Shown: in pieces, positions 1-64,000 of the stretch
How positions within the stretch are numbered: the stretch's first letter is position 1
Layout of the letters: each line of letters starts with the position of its first letter
NCBI GenBank assembly: GCA_016218805.1
Contig: JACRCW010000153.1
Location: 1-64,000 of the forward strand
DNA from: Deltaproteobacteria bacterium
Lineage (GTDB): Bacteria > Myxococcota > JACRCW01
Length of the DNA stretch: 64,000 nucleotides
Direction: 5' to 3'
Notes under the pieces: generated by a model
Database searches by the model: none
Seen by the model: the letters and a program-made list of their open reading frames with translations, nothing else
Told to the model about the DNA's origin: nothing
Position numbers and translations under genes: made by a program

Positions 1-220
1 GACGGCATCGGGTAGGGGGTTGGACGGCCTCGGGTAGGGGGTGGGACGGCCTCGGGTAGGGGGTGTGACGGCCTCGGGTATGGGGTAGGATGGCCTCGGG
101 TAGGGGGTGGAACGGCCTCTGGTAGGGGGTAGGACGGCCTCGGGTAGGGGGTAGGACGGCCTCGGGTATGGGGTAGGACGGCCTCTGGTAGGGGGTAGGA
201 CGGCCTCGGGTAGGGGGTGG
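1..220. repeat. 22-bp G-rich tandem repeat (VNTR), 10 copies visible, may extend left of the window
   Basis: Units start at 1, 23, 45, 67, 89, 111, 133, 155, 177 and 199. Consensus GACGGCCTCGGGTAGGGGGT(A/G)G with a few substitutions per copy and no spacers. Confidence 0.97.
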
Positions 221-348
221 GACGCCCGAGTCGGATGGGATGGACGTCCCGCACAGGCTGGGGACGGACACAACGCGCCCCACCGGGCGCGGCAAGGGCG
301 CCAGCAAGCGGAGGGTGGCCACGCCGCGCGGGTCAGCTTCCCGCTAGG

Positions 349-951
349 ATGGGCGGCATGAGGCGCTTTGTGTGTGACGGAACCCTGGGAGCGCTGTGCC
401 GTTGGCTGCGGGCCGCCGGGCACGACACGGCGTTCCTGGGTCCGGTGCGCCGGGTCCGGCGGGATGAGCCGGCGCAGGCGGACAGTCTGCTGGAGTGTGC
501 GGTGCGCGAGGAGCGCCTGGTGCTCACGCGCAGCCCGCGCGTGGCGGAGCGGCTGGGTCCGCGCGCGCACCTGGTGCAGGATGACGTGGTGTTCCACCAG
601 ATCCTGGAAGTGTCCCGCGCGCTGGACCTCAGCCTGGTGAAGCACGCGCTGACCCGCTGCCGCGAAGACAACACCCCGCTGGTGCCCGTAGACCCCCAGG
701 CCGCCCGCGGCCGCGTGCCGCCGTATGTTGCTGCCACGCAGCATTCGTTTGTGGGCTGTCCGTCCTGTGGGCGCGTTTACTGGGGTGCCACCCACCGGGA
801 CAGCATGCTGCAGCGGCTGGAGGAGCTGGAGGCGCTGCGCACCGCGGTCAGCCAGGTGGCGCCGCCCCGGCCGCCGGCGGAGGCGGCCCCGCCGTGGCCT
901 GCGCCTTTGGGCCACGGGACTGCCACAGCAGCACGCCGCCGCCCGCCATGA
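349..951 (+). CDS. Mut7-C RNase domain protein (PIN-like fold plus Zn ribbon)
   Basis: RFVCDGTLGALCRWLRAAGHDT, ERLVLTR, TRCREDN and CPSCGRVYWGATH match the Mut7-C pattern. Start is ATG 349 or 358. Confidence 0.88.
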   Translation: MGGMRRFVCDGTLGALCRWLRAAGHDTAFLGPVRRVRRDEPAQADSLLECAVREERLVLTRSPRVAERLGPRAHLVQDDVVFHQILEVSRALDLSLVKHALTRCREDNTPLVPVDPQAARGRVPPYVAATQHSFVGCPSCGRVYWGATHRDSMLQRLEELEALRTAVSQVAPPRPPAEAAPPWPAPLGHGTATAARRRPP

Positions 952-1384
952 TGGCCACGTCCGCCACGTTGAAGATGCCGGTGTGCAGCGGCCCCAGGCC
1001 CAGCATCATGAAATCCACCACCACCCCGTTGTGCACCACGCGGTCCCACCAGTTGCCCAGCCCCCCGCCCGCCATCAGCGCCAACGCCACCACGGACGAA
1101 GCCGGCGCATCCCGCCCGCGCAGCGCGGCCCACGCCAGCCCCAGGACCATCAGCCCCACCAGCACCGTGAAGACCACAAAGCGGGCGCGCGCATCCATGC
1201 CGGCTCCCAGGCTCAGGAACGCGCCGGGGTTCTCCGCGTATTGCAGGGTCACCACGCCGCCCAGGTAGCGGGTGGGGGCCGCGCCCCGCAGCCACTGCTG
1301 CGCCAGCTCCTTGGTGCCCTGGTCACACCCCACGCACGCCACCAGCGTGCCCAGCATCAGCGCCAACCTGCTCTTCGCCGTCAT
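848..1384 (-). CDS. lspA: lipoprotein signal peptidase II
   Basis: Motifs DQGTK, NPGAFLSLG, GGGLGNWWDR, VVDF and FNVAD; hydrophobic helices; ATG at 1384. Confidence 0.93.
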   Translation of the reverse strand: MTAKSRLALMLGTLVACVGCDQGTKELAQQWLRGAAPTRYLGGVVTLQYAENPGAFLSLGAGMDARARFVVFTVLVGLMVLGLAWAALRGRDAPASSVVALALMAGGGLGNWWDRVVHNGVVVDFMMLGLGPLHTGIFNVADVAIMAGGGVLLWQSRGPKAQATAGPPPPAAGAAPPG

Positions 1385-1460
1385 GACCCTGACCTCGCCG
1401 CGTGGAGGGCTGCATGGTACCGCAGTCCTTGCCCGCCCGCCCCCGGGCCTGGGAAGCCAC

Positions 1461-3284
1461 GTGGAAAGGTCCCTCCGCCTCACCGCGCCCGCCCGGGATG
1501 ACGGCCTGCTGGCCCACCCGTGGCTCCCGGGCGCCGCCGTCTTCCTGCTGTCATTGCCCCTGCTGGCGGTGGCGCCCCTCAACGGTGACGCCGGCGAACA
1601 GATCCTTGCCGCGCTGCAGGGCGGCGTGCGCCACCCGCCGGGATTCGTGCTGCAGTCACTGGCGGACCGCCTGTTCATCCTGCTGCCCCTGCCCCACCCG
1701 GCCACGCGCCTGGCGCTGCCCAACCTGGTGGCGCATGCGGCCACGGTGGTGGCGCTGGGGTGCGCGCTTCGAAGCGCGGGGGTGCACGCGCCGCCGCGCA
1801 CGTTGGCCGCGCTGGTGTACGGGTTCTTCCCTCCCACGTGGGCCATGGGCGTGCAGGTGGAGGTGTTTGCCGGCGCGTTCCTGCTGTCCGCACTGGTGCT
1901 GGCGCAGGCGGCGGCCCTGGCAACGCGGACCGCGTACAGCGCCCGGGACGCGGTGGGAGTGGGGCTGCTGGTTGCGGCGGCCGCGGGCCAGCATCCCATC
2001 ACGGTGCTGACCGCGCCGGCGTTCCTGGCCTCCGCGTGGCTGCTGCTGCGTCCCGCGGCGGGCCGGGCGCGTCGGTTGGCGCAGATGGCGGTGCCGTTCC
2101 TGGCGGGGGTCGCCTTCTGTGCGTGGGGGATGCTGCAGCTCCGGCGCGGGGTGGCGCCGCCGGACTGGGGGAACCTGCAGGACCTGGGGGACGTGGCGGG
2201 CCACGTGCTGCGGCAGGAGTACGGCACGCTGACGCTGAGCAGCGTGGCGCCGGGGGCGAGCCCCCTGTCCGGCCTGGAGGTGCTGGGAGGGGCGCTGGGC
2301 GGCGCGTGGGGTGTGGTGGCGGCCGCGGCGTGCTGCGTGGTGGGGGCGGTGGTGGCGTGGCGGCGGTCCCGGGTGCTGGCGGTGGCCGTGGCGGGGACGC
2401 TGGTGTTGGCGCTGGTGTTCCTGGCGGCGGCGCAGCTGCCCGGCCGTGACGATGACAAAGCTGAGGCGCTGGAGCGGCTGCTGGGGGCGGCGGCGGTGCC
2501 CGGCGCGCTGCTGGCGGGCCTGGCGCTGGATGCCGCGTGGCGCGCCGTGGGCGCGCGGTGGCGGCTCCCCGGGGTCCTGGCGGCGGCCGCAGCGCCGGTG
2601 TTGCTGGCGGTGCACGCCGTGCCGAAAGTGGACGCCTCACGCGACCAGACGCTGACGGTGCACGCGCGCTACCTGGGCGCCATGCTGCCGGCGGAGGCGT
2701 TCTGGGTGTCTGACCAGGACACGGACGTGCTGTGGGGCGCCGAACTGCCCGACGGCACGCGCCGCTTCCCCGTGGCGGAGGGGCTGCTGGGGACGTCATG
2801 GTACCTGGACAGCGCGCTGCCCGTGGTGGAGCCGCGCCTGCACGCGCCGCCGCAGGGCACGCTGAAGGGGCTGGTGCGGGGGGTGCTGGCGGCGGGTCAC
2901 GTGGTGGCCCGGCCCAGCGAGGGTCCCTGGGCCGCCCCGGACGTGCACGCGGAGGTGCGGGGGCCGCTGGTGCTCCTGACGCGCGCGCCGCGGCCCCTGG
3001 TCACGGAGCAGTCACTGCGCGGGGCGCTGGTCCTGTGCCAACTGCTCCCGGCGCTGGAGGGCGGGCCGCGGGCGCAGCACCCGCTCAACCGGCACCTGTG
3101 GCGGACGTGGGCGCGCGCGGTGGACGCGGCGGCCCAGTGGCTGGACGGGGAGGCCCGGGTGGAACCGGCGCTGACGGCGCATGCGTTGGCGCGCGCGCTG
3201 GAGCAGGCCGATGCGTCCGCTCCGTGGAAGGACCTGTGCCCCCGGCTGACGCAGCAGCTCAGCGCGCCGGTTCCCCCCCGCTGA
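1461..3284 (+). CDS. DUF2723/TMEM260-like multi-pass membrane glycosyltransferase (GT-C-like)
   Basis: GDAGEQILAALQGGVRHPPGF resembles the DUF2723 GDxGE..HPPGY motif; many TM helices. Start uncertain (GTG 1461 chosen; ORF open from 1272). Confidence 0.7.
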   Translation: MERSLRLTAPARDDGLLAHPWLPGAAVFLLSLPLLAVAPLNGDAGEQILAALQGGVRHPPGFVLQSLADRLFILLPLPHPATRLALPNLVAHAATVVALGCALRSAGVHAPPRTLAALVYGFFPPTWAMGVQVEVFAGAFLLSALVLAQAAALATRTAYSARDAVGVGLLVAAAAGQHPITVLTAPAFLASAWLLLRPAAGRARRLAQMAVPFLAGVAFCAWGMLQLRRGVAPPDWGNLQDLGDVAGHVLRQEYGTLTLSSVAPGASPLSGLEVLGGALGGAWGVVAAAACCVVGAVVAWRRSRVLAVAVAGTLVLALVFLAAAQLPGRDDDKAEALERLLGAAAVPGALLAGLALDAAWRAVGARWRLPGVLAAAAAPVLLAVHAVPKVDASRDQTLTVHARYLGAMLPAEAFWVSDQDTDVLWGAELPDGTRRFPVAEGLLGTSWYLDSALPVVEPRLHAPPQGTLKGLVRGVLAAGHVVARPSEGPWAAPDVHAEVRGPLVLLTRAPRPLVTEQSLRGALVLCQLLPALEGGPRAQHPLNRHLWRTWARAVDAAAQWLDGEARVEPALTAHALARALEQADASAPWKDLCPRLTQQLSAPVPPR

Positions 3285-4224
3285 TCCCAAAGAAGTCCAG
3301 CGCCAGGCGGGTGGCATCCGGGCCTTCGTCATCACTGAACGGGATCCACGCCGGGCCGCCACTCCACGCGTGCCCCATCCCGTCTATTTCCACCCATTCC
3401 ACCCGCGCCTGGTCAGCCTCCCAGCGCGTGACGGACCAGGCGCGCTGGTGGGCGGTGGCGGGGTGCCGCTCCGCCGGGATGGGAGGCGGTGGCGCATCCA
3501 GCGGCCCCCCTACCAGGCGCGCGTTGGCCCAGGCGAACTGCAGCGCCACCTGCCGCCCGTTGGCGGGCCGCGCCACCCGGTCACCGCTGCCGTGCAGCAC
3601 CAGGACGGAGACGGGGCGAGGCCGGCGGGTGGCTTGCAGGCAGCGGTACGCGGAGCGCCCCAGGGAACGCTCCGCCCGGGGGCTCGCCCCCAGCACGTCC
3701 AGACCGGGGGCCACCTCCGGCAGGCCCACGGCGCGGTAGGCGGCACCGGAGTGCACGGCGCCGGCGCGGAACACGTCCGAGCGGCAGGCCAGCAGGTGGG
3801 CGGCCAGCACGCCGCCGGCGGACAGACCCATCACGTAGGTCCGCCGGCGCAGCAGCGGGAAGCGGTCCTGGTAGGAGCGGACCAGGGCAACCACTTCATC
3901 CATTTCCAGCGAATCATCACCCAGGAACCAATTCCAGCATTTCCATCCATTCCGCAGCCGGGACTGCTCCGGGAGGAGCACGGCGAAGCGGCGCGCCTCT
4001 GCCCACGCCTGCAGGCGCGTGGTTGCCAGCGCGTGCCAGCGCGGCTGGTTGCAGCCGTGCAGGTAGACCACCAGCGGGACGCGTCCCGGCCCACCGGCGG
4101 CGGACGCCGGGAAGTAGAACGCGTGGCCCCATGCGTCTTCCTCCACGGGTTCGGCCGCGGCCGCCGGACGGGCCACGGCCGCGCACAGCAGGACCACGGC
4201 GCACAGCGTGCGGGTGGGTGTCAT
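3259..4224 (-). CDS. secreted PHB depolymerase/LpqC-family esterase
   Basis: Signal peptide MTPTRTLCAVVLLCAAVARPAAA; YLHGC; CWNWF; lipase box GLSAG; HGSGD; GMGHAWSGG. Confidence 0.9.
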   Translation of the reverse strand: MTPTRTLCAVVLLCAAVARPAAAAEPVEEDAWGHAFYFPASAAGGPGRVPLVVYLHGCNQPRWHALATTRLQAWAEARRFAVLLPEQSRLRNGWKCWNWFLGDDSLEMDEVVALVRSYQDRFPLLRRRTYVMGLSAGGVLAAHLLACRSDVFRAGAVHSGAAYRAVGLPEVAPGLDVLGASPRAERSLGRSAYRCLQATRRPRPVSVLVLHGSGDRVARPANGRQVALQFAWANARLVGGPLDAPPPPIPAERHPATAHQRAWSVTRWEADQARVEWVEIDGMGHAWSGGPAWIPFSDDEGPDATRLALDFFGISGGEPAR

Positions 4225-4342
4225 CTCCACGGCGCGCGAGGCTACCACCGCGCCGCGTCTTGTCGCGGTGGACCTTCCTGTGATGGCATCCGCCGCATTC
4301 CCGCGCGGGCGGCCCCGCGCCTCGACGAGGTTGACTCCATCC

Positions 4343-6388
4343 ATGTCCTGGGCGCGCCCGGCCACCGTGCTTGCCGCGCTGGCGTGCGCGGCGGCGCTGG
4401 CCGCGCTGGCGCGCGCCGCCGGGCTGCCCGGGGCGTTCCCGCTGTTCCCGGCGCTGTGGGGGGCGTGCCTGGTGGGAGCGCAGGCGGTGAGCGGGCGGCG
4501 GTTGCTGCGCGCGCTGCTGGGAGCGCGCGCGGCGGACCGCGTGGGCCCGTCCGCCGAATGGGCCCTGGGCTGGTGCACCGGCGTCATCCTGACGGGGTAC
4601 GCGCTGAGCCTGCTGGCGTTTGCCGGCCTGCTGCGGCCCGTGCCGGTGACGCTGGTGGTGGCCCTGGCCGCGCTCTACGGCGTGACCGGAGGGCCGCCAC
4701 CGCGCGCCGCCCGCCGTGACCCGGCGGTGCGCGCGTGGCGCCTGTTGCCCGCCGCCGGGAAGTTCCTCGTCGGCACGGCGCTCGCCGTGGAGCTCGTCGC
4801 GGCGCTGGTACCCACGCTGTATTACGACGCGCTGGTCTACCACTACGCCGTGCCCGAGCAGTACCTGCGCCACGGTGGGTTCGTGCACCTGCCGGGGATG
4901 ATCTACGCGTGCTTTGCGTTCCTGGTGGACCTGCTCAACGCGGTGGGGCTGGCGTGGGACGCCACGGGGGTCGCCGCCAACGTGTTCAACCTCGCCTTCG
5001 GCGTTGCCCTGCTGCCCATTGTCGCGGACCTCGCCGCGCGCACGGTGGGGCACCGCGCGGCCGCGGCGGCGCTGCTGCTGTGGGTCGGCAGCCCGTTTGT
5101 TGCCATTGTTGGCGTGCTGCCCACCAATGACCTCCCTGTGCTGTGCCTGGGGATGGCCGCCATCCACCTGGCCTGGAGCCTGCGGCACGTGCCGGGTTGG
5201 CGTGCGGTGCTGGTGTCCGCGCTGCTGGCCGGAGGCGCGCTGTTTGCCAAGAACGTGGCGCTGGCGCTGGTCCTACCGGCCTGGGGCCTGGTGGTGATCA
5301 CCGTGGCGTGGCGGCGTGTGCGCGGCGGGACCTGGCGGCCGGGGCCGGCGGTGGCGTGGGTGGTTGCCACGGGGCTGCTCCCGGCGGTGGTGGCGTCCCC
5401 CACGTTCATCAAGAACGCGTGGCTGACGGGCAACCCGCTGATGCCCGCGGCGTGGACGGTGCTGGGCGGGCGTGACTGGTCGCTGCTGGAACACACGGCG
5501 TTCCTGGATGAGATGAAGACACATCCGCTGGCGGAGGCGCTGCTGGACGCGGGCCCGCGCAGCCTGGCGGAGGTGTTTCTCACCGGCGGGGAAACGCTGG
5601 GCCGCGAATGGGCCGGCGCCTGGGTGCTGGCGCTGCTGCCGGCGCTGGTGTTTGTGCGGCGGCGGCGCGGTGCGGCGCGCGCGTTCCTGCTGTTTGCGCT
5701 GGCCGAGGCCGCCCTGTGGTCCGCCAGTTTCACCACGTCACGCTTCCTGGGGCCCACGCTGTTGTGCCTGGTGTTGGCATCCGGCGCGGGGCTGGCGTGG
5801 GGGTGGCAGCGCCTGGGACGCCGTGGGCGCGTGGGACTGGGCGTGCTGCTGGCGGCGGCGCTGCCGGCGCACGCGGCGTCCTTCAACCACGGGATGAGCG
5901 TGTGGCAGGGCCACTGGCTGCCGGTGGCGCTGGGCGTGGAGGACCCGCGGGCCTACGTGGAGGCGGGCACCGGGTACGCGGAGGCGGACAGCGCGGCGGC
6001 GCGCATCCTGGGCCCCGGCGAGCACGTGCTGATGCTGGGCGATGGCCGCTCATTCCACCTGCGCGCGCCGGTGGTCCCCACCTCCGCCATGAACGTCTCA
6101 CCCCTGGTGCGCCTGCTGCGCGAGGGCCGTTCCGATGACGAGGTCATCACGGCGCTGCGCGCCATGGGCGTGGGCGCCCTGCTGCTGCGCCCCAACGAAT
6201 GGGGCCGGCTGGCCGGTCACTACGCCGCGTGGCGCCTCTCTGACGCGGAGAAGGCGCGGCTGGCGGCGCTGCTGCAAGCCCGCACGCGCCTGGTGTTCCG
6301 CAGCGACGACGGGCGCACGCTGCTGTACCAACTCCTCCGCGACGGGGGGGGGGTCACTTCTCCTCGTGGTACGCCATCTCCAGGTTGA
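4343..6388 (+). CDS. multi-pass membrane GT-C-like (GT39/PMT-like) glycosyltransferase
   Basis: [15 protein letters not shown] loop, [18 protein letters not shown], more than 10 TM helices and a soluble C-terminal domain. Start uncertain. Confidence 0.65.
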
Positions 6389-8000
6389 TGTCCCACAGGT
6401 TGGCGTTGGACCGCGCGCCGCGGACAATGTTGTCCACCGCCGTCATGGCGGTGAGCATGGAGTGGTCCTGGTTGTTGTAGCGGTGCATGCCGTTGCGGCC
6501 CACCGCGTAGAGATTCCCAATCCCGTCCAGGTACTGCTGCAGGCGCGGCAGTTCGGGATACGTGCCCCAGTAGGCGGGGTACGCCTTGGGCACGCGCAGC
6601 ACGCACGCGTCCAGCACGTCCTCCGCGCGCGCAAAGCCCATGCGCTCCAGCTCCCCAATCCCCAGCGCCATGGTGGCGCTGTCGGACTGGCGCCACAGCG
6701 CGTCGGTGTCATTCACAAAGTACTCCAGCCCCAGCCACGTGGTGGTGCGCGGGTCCGCCACCAGGTACGGGCTCCAGTTGTTGAACACCTGGATGCGGCC
6801 CATCTGCACGTCCCCCTCCTGGACGTAGATCCAGTTGTCCGGCACGGACTCCAGCGGCGCGCCGCGCGGCTGCCGGACGTGGAGGCGGCGCAGCAGCACG
6901 CCCACGGTGAGGAAGTCCCGGTACACCAGCCCCGCGGCAATGCGCGCAACATCCGGCGGGGGGGTGGGCTCCAGGCCGGCCAGCAGCTCGCGCAGCGGCA
7001 TGGTGGAGAAGAAGTGACCGCAGCGGATGTCTTCGGCGCGTCCGTCATCATGGCGGACCGTGACAGCCACCACGCGGCCCGCCTCGGTGCGGACCCCGGT
7101 GACGCGCGCACCGTGCAGCAGCGTGCCGCCGGCGCCGCGCACCTGGTCCGCCACGGTGGTCCACATCTGTCCGGGGCCGCGTTTGGGGTAATAGAAGCGC
7201 GTGATCAGCGTCGTCTCGCGCTCTTCATGGGCGCGCTGCGCGTCGGTGCGCAGCAGGTCCCGCGCGGCGGTGGTGAGCGCGCGCGTGAGCGAGAGTCCCC
7301 GTACCCGCTGCGCCCCCCAGTCCGCGCGGATGTCCCGGCACGGGACCCCCCAGACCTTCTCCGTGTAGTCACGGAAGAAGGTCTCATAGAGGCGGCGCCC
7401 GAACCGGTTGATGAAGAACGCCTCCAGGTAGGTTTCATCCGGCAGCGGCGCCACGCGCGCGTGCAGGTACGACGCGCCAATGCGCGCCATGTTGGTCCAG
7501 CCCAGGTCCGCCATCACGCGCGGCGTGATGCTCAGCGGATAGGGGAAGAAGCGCCGCCGGTGGAAGATGCGTGACAGGCGTGGCCGCTGCAGCATCACCT
7601 CCTCTTCCTGTTCGGGGTCCGGCGCGGGGCGGACCAGGCGCGTGCCAACCAGCGCGTCACGCCAGCGCGGCGGGCACAGCTCCGGGCGCAGGAAGTCCTG
7701 CGTGGCCTGGCGCGCGTAGTCAATGGCGTGCCCCCTCGCCAGTGTGTCCGACGACGGGGCGCCCTGCAGCGGCAGGATGTTGAACCACCAGTCCATCACG
7801 CGCTGCGCGCGCGAGAAGAAGCGGTGGCCACCGAGGTCAATCCGGTTGCCGTGGTGCTCATGCGTGGAGGCGATGCCGCCCACCAGGGCCGCCGGCTCCA
7901 CGACGATGGGGACGATGTCCGTGCGCTTGAGCAGTTCCCACGCGGCGGTAAGCCCCGCGGGGCCGGCACCGGCAATCACTGCGATGTTCCTGGGATCCAC
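6354..8000 (-). CDS. FAD/NAD(P)-dependent oxidoreductase (UDP-galactopyranose mutase/protoporphyrinogen oxidase-like)
   Basis: [11 protein letters not shown]ossmann motif, [45 protein letters not shown] start at 8000. Confidence 0.88.
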
Positions 8001-8020
8001 CGTGGGGGCCTCGCCGCGAA

Positions 8021-9535
8021 GTGTTCCCGTCGTATACCGTGCCCGCTCGCGTGCGCACCACCGACGCCAACGTCCGGGCTGACCCGCCCCTCGCCCGTGC
8101 GGCAGGGTGGGTGTTCGCGTCGGCCTTGGCGCTGCTGGTGGTGGCCACGCATGCCCGCCAGGTGCTGTGGCGTGACGAGGCGCAGCCGCTGGTGCTGGCG
8201 CGCGAGGCCGACGATGCGGTGCTGCTGTGGCGCCTGCTGCGCGAGGAGGGCACGCCGGGCCTGTGGCACCTGCTGTTGCGCGCGCTTGCCGGTGCGGGGC
8301 TCCTGTCACCCCTGGCGGCGCAGGTGCTGTGCGCCGCTGCCGCAGTGGGCTTCCTCATCACGGTGCTGGGCACCTGGCGCGCGCCGCTGCTGTTCCGCGC
8401 GTGGGTGACGGTCTCCGGCGCCACGGCCTGGTACCTGGTCAACGTGCGGCAATACGCGCTGACGCTGGTCCTGCTCGTCGTGCTGGCGGAGCTGCGGGCC
8501 CGTGCCGTGCGGCCCGGCGTGCAGGCAGCGCTGTTGTTCCTGCTGTGTCAGTCGTCGCTGCCCGGTTGCTGGCTGGCGGGCGCGTGGTGGCTCCACGGCC
8601 TGATCTCCCCGGGTGTGGACGGGCGCACACGCCGCGCCGCCCACGTCGCCATGGCGGTGGCGGCGCCGCTGGCCGTGCTGCAACTGTGGCCGGTCCCGGG
8701 CCTGCTCGGGCGTGATGGTTCCCTTTCGCTCAACCTCGCGGCGCTCCCGGACGCGCTGGTTGCCCTGGCGCGGTGCACGGCGGGTGACCCCGCCTCCGCG
8801 GTCCTCCTGGGCGTGATGACCTGGCGCATTGCGGTGCGGGAGCACCACCGGGCCTGGCTGGCGGTGGTGGTCGCCCTGGGCGGAGCCGCCGGCGTGGCGC
8901 TCGGCGTGGCGCTGGCCGCCTACCCGCAACCGTTCCAACTGTGGATGATGCACTTCCTGTGGCTGGCGCTGCTGCGGCAACACGTGGACGCGGCGTGGCA
9001 CTGGCCGCGCGCCCCCATTCGCAACGCGGTGGTTGCCGCGGCCGTTGCGCTGGGCGCGTGGGACGCGTGGGTGGAGGTGGAAGCGCGCTGGCGGCTCCCC
9101 GCCTCGCGCGGGGCGGAAGTGGCCGCGCTGCTGGACCAGGCCGTACCGGAGGTCCCCGTGCTGGTGCGGGCCGAGGCGTTCTACACGCCGGTGCTCGCCT
9201 ACCGGCGCAACCGCCCGCCCACGTGGTCGCTGGCACGCGGCGCGTACGTGAGGTTTGCACGGTGGGACCACCGGTCCATGGACCACGTGCGCAACCCGGA
9301 CTCGGAGAACCTGCGGATGTCCGACGTGGTGGCGCAGGTGCGCGCGCTACCGCCGGAGCTGCGGGATGCGTGGCCGGTGGTAGTGCTGTCCGGGCTGACC
9401 CTCACGCACGACGTGGAAGGCCCGCCGGAGCGCGTGCTGCTGGGTGACGGGCGGGCGCTGGCGCTGGTGGCGGAACTGCGCGGCGCCATCCACGAGAGCT
9501 ACCGCGTGTACCGCGTGGTACCGGGGGCACCGTGA
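8021..9535 (+). CDS. multi-pass membrane protein, GT-C-like glycosyltransferase
   Basis: [17 protein letters not shown] after the first TM helix (DE motif typical of GT-C); RQYAL; many TM helices. Start uncertain. Confidence 0.6.
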
Positions 9536-10362
9536 CGACGGAAACCGACACCACCCGGCTGGCGCTGCGCATCCTCCAGGGGACCACGCTGGAGGACAAG
9601 TTGGCCGCGTTTGATCCGGCGCTCCTCGTGGACGGTGTTCCGCTGCCGGCCGTGCCACCACGGGAGCCGGGGCGCGCGCCGTCCCTGCGCATCATCTCGC
9701 AGGGGGAGCGCCTCCCCCGGCCGGGCCAGCTCACCGCCGCGGCCGCGCGTGCGGAATGTCTGCACCGCTTTGCCAACCACGAACTGCAGGCGCTGGAGCT
9801 GATGGCGTGGGCGGTGCTGGCCTTCCCCGCAATGCCGTGGTCGTTCCGGCAGGGGATCATGAACAACCTCCACGACGAGCAGCGCCACTTCCGGCTCTAC
9901 CTGGGCCGCCTGGCCGCACATGGGCTGCGGTTTGGTGACCTGGCGTGCAACGGCAACTTCTGGGCGCAGGCCGTGCGGCTGGGTGACCCGCTCGCGTTCC
10001 TGTGCGCCGTGGGCCTCACGTTTGAGACCGCCAACCTGGACTTTGCGCTGCTCTACCGCGACGCGTTCCGCACCGCGGGCGCGGAGGCGGAGGCCTCCGT
10101 CATGCAGCGCATCCACGACGACGAAGTGGGTCACGTGGCCTGGTCCGCCAGCTGGGTGCGCCGTCTGGCGCGGCCCGCCGAGACGCTGCTCCAGGCCTAC
10201 CAACGCGTGACGCCGTTCCCGCTGGGACTGCACCGGGCCAAGGGGCGCAACTTTGTGGTGAGTTCCCGGGTGCGCGCGGGGTTGGAGGCGGACTTTGTGG
10301 AAGCCACGCGCGTGGCGCGGTCCCCGCAGGAACAGCACCCGCGCCGGGGGCGGCCAGGGTGA
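9532..10362 (+). CDS. DUF455 ferritin-like di-iron protein
   Basis: LHRFANHELQALE, DEQRH, FETANLDF and DEVGH supply carboxylate/His ligands; GTGA overlap with the upstream gene. Confidence 0.85.
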   Translation: MTTETDTTRLALRILQGTTLEDKLAAFDPALLVDGVPLPAVPPREPGRAPSLRIISQGERLPRPGQLTAAAARAECLHRFANHELQALELMAWAVLAFPAMPWSFRQGIMNNLHDEQRHFRLYLGRLAAHGLRFGDLACNGNFWAQAVRLGDPLAFLCAVGLTFETANLDFALLYRDAFRTAGAEAEASVMQRIHDDEVGHVAWSASWVRRLARPAETLLQAYQRVTPFPLGLHRAKGRNFVVSSRVRAGLEADFVEATRVARSPQEQHPRRGRPG

Positions 10363-11378
10363 CCACGCTGCTGCGGTGCAACCCGGACTTTGAAATGCGC
10401 CTGGCGCGGCAACCGCCGCCGTTGGGCCCGGCCGCGGAGGCGGCGGCGCTGGTGGCGCGGTTGTTTGCGCTGGCTGGACCCATGGGGAGCCGCGTGCAGC
10501 TGTTGTTGGGTGACGCGTGCACGGACCTGGACGGGGACGCGCTGCGCCGCCAGGCGCGTGCCGCCGGCCTCTATGACGAGACCGCGGCGGCGGCGGCGCC
10601 CTGGAATACGCCGGGCGACCACGCGGTCGCCTACGCGCGCGATGACCGCACGGCCGAGAACCCGCGCGAGGAGGAGGTGTCCGCGCGCTGCAACCGCAAG
10701 GACCTCTCCGCGCAGCTCGCGCGTTCTGAGGGTCTGGAGCCGGGCCTGTTTGCCCACGTGCGGGTGGTCACGTCCGTCGACGCGATCCGGGAGGCGCTGG
10801 CACGGGTGCCGGACGCCATGGCGGCCCACTGGGTGCTCAAACCCGTGCTCGGCTTTGCGGGCGGCGGGAGGGTGGCGGGGAGGGGCCGGACCCTGCCGGC
10901 GCGCGCGGCCGCCCGGGCGCAGGCGCACCTGCGGCGTGATGGAGCCCTGGTGCTGGAGCCGTGGGTGGAGCGCCTGGCGGACCACTCCACGCAACTGTTT
11001 GTGGACGACGACCTCACCGTGCGCCTCCTGTTCACCCTGGTGCTGCGCAACAACGCATCCGGCCGCTACCGGGGCAACGCCTCCCTGCCGGCGGACGACC
11101 CGGTGCGCCCCGCCTTGGAGCGCGCGGCGCGGGTGGCGGGGCGCTGGCTGGCCCACGCGGGCTACCGCGGGCCCGCGGGCGTGGACGCGTTTGTCTACCG
11201 TGACCCGCTCACCGGCGCGGTGGAGGTCCGCCCGCTCGTTGAGATCAACGCGCGGTTCACCCTGGGGCTGCTGGCGGCGTTTGCGGGGACCGGCGGCGGC
11301 CGGCGCGCCGGGTTCCACTTCCGCTTTGACACCGCGCAGCCGTTTGGGGAGTTCCGCGACGAGGCCGGCGAGCGCTGA
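10359..11378 (+). CDS. ATP-grasp fold protein (putative ligase)
   Basis: WVLKP, LVLEPWVER, GYRGPAGVDAF, VEINARFT; GTGA overlap with the DUF455 gene. Confidence 0.78.
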   Translation: MTTLLRCNPDFEMRLARQPPPLGPAAEAAALVARLFALAGPMGSRVQLLLGDACTDLDGDALRRQARAAGLYDETAAAAAPWNTPGDHAVAYARDDRTAENPREEEVSARCNRKDLSAQLARSEGLEPGLFAHVRVVTSVDAIREALARVPDAMAAHWVLKPVLGFAGGGRVAGRGRTLPARAAARAQAHLRRDGALVLEPWVERLADHSTQLFVDDDLTVRLLFTLVLRNNASGRYRGNASLPADDPVRPALERAARVAGRWLAHAGYRGPAGVDAFVYRDPLTGAVEVRPLVEINARFTLGLLAAFAGTGGGRRAGFHFRFDTAQPFGEFRDEAGER

Positions 11379-11430
11379 CGGCGGGCGGGATGTTGCCTCG
11401 GCGGAGCGACGGCCCCACTATTGGCCGATC

Positions 11431-13479
11431 ATGGCTTCCCCGGGACCGGTGCCCAAGCGTTTGGGCCGCTACGACATCATGGAGCGGCTGGCCACGGGAG
11501 GCATGGCCGAGATCTTCCTGGCGTGCGAGCGCGGCCTGCGGGGCATGGAGCGCCTGGTTGTCATCAAGAAGATCCTGCCGCACCTGGCGGTGCAGCAGAA
11601 CTTTGTGGACATGTTTGCGCAGGAAGCGCGCATTGCCGCGCGCCTGAGCCATCCCAACGTGGTGCAGATCCATGACCTGGTGGAGGATGGCGACGACATC
11701 ATCATTGTCATGGAATACGTACCCGGCTCCACGCTGCGCGAGCTGACCGAGGCGGCCGAGGAGTTGGGGCGGCCCATCCCGCCCGGCGCGGCGGTGGGCA
11801 TGGTGGTGCAGGCGTGCCGGGGCGCGCACGCCGCGCACGAACTCCGCGACGGGGTGAACCGCCCGCTGGGCCTGGTCCACCGGGACATCAGCCCGCACAA
11901 CCTGATGGTGACCAGCGACGGGAACGTGAAGCTGCTGGACTTTGGCATTGCCAAGGCGACGGAGGGCCTGGAGAACACGGCGACTGGAACGCTGAAGGGC
12001 AAGTACTGTTACATGAGTCCGGAACAGTGCAATCACCTGGCACTGGACCGCCGTTCTGACGTGTTTGCGCTGGGAATTGTGCTGTGGGAGCTGCTGGCGG
12101 GCACGCGCCTGTACAAGCGCGAGAGCGAGCTGGCGTCCATGCAGGCCATTGTCAACGAGGACGCGCCGCGCATCACCACGCTGCGCCCGGACGTGCCGGC
12201 GGCGGTGGCGGACGTGCTGGCGCGGGCGCTGGTGCGGGACCGGGAACACCGCACACCGTCCGCGGACGAGTTCCGCCGCGGCCTGGTGGAGGCCGCTGAG
12301 CAGTCCGGGCTGAGTGCCAATGAGGACGTGGTGGCCGCGCACGTGCGGGACACGCTGGGCGCGCAGCACGAGGACCGCCGCGCCCAGGTGGAGAAGGTGG
12401 TGGAGCGCACGCTGGCGCAGACGCCGTCCGTGTCATCCCCGGGGCGGCTGCGGCGCGCCGCGGTGGTGCCGCCCGCGGAGGACACGCACGACGCGGTCAC
12501 CGCCGTGGAGCGCAAGGTCCCCGTGCCGCCGGAGCCCGCGCCGCCGGTGGCGCCGGTGCACGCGTCGTCGCGTTGGCGCCGCGCGGTGGTGAGCGTGCTG
12601 GCCGCGCTGGGCGGCGCCGTGGTGGCGTGGACGGGCCTCATGTACTTCACGGGCGGCTTCCGCTCTGACCCGCCGCTCAAGGGACCGCCCGTGTACGTGG
12701 GGTTTCCGCCGGTGATGGACGCGGCGCTGCAGACGCGCGAACTGGAGCCGCTGCGCACCTACCTGGAGCGCACGCTGCTGCGGCCCGTGCGCTTCCCGGT
12801 GAACCGCAGTTACGACGAGACGGCCGCCCACGTGCTCAATGGCACCTACGCGTTTGGCAGCCTGCCCCCCTACCTGTACCTGAAGACCCACGCCAAGGAT
12901 GCGCGGGTGTTGCCGTTGGTCTTCAAGGCGTTTGAGGGCAGTTCCTCGGGGACGGAGGGCGTCCTGCTGGTCACTGACCAGGTGGCCGCCCAGACGATCA
13001 AGGAGACGGCGGGGCTGTCCTTCTGCTTCACCGACCCCAGCTCGCTGACGGGTTTCATCATGCCGCGCGCGGCTCTGAAGATGGCGGGGCTGGACCCGGA
13101 CGTGGCGGCGGCCCGGCGCCACTTTTCCGGAGACCACCTCCAGGTCCTGCGTGACCTGCTGGCGGGCCAGTGTGACGTGGGGGCAACGTTCTCCGGCGCG
13201 TACCTGTCCGCACCCCAGGCGGGCCTGCAGGTGGGCCGGCTGCGGATGCTGGCGGTGACGGGGCGCTCCCCGCAGGACGCCATCTGCGCGGGCCCCGCGG
13301 CCACGGAGCCGGAACGGCGCGCCCTCACCGAAGCGCTGGTGAAGTTTGATCCGCGCGTCCACGCCGGCGGTGTCAACGCGCTGGGAGAGGTGCAGCGCAT
13401 CACCGGGTTCAGCCCGGGGACGGACAAGGCCTACGAATCCCTCCGTGCCCAGCTTGCGCTGGCGGGAATGCTCAACTGA
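11431..13479 (+). CDS. membrane Ser/Thr protein kinase with C-terminal PhnD-type phosphate/phosphonate-binding domain
   Basis: LATGGMAEIF, VIKKI, HRDISPHN, DFG, YMSPE; one TM helix (AVVSVLAALGGAVVAWTGLMYF); then EPLRTYLE..SYDE, FTDPSSLTGFIMP, FSGDH..L..GQCDVGA. Confidence 0.9.
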   Translation: MASPGPVPKRLGRYDIMERLATGGMAEIFLACERGLRGMERLVVIKKILPHLAVQQNFVDMFAQEARIAARLSHPNVVQIHDLVEDGDDIIIVMEYVPGSTLRELTEAAEELGRPIPPGAAVGMVVQACRGAHAAHELRDGVNRPLGLVHRDISPHNLMVTSDGNVKLLDFGIAKATEGLENTATGTLKGKYCYMSPEQCNHLALDRRSDVFALGIVLWELLAGTRLYKRESELASMQAIVNEDAPRITTLRPDVPAAVADVLARALVRDREHRTPSADEFRRGLVEAAEQSGLSANEDVVAAHVRDTLGAQHEDRRAQVEKVVERTLAQTPSVSSPGRLRRAAVVPPAEDTHDAVTAVERKVPVPPEPAPPVAPVHASSRWRRAVVSVLAALGGAVVAWTGLMYFTGGFRSDPPLKGPPVYVGFPPVMDAALQTRELEPLRTYLERTLLRPVRFPVNRSYDETAAHVLNGTYAFGSLPPYLYLKTHAKDARVLPLVFKAFEGSSSGTEGVLLVTDQVAAQTIKETAGLSFCFTDPSSLTGFIMPRAALKMAGLDPDVAAARRHFSGDHLQVLRDLLAGQCDVGATFSGAYLSAPQAGLQVGRLRMLAVTGRSPQDAICAGPAATEPERRALTEALVKFDPRVHAGGVNALGEVQRITGFSPGTDKAYESLRAQLALAGMLN

Positions 13480-13578
13480 CCCGCCGCCCGGCGACGCAGT
13501 GAGTCATCCGGGCGAAACAGTGCTTCCGCCCCGGCTCCCGCCTGCTACGCTTCCGTCGACGGACAAGGGAGGCAGGGC

Positions 13579-16500
13579 ATGGGCACGGGCTATTCGCGCC
13601 GGTGGCTGAGCGGCGCGTTGTGTGTGGCGGGAATGTTCTTGCTGGCGCGCTGCGCCGGCTGCAACCCATCCTCCAACCCGGTTGACGACGAGGGGACCGG
13701 AGACGTCGGCGCGGCGTGCTCCACGCCAGGCGCCTGCCGCACCGGGTTGCTGTGCGTGTCCGGGACGTGCCAGGCGCCCAACCCGGTGGATGGCGGCGGC
13801 TCCTCCTCGTCGTCGTCGTCTTCGTCCGGGTCCACGTCCTCTGGCGGCGCGGACGGCGGCGGCGGGGACGCGTCCGTGCCCACGGGCGTGCTGACCATCA
13901 CGCCCTTCCCGGAGGCCGAGTTCGGCGCGCAGCGCATTGGGACACCGGTGGGCGTGAACATCTTTGCCACCAACACGGGCAACGCGCCGTTCACCGTCAT
14001 CTTGGTCCTGCTGGACGGCAACCCGACCAGCGAATTTGCGGCAGAGCCCACCGGGTCACTCAACCGCGTCATGCAGCCGCAGGATGAGCTGGTCATCCGC
14101 GTCACGCACACGCCGGCAGATGGCACACCGGACCGGGCGCAACTCAAGCTGGTCACGTCCCTGGACCCCAGCACGCCGGTGAGCGTGGACCTGGTGGCGG
14201 TGTTCAAGGGGACTCCGGTGGTGAGCGTGACCACCGACGTGGCGCAGGTGAGCCCGTCCATCACCGCCACGGACCTGGGGTTGGCGCCGCTGGGCACCAC
14301 GCTCGCGCGGCAGGTGTACGTGCGCAACACGGGGGCGGCCAACTCCGTGCTCACGTTGCAGGGGCTCACGGTCACGCCGCTCAGCGGCGCGTTTGCGGCA
14401 ACCGCCGGGACGGTGGCCGGCCGGGTGCTCTCGCCGTTCACCGGGTTCTGCGGCACCGGTGGCACCTGCCCGGCGGACCACCCCACCTGCCAGGGCACCA
14501 TGTGCATTGACGCGGACGGCGTCACCGCGGACACGCTGGTGGTGACCGTGGAGTTCACGCCCACCGCGGCGGGGCCCACGCAGGCCATCCTGACGCTGTC
14601 CCACACGGACGGCACCACGGACGCGCAGACCTCCATCACGCTGGACGGCAGCGGCGCCCGCGGCGTGCTCAGCGTGACGCCGGGGGCGGTGGATTTTGGG
14701 ACGGTGTTCGTGGGGCGGCGGGCGGACCGGCCGGTGGTGCTGCAGAACGTGGGTGACGCCACGCTGGCCATTGACCTGCCCGCGGTGACGGGTGCGGCGG
14801 CGTTCACGTCAGACGCCACAGCGGCGCTGGTGCTGGCGCCCGCCCAGGCGGCGTCCGTGGTCCTGCGGGTGGAGCCACAGCTGCCAGGTCCGCTGGCCGG
14901 GACGCTGCAGATCCGCGGCCCGGATATTGAACCCTTGGATGTCCCCCTGTCCGCCAACGCGCGCCACGCGCCGGAGATCCTGGTGGAACCGTGGCTGTCG
15001 TTCGGGAGCGTTTACGTGGACACCACACGCACGCTGCCGCTGCGCATCCGCAATGGCGGGCCGGGCGCGCTGTCCATCCTCAGCATCGCCGTGGAGGGCA
15101 CGGCCGCCGGGCGCTACAGCCTGTCCCCACCGTCGTTCCCGGACGCGTTGGACCCGCTGGCGGCGCCCACGGACAATGACCCCTCACTGCGGCTGGACGT
15201 CTCCTACCGGCCGTTGGGACCGCCCAACCTGGTGGAGGACCGCGCCACGCTGGTGCTGACCACGGATGACCCGGACGCCCCGCGCGCGGAGGTGACGCTG
15301 TCCGGGCTGGGGGTGCACCCGGTGGTGGTGGTGCAGCCCACCTCGCTGTCCTTTGGGGACGTGCGCGTGGGCGGGGTGCCCGCGGAAAGGACCCTCACCG
15401 TCTACAACAACGGCATCGGCCCGCTTTCCCTGACGTCGCTGTCCACGGGCGGTGGCGCGTTTGTGCTGGCCAATCCCCCGCTGCTCCCTGCGGCGGTGTC
15501 ACTGGGAGCGCCGCTGGTGCTCACCGTGCGGTTCACGCCTGCGGGCCTGGGGGCCGCCTCGGACGTGCTGAACATCACCTCTGACGACGTGGCGACGCCG
15601 TTGGTGGCCGTGCCGCTGTCCGGCAACGGCGCGCTGGGCGCGCTGACCCCCACGCCCGCCAGCCTGGCGTTTGGCGAGGTGTTCGTGGCGCGCACGGAGC
15701 GGGCCACGGTCAGCGTGCAGAACACGGGCACGGCGGACGTGCAGGTGACCGGGGCCCGCGTGGACGGGAATTCCGCGTTCCGCTGGGTGGCGCCGGGCAC
15801 GCCGTTCACGCTGGCTCCCGCCGCCACGCGTGCGCTGGAGGTGGAGTTTGCCCCCATTGCCGAAGGACAAGGCCTCAGCGCGCAGGCGGTGCTGGAGACG
15901 GACCTGCCCACGCCGCTGATCGTGCAACTGTCCGGCAGTGCGCGCGCGGAGCCCACGGTGCTGGTGCCTGCGTCGGTGGACTTCGGGTCGGTGGACACGC
16001 TGTCCACCCGCGTGCTGGACGTGCCCATCCGCAACCTGGGGCCCGGACTGCTCAGCGTCACCAGCCTCACCATCACCGGTCCCGGCGCCGCGCGTTTTGC
16101 CGCCACGCCCACGGGCTTTGCGGGGTCACTCCCGCCGTTGGCCACGCCCTCCAGCCCCACGCCGGCCTTCACGCTGGCGGTGAGCTACCAGCCCGCCGCG
16201 CCCGTGACGCTGCTGGCGGACGTGGCCACGCTGCACGTCTTCACCGACGATCCCGACACGCCCGACGCCACCGTGGAGTTGGCGGGCGTGGGCCGCCGTC
16301 CGGTGGTGGGCGTCAACCCGCTGGCCGTGACGTTCCCCGACACGCGTTCCGGAACCGCCTCCAGCCCCATCACGGTGAGCGTGTTCAACAACGGCGCGGG
16401 TCCACTCACCCTCACCGCGCTGGAGATCGCCGGGGCGGCGTTCTCGCTGGCGGCGGCGCCGGCACTGCCCACCACAGTGCTGCCCAGCTCGCCGGCCACG

Positions 16501-19161
16501 CTTGGCGTGGTGTTCGCGCCCTCATCCGTGGGGAGCGCCACCGGCACGCTCACCGTGCGCACGGATGACCTGGCCAATCCCGCCGTCACCCTCACGCTGT
16601 CCGGCAACGGTACCCAGGGGCTGCTGGTGGCGGAGCCGGCCGCGTTGTCGTTCGGAGACACCTTCACCGGGCGCACGTACACGCGCACCGTCACGGTGAC
16701 CAACCGCGGCAGCGCAGCGCTGAACGTGACGGGCGCCTCCGTGTCGCCGGCGGGCACCGCGTTCTCGTTTGCCCCGGCGTCCTTCCCCGTGGCGCTGGCC
16801 CCCAATGCGTCCACCACGCTGACCGCGCGCTTCAATCCCAGCGCTGCCGGGGCCGCGGTGGCGCAGGGCCTGGTCAGCCATGACAGCGGGCCGGACGCCG
16901 TGGCGCAGCTGTCCGGGAATGCGCGCGCGGAGCCCACGGTGCTGGTCCCCGCCAGCGTGGACTTTGGGCTGGTCTACGTGGGCACACCGTCCACGCGGGA
17001 GGTTGCCATCCGCAACCTGGGACCGGGCACGCTGTCCGTCCGCGGCATCCGCGTCACGGGCGGCGGGACGGCGCGCTACTCGGTGAGCCCCACGTCCTTC
17101 ACCGGCACGCTGGCGCCGCTGGCGTCGCCATCGGACACGGACCCGCGGTTTGCGCTCAGCGTGACGTACCTGCCGGTGGCACCGGTGACGGGCGCGGCGG
17201 ACGTGGCCACCGTGGAGATTGACACCGACGATCCGGACACACCGACGGCGAGCGTGGCGGTCTCCGGCACGGCGATCCTCCCGGTGATGACGCTGGACCG
17301 CACGGCGGTGGACTTTGGCGTCAACACGGTGGGCATGGCCGCCACGCCGCAGGACATCTCCGTGCGCAACACGGGCGCCGGCCCGCTGGTGATCACCGCG
17401 GTGTCCATCCCCAATGGCACGCCGTTTGGCTTCACCCTTGTGGGCGCCACGCTGCCCGTGACGCTCCAGGCGGGCGGACTGCCGCTGGTCATCCGCACCA
17501 CGTTCACCGCGCCGTCAGCGCAGGCGTTCTCCACGGCGCTGTCCATCTCCGGAACGGACGCCGCCAACCCCACCGCCACGGTGACCCTGTCGGGCTCGGG
17601 CAAACCGTGTGACCCGCGCGCGGGCGCGTCCTTTGTGCAGAGCGGCGCGTCCTGCACGTACGCCTGCCTGGCCAACCGCTGGGACCTGGACGGTGACCTC
17701 AACGCGGGCACCAGCAACGGCTGCGAATACACCTGCACGTTTGTCACCGCCGTGGACAACCCGGATGACGCGTTCAACGACGATGACTGCGACGGCACCG
17801 ACGGTGACACGGCGCTGGACGTGTTTGTGGACGGCGCCAACGGCGACAACGCCAACGCCGGCACGCGCACCGCGCCCAAGCGCACCATTGCCGAGGGCAT
17901 CAATGCGGCGGCGGGCGGCCGTTTTGTCCTCGTCGCGCAGGCGTCCTACACGGAGTCCATCACCCTGCGGAACGGCGTCTCCGTTGTGGGCGGGTATGTG
18001 GCCGGGAACCCGCGCTGGGTCCGCACGGCCACCAACCGCGCCAGCGTCCAGGGCGGCGTCACCGCGGTCACCGCCACCGGCATCTCCCTGGCCACCCGCC
18101 TGGAGAGCCTGCTCATCACGGCGGCCAACAACGCCGCCGCCAGCGGCTCATCCATTGGCGTGAAGGCGTTCAACGCGGACGGGCTGCAGCTGGTGAACCT
18201 GGAGGTCACCGCCGGCACCGGCGGGGCGGGGACCAATGGCGCCAACGGCACGGCAGGCGCCGGCGGCGGCAACGGCGGGGCGGGCGTGGCGGGTTGTGAC
18301 GGTTGCAGCGGGAACGGCACGGCCGGCACGGCAGGCAGCCCGGTGGGGGTGTGCGCCAATGGCGTGGCAGCGGGCGCGGGCGGCACGGGCGGCACGGGCG
18401 GGTACGGCGCCGGCAGCGGGACCAATGGGCAGACCGGTGGTCCGGCAGGAACGGGCGGCGCGGGCGGCGGCGGCGGCGCGGGGGATGGGTCACACAGCTG
18501 CGCGTGGGGCTGTGGCAGCGGCGGCAACCCCGGCGGCAACGGCAGCGCGGGTGCCGGCGGGGGGGCGGTCACGGACGCCAACGGTGGCGCGTCCACGGGC
18601 ACCATTGACGTCAACGGCATGTGGCAGCCCAGCAACGGCGGGACGGGCGCACACGGCAACAACGGCACCGGAGGTGGCGGCGGCGGCGGCGGCGGCGGGA
18701 CGGACTGCTGCCTGGATGACCGCGGCGGCGGCGGTGGCGGCGGCGGCGCGGGCGGTTGCGGCGGCCAGCGCGGGACGGGCGGTGCCGGCGGCGGGGCGTC
18801 CATTGCGGTGCTTGCCGTAGCCAGTGACCTGGTCATCCGGGACTGCACGCTGCGCGCCGGCAGCGGCGGCAAGGGCGGAGATGCGGGCAGCGGCGGCGGC
18901 GGCGGCGTGGGTGGCGGTGGGGGCGCGTTTGGCGCGGCCGCGGATGACGGGGACCGCGGCGGCAGCGGTGCCGGCGGCGGCAACGGCGCGCGCGGCGCGC
19001 ACGGCGGCGGCGGCGGCGGCGGCGAAAGCTGGTGCGTCTACCGCTCCGGCGGCGCCGCGCCGACGTTGAGCGGTACGACGATGCTGGCGGGCAGCGCCGG
19101 GCTGGGCGGGTCCAGCCCGGGCAACGCGGGCGCGGCGGGGAGCGCCGGGCAGCTCAAGTGA
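13579..19161 (+). CDS. 1860-aa secreted/lipoprotein with tandem choice-of-anchor D (ASH Ig-like) domains, DUF1565-like segment and Gly-rich C-terminus
   Basis: Hydrophobic N-terminus followed by Cys (ARCAGC), Ser linker, repeated 'P.(S/A)(L/V).FG.V...V.N.G...L' Ig-like units, DDDCDG, GTRTAPKRTIAEGI and a long Gly-rich tract. Confidence 0.85.
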   Translation: MGTGYSRRWLSGALCVAGMFLLARCAGCNPSSNPVDDEGTGDVGAACSTPGACRTGLLCVSGTCQAPNPVDGGGSSSSSSSSSGSTSSGGADGGGGDASVPTGVLTITPFPEAEFGAQRIGTPVGVNIFATNTGNAPFTVILVLLDGNPTSEFAAEPTGSLNRVMQPQDELVIRVTHTPADGTPDRAQLKLVTSLDPSTPVSVDLVAVFKGTPVVSVTTDVAQVSPSITATDLGLAPLGTTLARQVYVRNTGAANSVLTLQGLTVTPLSGAFAATAGTVAGRVLSPFTGFCGTGGTCPADHPTCQGTMCIDADGVTADTLVVTVEFTPTAAGPTQAILTLSHTDGTTDAQTSITLDGSGARGVLSVTPGAVDFGTVFVGRRADRPVVLQNVGDATLAIDLPAVTGAAAFTSDATAALVLAPAQAASVVLRVEPQLPGPLAGTLQIRGPDIEPLDVPLSANARHAPEILVEPWLSFGSVYVDTTRTLPLRIRNGGPGALSILSIAVEGTAAGRYSLSPPSFPDALDPLAAPTDNDPSLRLDVSYRPLGPPNLVEDRATLVLTTDDPDAPRAEVTLSGLGVHPVVVVQPTSLSFGDVRVGGVPAERTLTVYNNGIGPLSLTSLSTGGGAFVLANPPLLPAAVSLGAPLVLTVRFTPAGLGAASDVLNITSDDVATPLVAVPLSGNGALGALTPTPASLAFGEVFVARTERATVSVQNTGTADVQVTGARVDGNSAFRWVAPGTPFTLAPAATRALEVEFAPIAEGQGLSAQAVLETDLPTPLIVQLSGSARAEPTVLVPASVDFGSVDTLSTRVLDVPIRNLGPGLLSVTSLTITGPGAARFAATPTGFAGSLPPLATPSSPTPAFTLAVSYQPAAPVTLLADVATLHVFTDDPDTPDATVELAGVGRRPVVGVNPLAVTFPDTRSGTASSPITVSVFNNGAGPLTLTALEIAGAAFSLAAAPALPTTVLPSSPATLGVVFAPSSVGSATGTLTVRTDDLANPAVTLTLSGNGTQGLLVAEPAALSFGDTFTGRTYTRTVTVTNRGSAALNVTGASVSPAGTAFSFAPASFPVALAPNASTTLTARFNPSAAGAAVAQGLVSHDSGPDAVAQLSGNARAEPTVLVPASVDFGLVYVGTPSTREVAIRNLGPGTLSVRGIRVTGGGTARYSVSPTSFTGTLAPLASPSDTDPRFALSVTYLPVAPVTGAADVATVEIDTDDPDTPTASVAVSGTAILPVMTLDRTAVDFGVNTVGMAATPQDISVRNTGAGPLVITAVSIPNGTPFGFTLVGATLPVTLQAGGLPLVIRTTFTAPSAQAFSTALSISGTDAANPTATVTLSGSGKPCDPRAGASFVQSGASCTYACLANRWDLDGDLNAGTSNGCEYTCTFVTAVDNPDDAFNDDDCDGTDGDTALDVFVDGANGDNANAGTRTAPKRTIAEGINAAAGGRFVLVAQASYTESITLRNGVSVVGGYVAGNPRWVRTATNRASVQGGVTAVTATGISLATRLESLLITAANNAAASGSSIGVKAFNADGLQLVNLEVTAGTGGAGTNGANGTAGAGGGNGGAGVAGCDGCSGNGTAGTAGSPVGVCANGVAAGAGGTGGTGGYGAGSGTNGQTGGPAGTGGAGGGGGAGDGSHSCAWGCGSGGNPGGNGSAGAGGGAVTDANGGASTGTIDVNGMWQPSNGGTGAHGNNGTGGGGGGGGGGTDCCLDDRGGGGGGGGAGGCGGQRGTGGAGGGASIAVLAVASDLVIRDCTLRAGSGGKGGDAGSGGGGGVGGGGGAFGAAADDGDRGGSGAGGGNGARGAHGGGGGGGESWCVYRSGGAAPTLSGTTMLAGSAGLGGSSPGNAGAAGSAGQLK

Positions 19162-19167
19162 GGGAAC

Positions 19168-19512
19168 TCAGCCGCGCCGGCTGGCAAGGCCCGCGCGGAC
19201 GCGCTGCACGCGGGTGTTGAACTCGGCGGCGTCCACTTCGTCCACCTCTCCGTCAGGGAAGGAGACACGCGTCAGGTATTGCATGGCGCGGACAAACTCT
19301 CCCGTGGCCCAGTCCAGCGCCTCCACGTCCATGCCGCCGCCCGGCGTGGCCACCGTCCGCACCGGGCGATCACCCACCACGAAGTAGCGCCCGGCCAGCG
19401 ACGGCACGCGCGGTGCGCTCCCGTCGGGGGACAGCCCCACCGGGTCGTTCCAACGCTCGCCGAGGGTCGACTTGGGGGCGGGGGGGTGCGTCGGCTTTGC
19501 CATGGGGCTCAC
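19168..19512 (-). CDS. small hypothetical protein, candidate immunity protein/antitoxin
   Basis: 114 aa (111 aa from ATG 19503). GTG start overlaps the upstream TGA (GTGA). Globular-looking RYFVVGDRPV..GGMDVEALDWATGEF. Function inferred from position only. Confidence 0.7.
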   Translation of the reverse strand: MSPMAKPTHPPAPKSTLGERWNDPVGLSPDGSAPRVPSLAGRYFVVGDRPVRTVATPGGGMDVEALDWATGEFVRAMQYLTRVSFPDGEVDEVDAAEFNTRVQRVRAGLASRRG

Positions 19513-22500
19513 TCCGCTTCCGTCATCCGGATGTGCACGCTGCCGTCGGGCCGGACGTCCACGGCTTCCACGCGGAACGCGGTGCCGTGGGCAAACAGGA
19601 CCTCGGACTCCGCCCGGCCAAAATACGACAGCGCGGAGATGTCCCGTCCGGTGCGGGACTGGATGTCATACACAACGTTGCGCCTGCCCAGGGTGGTGGG
19701 CGCGGAGGCCGCGCTGGTGGTCGACAGGAAGTCATGGTGAACCACTGGAACGCCCTCCGCCATGTGCGCACGGTACTGCGCCACCAGCGCCGCGGGGTTG
19801 TCCAATTGCAGGCCGCGGAGCACGCGACCCTGGTATGCGGGCAACCGCGACAAGCCACGGTTGAGCGCCGCCACGTAGGGCAGGTGCTCGCGGATGGCCG
19901 CCGGGTCGGTGCTGCGCAAGGCCCGGTTGAGTTCCTTGAAACCGCTCATCGTGTACGCGTGAATGGCACGCGCCTCCTCGGGATGCGCCCGGAGTTGGGG
20001 CGAGGCCGCGGTCGCATCGTCCAGCCGGGCGCGTGCCAACTCACCCAGCGGCACCCGCTGGTCCAGGTACGCCCGTGCCGCGGGCTCCAAGGCGCGCCCG
20101 TGCAACGCCACGTCATAGAGCGCACGGGAGCGCTGCCGCAGCCCGTCCACGTACGCCTGCTCCGGCCCAGTCAGCGCCCGCCCGTCCTGCCTGGCGCGCG
20201 CCTCCAGGCTCCGGATTTGTTCGTAGATCCTGTGACCCGGACCCTCCTTCACGGCCAGGACGTCCCGGTGCTGCAACTGCACTTCCACGGTGGTGCCCTG
20301 CATGGGGACGTGGGCGATGACGTCTCGGTAACCCTCCGCCGTGGGCGTGGTGAAGCGGTCCTTGATGACGGCGTCGGGGTAGGTGCGGCGCAGGTCTTCC
20401 AACCCGCGGGCAAACGCCTCCGGGCTGTCGTAGACCACCATGCCGCGCGCCAGGTCCTTGAGCCGGGTCGGGTCGCCGCCGTAGTCGGCGAGGACCTTTT
20501 CCAGGGCGCGCGGGCGGCCCTTGAGACCGGGTACGGAGGCTTGGCCCCCCGTGCGCGCGGCGAGTCCTTCCAGGTCTGCCTTGAGGCGCGGGTGGGCCTC
20601 CGCCGCCCGGGTGTAGGCCGCGTCAAGCCCCGCTTCAATCTGCTGGCGCGTGCGGCCGCCCGGCGCGTCCAGTTGGGGTGTGACCAGCTCCGCGTCAGCC
20701 CCGGGTGCAGGCCGGGCGTCCAACGCGTCCACGGCGCGTCCAAACTCGGCGCGCGTGCTGGCCACGAATCCGGGGATGTCCGTGGCCCCTGCCGCGCTGG
20801 CCGTGTGGGTCACGAGCGCGCGCCCCTGGGCGCCGCCCACCTGGACCCCCACGGCGTTGCGAAGGGCTGTCTCGCGCATCACGCGCTGGCTGGCCAGTTC
20901 CTTGGCGGCGGCGGGATCCGTCCGGGCCCGGGGCTCCAACTCACGGATGCGCGCGTCAATGCCCGCCAGACGCTGGGAGTCGGACAACAGGATGGTGTTC
21001 TTGGCAGCCGCATCCAGCCGGGCCGCTGTTTCGCGCAGGGTGAGCTTGCGCGGGTCCAGCCCACGCAGCGCCTCCGTCACACTGCGGGCCTGCTGGCGCA
21101 TGGCCTCGCCGTGCGCGGCGTTCTGCGCCAGCTGTTCGCGCACGTGGACCGCCAATTCCGCGGGCGTGCGGCCCACCGGAACGGGCATGTCCATGGTGAA
21201 CGCCGGCCGGATTCCATCAGCGGGAACCTCCACCCGCACCACCGACTGGTCCCCACGGCGGAGGGGTGCCTGCACCGCCGCGTCGATGTTGCCGTGCGCG
21301 AGCGCATGGCCGGCGTTGTGACTGAGCTGGGCGCCGAGCACCTCTGCCCGGGCCGCCTTGGCCTGCGCCATGCGCAGCCCGTCGTACACCTTGGCAGGCT
21401 GGCCACCGCGCAGGGCTTCCGCGCGTGCGGTCAGCAGCTGGTTGCGCATGTCCTGGGCGTGCGTTGTTACCTCGTCATGGCTGTTGCCACCGGCGTACTC
21501 GCCCTGGGGCGCGGCGCCGGAATCATGCCCTTTCTGGAAGGCCTCCGCCCTCCGCGCGGCGGCTTGCGCCCCCTCCGGTGACAGGTCCAACCCGCGCGCG
21601 TCGTGCGGGTTGCCAAACACGGACGGGTCCGCCGTGTGGTCAAACGTGGTGCGTCCAAAGTCCGGGCGCGGGGTGCCCCGCCGGACGGCGGCGGCCTTGG
21701 CGGCGTGGACCACTTCGTGGGCGGATGAGTTGTTGCCCGGGTGCAGGTCCACCACCGCTTCGTGGCTCACGGCCAGCGTGTTGGTGGCGGGGTCATAGCT
21801 GGCGTTGGCGTGCGGGCTGAGTTCGGGGTCATAAACCACCTTCAGGGGCGTGTCGGTGGCCACGCGTCCGTTGCCGAATTTCTCGTTCAGGGAGCGCGCG
21901 AACCGGTTGAGCGGGTGGTTCCCTTCCGGCTTGATGATGATGCGTTCACGAATCCCACCGTCGGCGCTGAGCACCAGGTCGGGCGCCACGGCCACCCCCC
22001 CCTGCTCCAACCGCGCCTGCGCCTCGGCGGGCACGGACCTCCCGCTTGCTGCAGCGTCCCGGAACAACTGGTTCCGCTTCTGTTGCTGCAGCGGCGTGTA
22101 CGCGTCGGCTTCCAGGCGGGCACCCGGTGCCTCTGGCGGCTGACCTTGGGCAGCGGGCCGGACAGCCGGGTCAGCCACGTGGGGTGCATCCATTGGGACG
22201 CCGTGCGGATTGGCCGCCGTGCGCGGCGCGTTGTTGGGCGCGGCCAACGCGCCAGGCGGGTGGACCGGCAGCGGTGTGCCCACGTCAGCAGGCGTCACGC
22301 GCGGCGCCCCAGCGGTGCGGCCGCCGCCGGTGAGGTTGACGTCCACCGCCGTCCCCTTGAGCCCACCCAGGCCACCCACGGCGCCACCCACGACGACGCC
22401 CGCCAGGCCCTCCCGGGTGGTGACCGAACTGGTGGCCGCATCCTGCATGTTTCGCAGCCCCTGGCCGAAGCCCTGCGACCAGTTGTCCAGCTCAACCGCC

Positions 22501-25500
22501 TTACCTGCCGCGGCTCCCGACGCGTTACCCACTGCCGCGTCGGCCAGGCCGCCCACGACGCCACCGGACACCTTGCCCGCGGTGCCGCCGATCACCTTGA
22601 CGCCGGCGTTTTCCGCCGCCCGGGCGAATATTGCCCCGCCCTTGCCCGCGCCCACGGCCCCCGTGACGCCCTCAGCCGTCCCCTTGAGGGCGTCCTGTGC
22701 AAAGTCCCTGACCTGGTAGTCCCTGCCATCCGCCAGCGCGCCGGTGCCGGTCCTGACGGTCACGCCCGCCAGCGCGCCGGCGCCCGCCGCCACGGCAAAC
22801 CCCGCACCACCGGTGGCCACGCCCACCGCGCCCACCGCCAGGCTGGTGCCGGTATCCTTCACCCAATCCGTGGCTGCCTTGCGGTGGGTATCCACGTCTC
22901 CCAACCGCCGGTGCAGATTGTCCACCTTCTGGTCAATGATCTGCCGCTCCTTCTCCGTCAGGAAACCCTTGGACTGGTACTGCTTGTAGGTGTCCTGGAG
23001 GGTCTGGAACTCGCCGCGCGCGTCCGCCTTCATGCCGGACACGTTGATGCCAATGAAATCCGCCATCCCGTCGCCCAGGCCGCCGCGGTTCATGGTGCCA
23101 CCGTAGCGCTGCGCCAGCTGGGCCAGGTCCTTGTTCAGCGCGTCGGTCCGCTGTTTGTCGCCAGCCTGGATTCCCGCGTTGATTCCCTCCAGGGACCGCT
23201 TCGCCCAGTCGCGCTGGGCCTGGGTGGCGCTGGGGTCATCCGCGGTCTTCTTGTACAGGTCCGCCAGCGCCCGCACGTCGGCGTCGGCCTTGGCCGCGGC
23301 GTCCTTCAGGGCGCTCTGGGCCGCCGCCTCGCGGCTGAGGATGTCATTGCGCACAGCATCCGGCGCGTTGCCTTCGCGTGCGTGCTGGGCAACCTGCGTG
23401 CTGAGGATGGGGTCCATTGCGGTGGCCTGAGCCCGCGCGTGCTCCAGTTGCGCCTTCTCCGCCAGGAGCGCTGCCCGAACCTGCGGGCTCAGCTGGTCGT
23501 TCCGCAGGGCGTCGGTGGTGCGCTTCAGCTCGTCGCCAATCTTGGTCTGCGCTTCCCGCACCTTCTGGTTGTATTGCGCGCTCCCAAGCGGGAGACCCTG
23601 GGCATCCTTGAGGACCTGCGCCGCGTTGCCCGCGGCGCCTTCGGGGATGAACAGCTTGTTGTCCCGGTACAGCTTGCCGTCCGACGCTGCGAGTTGCGGG
23701 TTGTACATCATCAGGGTTGCCTTCGCGTCGGCCTCACTGATTCCCAGGCGCTTTGCCACGTCCTGGCTGAGCGTGGTCAGGTTGTCTCCCGCCTTCACCG
23801 TGTAATTGCCGCCTTTCACGTCGGCCGTCGCGCCTGCCTGGGTCGCCGCGTAGTAGTTCTTGAGCGCGTCGCGGCCGGCTGCGTCCTGCGTCTGCAGTGG
23901 AACCTTGAGGTTGATGCCGGCGGGGATTTCGGTGTCCTTGTATTTCGCCAGCTCCGGGTTGGCGGCACGCAGTTCGGCCACCGTCACGTTGTTGTCGCGC
24001 GCCAGCTTCTCCAGTGATCCCCCGGGCGGGAGCTTCACGTCCTTGGTCGCCACGGGCGGCGGCGTCTCCGCCGTGCCGGCCGAGGGGTCTCCCCCGGGTG
24101 CTCCCTCGCCATCCGCGCCCTGCCCGTCGGCGCCGTGCCCATCCGGCAACCCGCCGCCCGGCACGGCCTGCACCAGGTCGCTGAAGTTCCGGTTGCTCAC
24201 GGGCAGCTGCATGACGTCGGCTTCCGCCGCGGCGCGGGCCGCCTCGGCGCGCGCCAGCTCGGCCTTCCCCGCCGCGGTGTCGCGCGTCGCCTTGCGCGAA
24301 TCCAGCGTGCCCTGCAGCGCGGCGGCCCCAGCGCTGCGCGCGTCCCAGGACGCCTGCCGTGCCCCCACGGCGCCCTCGCGGGCCTTTCGCAGTTGTTGCT
24401 CGGCGTCGGCCACGGCGCGGGAATCACCAGACGCGCGGGCCTGTGCCAGGGAGGACTCCGCGTCCCGCACGGCCTGCTCCGCCGCCTTCTCGGCCTGCCC
24501 GCTCTTCAGCACCGAATCCGCCGCCTGCCCCAGGTTGGCCGCCGCGCGCAGCCCGTCAAACACCTGGTGCGTGCCGGCCTTGGCCGGGTCCGTGACGACG
24601 TTCCCCTGGGCATCCACCAGATTGCCGTCCTTGTCACGGTTCTGCTCAACGGCCGGGCCGTCCTTCCCGTCCTTGATGGTGCTGGCGGTGAACAGACCGG
24701 AGGCCGCCGCACCCAGGTAATCCTTCTCATTCACCGCGCGCGCCGTGTTGAGCGCGCCGCTGGCGACGTTGAGTCCGTGCTTCAGCCCGCCGCCGGTGCC
24801 GTCCTGCTTGGGGCCGCTGGCGTATGACGCGCCCAGGCTGGCCGCGGTGGAGGCCGCCCCCAGCAGGGAGCTGCGCTTGCTGCTCTCGGCGTCGGCCAGG
24901 CGCTTTTCCGCGTCGCGCACGGCGGTCGCGTCGCCGGAGGCGCGCGCCTGCGCCAGCGCGGCCTTCGCGTCGTTCACCGCCTTGTTGGCCGCCTGGATGT
25001 TCTGCACCGCGCCAATGCCCTGGGACGCGTTCTGCAGGTGCTTGCTCACCTCACCGAGCTTCTTGCCCACGCTCTCCATGGCCTTGGACGCGCCGCTGGC
25101 CGCGTTTCCCAAGCCCTGCGCCACGCCGCCCACCACGCCGGCCACCCCGCCGACAATTCCCGCAATCCCTCCCTGCTTGATGGACTGGATGCCGCGCGCC
25201 GCCTGCGCCACGCCGTTGCAGACGTTCACCACCGTCTTGAGGCCCTTGGACGCGGCGTCAAATCCCTTGCCCAGGGCTCCCGTGATGCCGCCGGCCACGG
25301 TGGAGGCGATGCCGGACACCGCGCCCAGGATGCTGCCGGCCTTTACCGCCTTCACCACGTTGATGACGCCGCTGACCACGCGCGCGGCCACGCCCACCGG
25401 CCCGGGAATGAAACTCGCCACCTTCAGGACGATGGGCGCGGCCTTCTTGATGAAGCTGCCCACCTTGGACAGGAAGCTGGGCTTCTTGGTCGAACTGCCG

Positions 25501-28500
25501 GTGACCGTGTTCTGGTCATTCACGGTCATCTTGACGTTGTGCTTGCCAATCTTGAACTCGTGGCTTCCTGGCGAGTTCACCGCCGCGGCAACCTTCTGCA
25601 GGTCACCGTTGGCGCTGCCCGTGCTCCCCGCGTGGCCAGGGATCTTGGCCGCGCCCCACAGGAGGTCCTTGGCTTCCTGGTCAGAGAGCTTGGGCGCGCC
25701 AATCTTGTCCAGCACCTGGAAGTTGTTGAGCGTCTTGCGGACGCGCTCCTGCTGCTCCTCCAACGTGGTGGCGCCGTTGATGTAGTTCGTGGCGGCCTGC
25801 AGCTGGTTGGGGTCCTGCTTCTCCAGCGGCACGCCCGCGTCACGCACCATGCCGGCCACGTCCCCGGCGGTGATCTCCTTGGGCGGGCCCTTGGGGTCCG
25901 CCTTCCCGTCGGGGTTCATCACCTTGGCGGCATACGCGCCATTCTGGTTCACCTGCGCCTGCGTGATGCCGCCCTGCTCCTGGCCGCGGGTGTTGAACGT
26001 GTTGACGGCCTGCTCGTTCCACAGCGCCTGCGGCGGGTTCTCGCCCAGGCCGGTGCCGATCTTCTGCGCGTCCTCCTCGGTGAGCGGCGGCCCCTGCCGA
26101 ACGGGCTTGCTGTCGACGATCGTCTTGGTCTCTGCCGCCGTGAACTCCGGGATGCCCTTGTTCTCCAGGACGTTGAACGTGTTCAGCGTCTTGCGCAGTT
26201 TCTCGGCCTGCTCGCCGGCGTCCTTGGCGTCGTTGACGTAGGCGGTGGCCTCCTGCAGGTGCGCGGGGTCCAGCTTGGACACGTCCACGCCGGCGTCCTT
26301 GGCCACCTGCGCCACGTCGTCCTGGGTCAGGGCCTTGGCGGGTTCATCCTTGTTGTCCTCCTTGATGCCCAGCGCCTCGCGCGCGGTCTTGCCGTTGGCG
26401 TTGACCTGCTTGTCCTCCAGCGACCCCTCCTTCGCGGCCGCGTCGTGGACCATGTTGATGGCCTGGTCGTGCCACATGTTGCCCGCGTTCACCGTTGTGT
26501 CGTCGCGCGGGATGTCCACCGGTGGCCGCGTCTCCGCGGGGGCCGCCGCGGCACCCTCCTGCGGCGGTGCCTCTTTGGCCGCGGTGGGCTCCGTCGTCGG
26601 AGGAGGAGGCGCCGGTGGCGCAGCGTCCGCCGGCTGCTGCGCGTCCGCCGCTTGGGGCGCTGGCGCCGCCGTTCCACGGCGCGCGGGCGCGCGGGCCTGG
26701 GCGTGCACCGCGCCTTCCGGCTGCGCCGCTGGGGCGTGCTCCCCTCTCGCTGCGCGGCCTCGCGCTCCACCACCACGCCGGCCGCCGTGCGCGCGCGGCT
26801 CCTGCGCCGGTTGTTCGGCGAGGTGCGCCTGTGCCCGCGCAATCGCCTCTTCAACGCTCTGCCCGGCCTCCGCGTCCAGCGCGGCGGTCTTCTCAGCAAA
26901 GTTCTTCCGGAGCAGTTCCTCCTTGAGCTTGGCGGTCTCGCCCTTCATCCAGTGGGCAATCGCCTCGCCGCCCTTGGTCTTGGCCAACAGCTCCGGCGGC
27001 AGGTCACGCGCGGCCTGCGCCGCCACCCGCCCCGCGGCCTCACGCGCCACGTCCATGAGCTTCTCTCCCGGCACCTTCCGCGCAAGGTCCAGCGCCAGGT
27101 TGCGCAGGCTCTCCGGGCCCTTGGTGGCGCCCAGCGTTCCCGGCGCCACGGCATGGGCCGCCGCCACCACGTGACCCGCCAGCACGGCCCCGTCCATCTT
27201 CCGCACAAGCTGGCCCACCTTGCGCGTCAGCTCGCCGCCGTTGGCCTTGCCGAGCAGGTCCCCCGGCATGCGCGCGGCAATCCCGCTGGCCACGCTGGCC
27301 AGGGACTCCACCGCCGCCTTCTTGACCACCTCCGAACTGAGTTTCTTGAACAGCCCCACCGCTTCCGGGTTTTCAGGCGCATTCACCGCCTGCTTGTGCG
27401 CAACCGCCTTGGCCGTCTCCGCCACCAGCGACGCCTCGCCCGCCGTGGGTTTGCTCCCCTTGCGGGACGTGGCGACCTGCTCGCGCGCGACAGAAGGCCG
27501 GGCAGCCTCCCGCAGCCCGACGGCCGCGTGAACCTCGGCCGCCGCACCGTTGGGTGCGGCCGCCGCCACCGGTTCGTTCGCGGACGGTGGGGCTGCTCCG
27601 GCTCCCGCCGGTTCCGCGCGGGCGCGCTCCGCGATTCTCGACGACGCGGCGTTCAGCGAACTGAGCGAACCACCCAGCACCTTCGCCACGTTGCCCGCCG
27701 CGTCCGTCAGCCGGTTGATGCACCGCGCGGCGTTCTTCACCACGTCCTGGACGCCGCTCCCGGCCCACGCCCCATCACTCTTGGCCTCGCGGTGCAGGAC
27801 GGCCAACTGCTTCTTCAGCTGGCCGGCCCCATCCGCCAGTGTCGTCGCGCTGCCGGCCACCTCGCTCATTGCTGCGTGCAGTTCCCCCTTGCCAACACCC
27901 TGCTCCACCTCGCGCGTGAGCCGGCGGAGCTCGCCTTGCGCGGCGCGGGCCTCGCCCATCAGGCGCCCGGCCTGCACCGTCGCCTGGCCCAACTCGCGCG
28001 CCCACCCGGCGGGGGCGCCGTCGCGCGCGGCCGCGCGTGCCAGCGTGGTGGCCTGCTGCAGCTCACCGCGCACGTCGGTGGCGGCCAGGGACGCTTTCTC
28101 CAGTTGCCCGCGCGCGTGCTCCACGCGCACGCCCACCGGCGCCTGCTGCGCGCCGGTCACGTCTCCCATCTGCAGGCGGTGCCGGACGTCGTCCAGTTGT
28201 TCCTGCGCGCGCGGGTCCGCCTCCGGCAGCAGCGCCTGCTCGGCGGACGGGCGGTCCGTCTGGGGCGCCGGTGCCTCGGCGGAATCCTCGTAGCCCGTCG
28301 TTGCCAGGCGGGCCGCGGCCTCCGCGGCGGGACCCTGCGGAGCCGTGCGCTGGACCGCGGCGGCATCCTCCGCGCGGTCGGCGTCTTCCTTCGGCGGCAG
28401 GCGGAGCTCCTGCCCGGCCTTCAGTGACCCGTCCTCGGCCACCTGCGGGTTGAGCTCGCGGAGTTTCTCCTCGGTCGTGCCGTTGTCGCGCGCCACATCG

Positions 28501-28598
28501 GCAAGCGTCTCGCCGGCCTTGGCGGTGGCCTTGGGTTCCTGCTTCTGCTCATCGTCCTGCTTCTGGACCGCCCTGGAACCACCGCTCTCAACGCGCAT
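19509..28598 (-). CDS. ~3030-aa LysM-containing polymorphic toxin-like protein with C-terminal RelA/SpoT-type synthetase and ADP-ribosyltransferase domains
   Basis: Three LysM-like domains; helical repeats; Gly/Ala-rich hydrophobic segments; HEVVH; KGRPRALEK / KDLARG / GYRD / EVQ; AIHAYT / LNRALR / VLRG / FLSTT / ESEVLF. ATG 28598 chosen; ORF open to 28673. Confidence 0.85.
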   Translation of the reverse strand: MRVESGGSRAVQKQDDEQKQEPKATAKAGETLADVARDNGTTEEKLRELNPQVAEDGSLKAGQELRLPPKEDADRAEDAAAVQRTAPQGPAAEAAARLATTGYEDSAEAPAPQTDRPSAEQALLPEADPRAQEQLDDVRHRLQMGDVTGAQQAPVGVRVEHARGQLEKASLAATDVRGELQQATTLARAAARDGAPAGWARELGQATVQAGRLMGEARAAQGELRRLTREVEQGVGKGELHAAMSEVAGSATTLADGAGQLKKQLAVLHREAKSDGAWAGSGVQDVVKNAARCINRLTDAAGNVAKVLGGSLSSLNAASSRIAERARAEPAGAGAAPPSANEPVAAAAPNGAAAEVHAAVGLREAARPSVAREQVATSRKGSKPTAGEASLVAETAKAVAHKQAVNAPENPEAVGLFKKLSSEVVKKAAVESLASVASGIAARMPGDLLGKANGGELTRKVGQLVRKMDGAVLAGHVVAAAHAVAPGTLGATKGPESLRNLALDLARKVPGEKLMDVAREAAGRVAAQAARDLPPELLAKTKGGEAIAHWMKGETAKLKEELLRKNFAEKTAALDAEAGQSVEEAIARAQAHLAEQPAQEPRAHGGRRGGGARGRAARGEHAPAAQPEGAVHAQARAPARRGTAAPAPQAADAQQPADAAPPAPPPPTTEPTAAKEAPPQEGAAAAPAETRPPVDIPRDDTTVNAGNMWHDQAINMVHDAAAKEGSLEDKQVNANGKTAREALGIKEDNKDEPAKALTQDDVAQVAKDAGVDVSKLDPAHLQEATAYVNDAKDAGEQAEKLRKTLNTFNVLENKGIPEFTAAETKTIVDSKPVRQGPPLTEEDAQKIGTGLGENPPQALWNEQAVNTFNTRGQEQGGITQAQVNQNGAYAAKVMNPDGKADPKGPPKEITAGDVAGMVRDAGVPLEKQDPNQLQAATNYINGATTLEEQQERVRKTLNNFQVLDKIGAPKLSDQEAKDLLWGAAKIPGHAGSTGSANGDLQKVAAAVNSPGSHEFKIGKHNVKMTVNDQNTVTGSSTKKPSFLSKVGSFIKKAAPIVLKVASFIPGPVGVAARVVSGVINVVKAVKAGSILGAVSGIASTVAGGITGALGKGFDAASKGLKTVVNVCNGVAQAARGIQSIKQGGIAGIVGGVAGVVGGVAQGLGNAASGASKAMESVGKKLGEVSKHLQNASQGIGAVQNIQAANKAVNDAKAALAQARASGDATAVRDAEKRLADAESSKRSSLLGAASTAASLGASYASGPKQDGTGGGLKHGLNVASGALNTARAVNEKDYLGAAASGLFTASTIKDGKDGPAVEQNRDKDGNLVDAQGNVVTDPAKAGTHQVFDGLRAAANLGQAADSVLKSGQAEKAAEQAVRDAESSLAQARASGDSRAVADAEQQLRKAREGAVGARQASWDARSAGAAALQGTLDSRKATRDTAAGKAELARAEAARAAAEADVMQLPVSNRNFSDLVQAVPGGGLPDGHGADGQGADGEGAPGGDPSAGTAETPPPVATKDVKLPPGGSLEKLARDNNVTVAELRAANPELAKYKDTEIPAGINLKVPLQTQDAAGRDALKNYYAATQAGATADVKGGNYTVKAGDNLTTLSQDVAKRLGISEADAKATLMMYNPQLAASDGKLYRDNKLFIPEGAAGNAAQVLKDAQGLPLGSAQYNQKVREAQTKIGDELKRTTDALRNDQLSPQVRAALLAEKAQLEHARAQATAMDPILSTQVAQHAREGNAPDAVRNDILSREAAAQSALKDAAAKADADVRALADLYKKTADDPSATQAQRDWAKRSLEGINAGIQAGDKQRTDALNKDLAQLAQRYGGTMNRGGLGDGMADFIGINVSGMKADARGEFQTLQDTYKQYQSKGFLTEKERQIIDQKVDNLHRRLGDVDTHRKAATDWVKDTGTSLAVGAVGVATGGAGFAVAAGAGALAGVTVRTGTGALADGRDYQVRDFAQDALKGTAEGVTGAVGAGKGGAIFARAAENAGVKVIGGTAGKVSGGVVGGLADAAVGNASGAAAGKAVELDNWSQGFGQGLRNMQDAATSSVTTREGLAGVVVGGAVGGLGGLKGTAVDVNLTGGGRTAGAPRVTPADVGTPLPVHPPGALAAPNNAPRTAANPHGVPMDAPHVADPAVRPAAQGQPPEAPGARLEADAYTPLQQQKRNQLFRDAAASGRSVPAEAQARLEQGGVAVAPDLVLSADGGIRERIIIKPEGNHPLNRFARSLNEKFGNGRVATDTPLKVVYDPELSPHANASYDPATNTLAVSHEAVVDLHPGNNSSAHEVVHAAKAAAVRRGTPRPDFGRTTFDHTADPSVFGNPHDARGLDLSPEGAQAAARRAEAFQKGHDSGAAPQGEYAGGNSHDEVTTHAQDMRNQLLTARAEALRGGQPAKVYDGLRMAQAKAARAEVLGAQLSHNAGHALAHGNIDAAVQAPLRRGDQSVVRVEVPADGIRPAFTMDMPVPVGRTPAELAVHVREQLAQNAAHGEAMRQQARSVTEALRGLDPRKLTLRETAARLDAAAKNTILLSDSQRLAGIDARIRELEPRARTDPAAAKELASQRVMRETALRNAVGVQVGGAQGRALVTHTASAAGATDIPGFVASTRAEFGRAVDALDARPAPGADAELVTPQLDAPGGRTRQQIEAGLDAAYTRAAEAHPRLKADLEGLAARTGGQASVPGLKGRPRALEKVLADYGGDPTRLKDLARGMVVYDSPEAFARGLEDLRRTYPDAVIKDRFTTPTAEGYRDVIAHVPMQGTTVEVQLQHRDVLAVKEGPGHRIYEQIRSLEARARQDGRALTGPEQAYVDGLRQRSRALYDVALHGRALEPAARAYLDQRVPLGELARARLDDATAASPQLRAHPEEARAIHAYTMSGFKELNRALRSTDPAAIREHLPYVAALNRGLSRLPAYQGRVLRGLQLDNPAALVAQYRAHMAEGVPVVHHDFLSTTSAASAPTTLGRRNVVYDIQSRTGRDISALSYFGRAESEVLFAHGTAFRVEAVDVRPDGSVHIRMTEAE

Positions 28599-28962
28599 GT
28601 GTTTCTGCCTCCCCCCGGCCGCCACCGCCGCAACCGGGAACCGGACAACCCCGGCAGTATTGCCTGCGGTCAAGGTTGCAGCATCCGTCGTTGGGTGGTC
28701 CAGTGTCCCACTCGTCGTGGGTGCGTCATGGCGCGGTGCCGCAACCGTTTGGCGCGCGTGGATACGCCCCTGCGGACGCTGCGTTGACGCATTGGGACGC
28801 TGGCCGCCGAGTCGAGTCCAGGCGCAGGGCGGTGTGGTGCTGGCGCAGGTGGAGAAGGGCGAAGAGGCGCGGTTGCCCGTGACTCACCGGCTGGTGCACC
28901 GCTGACGGCGACGCGGTTGGACCGCGCGTGGAACGCGGCAGTCCCGCAGTTGCTGCACCTCC

Positions 28963-29967
28963 TCAGTTCTTGATGATGTAGTTGACCACCAGTGATGGAG
29001 GCATGGTGTTGTGCGCGGCTCCTGCACCGGTGTTTTCCATGAGGTCCGCGCCGCCCCCCGGTGTGAAACCTGCGGCCCCGTTGGCAAAGCCCGCCAGCCC
29101 GGTGGTGGCGGCGGTATTCAGTTGTGCGGGTGTGGCTCCAACGCTGGCCTGGAGTCGGTGGTCATGCGCGGCCAGTTCCGCAACCGTGAGGACGTGGTTC
29201 TCTTCACCGCCGCGGCTGCCAAGCGCGTTGTCCAGCACGGCGGACGCCGCGCCGCCAGCGCCCACGGGCACGCGCCGCCGGAAGTCCGGGAGGTTGAAGG
29301 TGGTGGAGCCGTCGCCGGCGCCGTACGCGGTCTGGATGACGCCGTACAGCGCCCCATAGGTCGCTCGGGAAACCTCGCGGCCGTCACACAACAACCAACC
29401 CGGCGGTGCGCTGGTCCCGCCAAAGGGCGTCATGGCGCCGGTGGGAACGCTGCCGTCCCCGGAGATGCGCCCGCCCACCGGCAGGTCACCGTCCACCACA
29501 AACGCGCTGCCCGGCGCAGCCCGCAGGGCGTACGCCGAGGAACCCAGCCGCTGCCGCCCCGCCAACAGTACAAATGCCGCATCACCCGGGGCCGGCGCGG
29601 TGACCTGGACCTCCAGTTCCAGGAACATCTCCGCGCCGCCCAACGCACCAAAGGAACCACCGGTCACCGTCCCCGTGCCAAGGATGACCGCAAACCGACC
29701 GGCGCTCACACCCACACCCGTGAGCGTCTCCTGGTACAGCGGGCTGCCACCAACCCGAACCGCGTAGACGGAAAGCTGCACATTCATGGTGCCATCCACT
29801 GGCACGCCGTTCCTTTCCAGGAAGCCGCTGTAGGGGATGCCCGTGGAGTCCGTCTGTCCACCTCCCCACGCGGCAAGCGCCAAGTTGCCCCCGGTGAACA
29901 GGACGGCGAATGCCAGTGCGGCAGCCCCGGCAGACGCCACAACCTTTCGCTTGCTGTGGTGATCCAT
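28963..29967 (-). CDS. secreted protein with phage tail-collar domain
   Basis: Signal peptide ending LALA; VPTGAMTPFGGTSAPPGWLLCDG..YGAGDGSTTFNLPDFRRRVPVG..GGEENHVLT..HDH..HNTMPPSLVVNYIIK. Confidence 0.9.
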   Translation of the reverse strand: MDHHSKRKVVASAGAAALAFAVLFTGGNLALAAWGGGQTDSTGIPYSGFLERNGVPVDGTMNVQLSVYAVRVGGSPLYQETLTGVGVSAGRFAVILGTGTVTGGSFGALGGAEMFLELEVQVTAPAPGDAAFVLLAGRQRLGSSAYALRAAPGSAFVVDGDLPVGGRISGDGSVPTGAMTPFGGTSAPPGWLLCDGREVSRATYGALYGVIQTAYGAGDGSTTFNLPDFRRRVPVGAGGAASAVLDNALGSRGGEENHVLTVAELAAHDHRLQASVGATPAQLNTAATTGLAGFANGAAGFTPGGGADLMENTGAGAAHNTMPPSLVVNYIIKN

Positions 29968-30233
29968 GTGTTGCCTTCCCTGGAGTTGGGCGGCGGCTTG
30001 GCGCCGACGTCATGGTGCGCTGTCACTGTGCCAGACCGGGGATGGTCTGCAAGCTCGCTCCGCCGACGGAGCGCGCAAGCCACACCTGGACCTTCCCGCG
30101 GCTCCGGCCCCAGGTAGGCCTCTTTCCCGCCGCACACCCGTCGAGTCGGCGGGTCAACACCTTGACCACGCCGGCGGTGATTCGGGCCGGTGCCTCAGCG
30201 GCGCGCTGTGGGCACGGCACAACCCGGCCTGCT

Positions 30234-31049
30234 ATGGCTGCGCCCCGCATGGTGACGACGGAACAGGACGACAACCCGGTCACGCCCCGCGCGGTTGCCC
30301 TCCGCGACGGTTTCCGCCTCTGCGCCGCGCAGGAGTGGACCCGGCCCGGCGCCGCCGCGTCGGTGTTGCTGGCGTCACCGGCGGGCGCCGCCGCGGAGGG
30401 ATTGCACGCATTCTGCCGCGCGCTGTGTGAACGCAAACTCGACGTGCTGCTGTTCCCGCCCGCCGGGGAGGGTGCGGTCCCGTCACCGGCCGAGGACGCG
30501 GCACGGCTGGACGCGTGCGTGCGCGGTTGGCGGCCGCGTTCGCGCGGGCGGGTGTGCGTGATGGGGTCGGTGTTCCAGGCGCTCACCGCATTCAACGCGC
30601 TGCTGGCGGACGGCGCCGTGGACGCGGCCATCCTGCACGCGCCGGTGATGCCACGCCGCCTCCCGTTGCACCGCCGCTGGCACCTGGCGCGCGGGCGGAC
30701 TGCGGCGCTGGCCGCCCGCCTGTTTGGGGGCGTTCAGGTCCCGGCGGCGTGGGCGCTGCCCGGACCCGGGTCAGACGGCACGGTGGCACTGCGGGACCTG
30801 GCCGCGTGGTGTGACGCCGCCACGAGCGTGCCGCCGGGAGCCAACGTCAAGCCGGTGCTGTTCCTGGCGGGCGAACGCGACGAGCGCGTCCCACCCGCCC
30901 ACGTGCTGCGCCTCTACCAGGCCACGGGCGGTGACAAGCGCCTGGAGGTGGTGGCCGACGCCGGGCACGAGCTGCTGCGCGAGGACCCGGTGCGCACCGC
31001 CGAGGCGACCGCGCGGTTCATCCACGACGTGGTGGTGGCGCGCGGCTGA
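30234..31049 (+). CDS. alpha/beta-hydrolase fold protein (divergent)
   Basis: PVLFLAGERDERVP and DAGHELL retain Asp/His; the nucleophile elbow is atypical (VMGSVFQA). Start uncertain. Confidence 0.6.
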   Translation: MAAPRMVTTEQDDNPVTPRAVALRDGFRLCAAQEWTRPGAAASVLLASPAGAAAEGLHAFCRALCERKLDVLLFPPAGEGAVPSPAEDAARLDACVRGWRPRSRGRVCVMGSVFQALTAFNALLADGAVDAAILHAPVMPRRLPLHRRWHLARGRTAALAARLFGGVQVPAAWALPGPGSDGTVALRDLAAWCDAATSVPPGANVKPVLFLAGERDERVPPAHVLRLYQATGGDKRLEVVADAGHELLREDPVRTAEATARFIHDVVVARG

Positions 31050-31266
31050 GGCGGGTCACGCTTCTTCAGCGCTTCGGCTGCCTCGGGTGCGCGCACTCCG
31101 CCCCTTCCGCAACATTGGGACGCGACCCGGCCACTTCTGCCCGCCTCCACCACTTCAACAAGCAGTGCGGGCAACACCGGCCTGCGTGAAACATGCCCAG
31201 TCAAGACGCCACAGTCGGGCTTGCGGGAGGGGGTAGCAAGGCGCGCGCGGGCACGACACCCGCACC

Positions 31267-31707
31267 TCAGGATCCGGCCGCCCGGCGTGACATCAAGCGA
31301 GGCAACAGGAGCGCCTGTGCCACCCAGAACACCGTGCGCACCGTCATGGCGGCCACCGTGCGGCCCTCAAACGCACCACCCTGCACCACGTGGACGCCCA
31401 ACGCGCCGAAGACCGCGAGCGTCAGCACCGCGAGGAGGCGGGCGCCCCAGACCGCCCACGCGCGTTCCGCCAGCACCGCCAGGCCGGTGGCAACATAGAG
31501 AAAGCCCGCGCCGAAATTGAAGACGAGCACGAACGGCACGACGTTGCCGGCCGCTTCCCGCGCAGCCGCACCGCCGAACAGCGTGTGCCCGCCCTCGACC
31601 AGGGTGGCCACGCCGAACGCCACCGCCAGGCCACCCGCGAGCCAGCGCCACCAGGACGCACGACCGGGCCCGCCCGCGGTCACGCTCCCCACCACAGAAA
31701 CACCCAT
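31267..31707 (-). CDS. small 4-TM membrane protein
   Basis: Four hydrophobic helices (FGVATLVEGG, VPFVLVFNFGAGFLY, FEGRTVAAMTVR); GGAGG RBS upstream. Confidence 0.75.
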   Translation of the reverse strand: MGVSVVGSVTAGGPGRASWWRWLAGGLAVAFGVATLVEGGHTLFGGAAAREAAGNVVPFVLVFNFGAGFLYVATGLAVLAERAWAVWGARLLAVLTLAVFGALGVHVVQGGAFEGRTVAAMTVRTVFWVAQALLLPRLMSRRAAGS

Positions 31708-31813
31708 GACACCTCCGTCCGCTTGTAAGTAACAACTTTCAACGTCCCCGTCAAACGCACGGGCGTGACCGGCGACGGACCACAGACCATCACGTGCCCC
31801 TCATTGCAAAGCA

Positions 31814-31837
31814 AGTAATCGCTTACTACTAGTAAGC
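31814..31837. promoter_or_regulatory. candidate TetR operator (overlapping inverted repeats)
   Basis: AGTAA-tcgc-TTACT (31814-31827) and GCTTACT-act-AGTAAGC (31821-31837) in an AT-rich patch upstream of the RND-TetR operon. Confidence 0.6.
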
Positions 31838-31876
31838 ACATTCATACGTCATGGCGGTCACCCCTGGAGGTTCAAG

Positions 31877-33022
31877 ATGGTCTCCCGTCGCACCACCCTC
31901 GCTCCCGCCCTCGTGCTCACCGCGTGCGCCGGCAGCACGTCTCCGCCTCCCGCGCCCCGCGCCGTGCAAGCGGTGGTGGTGGCGCCGCGGGACGCCGCCG
32001 CCGTGAGCCGCTACTCGGGATCGCTGGCGCCGTGGGAGCAGGTGGAGCTGAGCTTCGCCGTGTCCGGCACCGTCCAGTCCATCGCCCAGGTCCACACGGA
32101 AGGGAGAACGCGGCCGCTGCAGGAGGGTGACCCCGTCCGGCACGGTGATCTGCTGGCGGCGCTTGACGACAGCGTGCTGCGGACCCGGGCGCGGGCGGCC
32201 ACCGCGACCCTGCGCAGCGCGGGCGCCCAGCTGGGTGCCACCGAAGCCGCCCTGGCGCAGACGACGGTGGAACTGGAGCGCGCCCGCCGGCTGCGCGGCG
32301 CGGGCACCATCCCGCTGGCGGAATACCAGCGCGCCGAAGCCGCGTTCGCCGCCGCGCGCGCCGGCGTGGAGGTGGCGCGGGCGCAACGCCTTGCCGCGGC
32401 CGAGCAATCCGCCGTGGCGCGCAGCACTGCCGAGGACACGCGCCTGGTCAGCCCGCTGGACGGCCTGCTCGCCCGCCGGCTGGTGGACGTGGGCGAAACG
32501 GTGGCCCCCGGAACCAGCGCGTTCACGGTCATCAATACCAGCCGGCTGTGCGTGGTGTTTGGCGTGCCGGGTCACCAGCTGATGGCCATGAAGCTGGGGC
32601 GCAGGTTGCCGGTGCACATTGAGGGCCTGCCGGGTGATGCGCTGGTTGGCACCGTCTCCAAGGTGCAGCCGGTGGCGGATCCGCTGCTGCGTTCGTTCTC
32701 CGTGGAGGTGACCATTGCCAACCCGGACAACCGCCTGCGGCCGGGCATGGTGGCCAGCATCACCACGCGCGGTGACGAGCCCGCCGCGCTCCTCATCCCG
32801 CTGGAATCGGTGGTGCGCGGTACCGCGTTGTCAGGCGGCCCGGGCTTCTCCGTCTGGGTGCTGCCACCCGGCGACGGCGGGGTACAGCTGCGCGCGGTGG
32901 AGCTGGGTGACCTGCACGGCAACGACGTCATGGTCACCGCGGGCCTGGCGCCGGGTGACGTGGTGGTCACCCAGGGTGCCCAGTTCATCCGTGCAGGCGA
33001 GCGCGTCGCGGTGCGGCCGTGA
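31877..33022 (+). CDS. RND efflux periplasmic adaptor (MFP) lipoprotein
   Basis: Lipobox LTAC; LSFAVSGTV; EGDPVRHGDLLAALD; coiled coil; SPLDG; LRPGM; GGAGG RBS. Confidence 0.93.
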   Translation: MVSRRTTLAPALVLTACAGSTSPPPAPRAVQAVVVAPRDAAAVSRYSGSLAPWEQVELSFAVSGTVQSIAQVHTEGRTRPLQEGDPVRHGDLLAALDDSVLRTRARAATATLRSAGAQLGATEAALAQTTVELERARRLRGAGTIPLAEYQRAEAAFAAARAGVEVARAQRLAAAEQSAVARSTAEDTRLVSPLDGLLARRLVDVGETVAPGTSAFTVINTSRLCVVFGVPGHQLMAMKLGRRLPVHIEGLPGDALVGTVSKVQPVADPLLRSFSVEVTIANPDNRLRPGMVASITTRGDEPAALLIPLESVVRGTALSGGPGFSVWVLPPGDGGVQLRAVELGDLHGNDVMVTAGLAPGDVVVTQGAQFIRAGERVAVRP

Positions 33023-36000
33023 ACATCCCGCGCCTGTTTGTGGAGCGGCGCCACATTGCCTGGGTGGCGCTGGTGGCGACGTTGATCTGGGGCGTCACCG
33101 CCTATGGGCGCATGCCGCAGCGCAAGGACCCGGAGGTGGTCATCAAGACCGCGGTGGTGACCGTGCCCTGGCCGGGCGCGGCGGCGGAGGACATTGAGAA
33201 CCTGGTCACGCGGCCGGTGGAACGGGTGGCCGGACAGGTTCCGCGCGTGGACCGGATCACGTCCACCACGCGCGCGGGCATTGCCACGGTGTTTGTCACG
33301 CTGGAGGACACCGCGCGGCGCGCGGACCTTGAGCCGGCGTGGTCAGACCTGCGTGCGCGCCTGGACCTGCTCCGCGGCACCCTCCCCGCCGGCGCCGGGA
33401 TGCCGCAACTCAACACGCACTTCGGCGACACGGCCACGGTCACCTACAGTGTGGCCAGTCCGCCGGTCAGCGACATGGAGCTGGACGTGCGGGCGGCCGC
33501 CATCCGCCGTGCACTGGAGGGACACCGCGCCGCCCGCGCGCAACCCGGCACGCGCGCGGCCACGGTGTTCATCCCCGCGGAAGGCATCGCGCGCGAGACG
33601 GTCGCCCGCGCCGCGGATCGCTACCTCGCGCGTGGCCGCGAACTCGGCGCATTGCGGGACGGCGCCGTGCTGTGGGGCGCGAGCTTTGTGGCGCTGGATT
33701 ACCAACCCGTGGACGAGGCGGCGCTGGCCCGGCTTGACCCGGCGTTCTGGGCGGAGGAACTGGGCGGAGAAGTGCCGCATCCCGACGTGTGGGGGCCGAT
33801 TTCCATCCGTGACATCAGCGACATCCGCCCACGGCTCGCCGCGGCGGCGGGGGACAAGTACTCGCACCGCGAACTGGATGAGTTCACCACGCACCTGCGC
33901 GATGAGATCGCTCGCCTGCCCGAAGTCGGCCGCGTGGATCGCCACGGCGTGGTGCCGGAGAAGGTCTACCTGCTGTACTCGCAGGAGAAGCTTGCTTCGT
34001 TTGGATTGCACCCGCGGCAGATTGGCGAGGCACTGCGCGCACACAACATCAATGTGCCCGGCGGCAGCGTCAGCACCGGCCGGCAGACGCTGCTGGTGGA
34101 GCCGTCCGGCGCCTTCTCCGGGCTCAATGAGATCCTTGACACCGTGGTGGCATCCGCCCGCGACGGCAGCCCGTTGTTTGTGCGTGACGTGGTGGAGGTG
34201 CACCGCACCTACGAGACCCCCATCACCGACGCGAGCTGGCTGACCTGGCGGGACGCGCGCGGCTGGCACAAGGGCCGCTCCGTCGCCGTGGCGGTGCAGG
34301 CCAAGAGCGGCGTGCAGGCGGTCAAGGTGGGTGAACAGGTGGACGAGCTGGTCAAGCGCATGGGTGACCAGCTTCCGGCGGACCTGGTCATTGCCAAGAC
34401 CAGTGACCAACCAGAACTGGTGGAGCACAAGATCTCCGAGTTCATGCGCAGCCTCGCCGAGGCGATCGCCATCGTCATCGCCATTGCACTGCTGTTCATG
34501 GAGCGCCGCAGCGCACTCCTGGTCGCGGCCAGCATCCCGCTGACGCTCGCCATGACTTTCGGTTTCATGGACCTGTTCGGCCTGGACCTTCAGCAGGTGT
34601 CCATCGCCTCGCTGATCATCGCCCTGGGCCTGTTGGTGGATGATCCGGTGATTGCCAGTGACGCCATCAACCGCGAGATTGCCGCCGGCGTGCCGCGGGA
34701 GCGCGCGGCCTGGCAGGGGCCAACCCGGCTGGCCAAGGCGATCCTGTTCGCGACCATCACCAACGTGGTGGCGTTTGCTCCGCTGTTGCTGGTCAAGGGC
34801 ACCATGGGCGATTTCATCTATTCACTGCCCATGGTGGTGTCGCTGTCGTTGATCTCCAGCCGCATTGTCTCCATGACGTTCATGCCGCTGCTGGGCTACC
34901 ACCTGTTGCGCGGCCAGAAGGGCTACGAGGCCGCGCTGGAAGGTGGCGGCCCCGGCGCCGAGATTGCCCGAAAATACAACGCCGTCACCGAGTGGATTCT
35001 TGCGCACAAGGCCAGGAGCTTCCTGGGCTTTGTGGCGTTCCTGCTGCTGGGCCTGGCGCCCGCCGTGTTGATCAAGGCCCAGTTCTTTCCCGAAGAGGCG
35101 ATGAGCCGCTTCTACGTCCACGTCCGCCTTCCCGAGGGATCGGACGTGCGCGCCACCGAGCAGATGGCGGAACAGGCGCGGCGGTTCCTGCTGCGCACTG
35201 AGGGAGACCAGCTCGAGCGCATCACCAGTTTCGTCGGCAACGGTGGCCCGCGCTGGTGGAGCAACGTCAGCCCGGACCCGAAGAACCCCGCGTATGCGCT
35301 GATGATCGTGCAGACCCGTGACGCGGAGCATTCCAAGGCAATGATCGGTCGGGTGCAGGCCACGCTGCGTTCTTCCGTGCCGGGCGCGCGGTTTGAGGTG
35401 TACCGCATTTCATCCGGCAAGCCGGCAGTGATGCCGGTGGAGGTGCGCGTCTCCGGTCCCGACCCCACGGCGCTGCGCGGGCTGGCCGAGCAGGTGAAGG
35501 ACGTGCTGCGCGCGGAGCCGCTGACCGCCGACGTCACCGACGACTGGGGCGCGGAAACGCTCAAGCTGACCATTGACGTGGATGACGGACGTGCGTCCGC
35601 GGCGGGCTTCACGCATGCGGATATCGCGAGTTCAGCGCAGGCCGGGTTCAGTGGCTCCCCGGTGACCCAACTGCGTGAGCGCGACCGGCTGGTGGACGTG
35701 GTGCTCCGGCTCAGGCCCGGCGAGCGCGGCGCGGCCGCGCAGGTGAAGGACCTCTACGTGTGGAGCAGCCGCAGCGGCCGTTCTGTTCCGGTGCAGCAGG
35801 TGGCCGACATCGGCCGGCGGTTCCAGGCGCCGAAGATCGTCCGCTACAATCAGGAGCGCACCATCACCGTGGGCGCCATCCCGCTTGATGGCGCGCTCCC
35901 GTCGTCGTTGCTCGCCGCGGTGCGGGAGCCTCTTGCCCGGATCGCGTTGGCGCCCGGCCATCGCTTTGAACTGGGTGGTGAGCAGGAGCAGCAGGCGCGG

Positions 36001-36528
36001 GCATTTGCCTCGGTGAGCATTGCGCTCAAGACATCCATTCTGTTGATCTTCCTCGTGCTGGTTTGGCAATTCGCACACTTCTTCAAGCCCTTCATCGTGT
36101 TCGCCTCCATTCCCTTTGGCTTGGTGGGCGTGGTGCTCGGGCTGGTGCTGACCGGGACGCACTTTGGGTTCATGGCGTTCCTTGGCGTGGCCAGTCTGGT
36201 GGGCGTCGTCGTCAGTCACATCATCGTGCTGTTTGATTTCATTGAGGAGGCCCGGGAGCACGGGGTGGAGCTGCACCGGGCCGTGATTGACGCCGGGCTG
36301 GTGCGGCTGCGGCCCGTGTTGGTGACGGTGCTCGCCACCGTGGGCGGGCTGGTGCCGCTGGCGCTGGAAGGCGGGCCCATGTGGCGCCAACTCGTCTACG
36401 TGCAGATCGGCGGTCTGCTGCTCGCCACGGTAGTGACCAAGGGCGTGGTACCGCTGCTGTACGTGGTGTTTGTGGAGACGCTGAAGGTCGTTGCGTGGAA
36501 GCGGACCGCACCAGACGGAGAGCACTGA
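33019..36528 (+). CDS. RND efflux permease (AcrB/AcrD/AcrF family)
   Basis: WPGAAAEDIENLVTRPVE, IIALGLLVDD, RLRPVLVT..GLVPL; GTGA overlap with the MFP gene. Confidence 0.95.
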   Translation: MNIPRLFVERRHIAWVALVATLIWGVTAYGRMPQRKDPEVVIKTAVVTVPWPGAAAEDIENLVTRPVERVAGQVPRVDRITSTTRAGIATVFVTLEDTARRADLEPAWSDLRARLDLLRGTLPAGAGMPQLNTHFGDTATVTYSVASPPVSDMELDVRAAAIRRALEGHRAARAQPGTRAATVFIPAEGIARETVARAADRYLARGRELGALRDGAVLWGASFVALDYQPVDEAALARLDPAFWAEELGGEVPHPDVWGPISIRDISDIRPRLAAAAGDKYSHRELDEFTTHLRDEIARLPEVGRVDRHGVVPEKVYLLYSQEKLASFGLHPRQIGEALRAHNINVPGGSVSTGRQTLLVEPSGAFSGLNEILDTVVASARDGSPLFVRDVVEVHRTYETPITDASWLTWRDARGWHKGRSVAVAVQAKSGVQAVKVGEQVDELVKRMGDQLPADLVIAKTSDQPELVEHKISEFMRSLAEAIAIVIAIALLFMERRSALLVAASIPLTLAMTFGFMDLFGLDLQQVSIASLIIALGLLVDDPVIASDAINREIAAGVPRERAAWQGPTRLAKAILFATITNVVAFAPLLLVKGTMGDFIYSLPMVVSLSLISSRIVSMTFMPLLGYHLLRGQKGYEAALEGGGPGAEIARKYNAVTEWILAHKARSFLGFVAFLLLGLAPAVLIKAQFFPEEAMSRFYVHVRLPEGSDVRATEQMAEQARRFLLRTEGDQLERITSFVGNGGPRWWSNVSPDPKNPAYALMIVQTRDAEHSKAMIGRVQATLRSSVPGARFEVYRISSGKPAVMPVEVRVSGPDPTALRGLAEQVKDVLRAEPLTADVTDDWGAETLKLTIDVDDGRASAAGFTHADIASSAQAGFSGSPVTQLRERDRLVDVVLRLRPGERGAAAQVKDLYVWSSRSGRSVPVQQVADIGRRFQAPKIVRYNQERTITVGAIPLDGALPSSLLAAVREPLARIALAPGHRFELGGEQEQQARAFASVSIALKTSILLIFLVLVWQFAHFFKPFIVFASIPFGLVGVVLGLVLTGTHFGFMAFLGVASLVGVVVSHIIVLFDFIEEAREHGVELHRAVIDAGLVRLRPVLVTVLATVGGLVPLALEGGPMWRQLVYVQIGGLLLATVVTKGVVPLLYVVFVETLKVVAWKRTAPDGEH

Positions 36529-37139
36529 TGTCCACCACCCGACGCCCCACCGCCCAGCGCCGCGAGGAAATCGCCGACGCCGCACTGCGCATCATCGAGA
36601 ACCACGGTATCGTCGCGCTGACCACGTCGTCACTTGCGCGGGCGGTGGGGCTCACCACCGGCGCGCTGTTCCGGCATTTTGATTCAACCGAGGCGATCTT
36701 GGAGGCGGTGGCGGAGCGCGTGGAGACGCTGCTGCGCGCCACCCTGCCCGACGCGGACCTGCCGCCGCGCGTGCGGCTGGAGCGCTTCCTTGACGCGCGC
36801 TCGGCCGTTGCGGGCAAGCATGCAGGGATCCTGCGGTTGATGACCTCCGAGCAGTTCACGCTGGCATTGCCGCCGGGCGCAAAACGCCGTCTGCGCGCGG
36901 CGGTGGCGGAGACCCGAGCGCTGGTGACAAGGACCCTTGCGGATGGGCAGGCGGAGGGTGCCTTCCGCGACGATCAGCCCGCCGATGCGCTGGCGGTGAT
37001 CGTCCTGGGTACGCTCAAGATGCTGGCGTTTGCCGCGGCGGTGGGTGGTGCGCCAGAGGCCCAGTCCGCGCGCGTTCGCGCCACGCTGCGCGCGCTCCTT
37101 GAGCGCCAAGCAGGCCGCCCCAAGCGCCGGAAGGCGTGA
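36528..37139 (+). CDS. TetR/AcrR family transcriptional regulator
   Basis: RREEIADAALRII..LARAVGLTTGALFRHF HTH; TGATG coupling. Confidence 0.93.
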   Translation: MSTTRRPTAQRREEIADAALRIIENHGIVALTTSSLARAVGLTTGALFRHFDSTEAILEAVAERVETLLRATLPDADLPPRVRLERFLDARSAVAGKHAGILRLMTSEQFTLALPPGAKRRLRAAVAETRALVTRTLADGQAEGAFRDDQPADALAVIVLGTLKMLAFAAAVGGAPEAQSARVRATLRALLERQAGRPKRRKA

Positions 37140-37158
37140 CGGGCCCTGCGCGCGCTGC

Positions 37159-38907
37159 TCACGCCTCCGCGGGCGTGCCGTGGCCGTTGGCGCGGGAGGC
37201 GCGCAAGCGGGCGGTGGCCGCGGCGCCTTCAGACAGCACGCGCTCCTTGAGGAACTTCTCCACCCGCAGCGACAGCAATTCCGGGATTTCCAGCGGCGCG
37301 GTATGCGATCCCGCGGGAATGACCAGCAGCTCCGCGCCCGGGATGGCGTGGTGCATGCGGCCGGACAGGTGCGCGGGGGTGAAGGTGTCCCGTTCGCCGG
37401 CAACCACCAGCGTGGGGACATCCACGTCGGCCAGGAACGGCTCAGCCGAGTGCGCGTTGACGTTGCCCAGCAGCTTCATGAACAGGCGCGGGTCCACGCG
37501 GGCCAGGTGGGTGAAGTACGGGCGGAAGTCCTGCCGCTTCACCAGGTCCCCGTTGACCTCCACGTTGACGGCAAACTGGTAGGCCAGCTCGGTATCCAGC
37601 AGGCGGCGCCACACCCCGCGCGAAATGCGCGGTGACTTGTTGAGGGCGCGTTGCACGTAGGGAAGCGCGGCCTCCGCCAGGGCGTTGCCGTGGAAGGTGC
37701 GCAGCGGGCGCCCGTAGCTGCCGCAGATGAGCACCAGCGCGGCCACGCGCGTGGGGTGGCGCCGCCAGGTCTCCAGCGCGGCCTGCACGCCCATGCTGTG
37801 CCCAAACAGCACCGCGAACTCCACGCCCGCGTCATCCAGCACACGGACCGCGTCGTCCGCCAGGCCTTCCAGCGTGAGGCGGTGGCAATGCCCGTCATCC
37901 CACCCGGTGGGCGGTGGCGAGCGCCCGTGGCCACCGTAGTTCCAGCGGATGACGTGGTGATCAGGCCGCAGTTGCTCAACCAGGTGCTTCCACACGTACT
38001 GGTCACAACCCAGGCCGTCCATCATCATGATCGTCGGCGATCGGCGTCCCACCTCGTTGTAGAAGATCTCCACGCCATCATCGGCGCGCGCGTAGGACTC
38101 CGTGTAGTGGTCCACGGTCCGCTGCCGCGTACGCGTCTTGCGCGCCGGGCGCCCGCGCTGCTGGTGGGCCGCGCGTTGGTGCGGCACCACCACTTCGGAG
38201 ACAAACCGCCGCATGATGGCCTCACCCGTGCGCGTCTCCGTGACGGCGGCGTACACCTTGTCCGCGGCGCCGGGCCCGCGCTCCTGGTCAATAAGACGGG
38301 CGCGCATGCTGATGTAGCGGCGCAGCAGGGCCGCTCCCATCTCCGGGTGGAACTGCACGCCGTACAGGTTGCGGCCCACGCGCATGGCGGCGCAGTTCTC
38401 CTGTGCGGTGCGGGCCAGGACTTCTGCGCCCGGCGGCGGCTGCACCACGCTGTCCACGTGCGTGGCCTGCGCGCGGAAGGACGGCACCAGCGGCCCAAGC
38501 ACGGGATCGGTGGCGCCCGCGCGCGTGAGCACCACCTCCACGGTGCCAATCTCGCGGCCCGCGGGGTTCTGCTCCACGCGCCCGCCCAGCGCGTGTCCCA
38601 TGATCTGGTGCCCAAAGCACACGCCCAGCAGCGGCATGTCCACCTCGGCGCAGCGGCGCACCACGTCGCACAGCACCTCCATGAACGGTTCAAACTGCGT
38701 CACGGAAGAGGGCGACCCGGAGATCACCACGCCGTCCAGTCCGTCAAACGTCGGCGGCGGCGCCTCGCCCTTGTGCACGCGGCAGGTGCGGAGCTCCGCC
38801 ACCCCCTTGAAACCCGTGGCAAACCAGGCGTCAAAGTCGCCGTGGGTACCGACGATCTCGTCGTACGTCTGGCCGGCGGTCAGGAAGAGCAAGCGGGGAA
38901 GGGCCAT
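37159..38907 (-). CDS. fusion: class I glutamine amidotransferase + alpha/beta hydrolase
   Basis: N half: GVVISGSP, LGVCFGHQ, GVQFHPE (Cys-His-Glu). C half: GHSMG, GERD, GSH (Ser-Asp-His). One uninterrupted ORF. Confidence 0.85.
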   Translation of the reverse strand: MALPRLLFLTAGQTYDEIVGTHGDFDAWFATGFKGVAELRTCRVHKGEAPPPTFDGLDGVVISGSPSSVTQFEPFMEVLCDVVRRCAEVDMPLLGVCFGHQIMGHALGGRVEQNPAGREIGTVEVVLTRAGATDPVLGPLVPSFRAQATHVDSVVQPPPGAEVLARTAQENCAAMRVGRNLYGVQFHPEMGAALLRRYISMRARLIDQERGPGAADKVYAAVTETRTGEAIMRRFVSEVVVPHQRAAHQQRGRPARKTRTRQRTVDHYTESYARADDGVEIFYNEVGRRSPTIMMMDGLGCDQYVWKHLVEQLRPDHHVIRWNYGGHGRSPPPTGWDDGHCHRLTLEGLADDAVRVLDDAGVEFAVLFGHSMGVQAALETWRRHPTRVAALVLICGSYGRPLRTFHGNALAEAALPYVQRALNKSPRISRGVWRRLLDTELAYQFAVNVEVNGDLVKRQDFRPYFTHLARVDPRLFMKLLGNVNAHSAEPFLADVDVPTLVVAGERDTFTPAHLSGRMHHAIPGAELLVIPAGSHTAPLEIPELLSLRVEKFLKERVLSEGAAATARLRASRANGHGTPAEA

Positions 38908-38978
38908 GGGGGTGGTGTCCTCGTGGTGACGGGCGGGGGACCAGCCATAGCACCGGCAACGCGAGCCGTGCAGGGGAG

Positions 38979-39968
38979 TCAGCCGGCGGGAAACATGGCC
39001 ACCACGCTGGCCGTCCCACCGCGCGCTGCCAACACCGCGCGGCGGCGGCACGCGGGGACCACCAGTGACGCCCCCGTCTCCAGCGCGCACGCGGATTCCT
39101 CCGCGGACACGTCCACGGCACCGTCCAGCGCAAACAGCACGCCAGGAGCATCCGGCGGCAGCTCCAGCGCGGTGCGGGTCCCTGCCGCCAGTTGCCAGCG
39201 CTCCATGACAAACGCGCGGCTGCGCACCAGTTCCTCGCGCTCAACACCGTCGCCACCAGGCAGCGGGCGCGCCGCGCACCGGGGTGGCGGCTGCGGACCA
39301 AACGTGGCGACCTCCAACGCCTGGTCCACGTGCAACGCTCGCGGCCGCCCGTGCTCCAGCCGGCCATAGTCATACACGCGGAAGGTGGTGTCTGACGGTT
39401 CCTGCACCTCCAGCACCAGCAGGCCGCGGCCAATGGCGTGCACCGTCCCCGGTGGCACGTGCACCACGTCTCCCGGCGCCATGACCACCGCCCGCAGCAA
39501 CGCATCCGCGCGCTGCTCCGCAATGGACGCACGGAACGCCGCCGGGTCCACGCCGTCCGTGAACCCGTGGAGGATGCGCGCGCCCTGGTCCGCCTCCACC
39601 ATCAGCCACGCCTCGTCTTTAGAGAACGTACCCGGGTGCGCGGCGGCCCACGCCGCGTCCGGGTGCACCTGCACGGACAGGTCGTCGGACGCATCAATGA
39701 GTTTGACCAGCAGCGGGAAGCGCCGGTCCACGTGGAAGCGCCCGCGCAGGTTCTCCCCGTCGGCACGGCCAATCTCCGCCAGCGTGCGCCCGGCCAGCGG
39801 CCCCTCCGCCACCGTGCTGGAGCCCTCCGGGAGATCCGCCACCTCCCAGGCTTCACCCACCTTGGTGGGAGGCGGCGGGTGGGCGCGCTTGCCGGGCAGC
39901 GCGGCAATGCGGGCGCCCCCCCAGATCTTTTCCAGGTAGCGCGGGCGCATCGGCAGCAGCGGCAACAT
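38979..39968 (-). CDS. manA: type I mannose-6-phosphate isomerase
   Basis: EKIWGG, GEAWE, FPLLVKLIDASDDLSVQVHP, KDEAW, GTVHAIG, EVQEPSDTTFRVYDY. Confidence 0.9.
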   Translation of the reverse strand: MLPLLPMRPRYLEKIWGGARIAALPGKRAHPPPPTKVGEAWEVADLPEGSSTVAEGPLAGRTLAEIGRADGENLRGRFHVDRRFPLLVKLIDASDDLSVQVHPDAAWAAAHPGTFSKDEAWLMVEADQGARILHGFTDGVDPAAFRASIAEQRADALLRAVVMAPGDVVHVPPGTVHAIGRGLLVLEVQEPSDTTFRVYDYGRLEHGRPRALHVDQALEVATFGPQPPPRCAARPLPGGDGVEREELVRSRAFVMERWQLAAGTRTALELPPDAPGVLFALDGAVDVSAEESACALETGASLVVPACRRRAVLAARGGTASVVAMFPAG

Positions 39969-40145
39969 GCCACCCGCTTACCGTCCGCCCGAACGACGCG
40001 GCAAGAGCCCCGCCGTGACGGCAGCGCGCGATCCCGCAAACTCTGCCCAGACCTTCCCGCGCGCGCACACCGTGCGTTGCCACGACGCAGGAATCGTCGT
40101 GAACCCGCGTCGTGAGACGGCACGCCGCAAGCACACGGAAGGGAC

Positions 40146-41147
40146 ATGCGGTCCGGCACGGTGCTCGCGGCGGTGGTGGCGCTCCTGGTGGGCGGGGCGG
40201 CCCCGGTGCTGGTGAAGCTGGGGACGGTGGCGCCGGACGGGTCACCCTGGCAGCAGCTGCTGCGTGAGATGGACCAGGAATGGCAGCGTATCTCCGGCGG
40301 TGCCGTCACGTTGCGCGTGTACCCCGGTGGCGTGCTGGGCGACGAGACGGACCTGGTGAAGAAGCTGCGCATTGGGCAGCTGCACGCAGTGGCGCTTTCC
40401 GGCGCGGGCATGGAGCACCTGGAGCCCGCGGTGACGTGCCTGCAGCTGCCGCTGATTTTTGACACGTATGAGGAGCTGGACCACGTGCGGGACCGGCTGG
40501 CGCCGATGCTGGAGCAGAGCATGGCGGCCAAGGGTTACGTGGTGTTGAACTGGAGCGACGCGGGCTGGGTGATGTTCTTCCTCAAGACGCCGGCGGCGCG
40601 GCCGGCGGACATCCGCAAGATGAAGCTGTTCACGTCCGCCTCAGACAGCCGCACGCTGGAACTGTACAAGGCGGCCGGATTCCGTCCCGTGCCGCTCAGC
40701 GTGACGGACATGCAGAGCGCGCTGCAGACGGGGATGATTGACGCGTTTGACGTGCCGCCGCTGCTGGCGCTGCTCAACCAGTGGTTCCCGTCCGCGCCCA
40801 ACATGGTGGACGTGAAGTGGGCGCCGCTTGTGGGGGCCACGGTCATTGGCAAGAAGACGTGGGAGCGCATCCCCGCGGAGCTGCGGCCGGCGCTGGCGCG
40901 CAGCGCGGCGGAACTGGGCGTGCGCTACCGCGCGCGCATCCGCCAGATGAGTGACGAAGCGGTGACCGCGATGGAAAAGCGCGGCATGCGCATCATCCAC
41001 ACCACCGAGGAGGACCGCGCCGCGTGGCGCACCGAGGCGGAGAACGCGTGGCCCAAGCTGCGCGGGAGCGTGTGCCCGGAGGCGATGTTTGACGAGGTGG
41101 TGCGCCTGCGCGGCGAGTACCGCGCCGCACACGGGGGCGCGCCGTGA
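40146..41147 (+). CDS. dctP: TRAP transporter substrate-binding protein
   Basis: Signal peptide; KLGTVAPDGSPW; YPGGVLGDE; SALQTGMIDA. Confidence 0.9.
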   Translation: MRSGTVLAAVVALLVGGAAPVLVKLGTVAPDGSPWQQLLREMDQEWQRISGGAVTLRVYPGGVLGDETDLVKKLRIGQLHAVALSGAGMEHLEPAVTCLQLPLIFDTYEELDHVRDRLAPMLEQSMAAKGYVVLNWSDAGWVMFFLKTPAARPADIRKMKLFTSASDSRTLELYKAAGFRPVPLSVTDMQSALQTGMIDAFDVPPLLALLNQWFPSAPNMVDVKWAPLVGATVIGKKTWERIPAELRPALARSAAELGVRYRARIRQMSDEAVTAMEKRGMRIIHTTEEDRAAWRTEAENAWPKLRGSVCPEAMFDEVVRLRGEYRAAHGGAP

Positions 41148-42970
41148 CGGCCGCGCCCCCGGTTGTCGGCCGCGGGGTGCTCAGGCGGGCGGAGGACATC
41201 CTCGCAAGTGCGTTGCTGGTCGCCATGGCGGTGCTGCCCATCATTGAGATGGCGGCGCGGCGGCTGCGCCACGAGGGCATCCCGGGCACGCCCCTGCTGG
41301 TGCAACACCTGACGCTGTGCATTGCGTTTGTGGGCGCGGGGCTGGCCGCGCGTGAGGACCGCCTGCTGGCGCTGGGCACGGCGACCTACCTGTCCGCGGC
41401 CTGGCGGGCGCGGCTGGCGCGCGTCACCTCGTCCGCGGCGGCGCTGGTGTGCACGGTGATGGCGCTGGCCGGCGTGGACCTGGTGCGGGCGGAACAGGCG
41501 GGCGTGGAGCCGGTGGCGCTGGGCATCCCGGCGTGGGGGTTTGTGTGCGTGATGCCGGTGTTCCTGGTGGTGGTGGCGTGGCGCGTGGTGCGGCGCGCGG
41601 GGCCCACCTGGGCGTGGCGCGCGGGGCTGCTGGTCCCCTCACTGGTGGCAGCGGTGGCCTGGTGGCTGGTGCCGGAAGTGGCCGTGGAGACGGTGCGCGC
41701 GCACTTCCCGGCGGGCCTGCTGGCGCTGGGCGTGGTGTTCCTGGCCCTGGCGGGGCTGCCCATGTTCACCGCGCTGGGCGGGCTGGCACTGCTGTTCTTC
41801 TTCCGGGATGGCACGCCGCTGGCCGCGGTTCCCGTGGAGACCTACCGCCTGACCGCCTCGCCCGTGTTCCCGGCCATCCCGCTGTTCACCCTGGCGGGGT
41901 ACCTGCTGTCCGCCGGCAGCGCGTCCGAACGCCTGGTGCGCCTGTTCCGCGCGTGCCTGGGCTGGTTGCCCGGCGGGCCGGCCATTGCCACCACGCTCAC
42001 CTTTGCATTCTTTACCTGTTTCACGGGCGCTTCCGGCGTCACCATCCTGTCCCTGGGCGGGCTGCTGATGCCGGTGCTGCTCAAGATGCGCTACCCGGAG
42101 CGCTTCACGCTGGGCCTGCTGACCACCTCCGGGTCCATTGGCCTGCTGTTCCCGCCCAGCCTGCCGGTGATCCTGTACGGCGTGGCGGCGCAGGTGCCCA
42201 TGGACAAGCTGTTCCTGGCGGGGATCATCCCCGGCGCGCTGCTGGTGGCGGGCGTGGCGGGCTACGGCGCCTGGGTGGGCGTGCATGAGGACACGCTGCG
42301 CGAGAAGTTTGATGTGCGCGAAGCGCTGGCGGCGTTGTGGGGCGCGCGCTCGGAACTGCTCATCCCCGTTGTGGTGCTGGGCGGAATCTTTGGGGGCTTT
42401 GCCACGCTGGTGGAGTCCGCCGCGCTGACGGTGGCGGGCGTGCTGTTTGTGGAGCTGGCGCTGCACCGGGACCCGGTGTTCCACCGCAACTTCCGCGGCG
42501 CCATGGTGGAGTGCGGCACCCTGGTGGGCGGCGTGCTGATGATCCTGGGCGTTGCCATGGGGTTCACCAACTACCTGCTGGACGCCCAGGTCCCCATGAC
42601 GGCGCTGCGCTGGGTGCAGGCACACGTGGAGACGCGCGCGGGCTTCCTGCTGGCGGTGAACCTGCTGCTGGTCCTCGTCGGCGCGGCCATGGATATCTAC
42701 TCCGGCATCCTGGTGGTGGTGCCGCTCATTGCGCCCATGGCGGTGGCCTTTGGCGTGGACCCCGTGCACCTGGGCGTGGTGTTCCTCACCAACCTGGAGC
42801 TGGGCTACCTGCTGCCGCCCGTGGGCGAAAACCTGTTCCTGTCCAGCTACCGCTTCGGCAAGCCCATCTCAGAAGTGTTCCGCGCGACCATGCCCTTCGT
42901 CCTGGTGATCACCGTCGTGGTGCTGCTGGTCACGTACGTGCCCGCGCTGACGTGGCTGGGTACCCGGTGA
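41144..42970 (+). CDS. dctM: TRAP transporter fused small/large permease (DctQ-DctM)
   Basis: N-terminal DctQ-like TM helices, then AIPLFTLAG, FTGASGVTI, GSIGLLFPPSLP, PPVG.NLF. Confidence 0.9.
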   Translation: MTAAPPVVGRGVLRRAEDILASALLVAMAVLPIIEMAARRLRHEGIPGTPLLVQHLTLCIAFVGAGLAAREDRLLALGTATYLSAAWRARLARVTSSAAALVCTVMALAGVDLVRAEQAGVEPVALGIPAWGFVCVMPVFLVVVAWRVVRRAGPTWAWRAGLLVPSLVAAVAWWLVPEVAVETVRAHFPAGLLALGVVFLALAGLPMFTALGGLALLFFFRDGTPLAAVPVETYRLTASPVFPAIPLFTLAGYLLSAGSASERLVRLFRACLGWLPGGPAIATTLTFAFFTCFTGASGVTILSLGGLLMPVLLKMRYPERFTLGLLTTSGSIGLLFPPSLPVILYGVAAQVPMDKLFLAGIIPGALLVAGVAGYGAWVGVHEDTLREKFDVREALAALWGARSELLIPVVVLGGIFGGFATLVESAALTVAGVLFVELALHRDPVFHRNFRGAMVECGTLVGGVLMILGVAMGFTNYLLDAQVPMTALRWVQAHVETRAGFLLAVNLLLVLVGAAMDIYSGILVVVPLIAPMAVAFGVDPVHLGVVFLTNLELGYLLPPVGENLFLSSYRFGKPISEVFRATMPFVLVITVVVLLVTYVPALTWLGTR

Positions 42971-43047
42971 CGCGCTGCTGCACGCGCGTGCAGTGAGCGC
43001 GCGGCGCTTTGCGCACCGCGCACCACGGATGGCAAGGTGGCGCGGTC

Positions 43048-45363
43048 ATGACCACGCAGTCGGCAGCGCCTCCCGGCCCTGAATCCGGGACCCTCTTCGG
43101 TCGCTACCAGCTCCTGCGCCGGCTCGCGGTGGGGGGCATGGCCGAGGTGTTCGTCGCGCGCAGCGCGTCGCTGGGCGGGGTGAACCGCACCTGCGTCATC
43201 AAGCGCATCCTTCCCGAGTACAGCCAGAACCGCACGTTCGTGAGCATGTTCATCGACGAGGCGCGCATCCTCATCGGCCTCAACCACGTCAACGTGGTGC
43301 GGCTGTATGACTTTGGGCAGGTGGACGGCAGCTACTTCATGGCGCTGGAGTACGTGAGCGGCTGCAACCTGGTGGCCATCCTGCAGCAGATCTTTTCGGC
43401 GCAGGCGTCCATGGACCCCATGGCGGCGGCGTTTGTGGGCCGCGAAGTGGGCCGCGGCCTGCACCACGCGCACGTGCAACAGGACGCGCAGGGCAACGCG
43501 CTGGGCATTGTCCACCGCGACGTGAGCCCCCACAACGTGCTGGTGAGCCTGGAAGGCCACATCAAGGTGGCGGACTTTGGCATTGCGCAGGCGCGCAACA
43601 AGATGACGCTGACCACGCCGGGCACGGTGATGGGCAAGTTTGCGTACATGGCCCCGGAGCAGGCCACCGGGGCGCGGGTGGACGCGCGCGCGGACGTGTT
43701 CTCCCTGGGCGTGCTGCTGCATGAAGCGCTGGCCGGCGCGCGCCTGTTCAGCGCGCCCACGCCGGCGGAGACGCTGGTGAAGCTGGTCAACTGGGAGCCG
43801 CCGCCGCCGTCACGCACGCGGCCGCAGGTGCCGGCGGACCTGGACGCCGTGGTCATGCGCGCGCTGCAGAAGCAGCCGGTGAAGCGCTTCCAGACAGCGG
43901 ACGAACTGGCCGTGGCGCTGGACGGCCTGCTGCAGGCCGCCGGCTATGACGACGACAGCTTCCGGCGGTTCCTGCGCGACCAGGACGCGGCGCGGCTGGC
44001 CGGGCCCGAGGCCGTGCCGCAGGCGCCGGCCAAGGGCGCGCGCGGCAACACGCAGAAGATGTTCCTCATTGGCGGGGGCGCGCGCCGCACCACGGAGCCG
44101 TCCGTCCCGCAGCGCCCGCAGCCGCCCCCGCAGGTCACGCCGGTGCTGGAGGCGGACCGCGTGGCGCTGCAACTGTCGGACGCGTTCAAGCGCGAGCCGA
44201 ACCTGTGGACGCTGTGCGCGTTGGGTGCGCGCCACAAGGAGCAGGCGCGCGCGTCCCTGGCCGCCAGCGCCTTCCGCTCGGCCGCCGGCGCGTTTGCCTG
44301 GCGCCACCTGCTCATCCAGGCGCTGGTGGCGCATGACCGCGCGGGCCCGCTCATCAGCGAGACGGCGTGGGAGAGTGACATCCAGGAGCTGAGCCGCCTG
44401 TCCCTGGCCGACCACGCCGGACTCGCGCGCTACATGCACCAGGTGGACCAGGGCGGGTTCTTCCGCATGCTGATGGAGGCGGACCCCGGGACGTTTGGCG
44501 CGGACCAGGAGAAGACCTCACATCACCGCGTCATTCCCATGTATGGCAGCGTGTCCCCGGAGAACCTGGTGCACCTGATGCGCTGCACCCGCGTGCGGCA
44601 CTACGCGCCGGGCACCGCCATTGTCCGTGAGGGTGACGTGGGGGACACCCTGTACGCGCTGGGCGAGGGCCGCGTGGTGGTGTGGTGCAAGCCGCCTGAA
44701 GGCACCCAGGTGGAGGGCGGCCGCGTGTACCTCTCCAGCCTCGCTGAGGGGGACTTCTTTGGCGAGTTTGGCTTCCTGGCCGGCGAGCCGCGCAGCGCCA
44801 GCGTGGAGGCCGTGCTGGATACCTGGGTGCTGGAGGTGGACCGCAAGGACGTGCGCCACCTCATCAACCAGCACCCGGAGATGTCCGGCCCGCTGATGGA
44901 CTTCTACAAGGCGCGCGTTGTTGAGCTGCTGATGGCCAAGAACGCGGTGTTTGCGCGGTTGCCCCCGGCGGAGCGGCGCCTGCTGCTGTCCCGCGCGGAG
45001 CTGCAGGCGTTTGCGGACAATGAGCTCATCATCAAGGAGGGGGACGACGGCGACGCGTTCTTCTTCATCAAGCAGGGCGAGGTGGAGGTGTTCACCGAGC
45101 GCGACGGCATCCCGATCTTCATCAACAAGCTGCGCGAGGGCGAGTTCTTCGGCGAGATCGCCGTCATCTGGGGCAGCAAGCGCACCGCGTCGGTCCGCGC
45201 CATGAGCGACGTGGAGGTGCTGCGCATTGGCCGCGAGGCGCTGGAAGAGGTGCTGCGCATGCGGCCGGATTTGCGCCACGCGCTGGAGCGCGCCATGGAC
45301 GCGCGCGTTGTTGAGGCGCAGGAGCAGGTGCGCAGTGCGCAGGAACTGCTCGGGTTGCTGTGA
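43048..45363 (+). CDS. Ser/Thr protein kinase with two C-terminal cyclic-nucleotide-binding domains
   Basis: LAVGGMAEVF, HRDVSPHN, DFG, YMAPE; cNMP cassettes FGEFGFLAGEPRSASV and FGEIAVIWGSKRTASV; no TM helix seen. Confidence 0.92.
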   Translation: MTTQSAAPPGPESGTLFGRYQLLRRLAVGGMAEVFVARSASLGGVNRTCVIKRILPEYSQNRTFVSMFIDEARILIGLNHVNVVRLYDFGQVDGSYFMALEYVSGCNLVAILQQIFSAQASMDPMAAAFVGREVGRGLHHAHVQQDAQGNALGIVHRDVSPHNVLVSLEGHIKVADFGIAQARNKMTLTTPGTVMGKFAYMAPEQATGARVDARADVFSLGVLLHEALAGARLFSAPTPAETLVKLVNWEPPPPSRTRPQVPADLDAVVMRALQKQPVKRFQTADELAVALDGLLQAAGYDDDSFRRFLRDQDAARLAGPEAVPQAPAKGARGNTQKMFLIGGGARRTTEPSVPQRPQPPPQVTPVLEADRVALQLSDAFKREPNLWTLCALGARHKEQARASLAASAFRSAAGAFAWRHLLIQALVAHDRAGPLISETAWESDIQELSRLSLADHAGLARYMHQVDQGGFFRMLMEADPGTFGADQEKTSHHRVIPMYGSVSPENLVHLMRCTRVRHYAPGTAIVREGDVGDTLYALGEGRVVVWCKPPEGTQVEGGRVYLSSLAEGDFFGEFGFLAGEPRSASVEAVLDTWVLEVDRKDVRHLINQHPEMSGPLMDFYKARVVELLMAKNAVFARLPPAERRLLLSRAELQAFADNELIIKEGDDGDAFFFIKQGEVEVFTERDGIPIFINKLREGEFFGEIAVIWGSKRTASVRAMSDVEVLRIGREALEEVLRMRPDLRHALERAMDARVVEAQEQVRSAQELLGLL

Positions 45364-45824
45364 TGGGACGCGTCCGTTTCCTCGCCGTCACGGCCCCGCT
45401 GGCCGTCCTGGCCCTGGTGCAGTGCCGCACCGGCGCACCGCGGGCCCCGGCAGACCTGCCGCCGCTGCGGCCGCCCGCGGAGACCACCTACTGCACGGAC
45501 GTGGGCCAGCCGCTGCCGCCCCGCACCGCAGCCCAGGTGTCGGACGAGGCGATCCGCGGCGTGTTCAAGACCCGGGAGAAGGACCTCAACAGCTGTTACA
45601 AGGAGCGCGTGAAGCGCGGCTACTCCATCGAGGGATTCGTGGGGTTGCGCTTTGTGATCAACTCCAAGGGCTTTGCGCAGGACCTGTGCCTGGTGGAGGA
45701 CGGCACGGGTGACGCCGAGTTCATTGACTGCATGTTTGGCGAGCTGGGGACCTGGCAGTTCCCGCAGGCGGCGGAACCCACCGAGGTCCGCCGGCGCTTC
45801 CAGTTCCGGCTCGAGGACCCCTGA
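45360..45824 (+). CDS. AgmX/PglI C-terminal (TonB-C-like) domain lipoprotein
   Basis: Hydrophobic N-terminus with Cys; IRGVF..LNSCY..GFVGLRFVINSKG..C..WQFP..FQF. Confidence 0.72.
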   Translation: MMGRVRFLAVTAPLAVLALVQCRTGAPRAPADLPPLRPPAETTYCTDVGQPLPPRTAAQVSDEAIRGVFKTREKDLNSCYKERVKRGYSIEGFVGLRFVINSKGFAQDLCLVEDGTGDAEFIDCMFGELGTWQFPQAAEPTEVRRRFQFRLEDP

Positions 45825-45829
45825 GCACC

Positions 45830-46894
45830 ATGGAACTCACTGAACTCTTCGACAACCTGCGCGCCTCGCACACCGGCCGCTGGGTGCTGGCCCTGGGCGT
45901 GTTCCTGCTGGGTTCCACCTTCCTGGTGCTGCTGCGGCGCGCACTGTGGAGCCGCCTGTCGTCGTGGGCGCGCGCCACCGCCTTCCACTGGGATGACATG
46001 ATCCTGGAGGCCGCGCGCGGCCCGTCCGCGCTCGTGCTCGTCACGCTCGCCGCCGCCATTGCACTGCAGGTTGCGCCCCCCGGCGCCGCGGCGCACCCGT
46101 TTGCGCGGTACGGGATGCGGCTGGTGTTGGTGTTTGCGGCGCTGTGGATGTTGGAACGCAGCGTATCCCGCGGCCTGGAGGCGGGCTCACGCACCGGCAC
46201 GCTGTCGGAGAGCACGCGCCGCCTGGTGCTCACGGTGCTGCGCGTCATCGTGCTGATGCTCGGGACGCTCATCGTCCTGGATACCGTGGGCGTCTCCATC
46301 ACGCCGCTTCTCGCCTCGCTCGGCGTCGGGTCCATCGCGGTCGCCCTGGCGCTGCAGGAACCGCTGGCCAACTTCTTTGCCGGGCTGCACCTGCTGCTGG
46401 ACCGGCCGGTGCGCATCGGTGACTGGGTGAAGCTCGAAGACGGGACGGAGGGCGTCGTCACCGCCATCGGCTGGCGCAGCACGCACGTCAAGACGCTGTC
46501 GGACAATGTCATGGTGATTCCCAATGCCCGCTTCGCGCAGGGACGCGTGGTCAACTACGACCTGCCTACCCAGGAGATGAGCTTCACCATTGAGCTGGGG
46601 GTGGGGTACGACAGCGACCTGGAGCGCGTGGAGTCCGTGGCCCTGGAAGAGACGCGCCGGGTGCTGGCGGCGTCAACGTGCTCAGTGCCCGGGGCGGACC
46701 CGGTGCTGCTGTTCCGTGCGTTTGGAGCCTCCGCCATGGAGTTCATTCTGGTGGTCCGCGCGCGGCGCTACGTAGAGGTGGCCCCGCTGCGGCACGCCCT
46801 GGTGAAGGCGCTGCACGCACGCTTCCGGCAGGAGAAGATCACCATCCCCTACCCGCAACGCGTGGTGCACATGGCGGGTGGCCGGCCGGGGTGA
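45830..46894 (+). CDS. mscS: small-conductance mechanosensitive channel (MscS family)
   Basis: LLASLGVGSIAVALALQEPLANFFAG, PVRIGDWV, IGWRST, IPYPQR. Confidence 0.93.
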   Translation: MELTELFDNLRASHTGRWVLALGVFLLGSTFLVLLRRALWSRLSSWARATAFHWDDMILEAARGPSALVLVTLAAAIALQVAPPGAAAHPFARYGMRLVLVFAALWMLERSVSRGLEAGSRTGTLSESTRRLVLTVLRVIVLMLGTLIVLDTVGVSITPLLASLGVGSIAVALALQEPLANFFAGLHLLLDRPVRIGDWVKLEDGTEGVVTAIGWRSTHVKTLSDNVMVIPNARFAQGRVVNYDLPTQEMSFTIELGVGYDSDLERVESVALEETRRVLAASTCSVPGADPVLLFRAFGASAMEFILVVRARRYVEVAPLRHALVKALHARFRQEKITIPYPQRVVHMAGGRPG

Positions 46895-47063
46895 CCGTGA
46901 CCTGGCGGATGGCATGGCACCCATGGACGCCACGGGCGCGGCGCTGGCATGCGCGTAAAAACTGCAAACAGCGCTCCCGCGGCCGCATGCCTGCGCTGCC
47001 GTCCACGTCGTGAAACCGCCGTGCCACCTTGCTGGTCCAGGTGCGGGGGCGTACACGGGGGGG

Positions 47064-48464
47064 ATGGCGGAGGCGCGTTTCCCGGGATTCCTGGCTCAGG
47101 GTGGCGCGCCCGCTGTGTCCGGCGGCCTGCGCCTGCCGGACGTCGTGAGGCGGGTTCTGGATGTGGTTCCCGGCGGGCTGTTTGCGGTGGATTCCGGCGG
47201 GTTCCTGGTCTGCTGGAACCGGGAAATGACGGAGATAACCGGCTATTCCGCCCAGGAGGTGCTGGGCCAGCACTGCTCCATCCTCGGCGGGGACACCTGC
47301 CACGAAGGACCGTGCGGGGTTGCCGAGGCGCGCTGCCCGCTGTTCCTGCAGCAAGAGGTGGTGCGCCGGCGGTGCACGCTGCGCCGCAAGGACGGCAGCC
47401 GCATCCCCGTGGTCAAGAACGCGCAGTTGCTCTGCAATGACGACGGCTCCACGTGGGGCGGCGTCGAAGTGGTCACCGACATCACGGGCATCCGCGCGCT
47501 GGAGGACCAGGTGGAGCGCCTGCGGGCGGAGGCTTCGGGCCGGTCACGCTTCCACGGCATCATTGGCCGGCACGCGGAGATGAACCGGCTGTATGACCTG
47601 GTGGAACTGGCGGGGCGCACGCAGTCCAGCGTGCTGGTCACGGGCGACACTGGCACCGGCAAGGAGCTGGTGGCCCGGGCCATCCATGAACGCAGTCCCC
47701 GTGCCGGCAAGCCGTTCATCCGCGTCAGCTGCGCCGCGCTGTCCGAGGCGCTGCTGGAGAGCGAGTTGTTCGGCCATGTGCGCGGTGCATTCACCGGGGC
47801 CCACACCAACCGCGTGGGGCGGTTTGAGGCCGCGGATGGAGGCACCATCTTCCTGGATGAAATCGGCGATATCTCGCCGGCGGTGCAGACCAAGCTGCTG
47901 CGCGTGCTGCAGGAACGCGAAATCGAGCGCGTCGGCGACAACCGCGTCATCCCGCTGGACATCCGCGTGGTGGCCGCCACCCACCGCGACCTGCCAGCGC
48001 TGTGCGACGCCGGCCGCTTCCGCCGCGACCTCTACTACCGCCTTGCCGTCATCCCGCTCGTCGTGCCGACGCTTGCCGCCCGCGCCAGCGACATCCCGCT
48101 ATTGGTGGACCACTTCATTGCGCGGCTCAACCGCACGTTGGGCCGGGACATCCGCGGCGTCACGCCCACCGCCATGGCGCGGATGACCGCCTATGCGTGG
48201 CCCGGCAACGTGCGCGAGCTGGAGCACGCCATCGAGTACGGCTTTGTCGTCGCGCGCGGTGCGCTCATTGACGACGACTGCCTGCCCGCGCACGTCACCG
48301 CTCCCGCCGCGGCGCCGCCCGCCCGCCCCACCCCCGCCACCATGAACCGCGAGGACCTGCGCCGCGCGTTGGAACAGGCCGGCGGCAACCGGGCGCGCGC
48401 CGCGCGCATGCTGGGCGTCAGCCGCGTCACGCTGTGGAAGCGCCTCAAGAAGGCCGGGATTTGA
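47064..48464 (+). CDS. PAS-domain sigma54-dependent transcriptional activator
   Basis: PAS (WNREMTEITGYSAQEVLG), GDTGTGKE, ESELFGHVRGAFTGA, WPGNVREL, Fis-type HTH. Confidence 0.95.
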   Translation: MAEARFPGFLAQGGAPAVSGGLRLPDVVRRVLDVVPGGLFAVDSGGFLVCWNREMTEITGYSAQEVLGQHCSILGGDTCHEGPCGVAEARCPLFLQQEVVRRRCTLRRKDGSRIPVVKNAQLLCNDDGSTWGGVEVVTDITGIRALEDQVERLRAEASGRSRFHGIIGRHAEMNRLYDLVELAGRTQSSVLVTGDTGTGKELVARAIHERSPRAGKPFIRVSCAALSEALLESELFGHVRGAFTGAHTNRVGRFEAADGGTIFLDEIGDISPAVQTKLLRVLQEREIERVGDNRVIPLDIRVVAATHRDLPALCDAGRFRRDLYYRLAVIPLVVPTLAARASDIPLLVDHFIARLNRTLGRDIRGVTPTAMARMTAYAWPGNVRELEHAIEYGFVVARGALIDDDCLPAHVTAPAAAPPARPTPATMNREDLRRALEQAGGNRARAARMLGVSRVTLWKRLKKAGI

Positions 48465-48670
48465 CCAGACGGCCTGCCCACGGCTGCACGCGCGCGCAAG
48501 CCCGCGGGTGGCGCTCACGGCCGTTCAGTGACCGTTCAGCGTGAACGTTAACGCCCGCTGAACACAGCGGTATCACGGGCGCGGCCGCATTCGGCGAATT
48601 GCTGTGCGAAAGCGTGGGAATCCGGGCATTGCGTGCGGGGCGGCGCCCACCGGGAACGCACCGGAGCAGA

Positions 48671-48686
48671 CGGTACGCCACGTGCG
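48671..48686 (+). promoter_or_regulatory. candidate sigma54 -24/-12 promoter of the octaheme cytochrome gene
   Basis: CGGTACGCCACGTGCG has GG-N10-GC spacing and lies ~55 bp upstream of the GTG start, which has an AGGAGG RBS. Confidence 0.45.
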
Positions 48687-48738
48687 TGGGGCGGCTTCTC
48701 CGCCTTCGCGGAGCTTGTCCGTTCCCAGGAGGTTCGTC

Positions 48739-51486
48739 GTGAGGTTCAGGATCGCCCTGCTGTGTTCCACCGCGTGGATGGTGACCGCGTGCTCCACTGC
48801 CAGCGAAAAGAAGTGCGAGGACTTCTGCGCGGACGGTGCCACCTGCGTCGACGGCGAGTGCGTCGCCGTGGTGGCGTGCACCCCGGCCTGCGGCGCGGGC
48901 CAGGTTTGTGAGAACGGGGCCTGCGTCCCGCTGCTTGCTTCCGCGTGCAGCGCGGGCTGTGGCGCCTGCGAGGCCTGCGTGGCCTCCGGCGGAACCGCCA
49001 CCTGCACCACCACCTGCCGCTCCGCCGAGACCTGCAACGGGGCGACGTCCACCTGCGAGGCAGCGCCGGCCTGCACGCCGGCGTGCGGGACAGGCGCCGT
49101 GTGCCAAGCCGGTCAGTGCGTACCACTGCTGTCCTCCGCCTGCCCGTTGGGCTGCGGCGACTGCGAGGTGTGCGTTACCGATGGGGCCACGGCGTCATGC
49201 CGCACCACCTGCACGGACGGCCAGACGTGTGACAGCGTCAGCCACGCGTGCGTCTCTCCGACGTGCGAGGACTTCTGCGGCTCCGGTGCGGCGTGCGTGG
49301 CCGGCGCCTGCGTCCCGGTGGCGCCCTGCAACCCGGGTTGCAGCGCGGGCACCGCCTGCCAGGACGGGAGCTGCGTTCCCATCCTGGCAGCGGCCTGCCC
49401 GGGCGGCTGCGGTCCCTGCCAGGTGTGCGTGACCGCGGGGGATACCGCCGCGTGCGCCACGACGTGCGACGTGGGCATGCGCTGCGACCAGACTGCCGGC
49501 AGTTGCGTGGTGGACAACGTGCACGTGCTTTACCTGCAAGGCCCCTACACGCGCGGCGAGGACGTCACCGAGGACTGCCTGGGCTGCCACCAGTCCGCGG
49601 CCGACCAGATGCTGCGCTCCGCGCACTACCGCTGGGCCGGCCCCACGCCCGGGCTGGTGGACCGCAGTGGTGTCCCGGTGGACACCGGGAACGTGGGCAA
49701 GGCGGGCCTCATCAACAACTTCTGCGTCGCCACGCCCTCCAATGAGGGGCGCTGCGCCGAATGCCACGCGGGCTACGGCGACGCGGCCGCCAAGAAGGCC
49801 GCCTACCAGCTGTCCTCCGAAGGCCGCCGCGTGGACTGCCTCATCTGCCATGCCGATCTTGCCACGGGGTACATCAAGGCGGTGAAGAACTTTGGCGTGG
49901 CGGACGTGAAGCCGGCATCCGGCTGCCTGCCCGCGTGCCCCGCCACCGACGTGTGCACCCTGCGCGCAGGAGCGCCGGTGTGCGTGCCCTACGCCACGCG
50001 CCTGCCCGAAGTACTCAAGGCGGCGGCCCAGAGCGTGCGCCGGCCCGGCCGGGACAATTGCGGGAAATGCCACTTCTACGCGGGTGGCGGTGACAACGTG
50101 AAGATGGGTGACCTCGCCTCGTCACTGGCGGTTCCCGCCGGCCCTGCGGTTGACGTCCACATGGGCAGCACCAACGCCACCGCGCCGCGCACCTGTGCGG
50201 ATTGCCACGCCGGGACGGGGTTCGCGCATGACCGGTTCAAGGGCACGGGTGTCTCCCTCGCGCTGGTTCAGGAAGCGCCGCTGCAGTGCACCGGCTGTCA
50301 CGCAGCGCAGGCCACTGCGCACCCGGCGCCGACGACGTTCGGCAACCACGATCACTCGGCCAGGGTCGCTTGCCAGGTCTGCCACATCCCGCAGTACGCG
50401 CGGCAGCTCACCACCAAGACGATGTGGGACTGGTCGCTCGCCGGCTTCAAGGACTGCAAGTACCCGGGCGCACCCGCGGAGATCATCGCCGCGTGCGTGC
50501 TGGACCCAACCAGCCCGGCGTTTGGCACCGCCAGGGCGAGCATCGGCGGTGACGACGTGGACTACAACTGGCAGAAGGGCGTGTTCCACATGCGGAAGAA
50601 CGTGGAGCCTGCGTACCGCTGGTACGACGGCAGCGGCACGCACCTGACCATTGCGGGCGCCGCCGCGGCGTTTGACCCGGCCGACGGCCTGTCGCCGTCC
50701 CGCCCCGTCACACTCGCCGGACCCGTTGCGGCGGCCACCGACACCGGGGCCGTCGTCACCGCGTTCAAGCGCATGATCGGGCGCCAGGCCATGATGCTGG
50801 ACGGTTCGTTTGTCGTGGTCCCCCACCTGTTTGGCGCATGGTCGCTGTGGGGAACCAAGCCGGACCCGACGGTGCAGCCGCCGGCGCCGGCCAACCAGAT
50901 GATTCCCGTCCTCCCGGCCACCACGACGTCGCCCACGGCGGCCAAGTACGGCAGCTACGCCACCTACGCAGCGTTTCTGGATGCCGTGTGGAACGACATC
51001 ATGTCGTCCGGCGCAGCCACCGCCGGTCAGCTGACGCCGCTGTTCTCCGTCCCAGTGGACGCGATGTCCGCGTCCGCCGACACCACCGAGCCCACGCGCA
51101 CGCGCGTCACCGTCACCGTCACCCACGCGCTGACCGTCGGCGACCGCTTCAACCTGATGAGCGCCGACCTGCAGTTCCCTCCGGGCATCAAAGTGGTTGC
51201 CGCCGCCGACGGCACTACGTTGCAGTACCTGGAGACGGCGCGCCCGGCGCCGTTGACGCCGGTGCGCAACACCGCGGCCACGCGGGGCTTCCGCGCGCTG
51301 GTGCGCGGCGTGGACTGGGACTGGCGCCACACGGACATGTACATGAACCTCAACCACGAGGTGATGCCGCGGGGCAGCGCCCTCAGCACGTGCACGGAAT
51401 GCCACTCCGGCACGGGCCGCATGTGCGAGGCCTACGCCGACGTGCCGGCGGGCAGCCGCCCGTTCGGCGTGGCCGCGTGCCCGTAG
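48739..51486 (+). CDS. octaheme c-type cytochrome, tetrathionate reductase (OTR)-like, lipoprotein with N-terminal Cys-rich repeats
   Basis: Eight CxxCH motifs (CLGCH, CAECH, CLICH, CGKCH, CADCH, CTGCH, CQVCH, CTECH); GK..INNFC; CHFYAGGGDNVKMGDL; DVHM; WDWS; NHEV; lipobox VTAC. Confidence 0.88.
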   Translation: MRFRIALLCSTAWMVTACSTASEKKCEDFCADGATCVDGECVAVVACTPACGAGQVCENGACVPLLASACSAGCGACEACVASGGTATCTTTCRSAETCNGATSTCEAAPACTPACGTGAVCQAGQCVPLLSSACPLGCGDCEVCVTDGATASCRTTCTDGQTCDSVSHACVSPTCEDFCGSGAACVAGACVPVAPCNPGCSAGTACQDGSCVPILAAACPGGCGPCQVCVTAGDTAACATTCDVGMRCDQTAGSCVVDNVHVLYLQGPYTRGEDVTEDCLGCHQSAADQMLRSAHYRWAGPTPGLVDRSGVPVDTGNVGKAGLINNFCVATPSNEGRCAECHAGYGDAAAKKAAYQLSSEGRRVDCLICHADLATGYIKAVKNFGVADVKPASGCLPACPATDVCTLRAGAPVCVPYATRLPEVLKAAAQSVRRPGRDNCGKCHFYAGGGDNVKMGDLASSLAVPAGPAVDVHMGSTNATAPRTCADCHAGTGFAHDRFKGTGVSLALVQEAPLQCTGCHAAQATAHPAPTTFGNHDHSARVACQVCHIPQYARQLTTKTMWDWSLAGFKDCKYPGAPAEIIAACVLDPTSPAFGTARASIGGDDVDYNWQKGVFHMRKNVEPAYRWYDGSGTHLTIAGAAAAFDPADGLSPSRPVTLAGPVAAATDTGAVVTAFKRMIGRQAMMLDGSFVVVPHLFGAWSLWGTKPDPTVQPPAPANQMIPVLPATTTSPTAAKYGSYATYAAFLDAVWNDIMSSGAATAGQLTPLFSVPVDAMSASADTTEPTRTRVTVTVTHALTVGDRFNLMSADLQFPPGIKVVAAADGTTLQYLETARPAPLTPVRNTAATRGFRALVRGVDWDWRHTDMYMNLNHEVMPRGSALSTCTECHSGTGRMCEAYADVPAGSRPFGVAACP

Positions 51487-51497
51487 CCACCTGGGGA

Positions 51498-51537
51498 CGC
51501 CCCCGGCCCGTGCCGCCTCCCGTGCGGGCCGGGGGCG
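51498..51537. terminator. GC-rich hairpin between convergent genes
   Basis: Perfect 13-bp inverted repeat CGCCCCCGGCCCG / CGGGCCGGGGGCG with a 14-nt loop; no U-tract. Confidence 0.55.
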
Positions 51538-51580
51538 CGTTCCCCGCCATGCAGCCAGCGGGGCAAGGCGGGCCGGCCCC

Positions 51581-53434
51581 TCACGGCGGCACGCGCACCA
51601 GTTGGGGCGCGGGGGCAAACACCGCGTCCAACAGCGCGCGCGACTCCGCGGACCCCGCGCCGCGGTCACCGTTGAGATCGTTGAGCGTGACCCGGATGAC
51701 GCCGTCACCACCGTTGCCGCCGGGCCGGTTGGTCCCAGCGCCGTAGATCGCTTCGCAGGCCGCCGCGGGAGCCAGGCCGGCACCGCCGGATGCGTGCACG
51801 CGGCCCACCGTGGTGACCAGGCTGCCCACCGTCACCAGGAGGGCGCCGCCGGCGCCACCCCCGGACCCGTACTGGTTGGAACCCTTGGACGCGGAACGCG
51901 CGGCCTCGCCGTCTGCGTCCAGCGCACCGTCCAGCCGCAGCGTGCCGGCAAACAGCGCAAGAATGCCACCGCCGCGGCCACCGGGGCCGGGCGTGAGCGC
52001 GCAGCCCCCGTCGGTGGTGCGCCCCATCCATACGCCGCCACCGCCTCCGCCCGGCGTGAGCGTGTCGGCCCCTGCGTCCTGGTCATACGGGAGACCGCCC
52101 TCCGGTCCCGCGTCCGCCAACGCCGTCACGTGGTACTTGGCGCCCGGTTGGCCGCGCGTGCCGTGACCTCCGCCGGCGCCCGTCACGTACGCGCCACCCC
52201 CGCCGTGATTTTCCAGGCGCAGGCCGTTGGTGGCGTTGTACGCCGCAGCAGCAGCTGCACCCATCCCCCCAAAACCCGCGCGCCCTTCTCCCTGCTGTGC
52301 GTCGTCGTTGTAGACCGGGCCGGGCGGGCCGCCGCGGAAGCCCAGTCCCGCCACCGCCACGCGGCCATCCACGTGCGCCTCCCCGGCCACGCGGAGAAAC
52401 AGCACCCCGCCCACGGGGTCCGTCATCACGTCCGTTCCCACAAGCGCGGCCGGCTGGAAGGGGCTTGTTGTCAGGACGGTGCCCGCGGGCACCTGCAGCG
52501 TCCGGTACCGCGGCACGCGCACCACCACCGCCGTGCGGCCCGCCAGGTCCAGGCCCGTGGCGCCGCCCGGCGCGCGCAGCGGTGGGTGATCCAGCGTCAC
52601 CACTTCCGCGGCAATGCCCGTCACAAAGAACGTCTCCCAGGTTCCCACGCCCTCAGTGGTGGCGCCGGCGTCCGCCGCGCCGCTCCCGCGCAGCGTGATG
52701 AGCACCACCTCGTCGGCCGGGGCCAGGCCGGCGGGTGCGGCGGCCAGGCGCACCTGTGTGGCAGCCAGGGTCACCACCCGCCACGACGGCGCGTCAGCGG
52801 AAGCGCGGCCCACCAGTGACGCGGTGGCCAGGTTCACTTCTGACGCGGCCGGGACGGCGTCACCGTCCTCGCCGCCACCAAAGGGACCCGTGGAACGGCA
52901 CCAACCCGCCACGCACAGCGCGCCACCCCGGCAGGGTGACGCCAGCGAGCAGGGACAGGCCGCGCCGGTACACGCGGACGACGACGGAGCCGCGCTGGAC
53001 GACGGGGGGACCGCACTGCTGGAGGGCTCCGACGACGAGGCCCCGCGGAACCCGGAGGACGGCACCGCGCCAGAGGAGGACGGGGCGCGGTCCGACGAGG
53101 ACGCCACCCGCGACGACGAGGACGCCGCGCGCGAGGTCCCCGCGGCGGAGGTGGCGGCCGCGGAGGACGCATCCGTGGCGGACGTGGCGCTGGACGACGA
53201 GGAAACCACGGATGGCGCGCACACCCCCGCAACGCACGCATCACCCGCTGGACACTGCGCGCGTGGCCCGCAGCGCCAGCGGCATACACCCCCCGCGCAG
53301 GCGTAGCGGTCGTCGCAGTCGGCGTTGGACGCACAGCGCCAGGCCAGCACGGGCTCCCGGCAGGCGCCCAGCAGCAACACCACGGCGAGCCACCTGACCG
53401 GCAACGCGCGCGACCCATCGCGTGAGCGAGCCAT
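51581..53434 (-). CDS. Cys-rich, Ser-linker, Gly-rich surface lipoprotein
   Basis: Lipobox LLGAC; CxxxxDC..C..G.C modules; poly-Ser linker; GGGGGG / GGRGGG / GSGGGAGG; GGNGGDGVIRV C-terminus. Confidence 0.75.
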   Translation of the reverse strand: MARSRDGSRALPVRWLAVVLLLGACREPVLAWRCASNADCDDRYACAGGVCRWRCGPRAQCPAGDACVAGVCAPSVVSSSSSATSATDASSAAATSAAGTSRAASSSSRVASSSDRAPSSSGAVPSSGFRGASSSEPSSSAVPPSSSAAPSSSACTGAACPCSLASPCRGGALCVAGWCRSTGPFGGGEDGDAVPAASEVNLATASLVGRASADAPSWRVVTLAATQVRLAAAPAGLAPADEVVLITLRGSGAADAGATTEGVGTWETFFVTGIAAEVVTLDHPPLRAPGGATGLDLAGRTAVVVRVPRYRTLQVPAGTVLTTSPFQPAALVGTDVMTDPVGGVLFLRVAGEAHVDGRVAVAGLGFRGGPPGPVYNDDAQQGEGRAGFGGMGAAAAAAYNATNGLRLENHGGGGAYVTGAGGGHGTRGQPGAKYHVTALADAGPEGGLPYDQDAGADTLTPGGGGGGVWMGRTTDGGCALTPGPGGRGGGILALFAGTLRLDGALDADGEAARSASKGSNQYGSGGGAGGALLVTVGSLVTTVGRVHASGGAGLAPAAACEAIYGAGTNRPGGNGGDGVIRVTLNDLNGDRGAGSAESRALLDAVFAPAPQLVRVPP

Positions 53435-53499
53435 GGCCTTCCACGGTAGCATGGGCCTGACGCTTGCCGTGACGGGCGTCCTTGGAGAGAACCGCGCCC

Positions 53500-54489
53500 A
53501 TGATTGAGGTCCGGGATCTCTGCAAGACGTACCGCGTGCACCAGCGGCCTGAGGGGCTGGCCGCCGCGCTGCGCAGCCTGGTGCACCGCCGGTACGACGA
53601 GGTCCACGCGGTGAGTGACCTGTGTTTCCGCATTGCCGACGGCGAGCGGGTGGGGTTTCTGGGTCCCAACGGCGCGGGCAAGACCACCACGCTCAAGATG
53701 CTGTCCGGCCTGCTGCACCCCACGCGCGGCACGCTGGCGGTGGACGGCTTCACCCCGCAGCGGCGGGACGAAGCGTTCCTCAAGCGCGTCACGCTGGTGA
53801 TGGGGCAGAAGCAGCAGCTGCTGTGGGACCTGCCGCCGGTGGAGACCTTTGCGCTCAACCGCGCGGTGTACGGCATCCCGCGCGCAGAGTTTGACCGGAC
53901 CCTGACGGAGCTCACGGACCTGCTGCAGGCAGGTGGCCTGGTGGGGAAGCCCGCGCGGCAGCTGAGTCTGGGTGAACGGATGAAGTGCGAGCTCATTGCC
54001 GCGCTGCTGCACCAGCCGCGCGTGCTGTTCCTGGACGAGCCCACCATTGGCCTGGACGTCTCCATGCAGGCCACCGTCCGCGGTTTCATCCGCGCCTACA
54101 ACGAACGCACCGGGGCCACGGTGCTGCTGACCAGCCACTACATGGAGGACGTGGCGGCGCTGTGCCCGCGCGTCATCGTCATCGACAAGGGCCGCCTGCT
54201 GTATGACGGTGAACTGCGCGCGCTGGTGCAGCGGGTGCGCCCGTTCAAGCGCCTCTCCATCCGCTTTGCGGAGCCGCCCGCGCCCGAAGTGCTGGCGCGC
54301 GTGGGCGAGGTGCTGTCGTTGGAGGGGCTGGCTGCGCAGGTGCGCGTGCGCGGGACGGACGTCAAGGACGCGGTGCGGGACCTGCTGGGCACGCTGGCGG
54401 TGGCGGACCTCACCGTGGAGGACCCGCCGCTGGACGAGGTCATGCGGGACCTGTTCGACGGGAACACCGCCGCGCGGGGAGCCGCCTGA
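53500..54489 (+). CDS. ABC transporter ATP-binding protein
   Basis: GPNGAGKTT, LSLGERMK, FLDEPTIGLD, LTSHYM. Confidence 0.95.
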   Translation: MIEVRDLCKTYRVHQRPEGLAAALRSLVHRRYDEVHAVSDLCFRIADGERVGFLGPNGAGKTTTLKMLSGLLHPTRGTLAVDGFTPQRRDEAFLKRVTLVMGQKQQLLWDLPPVETFALNRAVYGIPRAEFDRTLTELTDLLQAGGLVGKPARQLSLGERMKCELIAALLHQPRVLFLDEPTIGLDVSMQATVRGFIRAYNERTGATVLLTSHYMEDVAALCPRVIVIDKGRLLYDGELRALVQRVRPFKRLSIRFAEPPAPEVLARVGEVLSLEGLAAQVRVRGTDVKDAVRDLLGTLAVADLTVEDPPLDEVMRDLFDGNTAARGAA

Positions 54490-55283
54490 TGCTGCGCGCG
54501 CTGCGGGCCTACCCCACGCTGCTGCGCGTGGGCATTGCTGACATGATTGCGTACCGGACGGAGTTCCTCATCTGGGCGCTGACCACCAACATGCCGCTGG
54601 TCATGCTGGCGGTGTGGAACGCCGCGGTGGATGACGGGCCGGTGGGGCGGTTCGGCCGGCCGCAGTTCATTGCGTACTACCTCATCACCATGATTGTGCG
54701 GCTGCTGGTCAGCAACTGGGTGGTCTGGGAGATCACCATGTCCATCCGCCACGGGACGCTGGCCACGCGGCTGATGCGGCCCCTGCACCCGCTGTGGGCC
54801 TGGTCCGCGGAGCAGCTGGCGGCGGTGCCCATGCGGCTGGTGCTGGTGGCCCCTGTCGTCGTGGCGCTGGTGCACGCGGCGGGCAGCGAACTCACGCGGG
54901 ACCCCGCGCTGCTGGCCATCTTTGCGCTGTCGCTGGTGGGCGCGTGGCTGGTGCAGTTCTTCCTCATGGTCGCGCTGGGCCTGGCCAGCTTCTGGATTGA
55001 ATCATCCTTTGGGCTGTTTGAGGTGTGGATGGGCGTCAACGCGGTGCTGGGCGGATACCTGGTGCCGCTGGAGCTGTTGCCCGAGTGGCTGCGCAGTTCC
55101 ACGGGATGGTTGCCGTTCCGCTTCCTGCTGTCTTTCCCCGTGGAGACCGCCATGGGCCTGCACCCGGTGGACGTGGCGCTGGGTGACCTGGGGATCCAGT
55201 GGGCCTACGTGGCCGTCTCCGCCGCCGCCACGCTGGCCCTGTGGCGCGCGGGCCTGCGCCGCTTTGCCGCGTTTGGAGGCTGA
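54489..55283 (+). CDS. ABC-2 family permease (DUF990-like)
   Basis: AYRTEF, IRHGTLATRLMRP, GGYLVPL, LPFR..FP; six TM helices; TGATG coupling. Confidence 0.88.
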   Translation: MLRALRAYPTLLRVGIADMIAYRTEFLIWALTTNMPLVMLAVWNAAVDDGPVGRFGRPQFIAYYLITMIVRLLVSNWVVWEITMSIRHGTLATRLMRPLHPLWAWSAEQLAAVPMRLVLVAPVVVALVHAAGSELTRDPALLAIFALSLVGAWLVQFFLMVALGLASFWIESSFGLFEVWMGVNAVLGGYLVPLELLPEWLRSSTGWLPFRFLLSFPVETAMGLHPVDVALGDLGIQWAYVAVSAAATLALWRAGLRRFAAFGG

Positions 55284-55286
55284 CCG

Positions 55287-56081
55287 GTGCGTCCCACCCG
55301 CCACGTGCGCGTCCTGCAGGCCCAACTCCGCGCCAGCGTGGCCAACGCCATGCAATACCGCGCGGACTTCCTGCTGCAGGGATTGCTGGGCCTGATGTGG
55401 GTGGGCGTGTCGCTCATACCGCTCAACGTGTTGTACCGGGACCGGCAGTCCATTGCCGGGTGGACCTGGCCGCAGGCGCTCTTGGTGACCGGCTGGTTCA
55501 CCGCGCTGCGCGCGGCGCTGGAGGGCGCGGTCAGCCCCAGCCTCACCGCCGTGGTGGAACACGTGCGGCGCGGCACGCTGGACTTTGTGCTGCTCAAACC
55601 CGCGGATTCCCAGTTCCTGGTCAGCACCGCGCGGTTTGAGCCCTGGAAGGTGCTGGACCTGGGCGCATCCTTTGTCATCATGGGCTGGGCGTTTCACCAG
55701 ATGGGACGCGCGCCCGCGCCGCTGGACCTCGCGGCCGCCGCCCTGCTCGGGCTGGTGGCGCTCATTGTGCTGTACTCCATGTGGATCCTGGTCATCTCGC
55801 TGAGCTTCTTCATCGTGCGCGCGGACAACCTGTCGTTCCTGTTCAGCTCGCTGTTGGACGCGGCGCGCTGGCCCGTGCAGGTCTTCCGCGGCGCGCTGCG
55901 GTTCCTGTTCACCTTCATCTTCCCGCTGGCGCTGATGACCACCTATCCGGCCATGGCCATGATGGGGACGCTGGACGCCACCACCGCGGGCACCGCGCTG
56001 CTGGTGGGCTTTTCGTTTGCCGCGGTGGCGCGCGTGGTGTGGCTGCGCGCGCTGCGCAACTACACCTCCGCCAGCTCCTGA
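55287..56081 (+). CDS. ABC-2 family permease (DUF990-like)
   Basis: QYRADF, IAGWT, GTLDFVLLKPADSQF, RWPVQVF, YTSASS. Confidence 0.9.
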   Translation: MRPTRHVRVLQAQLRASVANAMQYRADFLLQGLLGLMWVGVSLIPLNVLYRDRQSIAGWTWPQALLVTGWFTALRAALEGAVSPSLTAVVEHVRRGTLDFVLLKPADSQFLVSTARFEPWKVLDLGASFVIMGWAFHQMGRAPAPLDLAAAALLGLVALIVLYSMWILVISLSFFIVRADNLSFLFSSLLDAARWPVQVFRGALRFLFTFIFPLALMTTYPAMAMMGTLDATTAGTALLVGFSFAAVARVVWLRALRNYTSASS

Positions 56082-56099
56082 ACCCTGGCTGTGCGGGCG

Positions 56100-57002
56100 T
56101 CAGTTCCGCTGGCGCGCCCGCCACCCGGACACCAGCCGGCGCAGCGGCACGTTGAAGGGGTCATCCGCAATCGCGGACTCGCCCCGGGTCACGGCGCGGT
56201 CAAACTGGCTGGCGGCCGCCGCCGTCGCTGCTTCCTCGGCCGCGCGCGTGGCCTGGTCAAACCGGTCCGGGAACACCTCCAGCCAGGCCAGCCGCAGTTC
56301 CACCAGTGACGGCGAATAGTGCGCCTGCCGCAACCGCTCCTCGGCAAGCACAATGCCGCGGCGAAAGTCCGCGCGCAGCCGGCGCCGCCGGTCAGACAGC
56401 TCGGCGCGCAAGTCGTGCGCCACCTCGCGCGCCTGGTCCAGCGTCCGCTGCCCCTCGCCGTGCACGGGCTCCGCCCAACGCGCCTGCAGGCGCTCCAGGG
56501 CCACCACAATCTCCCGCACCTCGGACAGGGGTGACACGCCCAGCACGTCATACGGCCGCCCCTCCGCCACGCCGCGCAGGAACGCCAGCGCCCCCGGGAC
56601 GGGATCCTCCGCGGTGGGCCCCGTCCCCGCGACGACGAGATCCATCCCATCCGCCGCGGCGAGCCACCGCTCCAGCACCTCTTCGTTGACTGCGTCCAGC
56701 TCCAGGAACCGCAGCCCCGCGCCCTCACCGCTGCGCGAGTGCATCACCTGCGCAGCCACCCGCAGCGTGTCACCCACGGGCGACCAGGCCTCCAGGTCCA
56801 CGCGGTCACCCCGCGGTGGGGGGGGCGTAAGACGTACAAACACGCCGCCGCGGGAGACGTTGAGCACCTCGGCATCAAGCCCAATGGGGTGGATGCGCGC
56901 CGGCGCGTGGGTGGAGAGCCGCGGGTGCTTGCGCGGCACCGTGTACGCAGGAGGGGTGGCAGGCAGCATCGTTCGCAAGGGCCACTGTGCCGGCTCCGCC
57001 AC
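56100..57002 (-). CDS. PilZ domain protein with helical C-terminus
   Basis: RKHPR and NVSRGG (RxxxR, D/NxSxxG); GAGLRF; a downstream PYDVLGV J-domain-like start lacking HPD. Confidence 0.8.
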   Translation of the reverse strand: MAEPAQWPLRTMLPATPPAYTVPRKHPRLSTHAPARIHPIGLDAEVLNVSRGGVFVRLTPPPPRGDRVDLEAWSPVGDTLRVAAQVMHSRSGEGAGLRFLELDAVNEEVLERWLAAADGMDLVVAGTGPTAEDPVPGALAFLRGVAEGRPYDVLGVSPLSEVREIVVALERLQARWAEPVHGEGQRTLDQAREVAHDLRAELSDRRRRLRADFRRGIVLAEERLRQAHYSPSLVELRLAWLEVFPDRFDQATRAAEEAATAAAASQFDRAVTRGESAIADDPFNVPLRRLVSGWRARQRN

Positions 57003-57181
57003 ACACTCGGCAAGGTCTCCAGCGCACCTACACGGCGGCGTCCCCCGCGCGCCCGCTGCCGCTCCCGTCTACGGAAACGTGCCGGCGGGCACTCCGGCGT
57101 GATCAGCGCTACAGTTGCTGAGCCGCGAGCCGGGCACGGCGCGTAGACCGGGGATGGGGGGGCATTTCGAGGTGCGCCTTG

Positions 57182-57487
57182 GTGAACCAGTCCCTGACCG
57201 AATCCAGCCCGAAGTTGCGTGTCCGCATAGGCGATGAGGTCCTCTACGTGGGCAAGAACAGCACGTGCTGCCTGGTGCGGGATGACGGCAGCCAGCTGGG
57301 TATTGAGCTGCGTGGGGGGGTGCCGGTGCTGACCGCCTCCGCGGTGGGGTTTGCCGAGGGCCCCTGGTCACGCAAGATGACCGTGTCCATTGCGTCCTCC
57401 CTGGCGCTCCAGGCCGGCCTGCAGGGCACGGTGGCGCACGTGGAAGGAAGTATCTCGACCATCCACCGCGTGCGCATCACCGGGTGA
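57182..57487 (+). CDS. hypothetical protein
   Basis: Fills the gap between the PilZ gene and gyrA; GAGG RBS; GC3-rich codons; beta-strand-like composition. Confidence 0.55.
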   Translation: MNQSLTESSPKLRVRIGDEVLYVGKNSTCCLVRDDGSQLGIELRGGVPVLTASAVGFAEGPWSRKMTVSIASSLALQAGLQGTVAHVEGSISTIHRVRITG

Positions 57488-57512
57488 ATCGCCGGGGCCG
57501 GCGCGGGGTGGC

Positions 57513-60155
57513 TCAACCCCCTTGGCCGTTGCCCCCGCCACCTTCGCCGGGCTCGTCATCCGCCTTGGGCGCCGGGGCCTCCACCGGGGGCATGCCCGCG
57601 CGCTCCAGGTCCACCGTCGTCTCGCCTTCGTCGCGCTCGGCAATGCGGGCAATGGACACCACCCGGTCGCCCGCCTCCACGGCAATCAGCTTCACGCCCT
57701 GCGTGTTGCGGCCGATCATCGAGATCTCCTCGGCGCGCGTGCGGATGAGCGTGCCGCCGCTGGTGACAATCATGACCTCGTCACGGTCATGCACCTGCGC
57801 GGTGCCGCTGACCACGCCGTTGCGGTCCGTCACCTTGATGGTGATGAGGCCCTTCCCGCCGCGGTTCTGGCAGCGGTACTCGGCCTCCTCGGTGCGCTTG
57901 CCGAACCCGTTCTCCGTCACTGTCAGGATGGACGTCCCCGGCTCCAGCACCTCCATGCCCACCACGCGGTCACCGTCCTCCAGCTCAATGCCCTTCACGC
58001 CGGTGGCCGCCCGTCCCATGGAACGCACGTCCTCCTCGGAGAAGCGGATGGCCATGCCGTTGCGCGTGGCCAGCAGGACGTCGTTCTTCCCGTTGGTCAC
58101 CGCCGCGCCAATGAGCTCGTCACCGTCATCAATGCCGCACGCAATGAGTCCCGTCTGCCGCGGGTTGGCATACTGCGTGAGGTCCGTCTTCTTGACCGTG
58201 CCCTGCCGGGTGGCCGTCAGCACAAACTGCTTGCCTTCCTCCGTCGGGAACTCGCGCACCGGGAGGATGGCGCGGATGCGCTCGCCCTCATCCAGCTGCA
58301 CCAGGTTCACCAGCGCCTTGCCCTTGGTGGCGCCGGCGCTCTCCGGCACGGCGTGCACCTTGACCCAGTAGACCTTGCCGCGGTCACTGAAGTTGAGCAG
58401 GTACGCGTGCGTAGAGGCTACAAACAACTGCTCCACAAAATCGTCTTCTTTCGTTGCTGCGGCCCCCTTGCCGCGCCCGCCGCGCTTCTGCGCGCGGTAG
58501 TTGGAGAGCGCGCTGCGCTTCACGTAGCCCTGGTGGGTGACCGTCACCACCATCTCCTCCTCGGCAATGAGGTCCTCAACGTTGATGTCTTCCACGTCCT
58601 CCATGAACTGCGTGCGCCGCGGCGAATCAAACCGGTCCCGCAGGTCGGTGAGCTCGCCCTTGATGACCTCCATGAGTTTCACGGGGCTGGCCAGGATGCC
58701 GCGCAGCCGGGCAATGAGGCCCATGACCTCGCGCGCCTCGTCCACCAGCTTCTCCCGTTCCAGGCCGGTGAGGCGGGACAGGCGCATCTCCAGGATGGCC
58801 TTCACCTGCTCAGGGTTCAGCAGGAAGTACCCGCGTTCCGCCGCCAGCAGCAGCTGCGGGACCTCCGCCTCGGCAAACTGCGGCAGGCGCCCCAGGTTGC
58901 CGCTGAACTTCTCCGCCAGCAGCTTGTCGCGCGCCTCGTCGGGATCGCGGCTGTGGCGGATGATGTCAATGACGCGGTCAATGTGATCCACGGCGACAAT
59001 GAGGCCGAGCAGGGTGTTGAACCGGGCCTCGGCTTCGCGCAGTTCAAAACGCGTGCGGCGGCCCACCACCTCACGGCGGTGGCTGACAAAATGCGCCAGC
59101 AGGTCCTTGAGCGGCAGCACCCGCGGCTGCCCGCCCACAATGGCCAGGTTGATGATGCCAAAGGTGGTCTGCAGCGGGGTGTGCTTGTAGATCTGGTTGA
59201 GCACCACCTCCGCCACGGCGTCACGCTTGAGGTCCACGGCAATGCGCATCCCGTCGCGGTCGGACTCGTCGCGCAGGTCAGACACACCCTCCAGCTTCTT
59301 CTCCCGCACCAGCTCCGCCATCCGCTCCACCAGCTTGGACTTGTTCACCTGGTAGGGGATCTCGTCGATGATGATCTGCGTGCGCTTGGCATTCTCCTCA
59401 ATGCGCGCTTTGCCGCGGACCTTCAGCGTGCCGCGCCCGGTGGCGTAGGCTTCATAGGTGCCGGAGCGCCCGCAGATGAACCCGCCGGTGGGGAAGTCCG
59501 GGCCGGGAATGATCTTCAGCAGCTCGTGCACGGTGATGTTGGGGTTGTCGATCATGGCGAGCACCGCGTTGATGCTCTCCACGAGATTGTGCGGCGGCAT
59601 CTTGGTGGCCATGCCCACCGCAATGCCTTCTGAGCCGTTCACCAGCAGGTTGGGGAACTTGGAGGGCAGGACGGAGGGCTCCGTGGTGGTCTCGTCAAAG
59701 TTCGCGACGACGTCCACGGTTTCCTTCTCAATGTCCGTCAGCAGTTCCTCGGCCAGCTTGGTCAGGCGGGATTCGGTGTACCGGTAGGCGGCGGCCGGGT
59801 CCCCGTCCACGGAGCCAAAGTTCCCCTGCCCGTCAATGAGCGGGTAGCGGATGTTCCACTCCTGGGCGAGCCGCACCAGCGCGTCGTAGACGGAGGCGTC
59901 ACCGTGCGGGTGGTACTTCTTGAGCACCTCGCCCACCACGCCGGCGCACTTGCTGTACTTGCGGTTGCTGAGCAGGCCCTCGTCGTACATCGCGTACAGG
60001 ATGCGGCGGTGGACCGGCTTGAGGCCGTCACGCACGTCGGGCAGCGCGCGCCCGATGATGACGGACATCGAGTAGTCCAGGTAGCTGCGCCGCATCTCGT
60101 CGTCCATGGGGACGGGCGTGGCGGGGCGCGGGGAGGTGTTGCTGGGCTCGGTCAT
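57513..60155 (-). CDS. gyrA: DNA gyrase subunit A
   Basis: [28 protein letters not shown] catalytic Tyr, GyrA box QKRGGRG, C-terminal beta-pinwheel repeats. Confidence 0.98.
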
Positions 60156-60337
60156 GGCGTGGACGGTCGCGGTTGCCGGCGTGGTGGAGCTCCCGTTCCC
60201 GGCCGGCAGCGGGAGCAAGGGGTGGCCGTTGTAGGGGTGCGTCAGGACGGGGTCAACGGCGGCAACACCCGGCGGCGCCTTGCGCGCGGGGGCGGACGCC
60301 TGCAGGCTTGCCCGACGACAACCCCCCGGGGAGCGGC

Positions 60338-60736
60338 ATGGCTGACAACGCACCGAACGAGCGCGCGATCAGGGTCTTTGTGCTGGAAGACGACCCCGAC
60401 CTGGCAGAGATGCTCCGGCGGTGGTTTGCCGGCGCGGGGATGGAGTTTTCCCACTGCGCAGACGGCGAGGCCGCGTGGGAGTTGCTGCAGGGCGCCCCGC
60501 CCGACGTGGTGCTGGCGGACCTGATGGTGCCGGGCATCTCCGGCCAGGAGTTTGTGGCCAAGCTGCGCGCGCACCCCGCCACGTCCCACACCGCAGTGAT
60601 TGTGATGAGCGCGTCCATCCTCAACGCGGCGCAGGGGGCGGAGATGAAGGACATCCTCCAGGCGGACCACGTGTTCAGCAAGCCGCTGTTGCTGCGTGAC
60701 GTGCTGGCCAAGGTGCGGGAACTGACGGCGCGCTGA
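60338..60736 (+). CDS. single-domain response regulator (receiver)
   Basis: [19 protein letters not shown]. Confidence 0.9.
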
Positions 60737-60740
60737 GCGC

Positions 60741-62750
60741 CTACGCACGCACCCAGGGCCGCAGTTCGGCGCACGCGGCCACGCCTGCGCGCAGCACGGC
60801 CTCGCGCGTTCCCACCAGGCGGTCCAGGATGTGGTCCCAGCGCTGGCGGATGCCGCCGCTCTCCGTCGTGCGGTCACCGTAGAGGCGCCGCAGCCCCAGC
60901 GTCTCATCCGCCACCAGGGCCTGCATGCGCACCACCTCCGCCCACGCACACACCACAAACCCCTCCACGGCCTCCGCCAGTTCCGCGGCGGGGATGCCCG
61001 CGGTGCGCGCGCGCTCCAGGTGCACCGCCACGCGGTGCAGGCAGACGGGCAGCAGCCGCTCAATGGGGCTGCTCCAATCCGTGAAGCTCCCGGTGGTGTC
61101 CGCCAGCACCAGCCGTTCCGGCAGGCCGTCCGCTCCCAGCTGGATGACCTCATCACCGTCATCAAAGAAGAACCGGCCGCTGCGCAGGTCCCCGCGCCCC
61201 AGCACCAGGGAGGCCGCCGCGGCCACCCCCAGCACGCGCATCAGCCGCACCGCAAAACCCGGCCGCGCGTACAGCGCCGGGGCCAGCTTGTCCGTGGCCA
61301 CGCCGGCCACGTAGGGGCGGTCAATGAAGAACACCGGGACGGGCGGCAGGCCCTCCACGCGCTCCTCTATGCGGATTTCGCGGTAGGTGGGGATGGGCAG
61401 GCGGAGCGCCTGCGCGCCGCGGATGCGGTCCAGGATCCAGTCCCGGTACTGCACGGTCTCAGACACCGCCTGGCGGTGCGGCACGCCGCGCTTGAGCCGG
61501 TGGAACACGTCCCACTTGAGCATGCGCACCACGCGGATGTCCTCGGTGCCGTCCTCACGCCCCAGCACCACCACCAACACCTCACGCTCCTGGCCGGACA
61601 GGTCCCGGCCCGTCTGCGCGGCCTCCACGCGGCCCACGTTGATGCTGCGCAGTGACCGGGTCCGCGCGCAGTAGTCCTCAATGAGGCCGCGCACGCGCGG
61701 CTCCGCGCGCGGGTCCATCTGCGGCTTGCCGTCATACAGCGCGGCCCCCGGGAGCCAGCGCACGTTCATGTGGAACTCGCGGGACAGGCCCAGCGCGGAC
61801 TCCTCCAGGTGGTCCTCGCACACGCCGTACAGCCGGCAGAACATGGTGGTGCGCCAGCCCACGTAGTCCCCGCCGTCCACCAACAGCTCCGGGCCCGCCG
61901 CCTCCGCAAACGCATGCGCCAACGCGTCAAACGCGCGCTCAATGGCCACCTGGTCCGGCGGTCCCTCAGCGCCGTCCGTGATCAGTTCCAACAGGTCCAT
62001 CAGGCCTTCGCGCGGGAGGTGGCGCCCGGCGGGGAGGAAGAAGGCCAGCTCGCGCGCGCCCTGGCGGTTCACCAGGCCGGTCAGCTCCAGGATCTCCATG
62101 AGGCGCCGGCACGCCTCGGAGCGGTTGCTGCGCAGGAGCGGACGGATGGCCATCAACTCCTGGTAGGTGAGGAAGCGCGCCCCGCTGTGCGCGTCCTGGT
62201 AGTACGTGGCGCCCGTCCCCACGCGCGTGCGGCACCCCTCAATGAAGCGCGCCACCTCAGGGACACTGCGCGGCGGCGGGGACACGCGCCAACGCTCGCC
62301 GCGCCACCGCAGGCGCTGCCGCACCCCCGGCAGGTGCACGCCGGTGAACTGGATGATGTCCCGGGGCAACAGCCGCTGCAGCATCTCATCCGCCCCCAGG
62401 ATGCGGCCCATGTCCTCCGGGTCTGACCGGATGACCACGCGGCCGTCACGAACCAGCAGCGGTACCGCGTCCGCGTAGACGTCCTCGTCATCCGGCACCG
62501 GCTGGCCGGCGGCTTCCGCCTGCTGGCGCAGCCAGTCCGCCATCAGCACCGCCTGCACCGCGTGCAGCGAGCCCGACGTCACCACCGTGTTCCAGCGCGG
62601 AAAGGCGGAGGCCACCGTACAGCGCGCGCGCCCGTCCGGCGTTCGCTCCAGCAGGCCCGGCCCCAGGAACCTTACCGGCGGCGGGGCCGGCGTCTCCCCC
62701 GTCCCGCCGACGGCGGTGGGTGACAGCGCGGAGCCCAGGTCCCTGGCCAT
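60741..62750 (-). CDS. hypothetical 669-aa soluble protein
   Basis: Long ORF with normal amino-acid composition filling the gap; no family recognised. Confidence 0.75.
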   Translation of the reverse strand: MARDLGSALSPTAVGGTGETPAPPPVRFLGPGLLERTPDGRARCTVASAFPRWNTVVTSGSLHAVQAVLMADWLRQQAEAAGQPVPDDEDVYADAVPLLVRDGRVVIRSDPEDMGRILGADEMLQRLLPRDIIQFTGVHLPGVRQRLRWRGERWRVSPPPRSVPEVARFIEGCRTRVGTGATYYQDAHSGARFLTYQELMAIRPLLRSNRSEACRRLMEILELTGLVNRQGARELAFFLPAGRHLPREGLMDLLELITDGAEGPPDQVAIERAFDALAHAFAEAAGPELLVDGGDYVGWRTTMFCRLYGVCEDHLEESALGLSREFHMNVRWLPGAALYDGKPQMDPRAEPRVRGLIEDYCARTRSLRSINVGRVEAAQTGRDLSGQEREVLVVVLGREDGTEDIRVVRMLKWDVFHRLKRGVPHRQAVSETVQYRDWILDRIRGAQALRLPIPTYREIRIEERVEGLPPVPVFFIDRPYVAGVATDKLAPALYARPGFAVRLMRVLGVAAAASLVLGRGDLRSGRFFFDDGDEVIQLGADGLPERLVLADTTGSFTDWSSPIERLLPVCLHRVAVHLERARTAGIPAAELAEAVEGFVVCAWAEVVRMQALVADETLGLRRLYGDRTTESGGIRQRWDHILDRLVGTREAVLRAGVAACAELRPWVRA

Positions 62751-62920
62751 TTGGACGGGGCATGGGAGCAGCTTGCAGCAAGGGTTGCAAGCGGCACCGG
62801 CGTCGTGGACGGGGCGCTGCGCCCAGGCGTGGACGCCAGCGCAGGCGTGGACTGTCGTCGAGAACCTGGGGACCGCCGCGCTTGCGCCGCGGACCGCAAG
62901 GGGACCATCGTCGGCGCGTC

Positions 62921-63925
62921 ATGATCTGGGCGTGGCTGCTCGGCGGTGCGGTGCTCGTCGTGGCGACGGGCGGCCTGGTCCTGGCCTGGATGGTGCAGCC
63001 GCTGCCGTTCCGGCCACCGCCCCACGCGATCACGCCGGTGGACCAGGGGCGCCTGCGCGCCACCGTGCGGACGCTTTGCACCACTTACCACCCGCGCAGC
63101 CACCTCCACGTGGGCAACCTGTGGCGGATTGCGCATCACCTGCAGGCGCAGCTGGCCGCCGCGGGCTGCCGGGTGGAGGAGCAGCGTTACGGCGTGGACC
63201 GGCGTGACTACGTGAACGTGCGCGCGCACCTGGGTCCGCCGTCCGGGCGGCGCATTGTCGTGGGAGCGCACTACGACGCGTGCGGGGACACGCCGGGGGC
63301 GGATGACAACGCCAGCGGCGTGGCCGCACTGGTGGAACTGGCGGTGCTGCTGGGCAGCGGACCGCTGGCGTGCCACGTGGAGCTGGTGGCGTGGACGCTG
63401 GAAGAGCCGCCGCACTTTGGCACGGAGATGATGGGCAGCCGGGTGCACGCGCGGCTGCTGGAAGAGGAGCACGCGCAGGTGAGCGCGGTGTTTGCACTGG
63501 ACATGCTGGGGCGCTTTTCCGACGAGGGGGATTCCCAGCGCTACCCGTTTGCCTGGATGCCGTGGGTGTACGGCCGCCGCGGGGACTTCATTGCCGTCGT
63601 CGGAGACCCGCGCATGACGGCGCTCACGCGGCGCACCAAGCGCGCCATGCGCTCGGCGGGCACGGTGCGCGTGCTGTCGGTGAATGCCTGGTCGTTTGGC
63701 GAAGGACTGGAAGACTCCGACCACGCCAGCTACCGGCGGCACGGTATCCCTGCCGTGCTCCTGAGTGACGGCGCCATGTACCGCCACGGCGACTACCACG
63801 GCGCGGGCGACACGGCGGACAAGCTGGACTACCCGCGGCTGGGCGGCGTGGTGCAGGCGCTGCACGTTGCCGTGCTGCAGGAGGCACGCCGCGCGGCCGC
63901 CCTGGGTCCGGCCTCCACGACGTAA
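62921..63925 (+). CDS. M28 family metallopeptidase
   Basis: N-terminal TM helix; GAHYD, PGADDNASG, TLEEPP, LDM, SDH, YH..D. Confidence 0.92.
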   Translation: MIWAWLLGGAVLVVATGGLVLAWMVQPLPFRPPPHAITPVDQGRLRATVRTLCTTYHPRSHLHVGNLWRIAHHLQAQLAAAGCRVEEQRYGVDRRDYVNVRAHLGPPSGRRIVVGAHYDACGDTPGADDNASGVAALVELAVLLGSGPLACHVELVAWTLEEPPHFGTEMMGSRVHARLLEEEHAQVSAVFALDMLGRFSDEGDSQRYPFAWMPWVYGRRGDFIAVVGDPRMTALTRRTKRAMRSAGTVRVLSVNAWSFGEGLEDSDHASYRRHGIPAVLLSDGAMYRHGDYHGAGDTADKLDYPRLGGVVQALHVAVLQEARRAAALGPASTT

Positions 63926-64000
63926 CACCCGCGGGCAGGAACCGCCCCGGGCGGGCGTTGTCACATCCCTGAACCACCACGTTCCGGGGTGAACCATGCG

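Follow-up and report, generated by a model that had tools for sequence, protein, structure and literature searches.

The window analysed here, a stretch of 64,000 nucleotides, contains a gene that probably encodes a giant modular toxin, exported or released from its producer and built on an unnamed carrier family. The gene (19509..28598; like the other parts given with coordinates below, on the minus strand) ends in what its sequence supports as a C-terminal pair of enzymatic warheads, an alarmone synthetase and then an ADP-ribosyltransferase (ART). Both are known toxin types, and the killing chemistry is not new. What is new here is the carrier fold, the lack of a link to a secretion machine and a segment that resembles a viral membrane-lytic peptide. 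A sequence-only reading had proposed a multi-warhead effector on an unrecognised carrier; the two warheads and the carrier are retained, and an HExxH region as third warhead is not.

The single open reading frame of about 3030 aa noted in that reading is confirmed. It is open over 3,054 codons (19509-28673, counted from TTG 28673) and stops at TGA 19509-19511. Translation from ATG 28598, which has GGGAGG 9 nt upstream, gives a product of 3,029 aa, the same protein as database gene call P0003. Residues are numbered from the TTG throughout, which makes the ATG start M26. GC3 is high along the whole gene, at 0.82-0.95 in each of 16 successive 600-nt windows. The source organism is an uncultured groundwater bacterium with a genome assembled in 170 contigs (92% complete), from an order represented by just 2 genomes. 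No paralogue of any part of the giant protein was found in its own genome, and a search for near-length homologues with aa 700-2120 returned only the giant protein itself.

Such a long frame might be a chimera, in which pieces of different organisms were joined in a metagenome bin. The fragmentation of the assembly would allow this, as would three sites within the gene at which the Logan contigs of the probable source run are interrupted. However, all three breaks are bridged by contigs from other samples (X3 record 18, X2 records 14 and 16) with zero indels, and codon bias is even along the gene. Logan contigs from four runs span the gene free of indels, and the junction between synthetase and ART falls within single contigs; the independence of this support is limited because all runs share one groundwater study. 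Apparent joints in the contig layout were dismissed as noise, their sides being just 20-24 letters long. No RNA data set is listed as containing the stretch. The check for a misassembly thus came out in favour of an intact gene, and we give the chimera next to no credence.

The first warhead (aa 2669-2860; 20094..20669) is an Apk1/Tas1-like member of the RelA/SpoT SYNTH-type alarmone synthetases and a predicted pyrophosphokinase. Searched against the PDB with phmmer, it matched Tas1 (6ox6_A) at E = 1e-13 over aa 2669-2759 and 2808-2847. The Pfam family RelA_SpoT (PF04607) gave no match in aa 2660-2880 at E <= 5; homologues at 33-45% identity (P0039, P0073 and P0091) pass its cut-off. Across 29 synthetase sequences R2722, D2740, Y2782, D2784, E2797 and Y2817 are invariant, and K2718, K2726, R2743, R2783 and H2814 nearly so. 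We take these residues to correspond to the RSH motifs (basic residues, Asp, Gly-Tyr-Arg, Glu-x-Gln). With the Tas1 match and the invariant residues in place, the RelA/SpoT-type synthetase recognised from the letters is upheld. Homologues are numerous: a search at E <= 1e-10 gave 806 representatives. Of 141 representative homologues, 108 have no more than 42 aa between the end of the Tas1-like domain and the C-terminus, as expected of toxin domains. Relatives are described as making (p)ppApp, (p)ppGpp or both and as riding many export carriers in the available part of one study (PMC12691689).

The second warhead (aa 2881-3054; 19512..20033) is an R-S-E-type ART with predicted activity. It scores above the cut-offs of PF03496 (E = 1.4e-8, 34.8 bits, cut-off 23.4) and PF01129 (E = 1.3e-6, 28.4 bits, cut-off 22.3), and the XopAI model NF041404 matches it at 1.8e-10, below the cut-off of that model. 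Among solved structures it matches 6dre_B (E = 2.7e-7), with R2953, S2984-T-T and E3022-S-E3024 aligned to the same motifs, as the claim of an R-S-ExE ART implied. We take 6dre to be Tre1/Tri1, an interbacterial toxin; its PDB title reads just 'PAAR repeat-containing protein'.

Both proposed warheads were therefore detected, in series. One warhead per protein, named in that reading as the usual case, is not a rule here: the 149 best representatives include 4 that combine an ART with a Tas1-like domain, 8 with two Tas1-like domains and 4 with several ARTs. MARTX toxins and polyvalent proteins are other multi-enzyme giant proteins. A limited literature search for multi-toxin effectors returned nothing relevant; a survey available in part counts LysM and PGB among the accessory domains known from polymorphic toxins and notes that some of these toxins contain several toxin domains (PMC3482391).

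Behind the giant gene lies a small gene (19168..19503) which, from its sequence relatives, is most likely the putative immunity gene of the synthetase domain. It had been described as a 114-aa ORF overlapping the stop codon of the giant gene. The GTGA overlap exists for the ORF read from the alternative start GTG 19512 (19168-19512; GC3 0.88, conserved core of about 81 aa), but ATG 19503, with GGAG upstream and 5 nt past the giant-gene stop, is the likelier start and gives a product of 111 aa (P0004) without overlap. In genome G281 a small-gene homologue follows, after 13 nt, a 592-aa protein of module 2 (described below) and a Tas1-like domain (50% identity) that has no ART. A second genome (G055) has another homologue behind a protein of DUF4781 and a Tas1-like domain. 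Across 11 other loci with small-gene relatives, a Tas1-like gene lies upstream in two and none does in nine. It is the position behind ART-less Tas1-like toxins in two genomes that points to the synthetase as the partner of the small protein. Immunity encoded downstream is hence probable for the synthetase and not for the ART: the relatives track the synthetase alone, which leaves the ART without an identified immunity protein. The locus offers no gene for ART immunity, and its next downstream gene is convergent and 6 nt away; three ADP-ribosylglycohydrolase genes (PF03747) lie on other contigs (C117, C26 and C72).

The small-protein family has no known fold or name, and PDB sequence and profile searches with it were empty. 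An ESM Atlas lead (0.79) to Tis1_ImmP (PF24154) went unconfirmed, as 0 of 13 family members match this model at E <= 10. The small gene adds a new, unnamed candidate immunity family for alarmone-synthetase toxins.

Upstream of the warheads is the HExxH domain (aa ~2225-2370; 21564..22001), with the only HExxH motif of the giant protein at aa 2319-2323 (nt 21705-21719). The domain has weak relatives, and in four sequences the motif is invariant together with a His before it and an Asp after it. The predicted secondary structure fits the zincin type (helix after beta-sheet), but the pLDDT of the model is 43, and the region matches no Pfam family and nothing in PDB sequence or profile searches. 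The motif is thus where it was reported, and its reading as a third warhead gains no support. A divergent eCIS_core was considered as its identity and is unsupported (no PF13699 match); an ESM Atlas lead to LPD23 (0.91, 127 shared features) is unconfirmed.

Polyvalent proteins combine metallopeptidase, ART and other enzymes. The mix of HExxH domain, ART and nucleotide enzyme would fit such a protein from a phage or conjugative element, which enters the recipient along with the injected DNA and disarms it, and both the weak LPD23 lead and a representative hit that is itself a polyvalent protein (P0153) agree with this. Yet the locus sits among ordinary chromosomal genes, for kinases, an RND pump and a TRAP transporter, and the GC3 of the giant gene equals that of the host. 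None of 10 viral-contig candidates is a relative, and no polyvalent-protein Pfam family matches. We consider this origin very improbable.

The carrier starts with a peptidoglycan-binding LysM domain (aa 50-93; 28395..28526; PF01476, E = 3e-15) and an Ala-rich helical region without a family match (aa 100-640; 26754..28376). An incomplete second copy of the first half of module 1, seen as second tblastn and BLASTP segments (aa 725-853; 26115..26501), precedes the globular domain of module 1 itself, the conserved carrier domain supported by alignments A4 and A5 and the model (aa 860-1065; 25479..26096). An amphipathic segment containing IPGPVG (aa 1066-1105; 25359..25478) and a Gly/Ala/Val-rich hydrophobic stretch (aa 1106-1200; 25074..25358) lead into a repeated coiled-coil-like region that is common to family members (aa 1200-1500; 24174..25076). 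PF01476 has two further stretches within aa 1540-1700, LysM domain 2 (aa 1551-1592; 23898..24023; E = 2.1e-8) and a weaker LysM domain 3 (aa ~1627-1667; 23673..23795; LysM_RLK 0.18). Module 2 (aa ~1840-2110; 22344..23156) consists of a helical part and a Gly-rich hydrophobic part. The three LysM-like domains discerned earlier are thus all recovered, and the Gly/Ala hydrophobic hairpins correspond to two Gly/Ala-rich hydrophobic modules. The Gly-rich segments of both modules look membrane-active, and the first of them begins with the amphipathic peptide.

Three proteins (P0156, P0158 and P0159) align with the giant protein over aa 864-1495 in BLASTP. About 20 proteins contain module 1, at 33-47% identity in relatives, and most of them come from MAGs that carry the label Myxococcales or Myxococcaceae. 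The model of module 1 is confident (pLDDT 84.3, pTM 0.76) and helical with a three-strand meander. No fold match was found with Foldseek in the PDB (best E 0.56) or BFVD (best E 0.2), or with VIA-align wide (best Z 5.0 over 45 residues). Sorted by their last 300 aa, the 20 module-1 proteins with a complete 3' end form 14 groups unrelated to one another. This is the pattern of polymorphic toxins, and it answers the suggestion to look for carrier homologues with different ends. Module 2 likewise stands directly before a Tas1-like domain in G281, an ART in G342 and other sequence in G252. A profile search of the PDB with module 2 gave no match and no support to alpha-xenorhabdolysin (NCBIfam E = 0.0017, 17.7 bits, cut-off 125), which was dropped. 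A small same-strand ORF lies within 60 nt past the stop in 4 of 13 carrier-family loci. We conclude that the carrier family is the new part: unnamed, polymorphic-toxin-like and with a predicted fold that has no solved match.

Most of the variable C-termini of the family match no toxin family, and those of P0159 and P0156 retrieve nothing in PDB sequence and profile searches. This would be expected if the giant protein were a non-toxic carrier of envelope or extracellular enzymes, anchored to the wall by LysM and making extracellular alarmones or modifying surface proteins for signalling. Exported alarmone synthetases with possible signalling roles are described in the available part of PMC12691689, where some exported synthetases make (p)ppGpp and one, SaEAS, has no immunity gene and leaves producer growth unaffected. 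The signal-peptide synthetases of that account come without such immunity-type genes (PMC12691689), however, and the coupled gene here tracks the synthetase across genomes, a trait of self-toxic enzymes. Hypervariable C-termini also suggest conflict rather than housekeeping. A signalling role is therefore improbable in our view, and a toxin remains the preferred reading.

The amphipathic segment stands out within the carrier. In a search of the PDB with the A4 profile, the sole matches at E <= 0.01 for this 40-aa segment were nodavirus gamma peptides (1nov_D, 3.1e-4; 3lob_D, 6.1e-4; 2bbv_D, 8.4e-3). The giant protein and five relatives also match the C-terminal part of Pfam Peptidase_A6 at 13-18 bits, under the cut-off of 27. 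The hydrophobic moment of the segment, 0.52, was reached by 1 of 2,000 shuffles. A limited literature search for published bacterial relatives of the gamma peptide gave nothing relevant.

The giant toxin might be directed mainly against eukaryotic grazers (amoebae and other protists). After uptake, the gamma-like segment would then rupture the phagosomal or endosomal membrane, much as it does for nodaviruses. Its immunity pattern would follow: an ART with a eukaryote-only target would need no immunity, and a synthetase draining ATP in any cell would need it for itself alone. In agreement, an ART immunity gene is missing here and beside the closest ART homologue (G342), and the ART matches a family of the exoenzyme C2/C3 type as well as a model built on an effector of plant pathogens. 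The gamma-like segment itself agrees with this reading. Annexin repeats are fused to the closest ART relatives in the phylum (5 of 12 proteins scanned); annexins are Ca-dependent phospholipid binders typical of eukaryotes. On the other side, the best solved ART match is 6dre, presumably an interbacterial toxin, and the ligands of LysM domains are glycans of bacterial or fungal walls. A conserved gene of 402-447 aa behind the annexin-ART toxins of one genus could moreover be an immunity gene; these genes have no relative in the genome studied here. We regard grazers as an unlikely main target.

How the giant toxin leaves the cell was addressed through its domains and its genome. As had been noticed by eye, no Rhs, PAAR, VgrG, CdiA or LXG family matches it, nor does TPS, WXG, MuF or DUF4157, at E <= 0.1 in Pfam and NCBIfam. 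The view that it has no obvious signal peptide also stands, as no hydrophobic N-terminal stretch follows M26. The suggested check for T3SS, T6SS and eCIS loci was negative for injectisome, TssC and sheath. The 92%-complete genome has no TssC (PF05943) and no phage-type or eCIS sheath (PF04984), and the giant protein no PAAR, VgrG or Rhs adaptor. PF13699 is absent from the giant protein and reaches at best 19.8 bits in the genome, on another contig and below the cut-off. The sole FHIPEP lies in a flagellar cluster (FliD, flagellin, FlgI, FliM/N/G/F, MotAB), and export through the flagellar apparatus is possible. All 6 genomes with a module-1 protein have FHIPEP, which is uninformative because 317 of the 361 genomes sampled from the phylum have it too. 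Of five other genomes with a module-1 protein, two have TssC and one a phage-type sheath. The carrier family is linked to no known secretion machine.

Taken together, these features suggest the following course. The giant protein, which would lack a Sec signal, would be synthesised in the cytoplasm; the small protein, whose translation follows directly, would bind and block the synthetase domain. After release, the LysM domains may anchor the giant protein to a cell wall, and the amphipathic and Gly-rich modules may insert into the membrane of the target or breach it; release of the warheads may be the task of the HExxH domain, by cleavage. In the target, the synthetase would turn ATP, a universal substrate, into (p)ppApp or (p)ppGpp and so drain it, and the ART would modify a protein. 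More tentatively, and with doubts of our own, modules 1 and 2 could mark out polymorphic toxins of a new class, independent of any injection machine, with Sec-less exit, wall binding through LysM or PGB, and a membrane breacher of their own whose first element shares ancestry with the lytic gamma peptide of nodaviruses; the giant protein would use it to deliver two unrelated enzymes at once. If true, bacterial toxins would have a membrane-penetration peptide in common with a family of animal RNA viruses. A carrier that translocates itself would be a new delivery principle beside the Rhs, CdiA, LXG, MuF and eCIS carriers, and a compact module for moving proteins through membranes. The combination in one polypeptide of a warhead with a putative immunity gene and one without also bears on producer self-protection and on targets.

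Among known systems, the nodavirus gamma peptide is the closest to the amphipathic segment, whose 40 aa pair with positions 2-41 of that 44-aa peptide in an alignment that takes in the I-P-G-P-x-G core. Both are strongly amphipathic, and the segment is modelled as helix, break, helix. In contrast to nodaviruses, the giant protein has no capsid domain and no sign of autocatalytic cleavage; the match is short and below the Pfam cut-off, and could reflect homology or convergence. The ART resembles that of Tre1-Tri1 over 170 aa at modest identity, with R, S-T-S and ExE in register, but no Tri1-like ADP-ribosylhydrolase adjoins the ART gene here.

With Apk1/Tas1-Tis1, the (p)ppApp synthetase system of the P. 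aeruginosa T6SS, the giant toxin shares a homologous domain at or near the C-terminus of a carrier and a small gene directly downstream. It differs in that a second enzyme follows the synthetase, that the small gene is not Tis1_ImmP by HMM, and that there is neither a PAAR/Rhs-type domain in the protein nor TssC in its genome, whereas Tas1 is described as recruited to the T6SS via a PAAR/Rhs-type domain (PMC12691689, in its available part). The exported synthetases (EAS) in the same part of that study are similar in having a SYNTH domain behind an export-associated carrier, in modular proteins from many phyla; the carriers it names (Sec signal, WXG/LXG, XopAD, MuF, DUF4157 and Rhs/PAAR) are all absent from the giant protein (PMC12691689).

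Several enzymes on one long polypeptide are also found in P0007, an eCIS cargo of 3,127 aa with eCIS_core, two Tas1-like domains and a calpain domain, and several toxin enzymes per chain in the ART and Tas1-like proteins P0031, P0039, P0073 and P0091. In these four the ART is upstream and the synthetase terminal, 500-800 aa apart, and the N-terminal carriers of all five differ from that of the giant protein. In the latter the synthetase comes first and the ART second, adjacent, behind LysM domains and modules 1 and 2.

The giant gene lies in one minus-strand frame (19509-28673) of 3,054 open codons counted from a TTG, in DNA with a G+C content of 65-76% in 2-kb windows. An ATG at 28598, with GGGAGG 9 nt upstream, yields 3,029 aa, matching the public gene call (P0003) and, in coordinates too, the ~3030-aa ORF of the sequence-only reading. 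Residues are numbered here from the TTG; numbering from the ATG is lower by 25. GC3 is 0.82-0.95 in 16 of 16 successive 600-nt windows, and therefore the whole frame is coding. Misassembly, which that reading named as a possible objection, left no sign in the Logan contigs of four runs, all from one groundwater-metagenome study, in which the stretch is present. Contigs of the probable source run are broken at 20349-20378, 26884-26913 and 28678-28707, and all three breaks are bridged by contigs from other samples (contig set X3, record 18; set X2, records 14 and 16). The junction between synthetase and ADP-ribosyltransferase (ART) is internal to record 1 of set X1 and to record 18 of X3. No insertions or deletions are reported in the contig layout over the giant gene, and no single contig from these runs covers all of it. 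Five clustered single-base differences at 26049-26100 (three G>A, one C>G, one A>C), present in contigs of three of the four runs, fall in a partial duplicate of module 1 and resemble strain variation.

Most of the architecture first proposed by eye is borne out by profile searches. The three LysM-like domains correspond to Pfam matches at aa 50-93 (E = 3e-15) and to two stretches within aa 1540-1700; the N-terminus is hydrophilic past M26, in keeping with the lack of an obvious signal peptide; and no Rhs, PAAR, VgrG, TPS, LXG, MuF or eCIS_core family was found in the protein with Pfam and NCBIfam, as the reading had stated for RHS, CdiA, VgrG/PAAR and LXG. Both warhead assignments also held. 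When aa 2480-3054 were compared with the PDB using phmmer, the alarmone synthetase Tas1 (6ox6_A) was matched at E = 1e-13 over aa 2669-2759 and 2808-2847, and the ART chain 6dre_B, which we take to be Tre1, at 2.7e-7 over aa 2880-3049. R2722, D2740, Y2782, D2784, E2797 and Y2817 are invariant across 29 aligned Tas1-like domains. The Pfam RelA_SpoT profile does not match the synthetase segment itself; it is above cut-off in the synthetase homologues P0039, P0073 and P0091. The ART scores 34.8 bits against PF03496 (cut-off 23.4), is also above the cut-off of PF01129, and has R2953, S2984-T-T and E3022-x-E3024 in register with 6dre_B. The NCBIfam XopAI model matches it at 1.8e-10, yet far under its cut-off.

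A search with aa 700-2120 for homologues of near length returned only the giant protein itself. Six-frame searches of the phylum detected two shared modules in at least 24 of 401 genomes, a lower bound set by a stricter filter (this count, the HExxH relatives and the FHIPEP count below include one unpublished genome, G195, on which no claim depends). Module 1 spans aa ~860-1110, and in the closest relatives the similarity reaches ~1495. Proteins of 526-1,845 aa from genomes, protein clusters and metagenome contigs share it at 33-47% identity; named records among them are labelled as Myxococcales, Myxococcaceae, Archangium, Acidobacteriota and Vulcanimicrobiota MAGs, and none of 10 candidate viral contigs carries it. 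The family plan runs from module 1 through a Gly-rich stretch and coiled-coil repeats to a wall-binding domain (PG_binding_1 or LysM) and a variable end. Proteins that align with module 2 (aa ~1840-2110) continue from it straight into a Tas1-like domain, an ART or another end. Carrier homologues with differing C-termini, the pattern that the sequence-only reading had proposed looking for, were recovered: BLASTP sorts the last 300 aa of 20 3'-complete members into 14 groups. This set excludes loci L015-L018, whose ORF lengths are the same as those of ORFs from a later retrieval, and two of the records, L096 and P0156, are possibly one. Shared modules with varied C-termini are the signature of polymorphic toxins, and the giant protein looks like a member of this family that has been lengthened by a LysM/helical region at the N-terminus and, towards the C-terminus, by module 2, the HExxH domain and the two warheads. 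The terminal segments of three family proteins (P0156, P0158 and P0159) contain a D-A-H-H motif reminiscent of AHH-type nuclease toxins, an identity that Pfam and PDB searches of these C-termini did not confirm.

The AlphaFold2 model of module 1 (11 sequences; pLDDT 84.3, pTM 0.76) consists of a helical domain, a three-strand meander and then a helix-break-helix. This fold has no match in the PDB by Foldseek (best E = 0.56), among 48,161 chains by VIA-align (best Z = 5.0 over 45 residues) or in BFVD (best E = 0.2). The profile of the module 1 alignment, searched against all PDB sequences, gave nine matches at E <= 10. Five of these reach E <= 0.01, every one of them to a nodavirus sequence: capsid protein alpha twice (5.7e-3 and 6.9e-3), and the gamma peptides of Nodamura virus (3.1e-4), a Flock House-type virus (6.1e-4) and black beetle virus (8.4e-3). 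The alignment spans residues 2-41 of the 44-residue gamma peptide. Pfam Peptidase_A6 matches the same site below cut-off (profile positions 309-352 of 353, E = 0.003-0.05) in the giant protein, P0156, P0158, P0160 and loci L015 and L088. The gamma peptide is a membrane-lytic product of capsid maturation. Over its first 21 residues the gamma-like segment has a helical hydrophobic moment of 0.52, attained by 1 of 2,000 shuffles, and we read the segment as a candidate membrane-active element. A resemblance over 40 residues may reflect either homology or convergence.

An exhaustive search with aa 2640-3054 against 1.84 billion representatives retrieved 3,309 proteins at E <= 1e-3 and 806 at E <= 1e-10, and the best 149, the giant protein excluded, were re-scanned. 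The Tas1-like domain is present in 141 of them and ends within 42 aa of the C-terminus in 108 of the 141. Each warhead is thus a standard cassette, and proteins with more than one warhead are on record. One warhead per protein, the usual case according to the sequence-only reading, is no rule among the best 149: ART and Tas1-like domains occur together in four (P0031, P0039, P0073 and P0091), two Tas1-like domains in eight and several ARTs in four. In all four combined proteins the synthetase is terminal with the ART upstream; an adjacent synthetase-then-ART order was not seen among the best 149. Pfam scans of 23 of these 149 found eCIS_core in four, MuF, PT-HINT, annexin and DUF4781 in one each, and one polyvalent phage-type protein. 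Tandem or repeated Tas1-like domains were noted in P0007, P0008, P0027, P0057, P0106, P0119 and P0127; P0007 (3,127 aa) combines eCIS_core, two such domains and a calpain-type protease, and annexin also occurs in P0012, a Tas1-like protein of 4,329 aa.

The single HExxH (aa 2319) belongs to a domain with weak relatives (E = 6.6e-6 to 8e-3) that retain the motif, an upstream His and a downstream Asp; its structural model (pLDDT 43) is unusable. It may be a releasing peptidase or a third toxin. The domain also occurs in stand-alone proteins of ~390 aa without a family (L061:916-2439(-), L051:904-2781(-), L052:862-2334(-)), one with a lipoprotein-type signal peptide.

The small ORF downstream (19168-19512, GC3 0.88) had been read as 114 aa overlapping the stop codon. 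The overlap of the TGA with a GTG exists, but translation more likely begins at an ATG preceded by GGAG, 9 nt downstream of the GTG; the database gene call has 111 aa. Its family was found by profile search in 16 of 401 genomes of the phylum, this one included; two 81-aa homologues (62-63% identity) share a core of aa ~42-105. We inspected 11 other loci and, for 10, widened the view to 9-14 kb. In one genome (G281) a homologue lies 13 nt behind a 592-aa protein that consists of module 2 and a Tas1-like domain (50% identity to that of the giant protein) without an ART. In another (G055; L034:2042-5701(-)) a 786-aa DUF4781/Tas1-like protein is followed by a homologue and then by a YscO-like gene, a hint that in other members of the phylum this putative toxin-immunity cassette works with a type III-like system. 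The small gene thus accompanies the synthetase rather than the ART; the other nine of the 11 loci have no Tas1-like gene upstream. From position and co-occurrence we infer that the small protein binds the synthetase. It has no relative in Pfam, NCBIfam or the PDB, and Tis1_ImmP, a weak ESM Atlas lead, matched none of 13 family members by profile search.

No immunity gene for the ART is visible downstream, where a convergent gene (13579-19161(+); 1,860 aa, ASH/HYDIN-type Ig-like repeats) ends 6 nt from the small gene; the ADP-ribosylglycohydrolase genes of this genome are on three other contigs. Searches of 401 genomes of the phylum detected relatives of the ART in 28. The closest (G342, 38% identity) ends a 993-aa annexin-repeat protein whose ORF contains a weak module 2 match, and no convincing small gene was found behind it. 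The closest relatives in the phylum follow annexin repeats within single proteins of 903-1,116 aa (L076:4320-7298(-), L077:4721-7636(-), L078:3062-5794(+), L080:5025-7757(-), L082:2157-5504(+)). In one genus a conserved gene of 402-447 aa, with no Pfam family, follows the annexin-ART proteins; it has no relative in the genome of the window.

That genome (6.43 Mb, 170 contigs, 92% complete) contains no TssC, phage-type sheath or eCIS_core above cut-off, and its one FHIPEP gene is inside a full flagellar cluster, so that the search for T6SS, eCIS and T3SS suggested earlier came back empty. The cluster (contig C158:35000-70000; L047, L048) encodes FliD, flagellin, FlgK, FlgI, FliM/N/G/F, MotAB, FliI and FlhA. 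Named relatives of the carrier family are mostly labelled Myxococcales or Myxococcaceae, and Myxococcales are known for gliding, not swimming. Among five other genomes with a module 1 protein, TssC was found in two, a sheath in one and FHIPEP in five; FHIPEP is present in 317 of 361 genomes of the phylum sample, so its presence is no evidence. The close upstream neighbour of the giant gene, ~365 nt away from the ATG, encodes a 334-aa phage tail collar domain protein (28963-29967(-)); no such gene was noticed beside other family members. The window also encodes a 1,029-aa Ser/Thr protein kinase fused to a phosphonate-type periplasmic binding domain (10390-13479(+)) and a second kinase with two cNMP-binding domains (43009-45363).

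The predicted warheads belong to known families, the Apk1/Tas1-like synthetases and the R-S-E ARTs. For exported alarmone synthetases, the carriers named in the available part of PMC12691689 are Sec, LXG, XopAD, MuF, DUF4157 and Rhs/PAAR, whereas the carrier here is none of those listed. LysM and PGB are already accessory domains, and some toxins have several toxin domains, in the available part of a polymorphic-toxin survey (PMC3482391). The warheads bring ordinary chemistry. New here is the carrier; the putative immunity family has no name, and the likeness to a viral peptide was not expected.

Follow-up and report, generated by a model that had tools for sequence, protein, structure and literature searches.

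The giant gene, its carrier region and its surroundings

The window, by which we mean the whole stretch of 64,000 nucleotides that was analysed, carries on its minus strand a giant putative toxin gene, which is directly followed by a small gene for a protein that we will refer to as P0155 (Table 1). The database copy of the giant protein (P0005) is identical to it, but begins at M26 (ATG at 28598) and is 3029 aa long. The local DNA has a G+C content of 71%, and GC3 is 0.87 across the 3054-aa ORF and 0.88 across the synthetase domain within it; thus, this frame shows the coding bias that is expected. GC3 is also flat across the junction between the synthetase domain and the ADP-ribosyltransferase (ART) domain that comes after it, so that a recent insertion of the latter finds no support in the composition, and a GC3 scan revealed no compositional island at the locus.

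Table 1. Features of the giant gene and of the gene downstream of it, with their positions in the window
Feature	Residues	Nucleotides	Strand	Basis or remark
Candidate immunity gene P0155	111 aa	19171..19503	-	own stop codon 19168-19170
Stop codon of giant toxin gene		19509-19511	-	
Giant putative toxin gene	3054 codons	19509..28673	-	counted from first TTG; ORF list and translation
ADP-ribosyltransferase domain	2897-3040	19554..19985	-	R2953, S2984-T-T, E3022-S-E3024
Tas1/Apk1-like RSH synthetase (pyrophosphokinase) domain	2677-2860	20094..20645	-	sequence, family profile, fold
GHRIYEQIR	2813-2821	20211-20237	-	
Y2817		20223-20225	-	family-invariant
EVQLQH	2797-2802	20268-20285	-	earlier placed off by one base
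E2797		20283-20285	-	family-invariant
GYRD	2781-2784	20322-20333	-	
D2784		20322-20324	-	family-invariant
KDLARG	2739-2744	20442-20459	-	
D2740		20454-20456	-	family-invariant
LKGRPRALEK	2717-2726	20496-20525	-	
Second hydrophobic segment	1943-1973	22755..22847	-	Kyte-Doolittle
Second LysM-like region, two stretches	1545-1679	23637..24041	-	position estimated from sequence reading
Glycine-rich hydrophobic segments	1078-1189	25107..25442	-	Kyte-Doolittle
LysM domain, N-terminal	50-93	28395..28526	-	Pfam LysM, E 3e-15

No signal peptide was evident by eye ahead of the N-terminal LysM domain. Pfam reports two LysM stretches in the protein, the better of which is aa 50-93; the second LysM-like region was placed by reading the sequence, and PHROG 33758 matches aa 1544-1613. 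The hydrophobic segments were located on the Kyte-Doolittle scale (19-residue window, values above 1.4), and those at aa 1078-1189 possibly form membrane-insertion helices. A Pfam search of the whole protein revealed no PAAR, Rhs, VgrG, LXG, MuF, DUF4157 or XopAD module. The region aa 1900-2650 retrieved only itself among proteins of 1679-5345 aa; aa 2076-2649, which contain an HEVVH motif, had no match in Pfam and no significant match in the PDB; and the language-model look-alikes of aa 2185-2495 (scores 0.86-0.90) serve as leads only. When the full protein was compared by BLASTP with the 149 other best representatives of the synthetase family, no shared segment was found outside the synthetase domain, and the same was seen with P0006.

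In the 6.43-Mb genome, which is 92% complete, no match was observed for T6SS VipB, PAAR_motif or Phage_T4_gp19, and none above the cut-off for eCIS_core. Thus, neither a known delivery module in the protein nor a T6SS, PAAR or eCIS component in the genome was detected that would account for how a toxin could reach a target. A single FHIPEP gene was considered as a sign of an injectisome and rejected; it lies within a group of flagellar genes (flagellin, FlgK, FlgI, FlhF and FlhG). A search of the genome for DUF4781 found nothing, but its controls were likewise silent.

The internal synthetase domain

When aa 2650-2880 were compared with all PDB sequences by phmmer, Tas1 (6ox6_A) was detected with an E value of 1.1e-13 and the next entry with 0.16, which makes Tas1 the sole significant PDB match of the single domain sequence (among matches at E<=10). 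A profile based upon 47 sequences of the family reached Tas1 at 4.7e-27, YwaC at 3.6e-9, SaSAS at 3.4e-7 and RelA at 2.7e-5, and among 1.84 billion representative proteins 2209 relatives were found at E<=1e-3, with 774 at E<=1e-10. The single-sequence match to Tas1, together with this number of relatives, places the similarity far beyond chance. The Pfam profile RelA_SpoT (PF04607, cut-off 27 bits) did not match the whole protein at E<=1 or aa 2650-2880 at E<=10, and no NCBIfam model matched the synthetase domain. An absence of RelA_SpoT profile matches had been named in the sequence-only reading as evidence against a RelA-SpoT-homologue (RSH) synthetase and, formally, such an absence was found; however, the RSH identity stands by way of the family profile. 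As this profile extends to both YwaC and RelA, the Pfam test is too strict for this clade. Among 37 relatives that were scanned, nine matched RelA_SpoT at E<=1e-4, four of them above its cut-off.

The AlphaFold model of the domain has a pLDDT of 89.3 and a pTM of 0.81. In a Foldseek search of the PDB with this model, Tas1 was the top match (E 6.7e-10, TM 0.71, structural identity about 25%) and 67 matches were obtained at E<=1e-3; all among the matches listed are RSH synthetases (viz. Tas1, SAS1, SAS2, SaEAS, CapRel, Rel, RelA, and SpoT). Those that come after Tas1 by fold include RelQ, RelP, SaEAS, CapRel and Rel, with SaEAS (8vx3) ranking third and CapRel (7ztb_A, E 1.6e-5) ranking 26th. Placed in this manner by E values and fold ranking, the assignment of aa 2677-2860 to the RSH synthetase domains of the toxic Tas1/Apk1 kind is supported by both the sequence comparisons and the predicted structure.

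The five motif strings upon which the sequence-only reading was based all lie in one minus-strand frame within ORF 19509-28673, where that reading had placed them apart from the single base noted in Table 1. The window protein retains all four of the invariant columns of the family and 14/14 of the columns with at least 90% conservation. D2740, G2781-Y-R and E2797 belong to the columns that are invariant or reach 90% conservation, and the residues that had been proposed for mutation (D2740, Y2782, and E2797) are all present among the family-conserved set. In RSH synthetases catalytic roles belong to the Asp of D-x-x-x-R, to G-Y-R and to the Glu of E-x-Q. In the family-profile alignment three of these elements, viz. 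the Asp in KDLAR, GYR in GYRD and the Glu in EVQ, correspond to HDIAGVR, GYRS, and AEIQ of YwaC, respectively. The Tas1 sequence matches, the fold and the family-invariant residues thus bear out the reading of this domain as a RelA/SpoT-type synthetase.

It had also been claimed that the product is not predictable from the sequence. This agrees with what PMC12691689 reports for the Apk1-seeded family, the characterised members of which differ in the alarmone that is made: some are restricted to (p)ppApp, some are restricted to (p)ppGpp, and others produce both. A choice between (p)ppApp and (p)ppGpp for the present domain cannot be called from its sequence, and an acceptor base taken over from Tas1 is a weak guide, since Tas1 has GYSG at the position of the family GYRD in the family-profile alignment.

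The terminal ADP-ribosyltransferase domain and the downstream gene

Of the best 150 representatives of the family, 121 carry the domain at the C-terminus and 28, besides the window protein, carry it internally; in some of these internal cases another toxin domain is present as well, viz. a calpain, a deaminase, a Zeta toxin or an ART-PolyVal. In the window protein, aa 2897-3040 form an intact R-S-ExE ADP-ribosyltransferase after the synthetase domain, which confirms the penultimate position that had been ascribed to the latter. The ART domain is matched by the Pfam families ADPrib_exo_Tox (35 bits, cut-off 23.4) and ART (28.4 bits, cut-off 22.3) and by the NCBIfam model XopAI at 1.8e-10, with a score far under the cut-off of that model. 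Its best PDB matches are 6dre_B and 6drh_B (E ~1e-7), in which the R, S-T and ExE motifs are aligned. When the tails of the remaining 149 best representatives were compared by BLASTP (E<=0.01), none showed the pairing of a Tas1-like domain with an R-S-E ART, and of 21 loci in the phylum with homologues of the ART none contained a Tas1-like domain or a P0155 match. No conserved small gene was seen downstream of these 21 loci when their ORFs were inspected by eye. No ADP-ribosylhydrolase-type immunity gene adjoins the giant gene, and the three ADP_ribosyl_GH genes of the genome are on other contigs. That no immunity gene for the ART is recognisable in cis is odd for a toxin that is used on kin.

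The ATG of P0155 at 19503 lies 5 bases past the stop codon of the giant gene, with which a GGAG overlaps, and as judged from this arrangement the start of P0155 is translationally coupled to that stop. The sequence-only reading had described the synthetase as a domain with no hydrolase partner. This part stands, as no HD domain is carried by any of the 16 neighbouring ORFs that were scanned (1272 to 45363), and the sole HD_4 match of the genome (92% complete) is in a 753-aa frame on another contig. As a picture of the partners it is incomplete, however, for an immunity-like gene, the product of which appears to be non-enzymatic, is located directly downstream.

Homologues of P0155 are present in 13 of 400 other genomes of the phylum and at eight loci in a species-representative collection, i.e. 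at no more than 21 loci, as the two sets may overlap. Most of them are orphans in unrelated contexts. At four of these at most 21 loci (L019, L021, L038, and L039) the homologue is found directly after an ORF ending in a Tas1-like domain, and at none of them does it adjoin an ART. As a base rate, Tas1-like domains occur in seven of the 400 other genomes (eight loci), and two of the eight loci are followed by the P0155 family. In L021 the homologue forms the C-terminal module of a 256-aa protein, the N-terminus of which is an HD_4 hydrolase (32.1 bits, cut-off 27.2). P0155 itself has no match in Pfam, NCBIfam, PHROG or the PDB sequences, including Tis1 (phmmer of the PDB at E<=10), and a database search of proteins near to it in length retrieved only two homologues.

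Modelled as a complex with the synthetase domain, P0155 gave an ipSAE of 0.89 in three of three runs, compared with 0.00 for the best of three controls; as the model was built on custom alignments and a like complex (6OX6) has been solved, this pass may in part be model memory. The mark that was applied is reached by 116 of 157 solved complexes and by two of 215 mismatched pairs. At least 82% of the contacts were common to the runs, the partner had a pLDDT of at least 77, and the modelled interface, which is placed over the synthetase active site, includes D2740, Y2782 and Y2817. In a VIA-align comparison with 48,161 chains, Tis1 (6ox6_B) ranked third, but this match was weak (Z 4.2, tied with unrelated rows; rmsd 3.7 A over 65 residues), and Foldseek found nothing for P0155 at E<=1e-3. 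Based upon its sequence context and these models, P0155 looks like the antidote of the synthetase toxin.

Proposed action, alternatives and known systems

We consider it probable that the giant protein carries a catalytically competent Tas1/Apk1-type warhead and a second, ART warhead, and that its synthetase is held by the 111-aa protein encoded downstream. The homology, the fold, the intact motifs, the coupling of the genes, the recurrent pairing of toxin and immunity protein and the passing complex model are all supported in silico. What is inferred concerns catalysis, its product and toxicity, as well as the delivery of the giant protein and its target. Once in a target cell, the synthetase would transfer the beta-gamma pyrophosphate group from ATP to the 3'-OH of a purine nucleotide. 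To judge by the nearest characterised relative, the acceptors would most likely be adenine nucleotides, giving rise to (p)ppApp, with guanine nucleotides also possible, and ATP would be depleted while toxic alarmone accumulates in large amounts. The two predicted enzymatic warheads, viz. the inner synthetase and the C-terminal R-S-ExE ADP-ribosyltransferase, would be borne by a LysM-bearing carrier with hydrophobic segments. In the producer, the 111-aa protein would keep the synthetase inactive by covering its active site, in the manner of Tis1 on Tas1, and would not act by hydrolysing the product.

A more far-reaching version, which we hold to be doubtful, sees the giant protein as a two-target weapon with an undescribed delivery route, in which the inner synthetase is guarded by a very divergent Tis1-like protein and the ART is unguarded. 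Both enzymes would be taken into the target by the carrier with its LysM domains and hydrophobic helices, for which the search that was made showed no homologue beyond this genome. The ART module would then have been inserted between the synthetase domain and its immunity gene, the latter keeping its place at the 3' end. A resident antidote would be needed for the inner synthetase alone, as the one that is universally lethal, and the ART could go unguarded since its substrate, e.g. a protein of prey or of a eukaryote, would be absent from the producer.

Among the other readings of the synthetase, it is rather unlikely, though to be taken seriously, that the domain makes (p)ppGpp only, or is promiscuous, in the manner of the exported alarmone synthetases VpEAS, AaEAS or SaEAS, with the same chemistry and another acceptor. 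The Apk1-seeded family described in PMC12691689 includes VpEAS and AaEAS, which make (p)ppGpp only, and SaEAS, which makes both alarmones, and the GYR within the consensus GYRD is shared by YwaC, a (p)ppGpp synthetase, but not by Tas1. However, by the family profile Tas1 is far closer than SaSAS or YwaC, and it is also closer by fold. Pyrophosphorylation of the tRNA 3' CCA end, as by FaRel2, PhRel2 and CapRel, which would block translation with no alarmone being made, is highly improbable in our view. SAH-type hydrolases can also reverse tRNA pyrophosphorylation, with which the HD_4 fusion in L021 would be compatible, and the fold is common to CapRel; but CapRel stands low in the fold ranking, no tRNA-modifying toxSAS was significant in the phmmer search (E<=10), none named CapRel was among the profile matches (E<=1), and the closest characterised relatives all use free nucleotides. 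It is scarcely credible that the synthetase is an inactive relic, left internal when an ART module that is now the sole working warhead joined the 3' end. Its internal position, unusual among the best representatives, and the swapping of tips by recombination in polymorphic toxins (PMC3482391) would agree with such a history. Against it, every invariant and near-invariant residue is kept, the model is confident, GC3 does not change at the junction, the downstream gene, whose homologues accompany Tas1-like toxins in other genomes, has been kept in an intact and coupled state, and there are 28 other internal cases, some with a further toxin domain.

The remaining alternatives concern the partner and the carrier. 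As it is usually the terminal domain to which the immunity gene of a polymorphic toxin locus corresponds, the 111-aa ORF could neutralise the ART, or it could serve an unrelated role, with the synthetase unguarded and inactive until export. The prevalence of orphans among its homologues and the Sec-exported family members that are reported to have no immunity gene (PMC12691689) fit this reading, which we nevertheless consider distinctly unlikely; the homologues adjoin Tas1-like termini at four loci and an ART at none, the 21 ART-homologue loci include neither a Tas1-like domain nor a P0155 match, and the complex model sets the protein over the synthetase active site. It is very unlikely that the giant protein belongs to a phage or conjugative element as a 'polyvalent' effector that enters together with the DNA and subdues the new host, instead of being an interbacterial polymorphic toxin. 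In favour of this, the relatives P0133, P0121 and P0146 are of the polyvalent type (ddrB-ParB, ART-PolyVal, InPase, LPD38), a tail-collar gene is located upstream on the same strand, and look-alikes of aa 2185-2495 with scores of 0.89-0.90 are viral, one of them an LPD23 cluster, these again being leads only. However, no other phage or conjugation genes were found among the 16 neighbours scanned, the locus is not a compositional island, Pfam detects no polyvalent-associated domain in the protein, and an immunity-like gene in a coupled position is typically seen with polymorphic toxins.

The Tas1-like toxin family is already known, and it is the architecture that is new; the interest of the finding is therefore moderate, as it still falls within a family that has been described. 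Synthetases of the Tas1/Apk1-like kind rank with the fastest toxins known, and their delivery and neutralisation are under active study. If the preferred reading, i.e. a competent synthetase held by P0155, holds up, the locus would be a case of an intact Tas1-like domain that lies inside a protein, ahead of another intact warhead. None of the delivery modules listed for the family was recognised on its carrier, and no T6SS or eCIS genes were found in the genome. P0155 would likewise represent a divergent branch of structural (Tis1-type) immunity proteins, which sequence searches do not link to Tis1, with one relative of the immunity module fused to an alarmone-type HD hydrolase. The synthetase domain and the 111-aa protein form a pair that is small enough for a direct test.

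Of the known systems, the Tas1/Apk1-Tis1 pair of a Pseudomonas aeruginosa T6SS (PDB 6OX6) is closest to the synthetase domain by both sequence and fold, and it shares with the window a small protein encoded downstream, which is here modelled over the active site; Tis1 is reported to act by covering the active site of Tas1 (PMC10083569). In contrast to Tas1, with which identity is about 25%, the present domain is non-terminal and has GYRD in place of GYSG, the protein carries no PAAR, Rhs or VgrG, and no T6SS was found in the genome at its 92% completeness; P0155, in turn, has no sequence match to Tis1 and only a weak fold match. Apk2 of Bacteroides caccae, a MuF-fused (p)ppApp synthetase, is described with two immunity genes, BcTis1 and Aph1 (PMC10083569), and it offers the precedent of a Tas1-like toxin that is countered by a structural immunity protein, to which an HD hydrolase may be added. 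The functions that are held separately by BcTis1 and Aph1 are fused in one gene in L021, whereas no hydrolase accompanies the non-enzymatic partner in the window, and the carrier there is not of the MuF kind.

SaEAS, VpEAS and AaEAS belong to the same Apk1-seeded family, in which SYNTH domains that are toxic or exported are joined to a variety of carriers (Ahmad et al., 2025, PMC12691689); SaEAS is near to the present domain by fold (8vx3), and its sequence (SaSAS) is within reach of the family profile. Of the export modules given for this family in that paper (Sec signal, LXG, XopAD, MuF, DUF4157, and Rhs/PAAR) none is detectable here by Pfam or, for the Sec signal, by eye. The main text of the paper does not use the terms 'tandem' or 'multiple toxin', and the supplementary sequence files may list this protein or ones like it. 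In contrast to the toxSAS modules of the FaRel and CapRel type, where the toxin is small and stands alone beside an adjacent antitoxin gene, the domain is embedded in a 3054-aa protein. For the terminal domain, the closest solved relative is a Tre1-type ART (6DRE/6DRH, which we take to be Tre1; the depositors' name is 'PAAR repeat-containing protein'), from which the locus differs in having no adjacent ADP-ribosylhydrolase-type immunity gene and no PAAR domain. Lastly, giant proteins with two C-terminal toxin domains and a LysM adhesion module have been described among polymorphic toxins (Zhang et al., 2012, PMC3482391); the present protein likewise combines two C-terminal toxin domains with LysM, and here it is the immunity gene for the inner domain that appears to have been kept.

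The inner synthetase domain

The giant toxin is encoded in a window of 71.4% G+C by an ORF with a GC3 of 0.87, the coding signature of the source genome, and an identical database copy from the same contig starts at M26 (3029 aa). The five motif strings described in the sequence-only reading are all in the frame of this ORF, the position of EVQLQH differing by one base.

Features of the giant toxin (amino acids numbered from the first TTG)
Feature	Amino acids	Nucleotides	Strand	Remark
Giant toxin ORF		19509-28673	-	3054 codons
LysM domain	50-93		-	N-terminal; Pfam
Hydrophobic glycine-rich segments	1078-1189, 1943-1973		-	
Second LysM-like region	around 1545-1679		-	
Pre-toxin region with HEVVH	2076-2649	20727-22448; HEVVH at 21705-21719	-	HExxH motif
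LKGRPRALEK	2717-2726		-	in frame
KDLARG	2739-2744		-	in frame
GYRD	2781-2784		-	in frame
EVQLQH	2797-2802	20268-20285	-	in frame
GHRIYEQIR	2813-2821		-	in frame

When the synthetase domain (aa 2677-2860, searched as aa 2650-2880) was compared with all PDB sequences by phmmer, the sole significant match was the alarmone-synthetase toxin Tas1 (6ox6_A; E 1.1e-13), the next being at E 0.16. HMMER searches of 1.84 billion representative proteins identified 2209 relatives of the domain at E<=1e-3, 774 at E<=1e-10 and 28 at E<=1e-30. In an alignment of the domain with 46 short relatives, picked by length from the best 150 of these 2209, four columns are invariant (D2740, D2784, E2797, Y2817) and 14 others are at least 90% conserved (K2718, R2722, K2726, G2733, R2743, R2773, P2777, G2781, Y2782, R2783, G2793, Q2799, H2814, Y2853); the giant toxin agrees with the family at all of these positions (4/4 and 14/14). 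The profile of this alignment matched in the PDB Tas1 (4.7e-27), YwaC (3.6e-9), SaSAS (3.4e-7), RelA (2.7e-5) and RelSeq (5.8e-4), and HDIAGVR, GYRS and AEIQ of YwaC, a (p)ppGpp synthetase, align with the Asp of KDLAR, GYR and the Glu of EVQ in the domain. The AlphaFold2 model of the domain is confident (pLDDT 89.3, pTM 0.81) and its top Foldseek match was again Tas1 (E 6.7e-10, TM 0.71), followed by SAS1, SAS2, SaEAS, CapRel, Rel, RelA and SpoT.

A match to the RelA_SpoT profile, on which the sequence-only reading had made its interpretation depend, was not obtained from Pfam, which detected zero families in aa 2650-2880 alone, even at E<=10, and only LysM and ADPrib_exo_Tox in the whole giant toxin. 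The Tas1/Apk1 branch sits at the edge of detection by this Pfam model, and RelA_SpoT was found at E<=1e-4 in 9 of the 37 relatives scanned, 4 of them above the cut-off. Based upon the phmmer and profile matches, the conserved columns, the model with its Foldseek matches and the RelA_SpoT matches of the relatives, the domain is assigned to the RSH synthetases of the Tas1/Apk1 branch, its catalytic activity being predicted. The description of a synthetase-like domain with intact motifs is confirmed by the match to Tas1 in both sequence and fold and by the presence of all conserved family residues. The earlier interpretation is supported with two amendments, viz. that the Pfam non-match is real and that a non-enzymatic candidate partner, overlooked previously, exists.

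Domain order and carrier region

The synthetase domain is indeed penultimate, as an ADP-ribosyltransferase (ART) domain comes after it (aa 2897-3040; ADPrib_exo_Tox 35 bits, cut-off 23.4; ART 28.4 bits, cut-off 22.3). The nearest solved relative of this domain (E about 1e-7) is 6DRE/6DRH, with whose motifs R2953, S2984-T-T and E3022-S-E3024 align; its depositors' title is 'PAAR repeat-containing protein', and we take it to be the T6SS effector Tre1. No immunity gene in cis was seen for the ART domain. Among other genomes of the phylum, 20 of 400 have homologues of it, beside which no conserved small downstream gene was noticed by eye, and the three ADP-ribosylglycohydrolase genes of the source genome are all on other contigs.

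Among the 150 best representatives, 121 have fewer than 120 residues after the synthetase domain and 29, including the giant toxin, have more; internal placement, though not rare, is found in the minority. Some of those with the longer tails have an additional toxin-type domain on one side of it or the other: calpain in P0006, where the synthetase domain is duplicated, YwqJ deaminase in P0013, Zeta toxin in P0090, ART-PolyVal in P0036 and P0133, and Ntox1 in P0135. The tails of the other 28 gave no BLASTP match to the ART domain at E<=0.01. P0006 (3127 aa), the closest relative of the synthetase domain among the matches listed (42% identity), is another multi-warhead giant on an eCIS-type carrier: an eCIS_core (DUF4157) stands at its N-terminus, a calpain-type protease at its C-terminus, and its Tas1-like domains form a tandem pair. 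Zhang et al. (2012; PMC3482391) have described proteins that end in a pair of toxin domains, as well as LysM in the role of an adhesion module.

The HEVVH region (aa 2076-2649), which has no Pfam family or PDB sequence match, might be a peptidase whose cleavage sets the warheads free; its language-model look-alikes (scores 0.89-0.90, leads only) are viral, one being an LPD23 cluster. A search with aa 1900-2650 among proteins of 1679-5345 aa found only the giant toxin itself, and the other 149 best representatives share with it nothing beyond the synthetase domain, so that the carrier appears, as far as could be tested, unique within the proteins compared. Pfam detected in the giant toxin none of the PAAR, Rhs, LXG, MuF, DUF4157 and XopAD modules listed in section 9 of PMC12691689. 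The source genome (92% complete) gave no VipB, PAAR or eCIS tube matches and no eCIS core above the cut-off, and its one FHIPEP gene is flagellar. A protein of 334 aa that has a phage tail collar domain (28963-29967, -; Pfam Collar 5.7e-22, PHROG tail protein 5e-37) is encoded on the same strand, upstream of the giant toxin gene by about 290 bases; no further phage genes were seen among the scanned neighbours.

The candidate immunity gene

The claim that no hydrolase partner is nearby held for HD hydrolases: none was found in the 16 neighbouring ORFs scanned, and the only HD_4 of the source genome is in a 753-aa frame on another contig. The non-enzymatic candidate is P0155, a 111-aa ORF (19171-19503, -) that starts 5 bases past the stop codon of the giant toxin, with a GGAG overlapping that stop, and for which Pfam, NCBIfam, PHROG and PDB sequence searches gave no match. 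In complex models P0155 and the synthetase domain scored 0.89 in all three runs (best of three controls, 0.00), with at least 82% of contacts common to the runs and a partner pLDDT of at least 77. Of solved complexes, 116 of 157 attained this mark, as did 2 of 215 mismatched pairs. The active-site residues D2740, Y2782 and Y2817 are part of the confidently modelled interface. This pass may come partly from memorisation by the model, since custom alignments were used and a like complex, Tas1 with its immunity protein Tis1 (6OX6), is solved. The model of P0155 alone (pLDDT 75.4) gave no Foldseek match at E<=1e-3; Tis1 (6ox6_B) ranked third of 48,161 chains against it (Z 4.2, rmsd 3.7 A, 65 residues), a fold match that is weak in absolute terms and notable for a target named beforehand.

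Homologues of P0155 are present in 13 of 400 other sampled genomes of the phylum (the two weakest, E 1.5e-4 and 6.5e-4, being doubtful) and in 8 loci of a species-representative collection, which may overlap the former set. At four distinct loci (L019, L021, L038, L039) the homologue, 50% identical to P0155 in L019, directly follows an ORF with a C-terminal Tas1-like domain; the remaining homologues are orphans in unrelated contexts, and no ART was found near any of these loci. The base rate of Tas1-like domains is low (7 of 400 other phylum genomes, 8 loci), and the P0155 family follows in 2 of the 8.

In L037 and L040 (low-G+C DNA of 41-42% G+C, labelled Micrarchaeota MAGs) a P0155-like gene lies far from any toxin, between CN_hydrolase and PAD_porph genes, an agmatine-pathway pair, so that the family also occurs outside toxin loci and outside the phylum. 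L023-L028 (G175, G269, G009, G218, G156, G295) carry a conserved 141-aa orphan of one genus (e.g. L023:6834-7256, -), whose P0155-like module is N-terminal and whose C-terminal extension, including AKAEGRPLTEQERAIV, shows a weak match (E about 7e-4) to the helix at the C-terminal end of the Tas1-like toxin profile. In the window, a 1860-aa protein with repeated ASH/HYDIN-type Ig-like domains (13579-19161, +) converges on the P0155 gene, its stop codon being 7 bases from the end of that ORF. A 1029-aa ORF (10390-13479, +) encodes an unusual sensor-kinase fusion of a Ser/Thr protein kinase and a C-terminal periplasmic phosphonate-binding domain (Phosphonate-bd 2.8e-40).

Proposed mechanism and known systems

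The giant toxin is most likely a two-warhead toxin, whose inner domain would use ATP to pyrophosphorylate a purine nucleotide at its 3'-OH, depleting ATP and producing a toxic alarmone, as reported for Tas1 (PMC10083569); in the producer, P0155 would occlude the synthetase active site. The product is, as previously stated, not predictable from sequence, characterised members of the family differing in the alarmone made: (p)ppApp only for Apk1 and Apk2, both alarmones for SaEAS, and (p)ppGpp only for VpEAS and AaEAS (PMC12691689). Tas1 being much closer than any other characterised relative, we lean towards adenine as the more likely acceptor; Tas1 has GYSG where the family of the giant toxin has GYRD.

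The immunity of Apk2 consists of two genes, for a structural Tis1-like protein and the hydrolase Aph1 (PMC10083569), whereas in L021 both functions are fused in one gene, which overlaps the stop codon of the toxin: the homologue there makes up the C-terminal part of a protein of 256 aa with an N-terminal HD_4 (32.1 bits, cut-off 27.2). The toxin of L021 (G055:C92:4000-20000), 786 aa long, combines DUF4781 with a Tas1-like domain, and the pair sits among injectisome-type T3SS genes (YscO-like, FliK/SctP-like, FliM/N, FliP, FliH/SctL; whole region about 35-15134); this T3SS-linked alarmone-synthetase effector with an immunity gene hints at T3SS-mediated antagonism between bacteria.

The family itself, with 1,369 non-redundant Apk1-like sequences and many carriers, has already been described (PMC12691689, section 9). 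New in comparison are the carrier without a known delivery module, the arrangement in which an R-S-E ART comes after an inner Tas1-like domain, and, as judged from sequence and models, a putative divergent immunity gene of the Tis1 type that lies downstream of the two.
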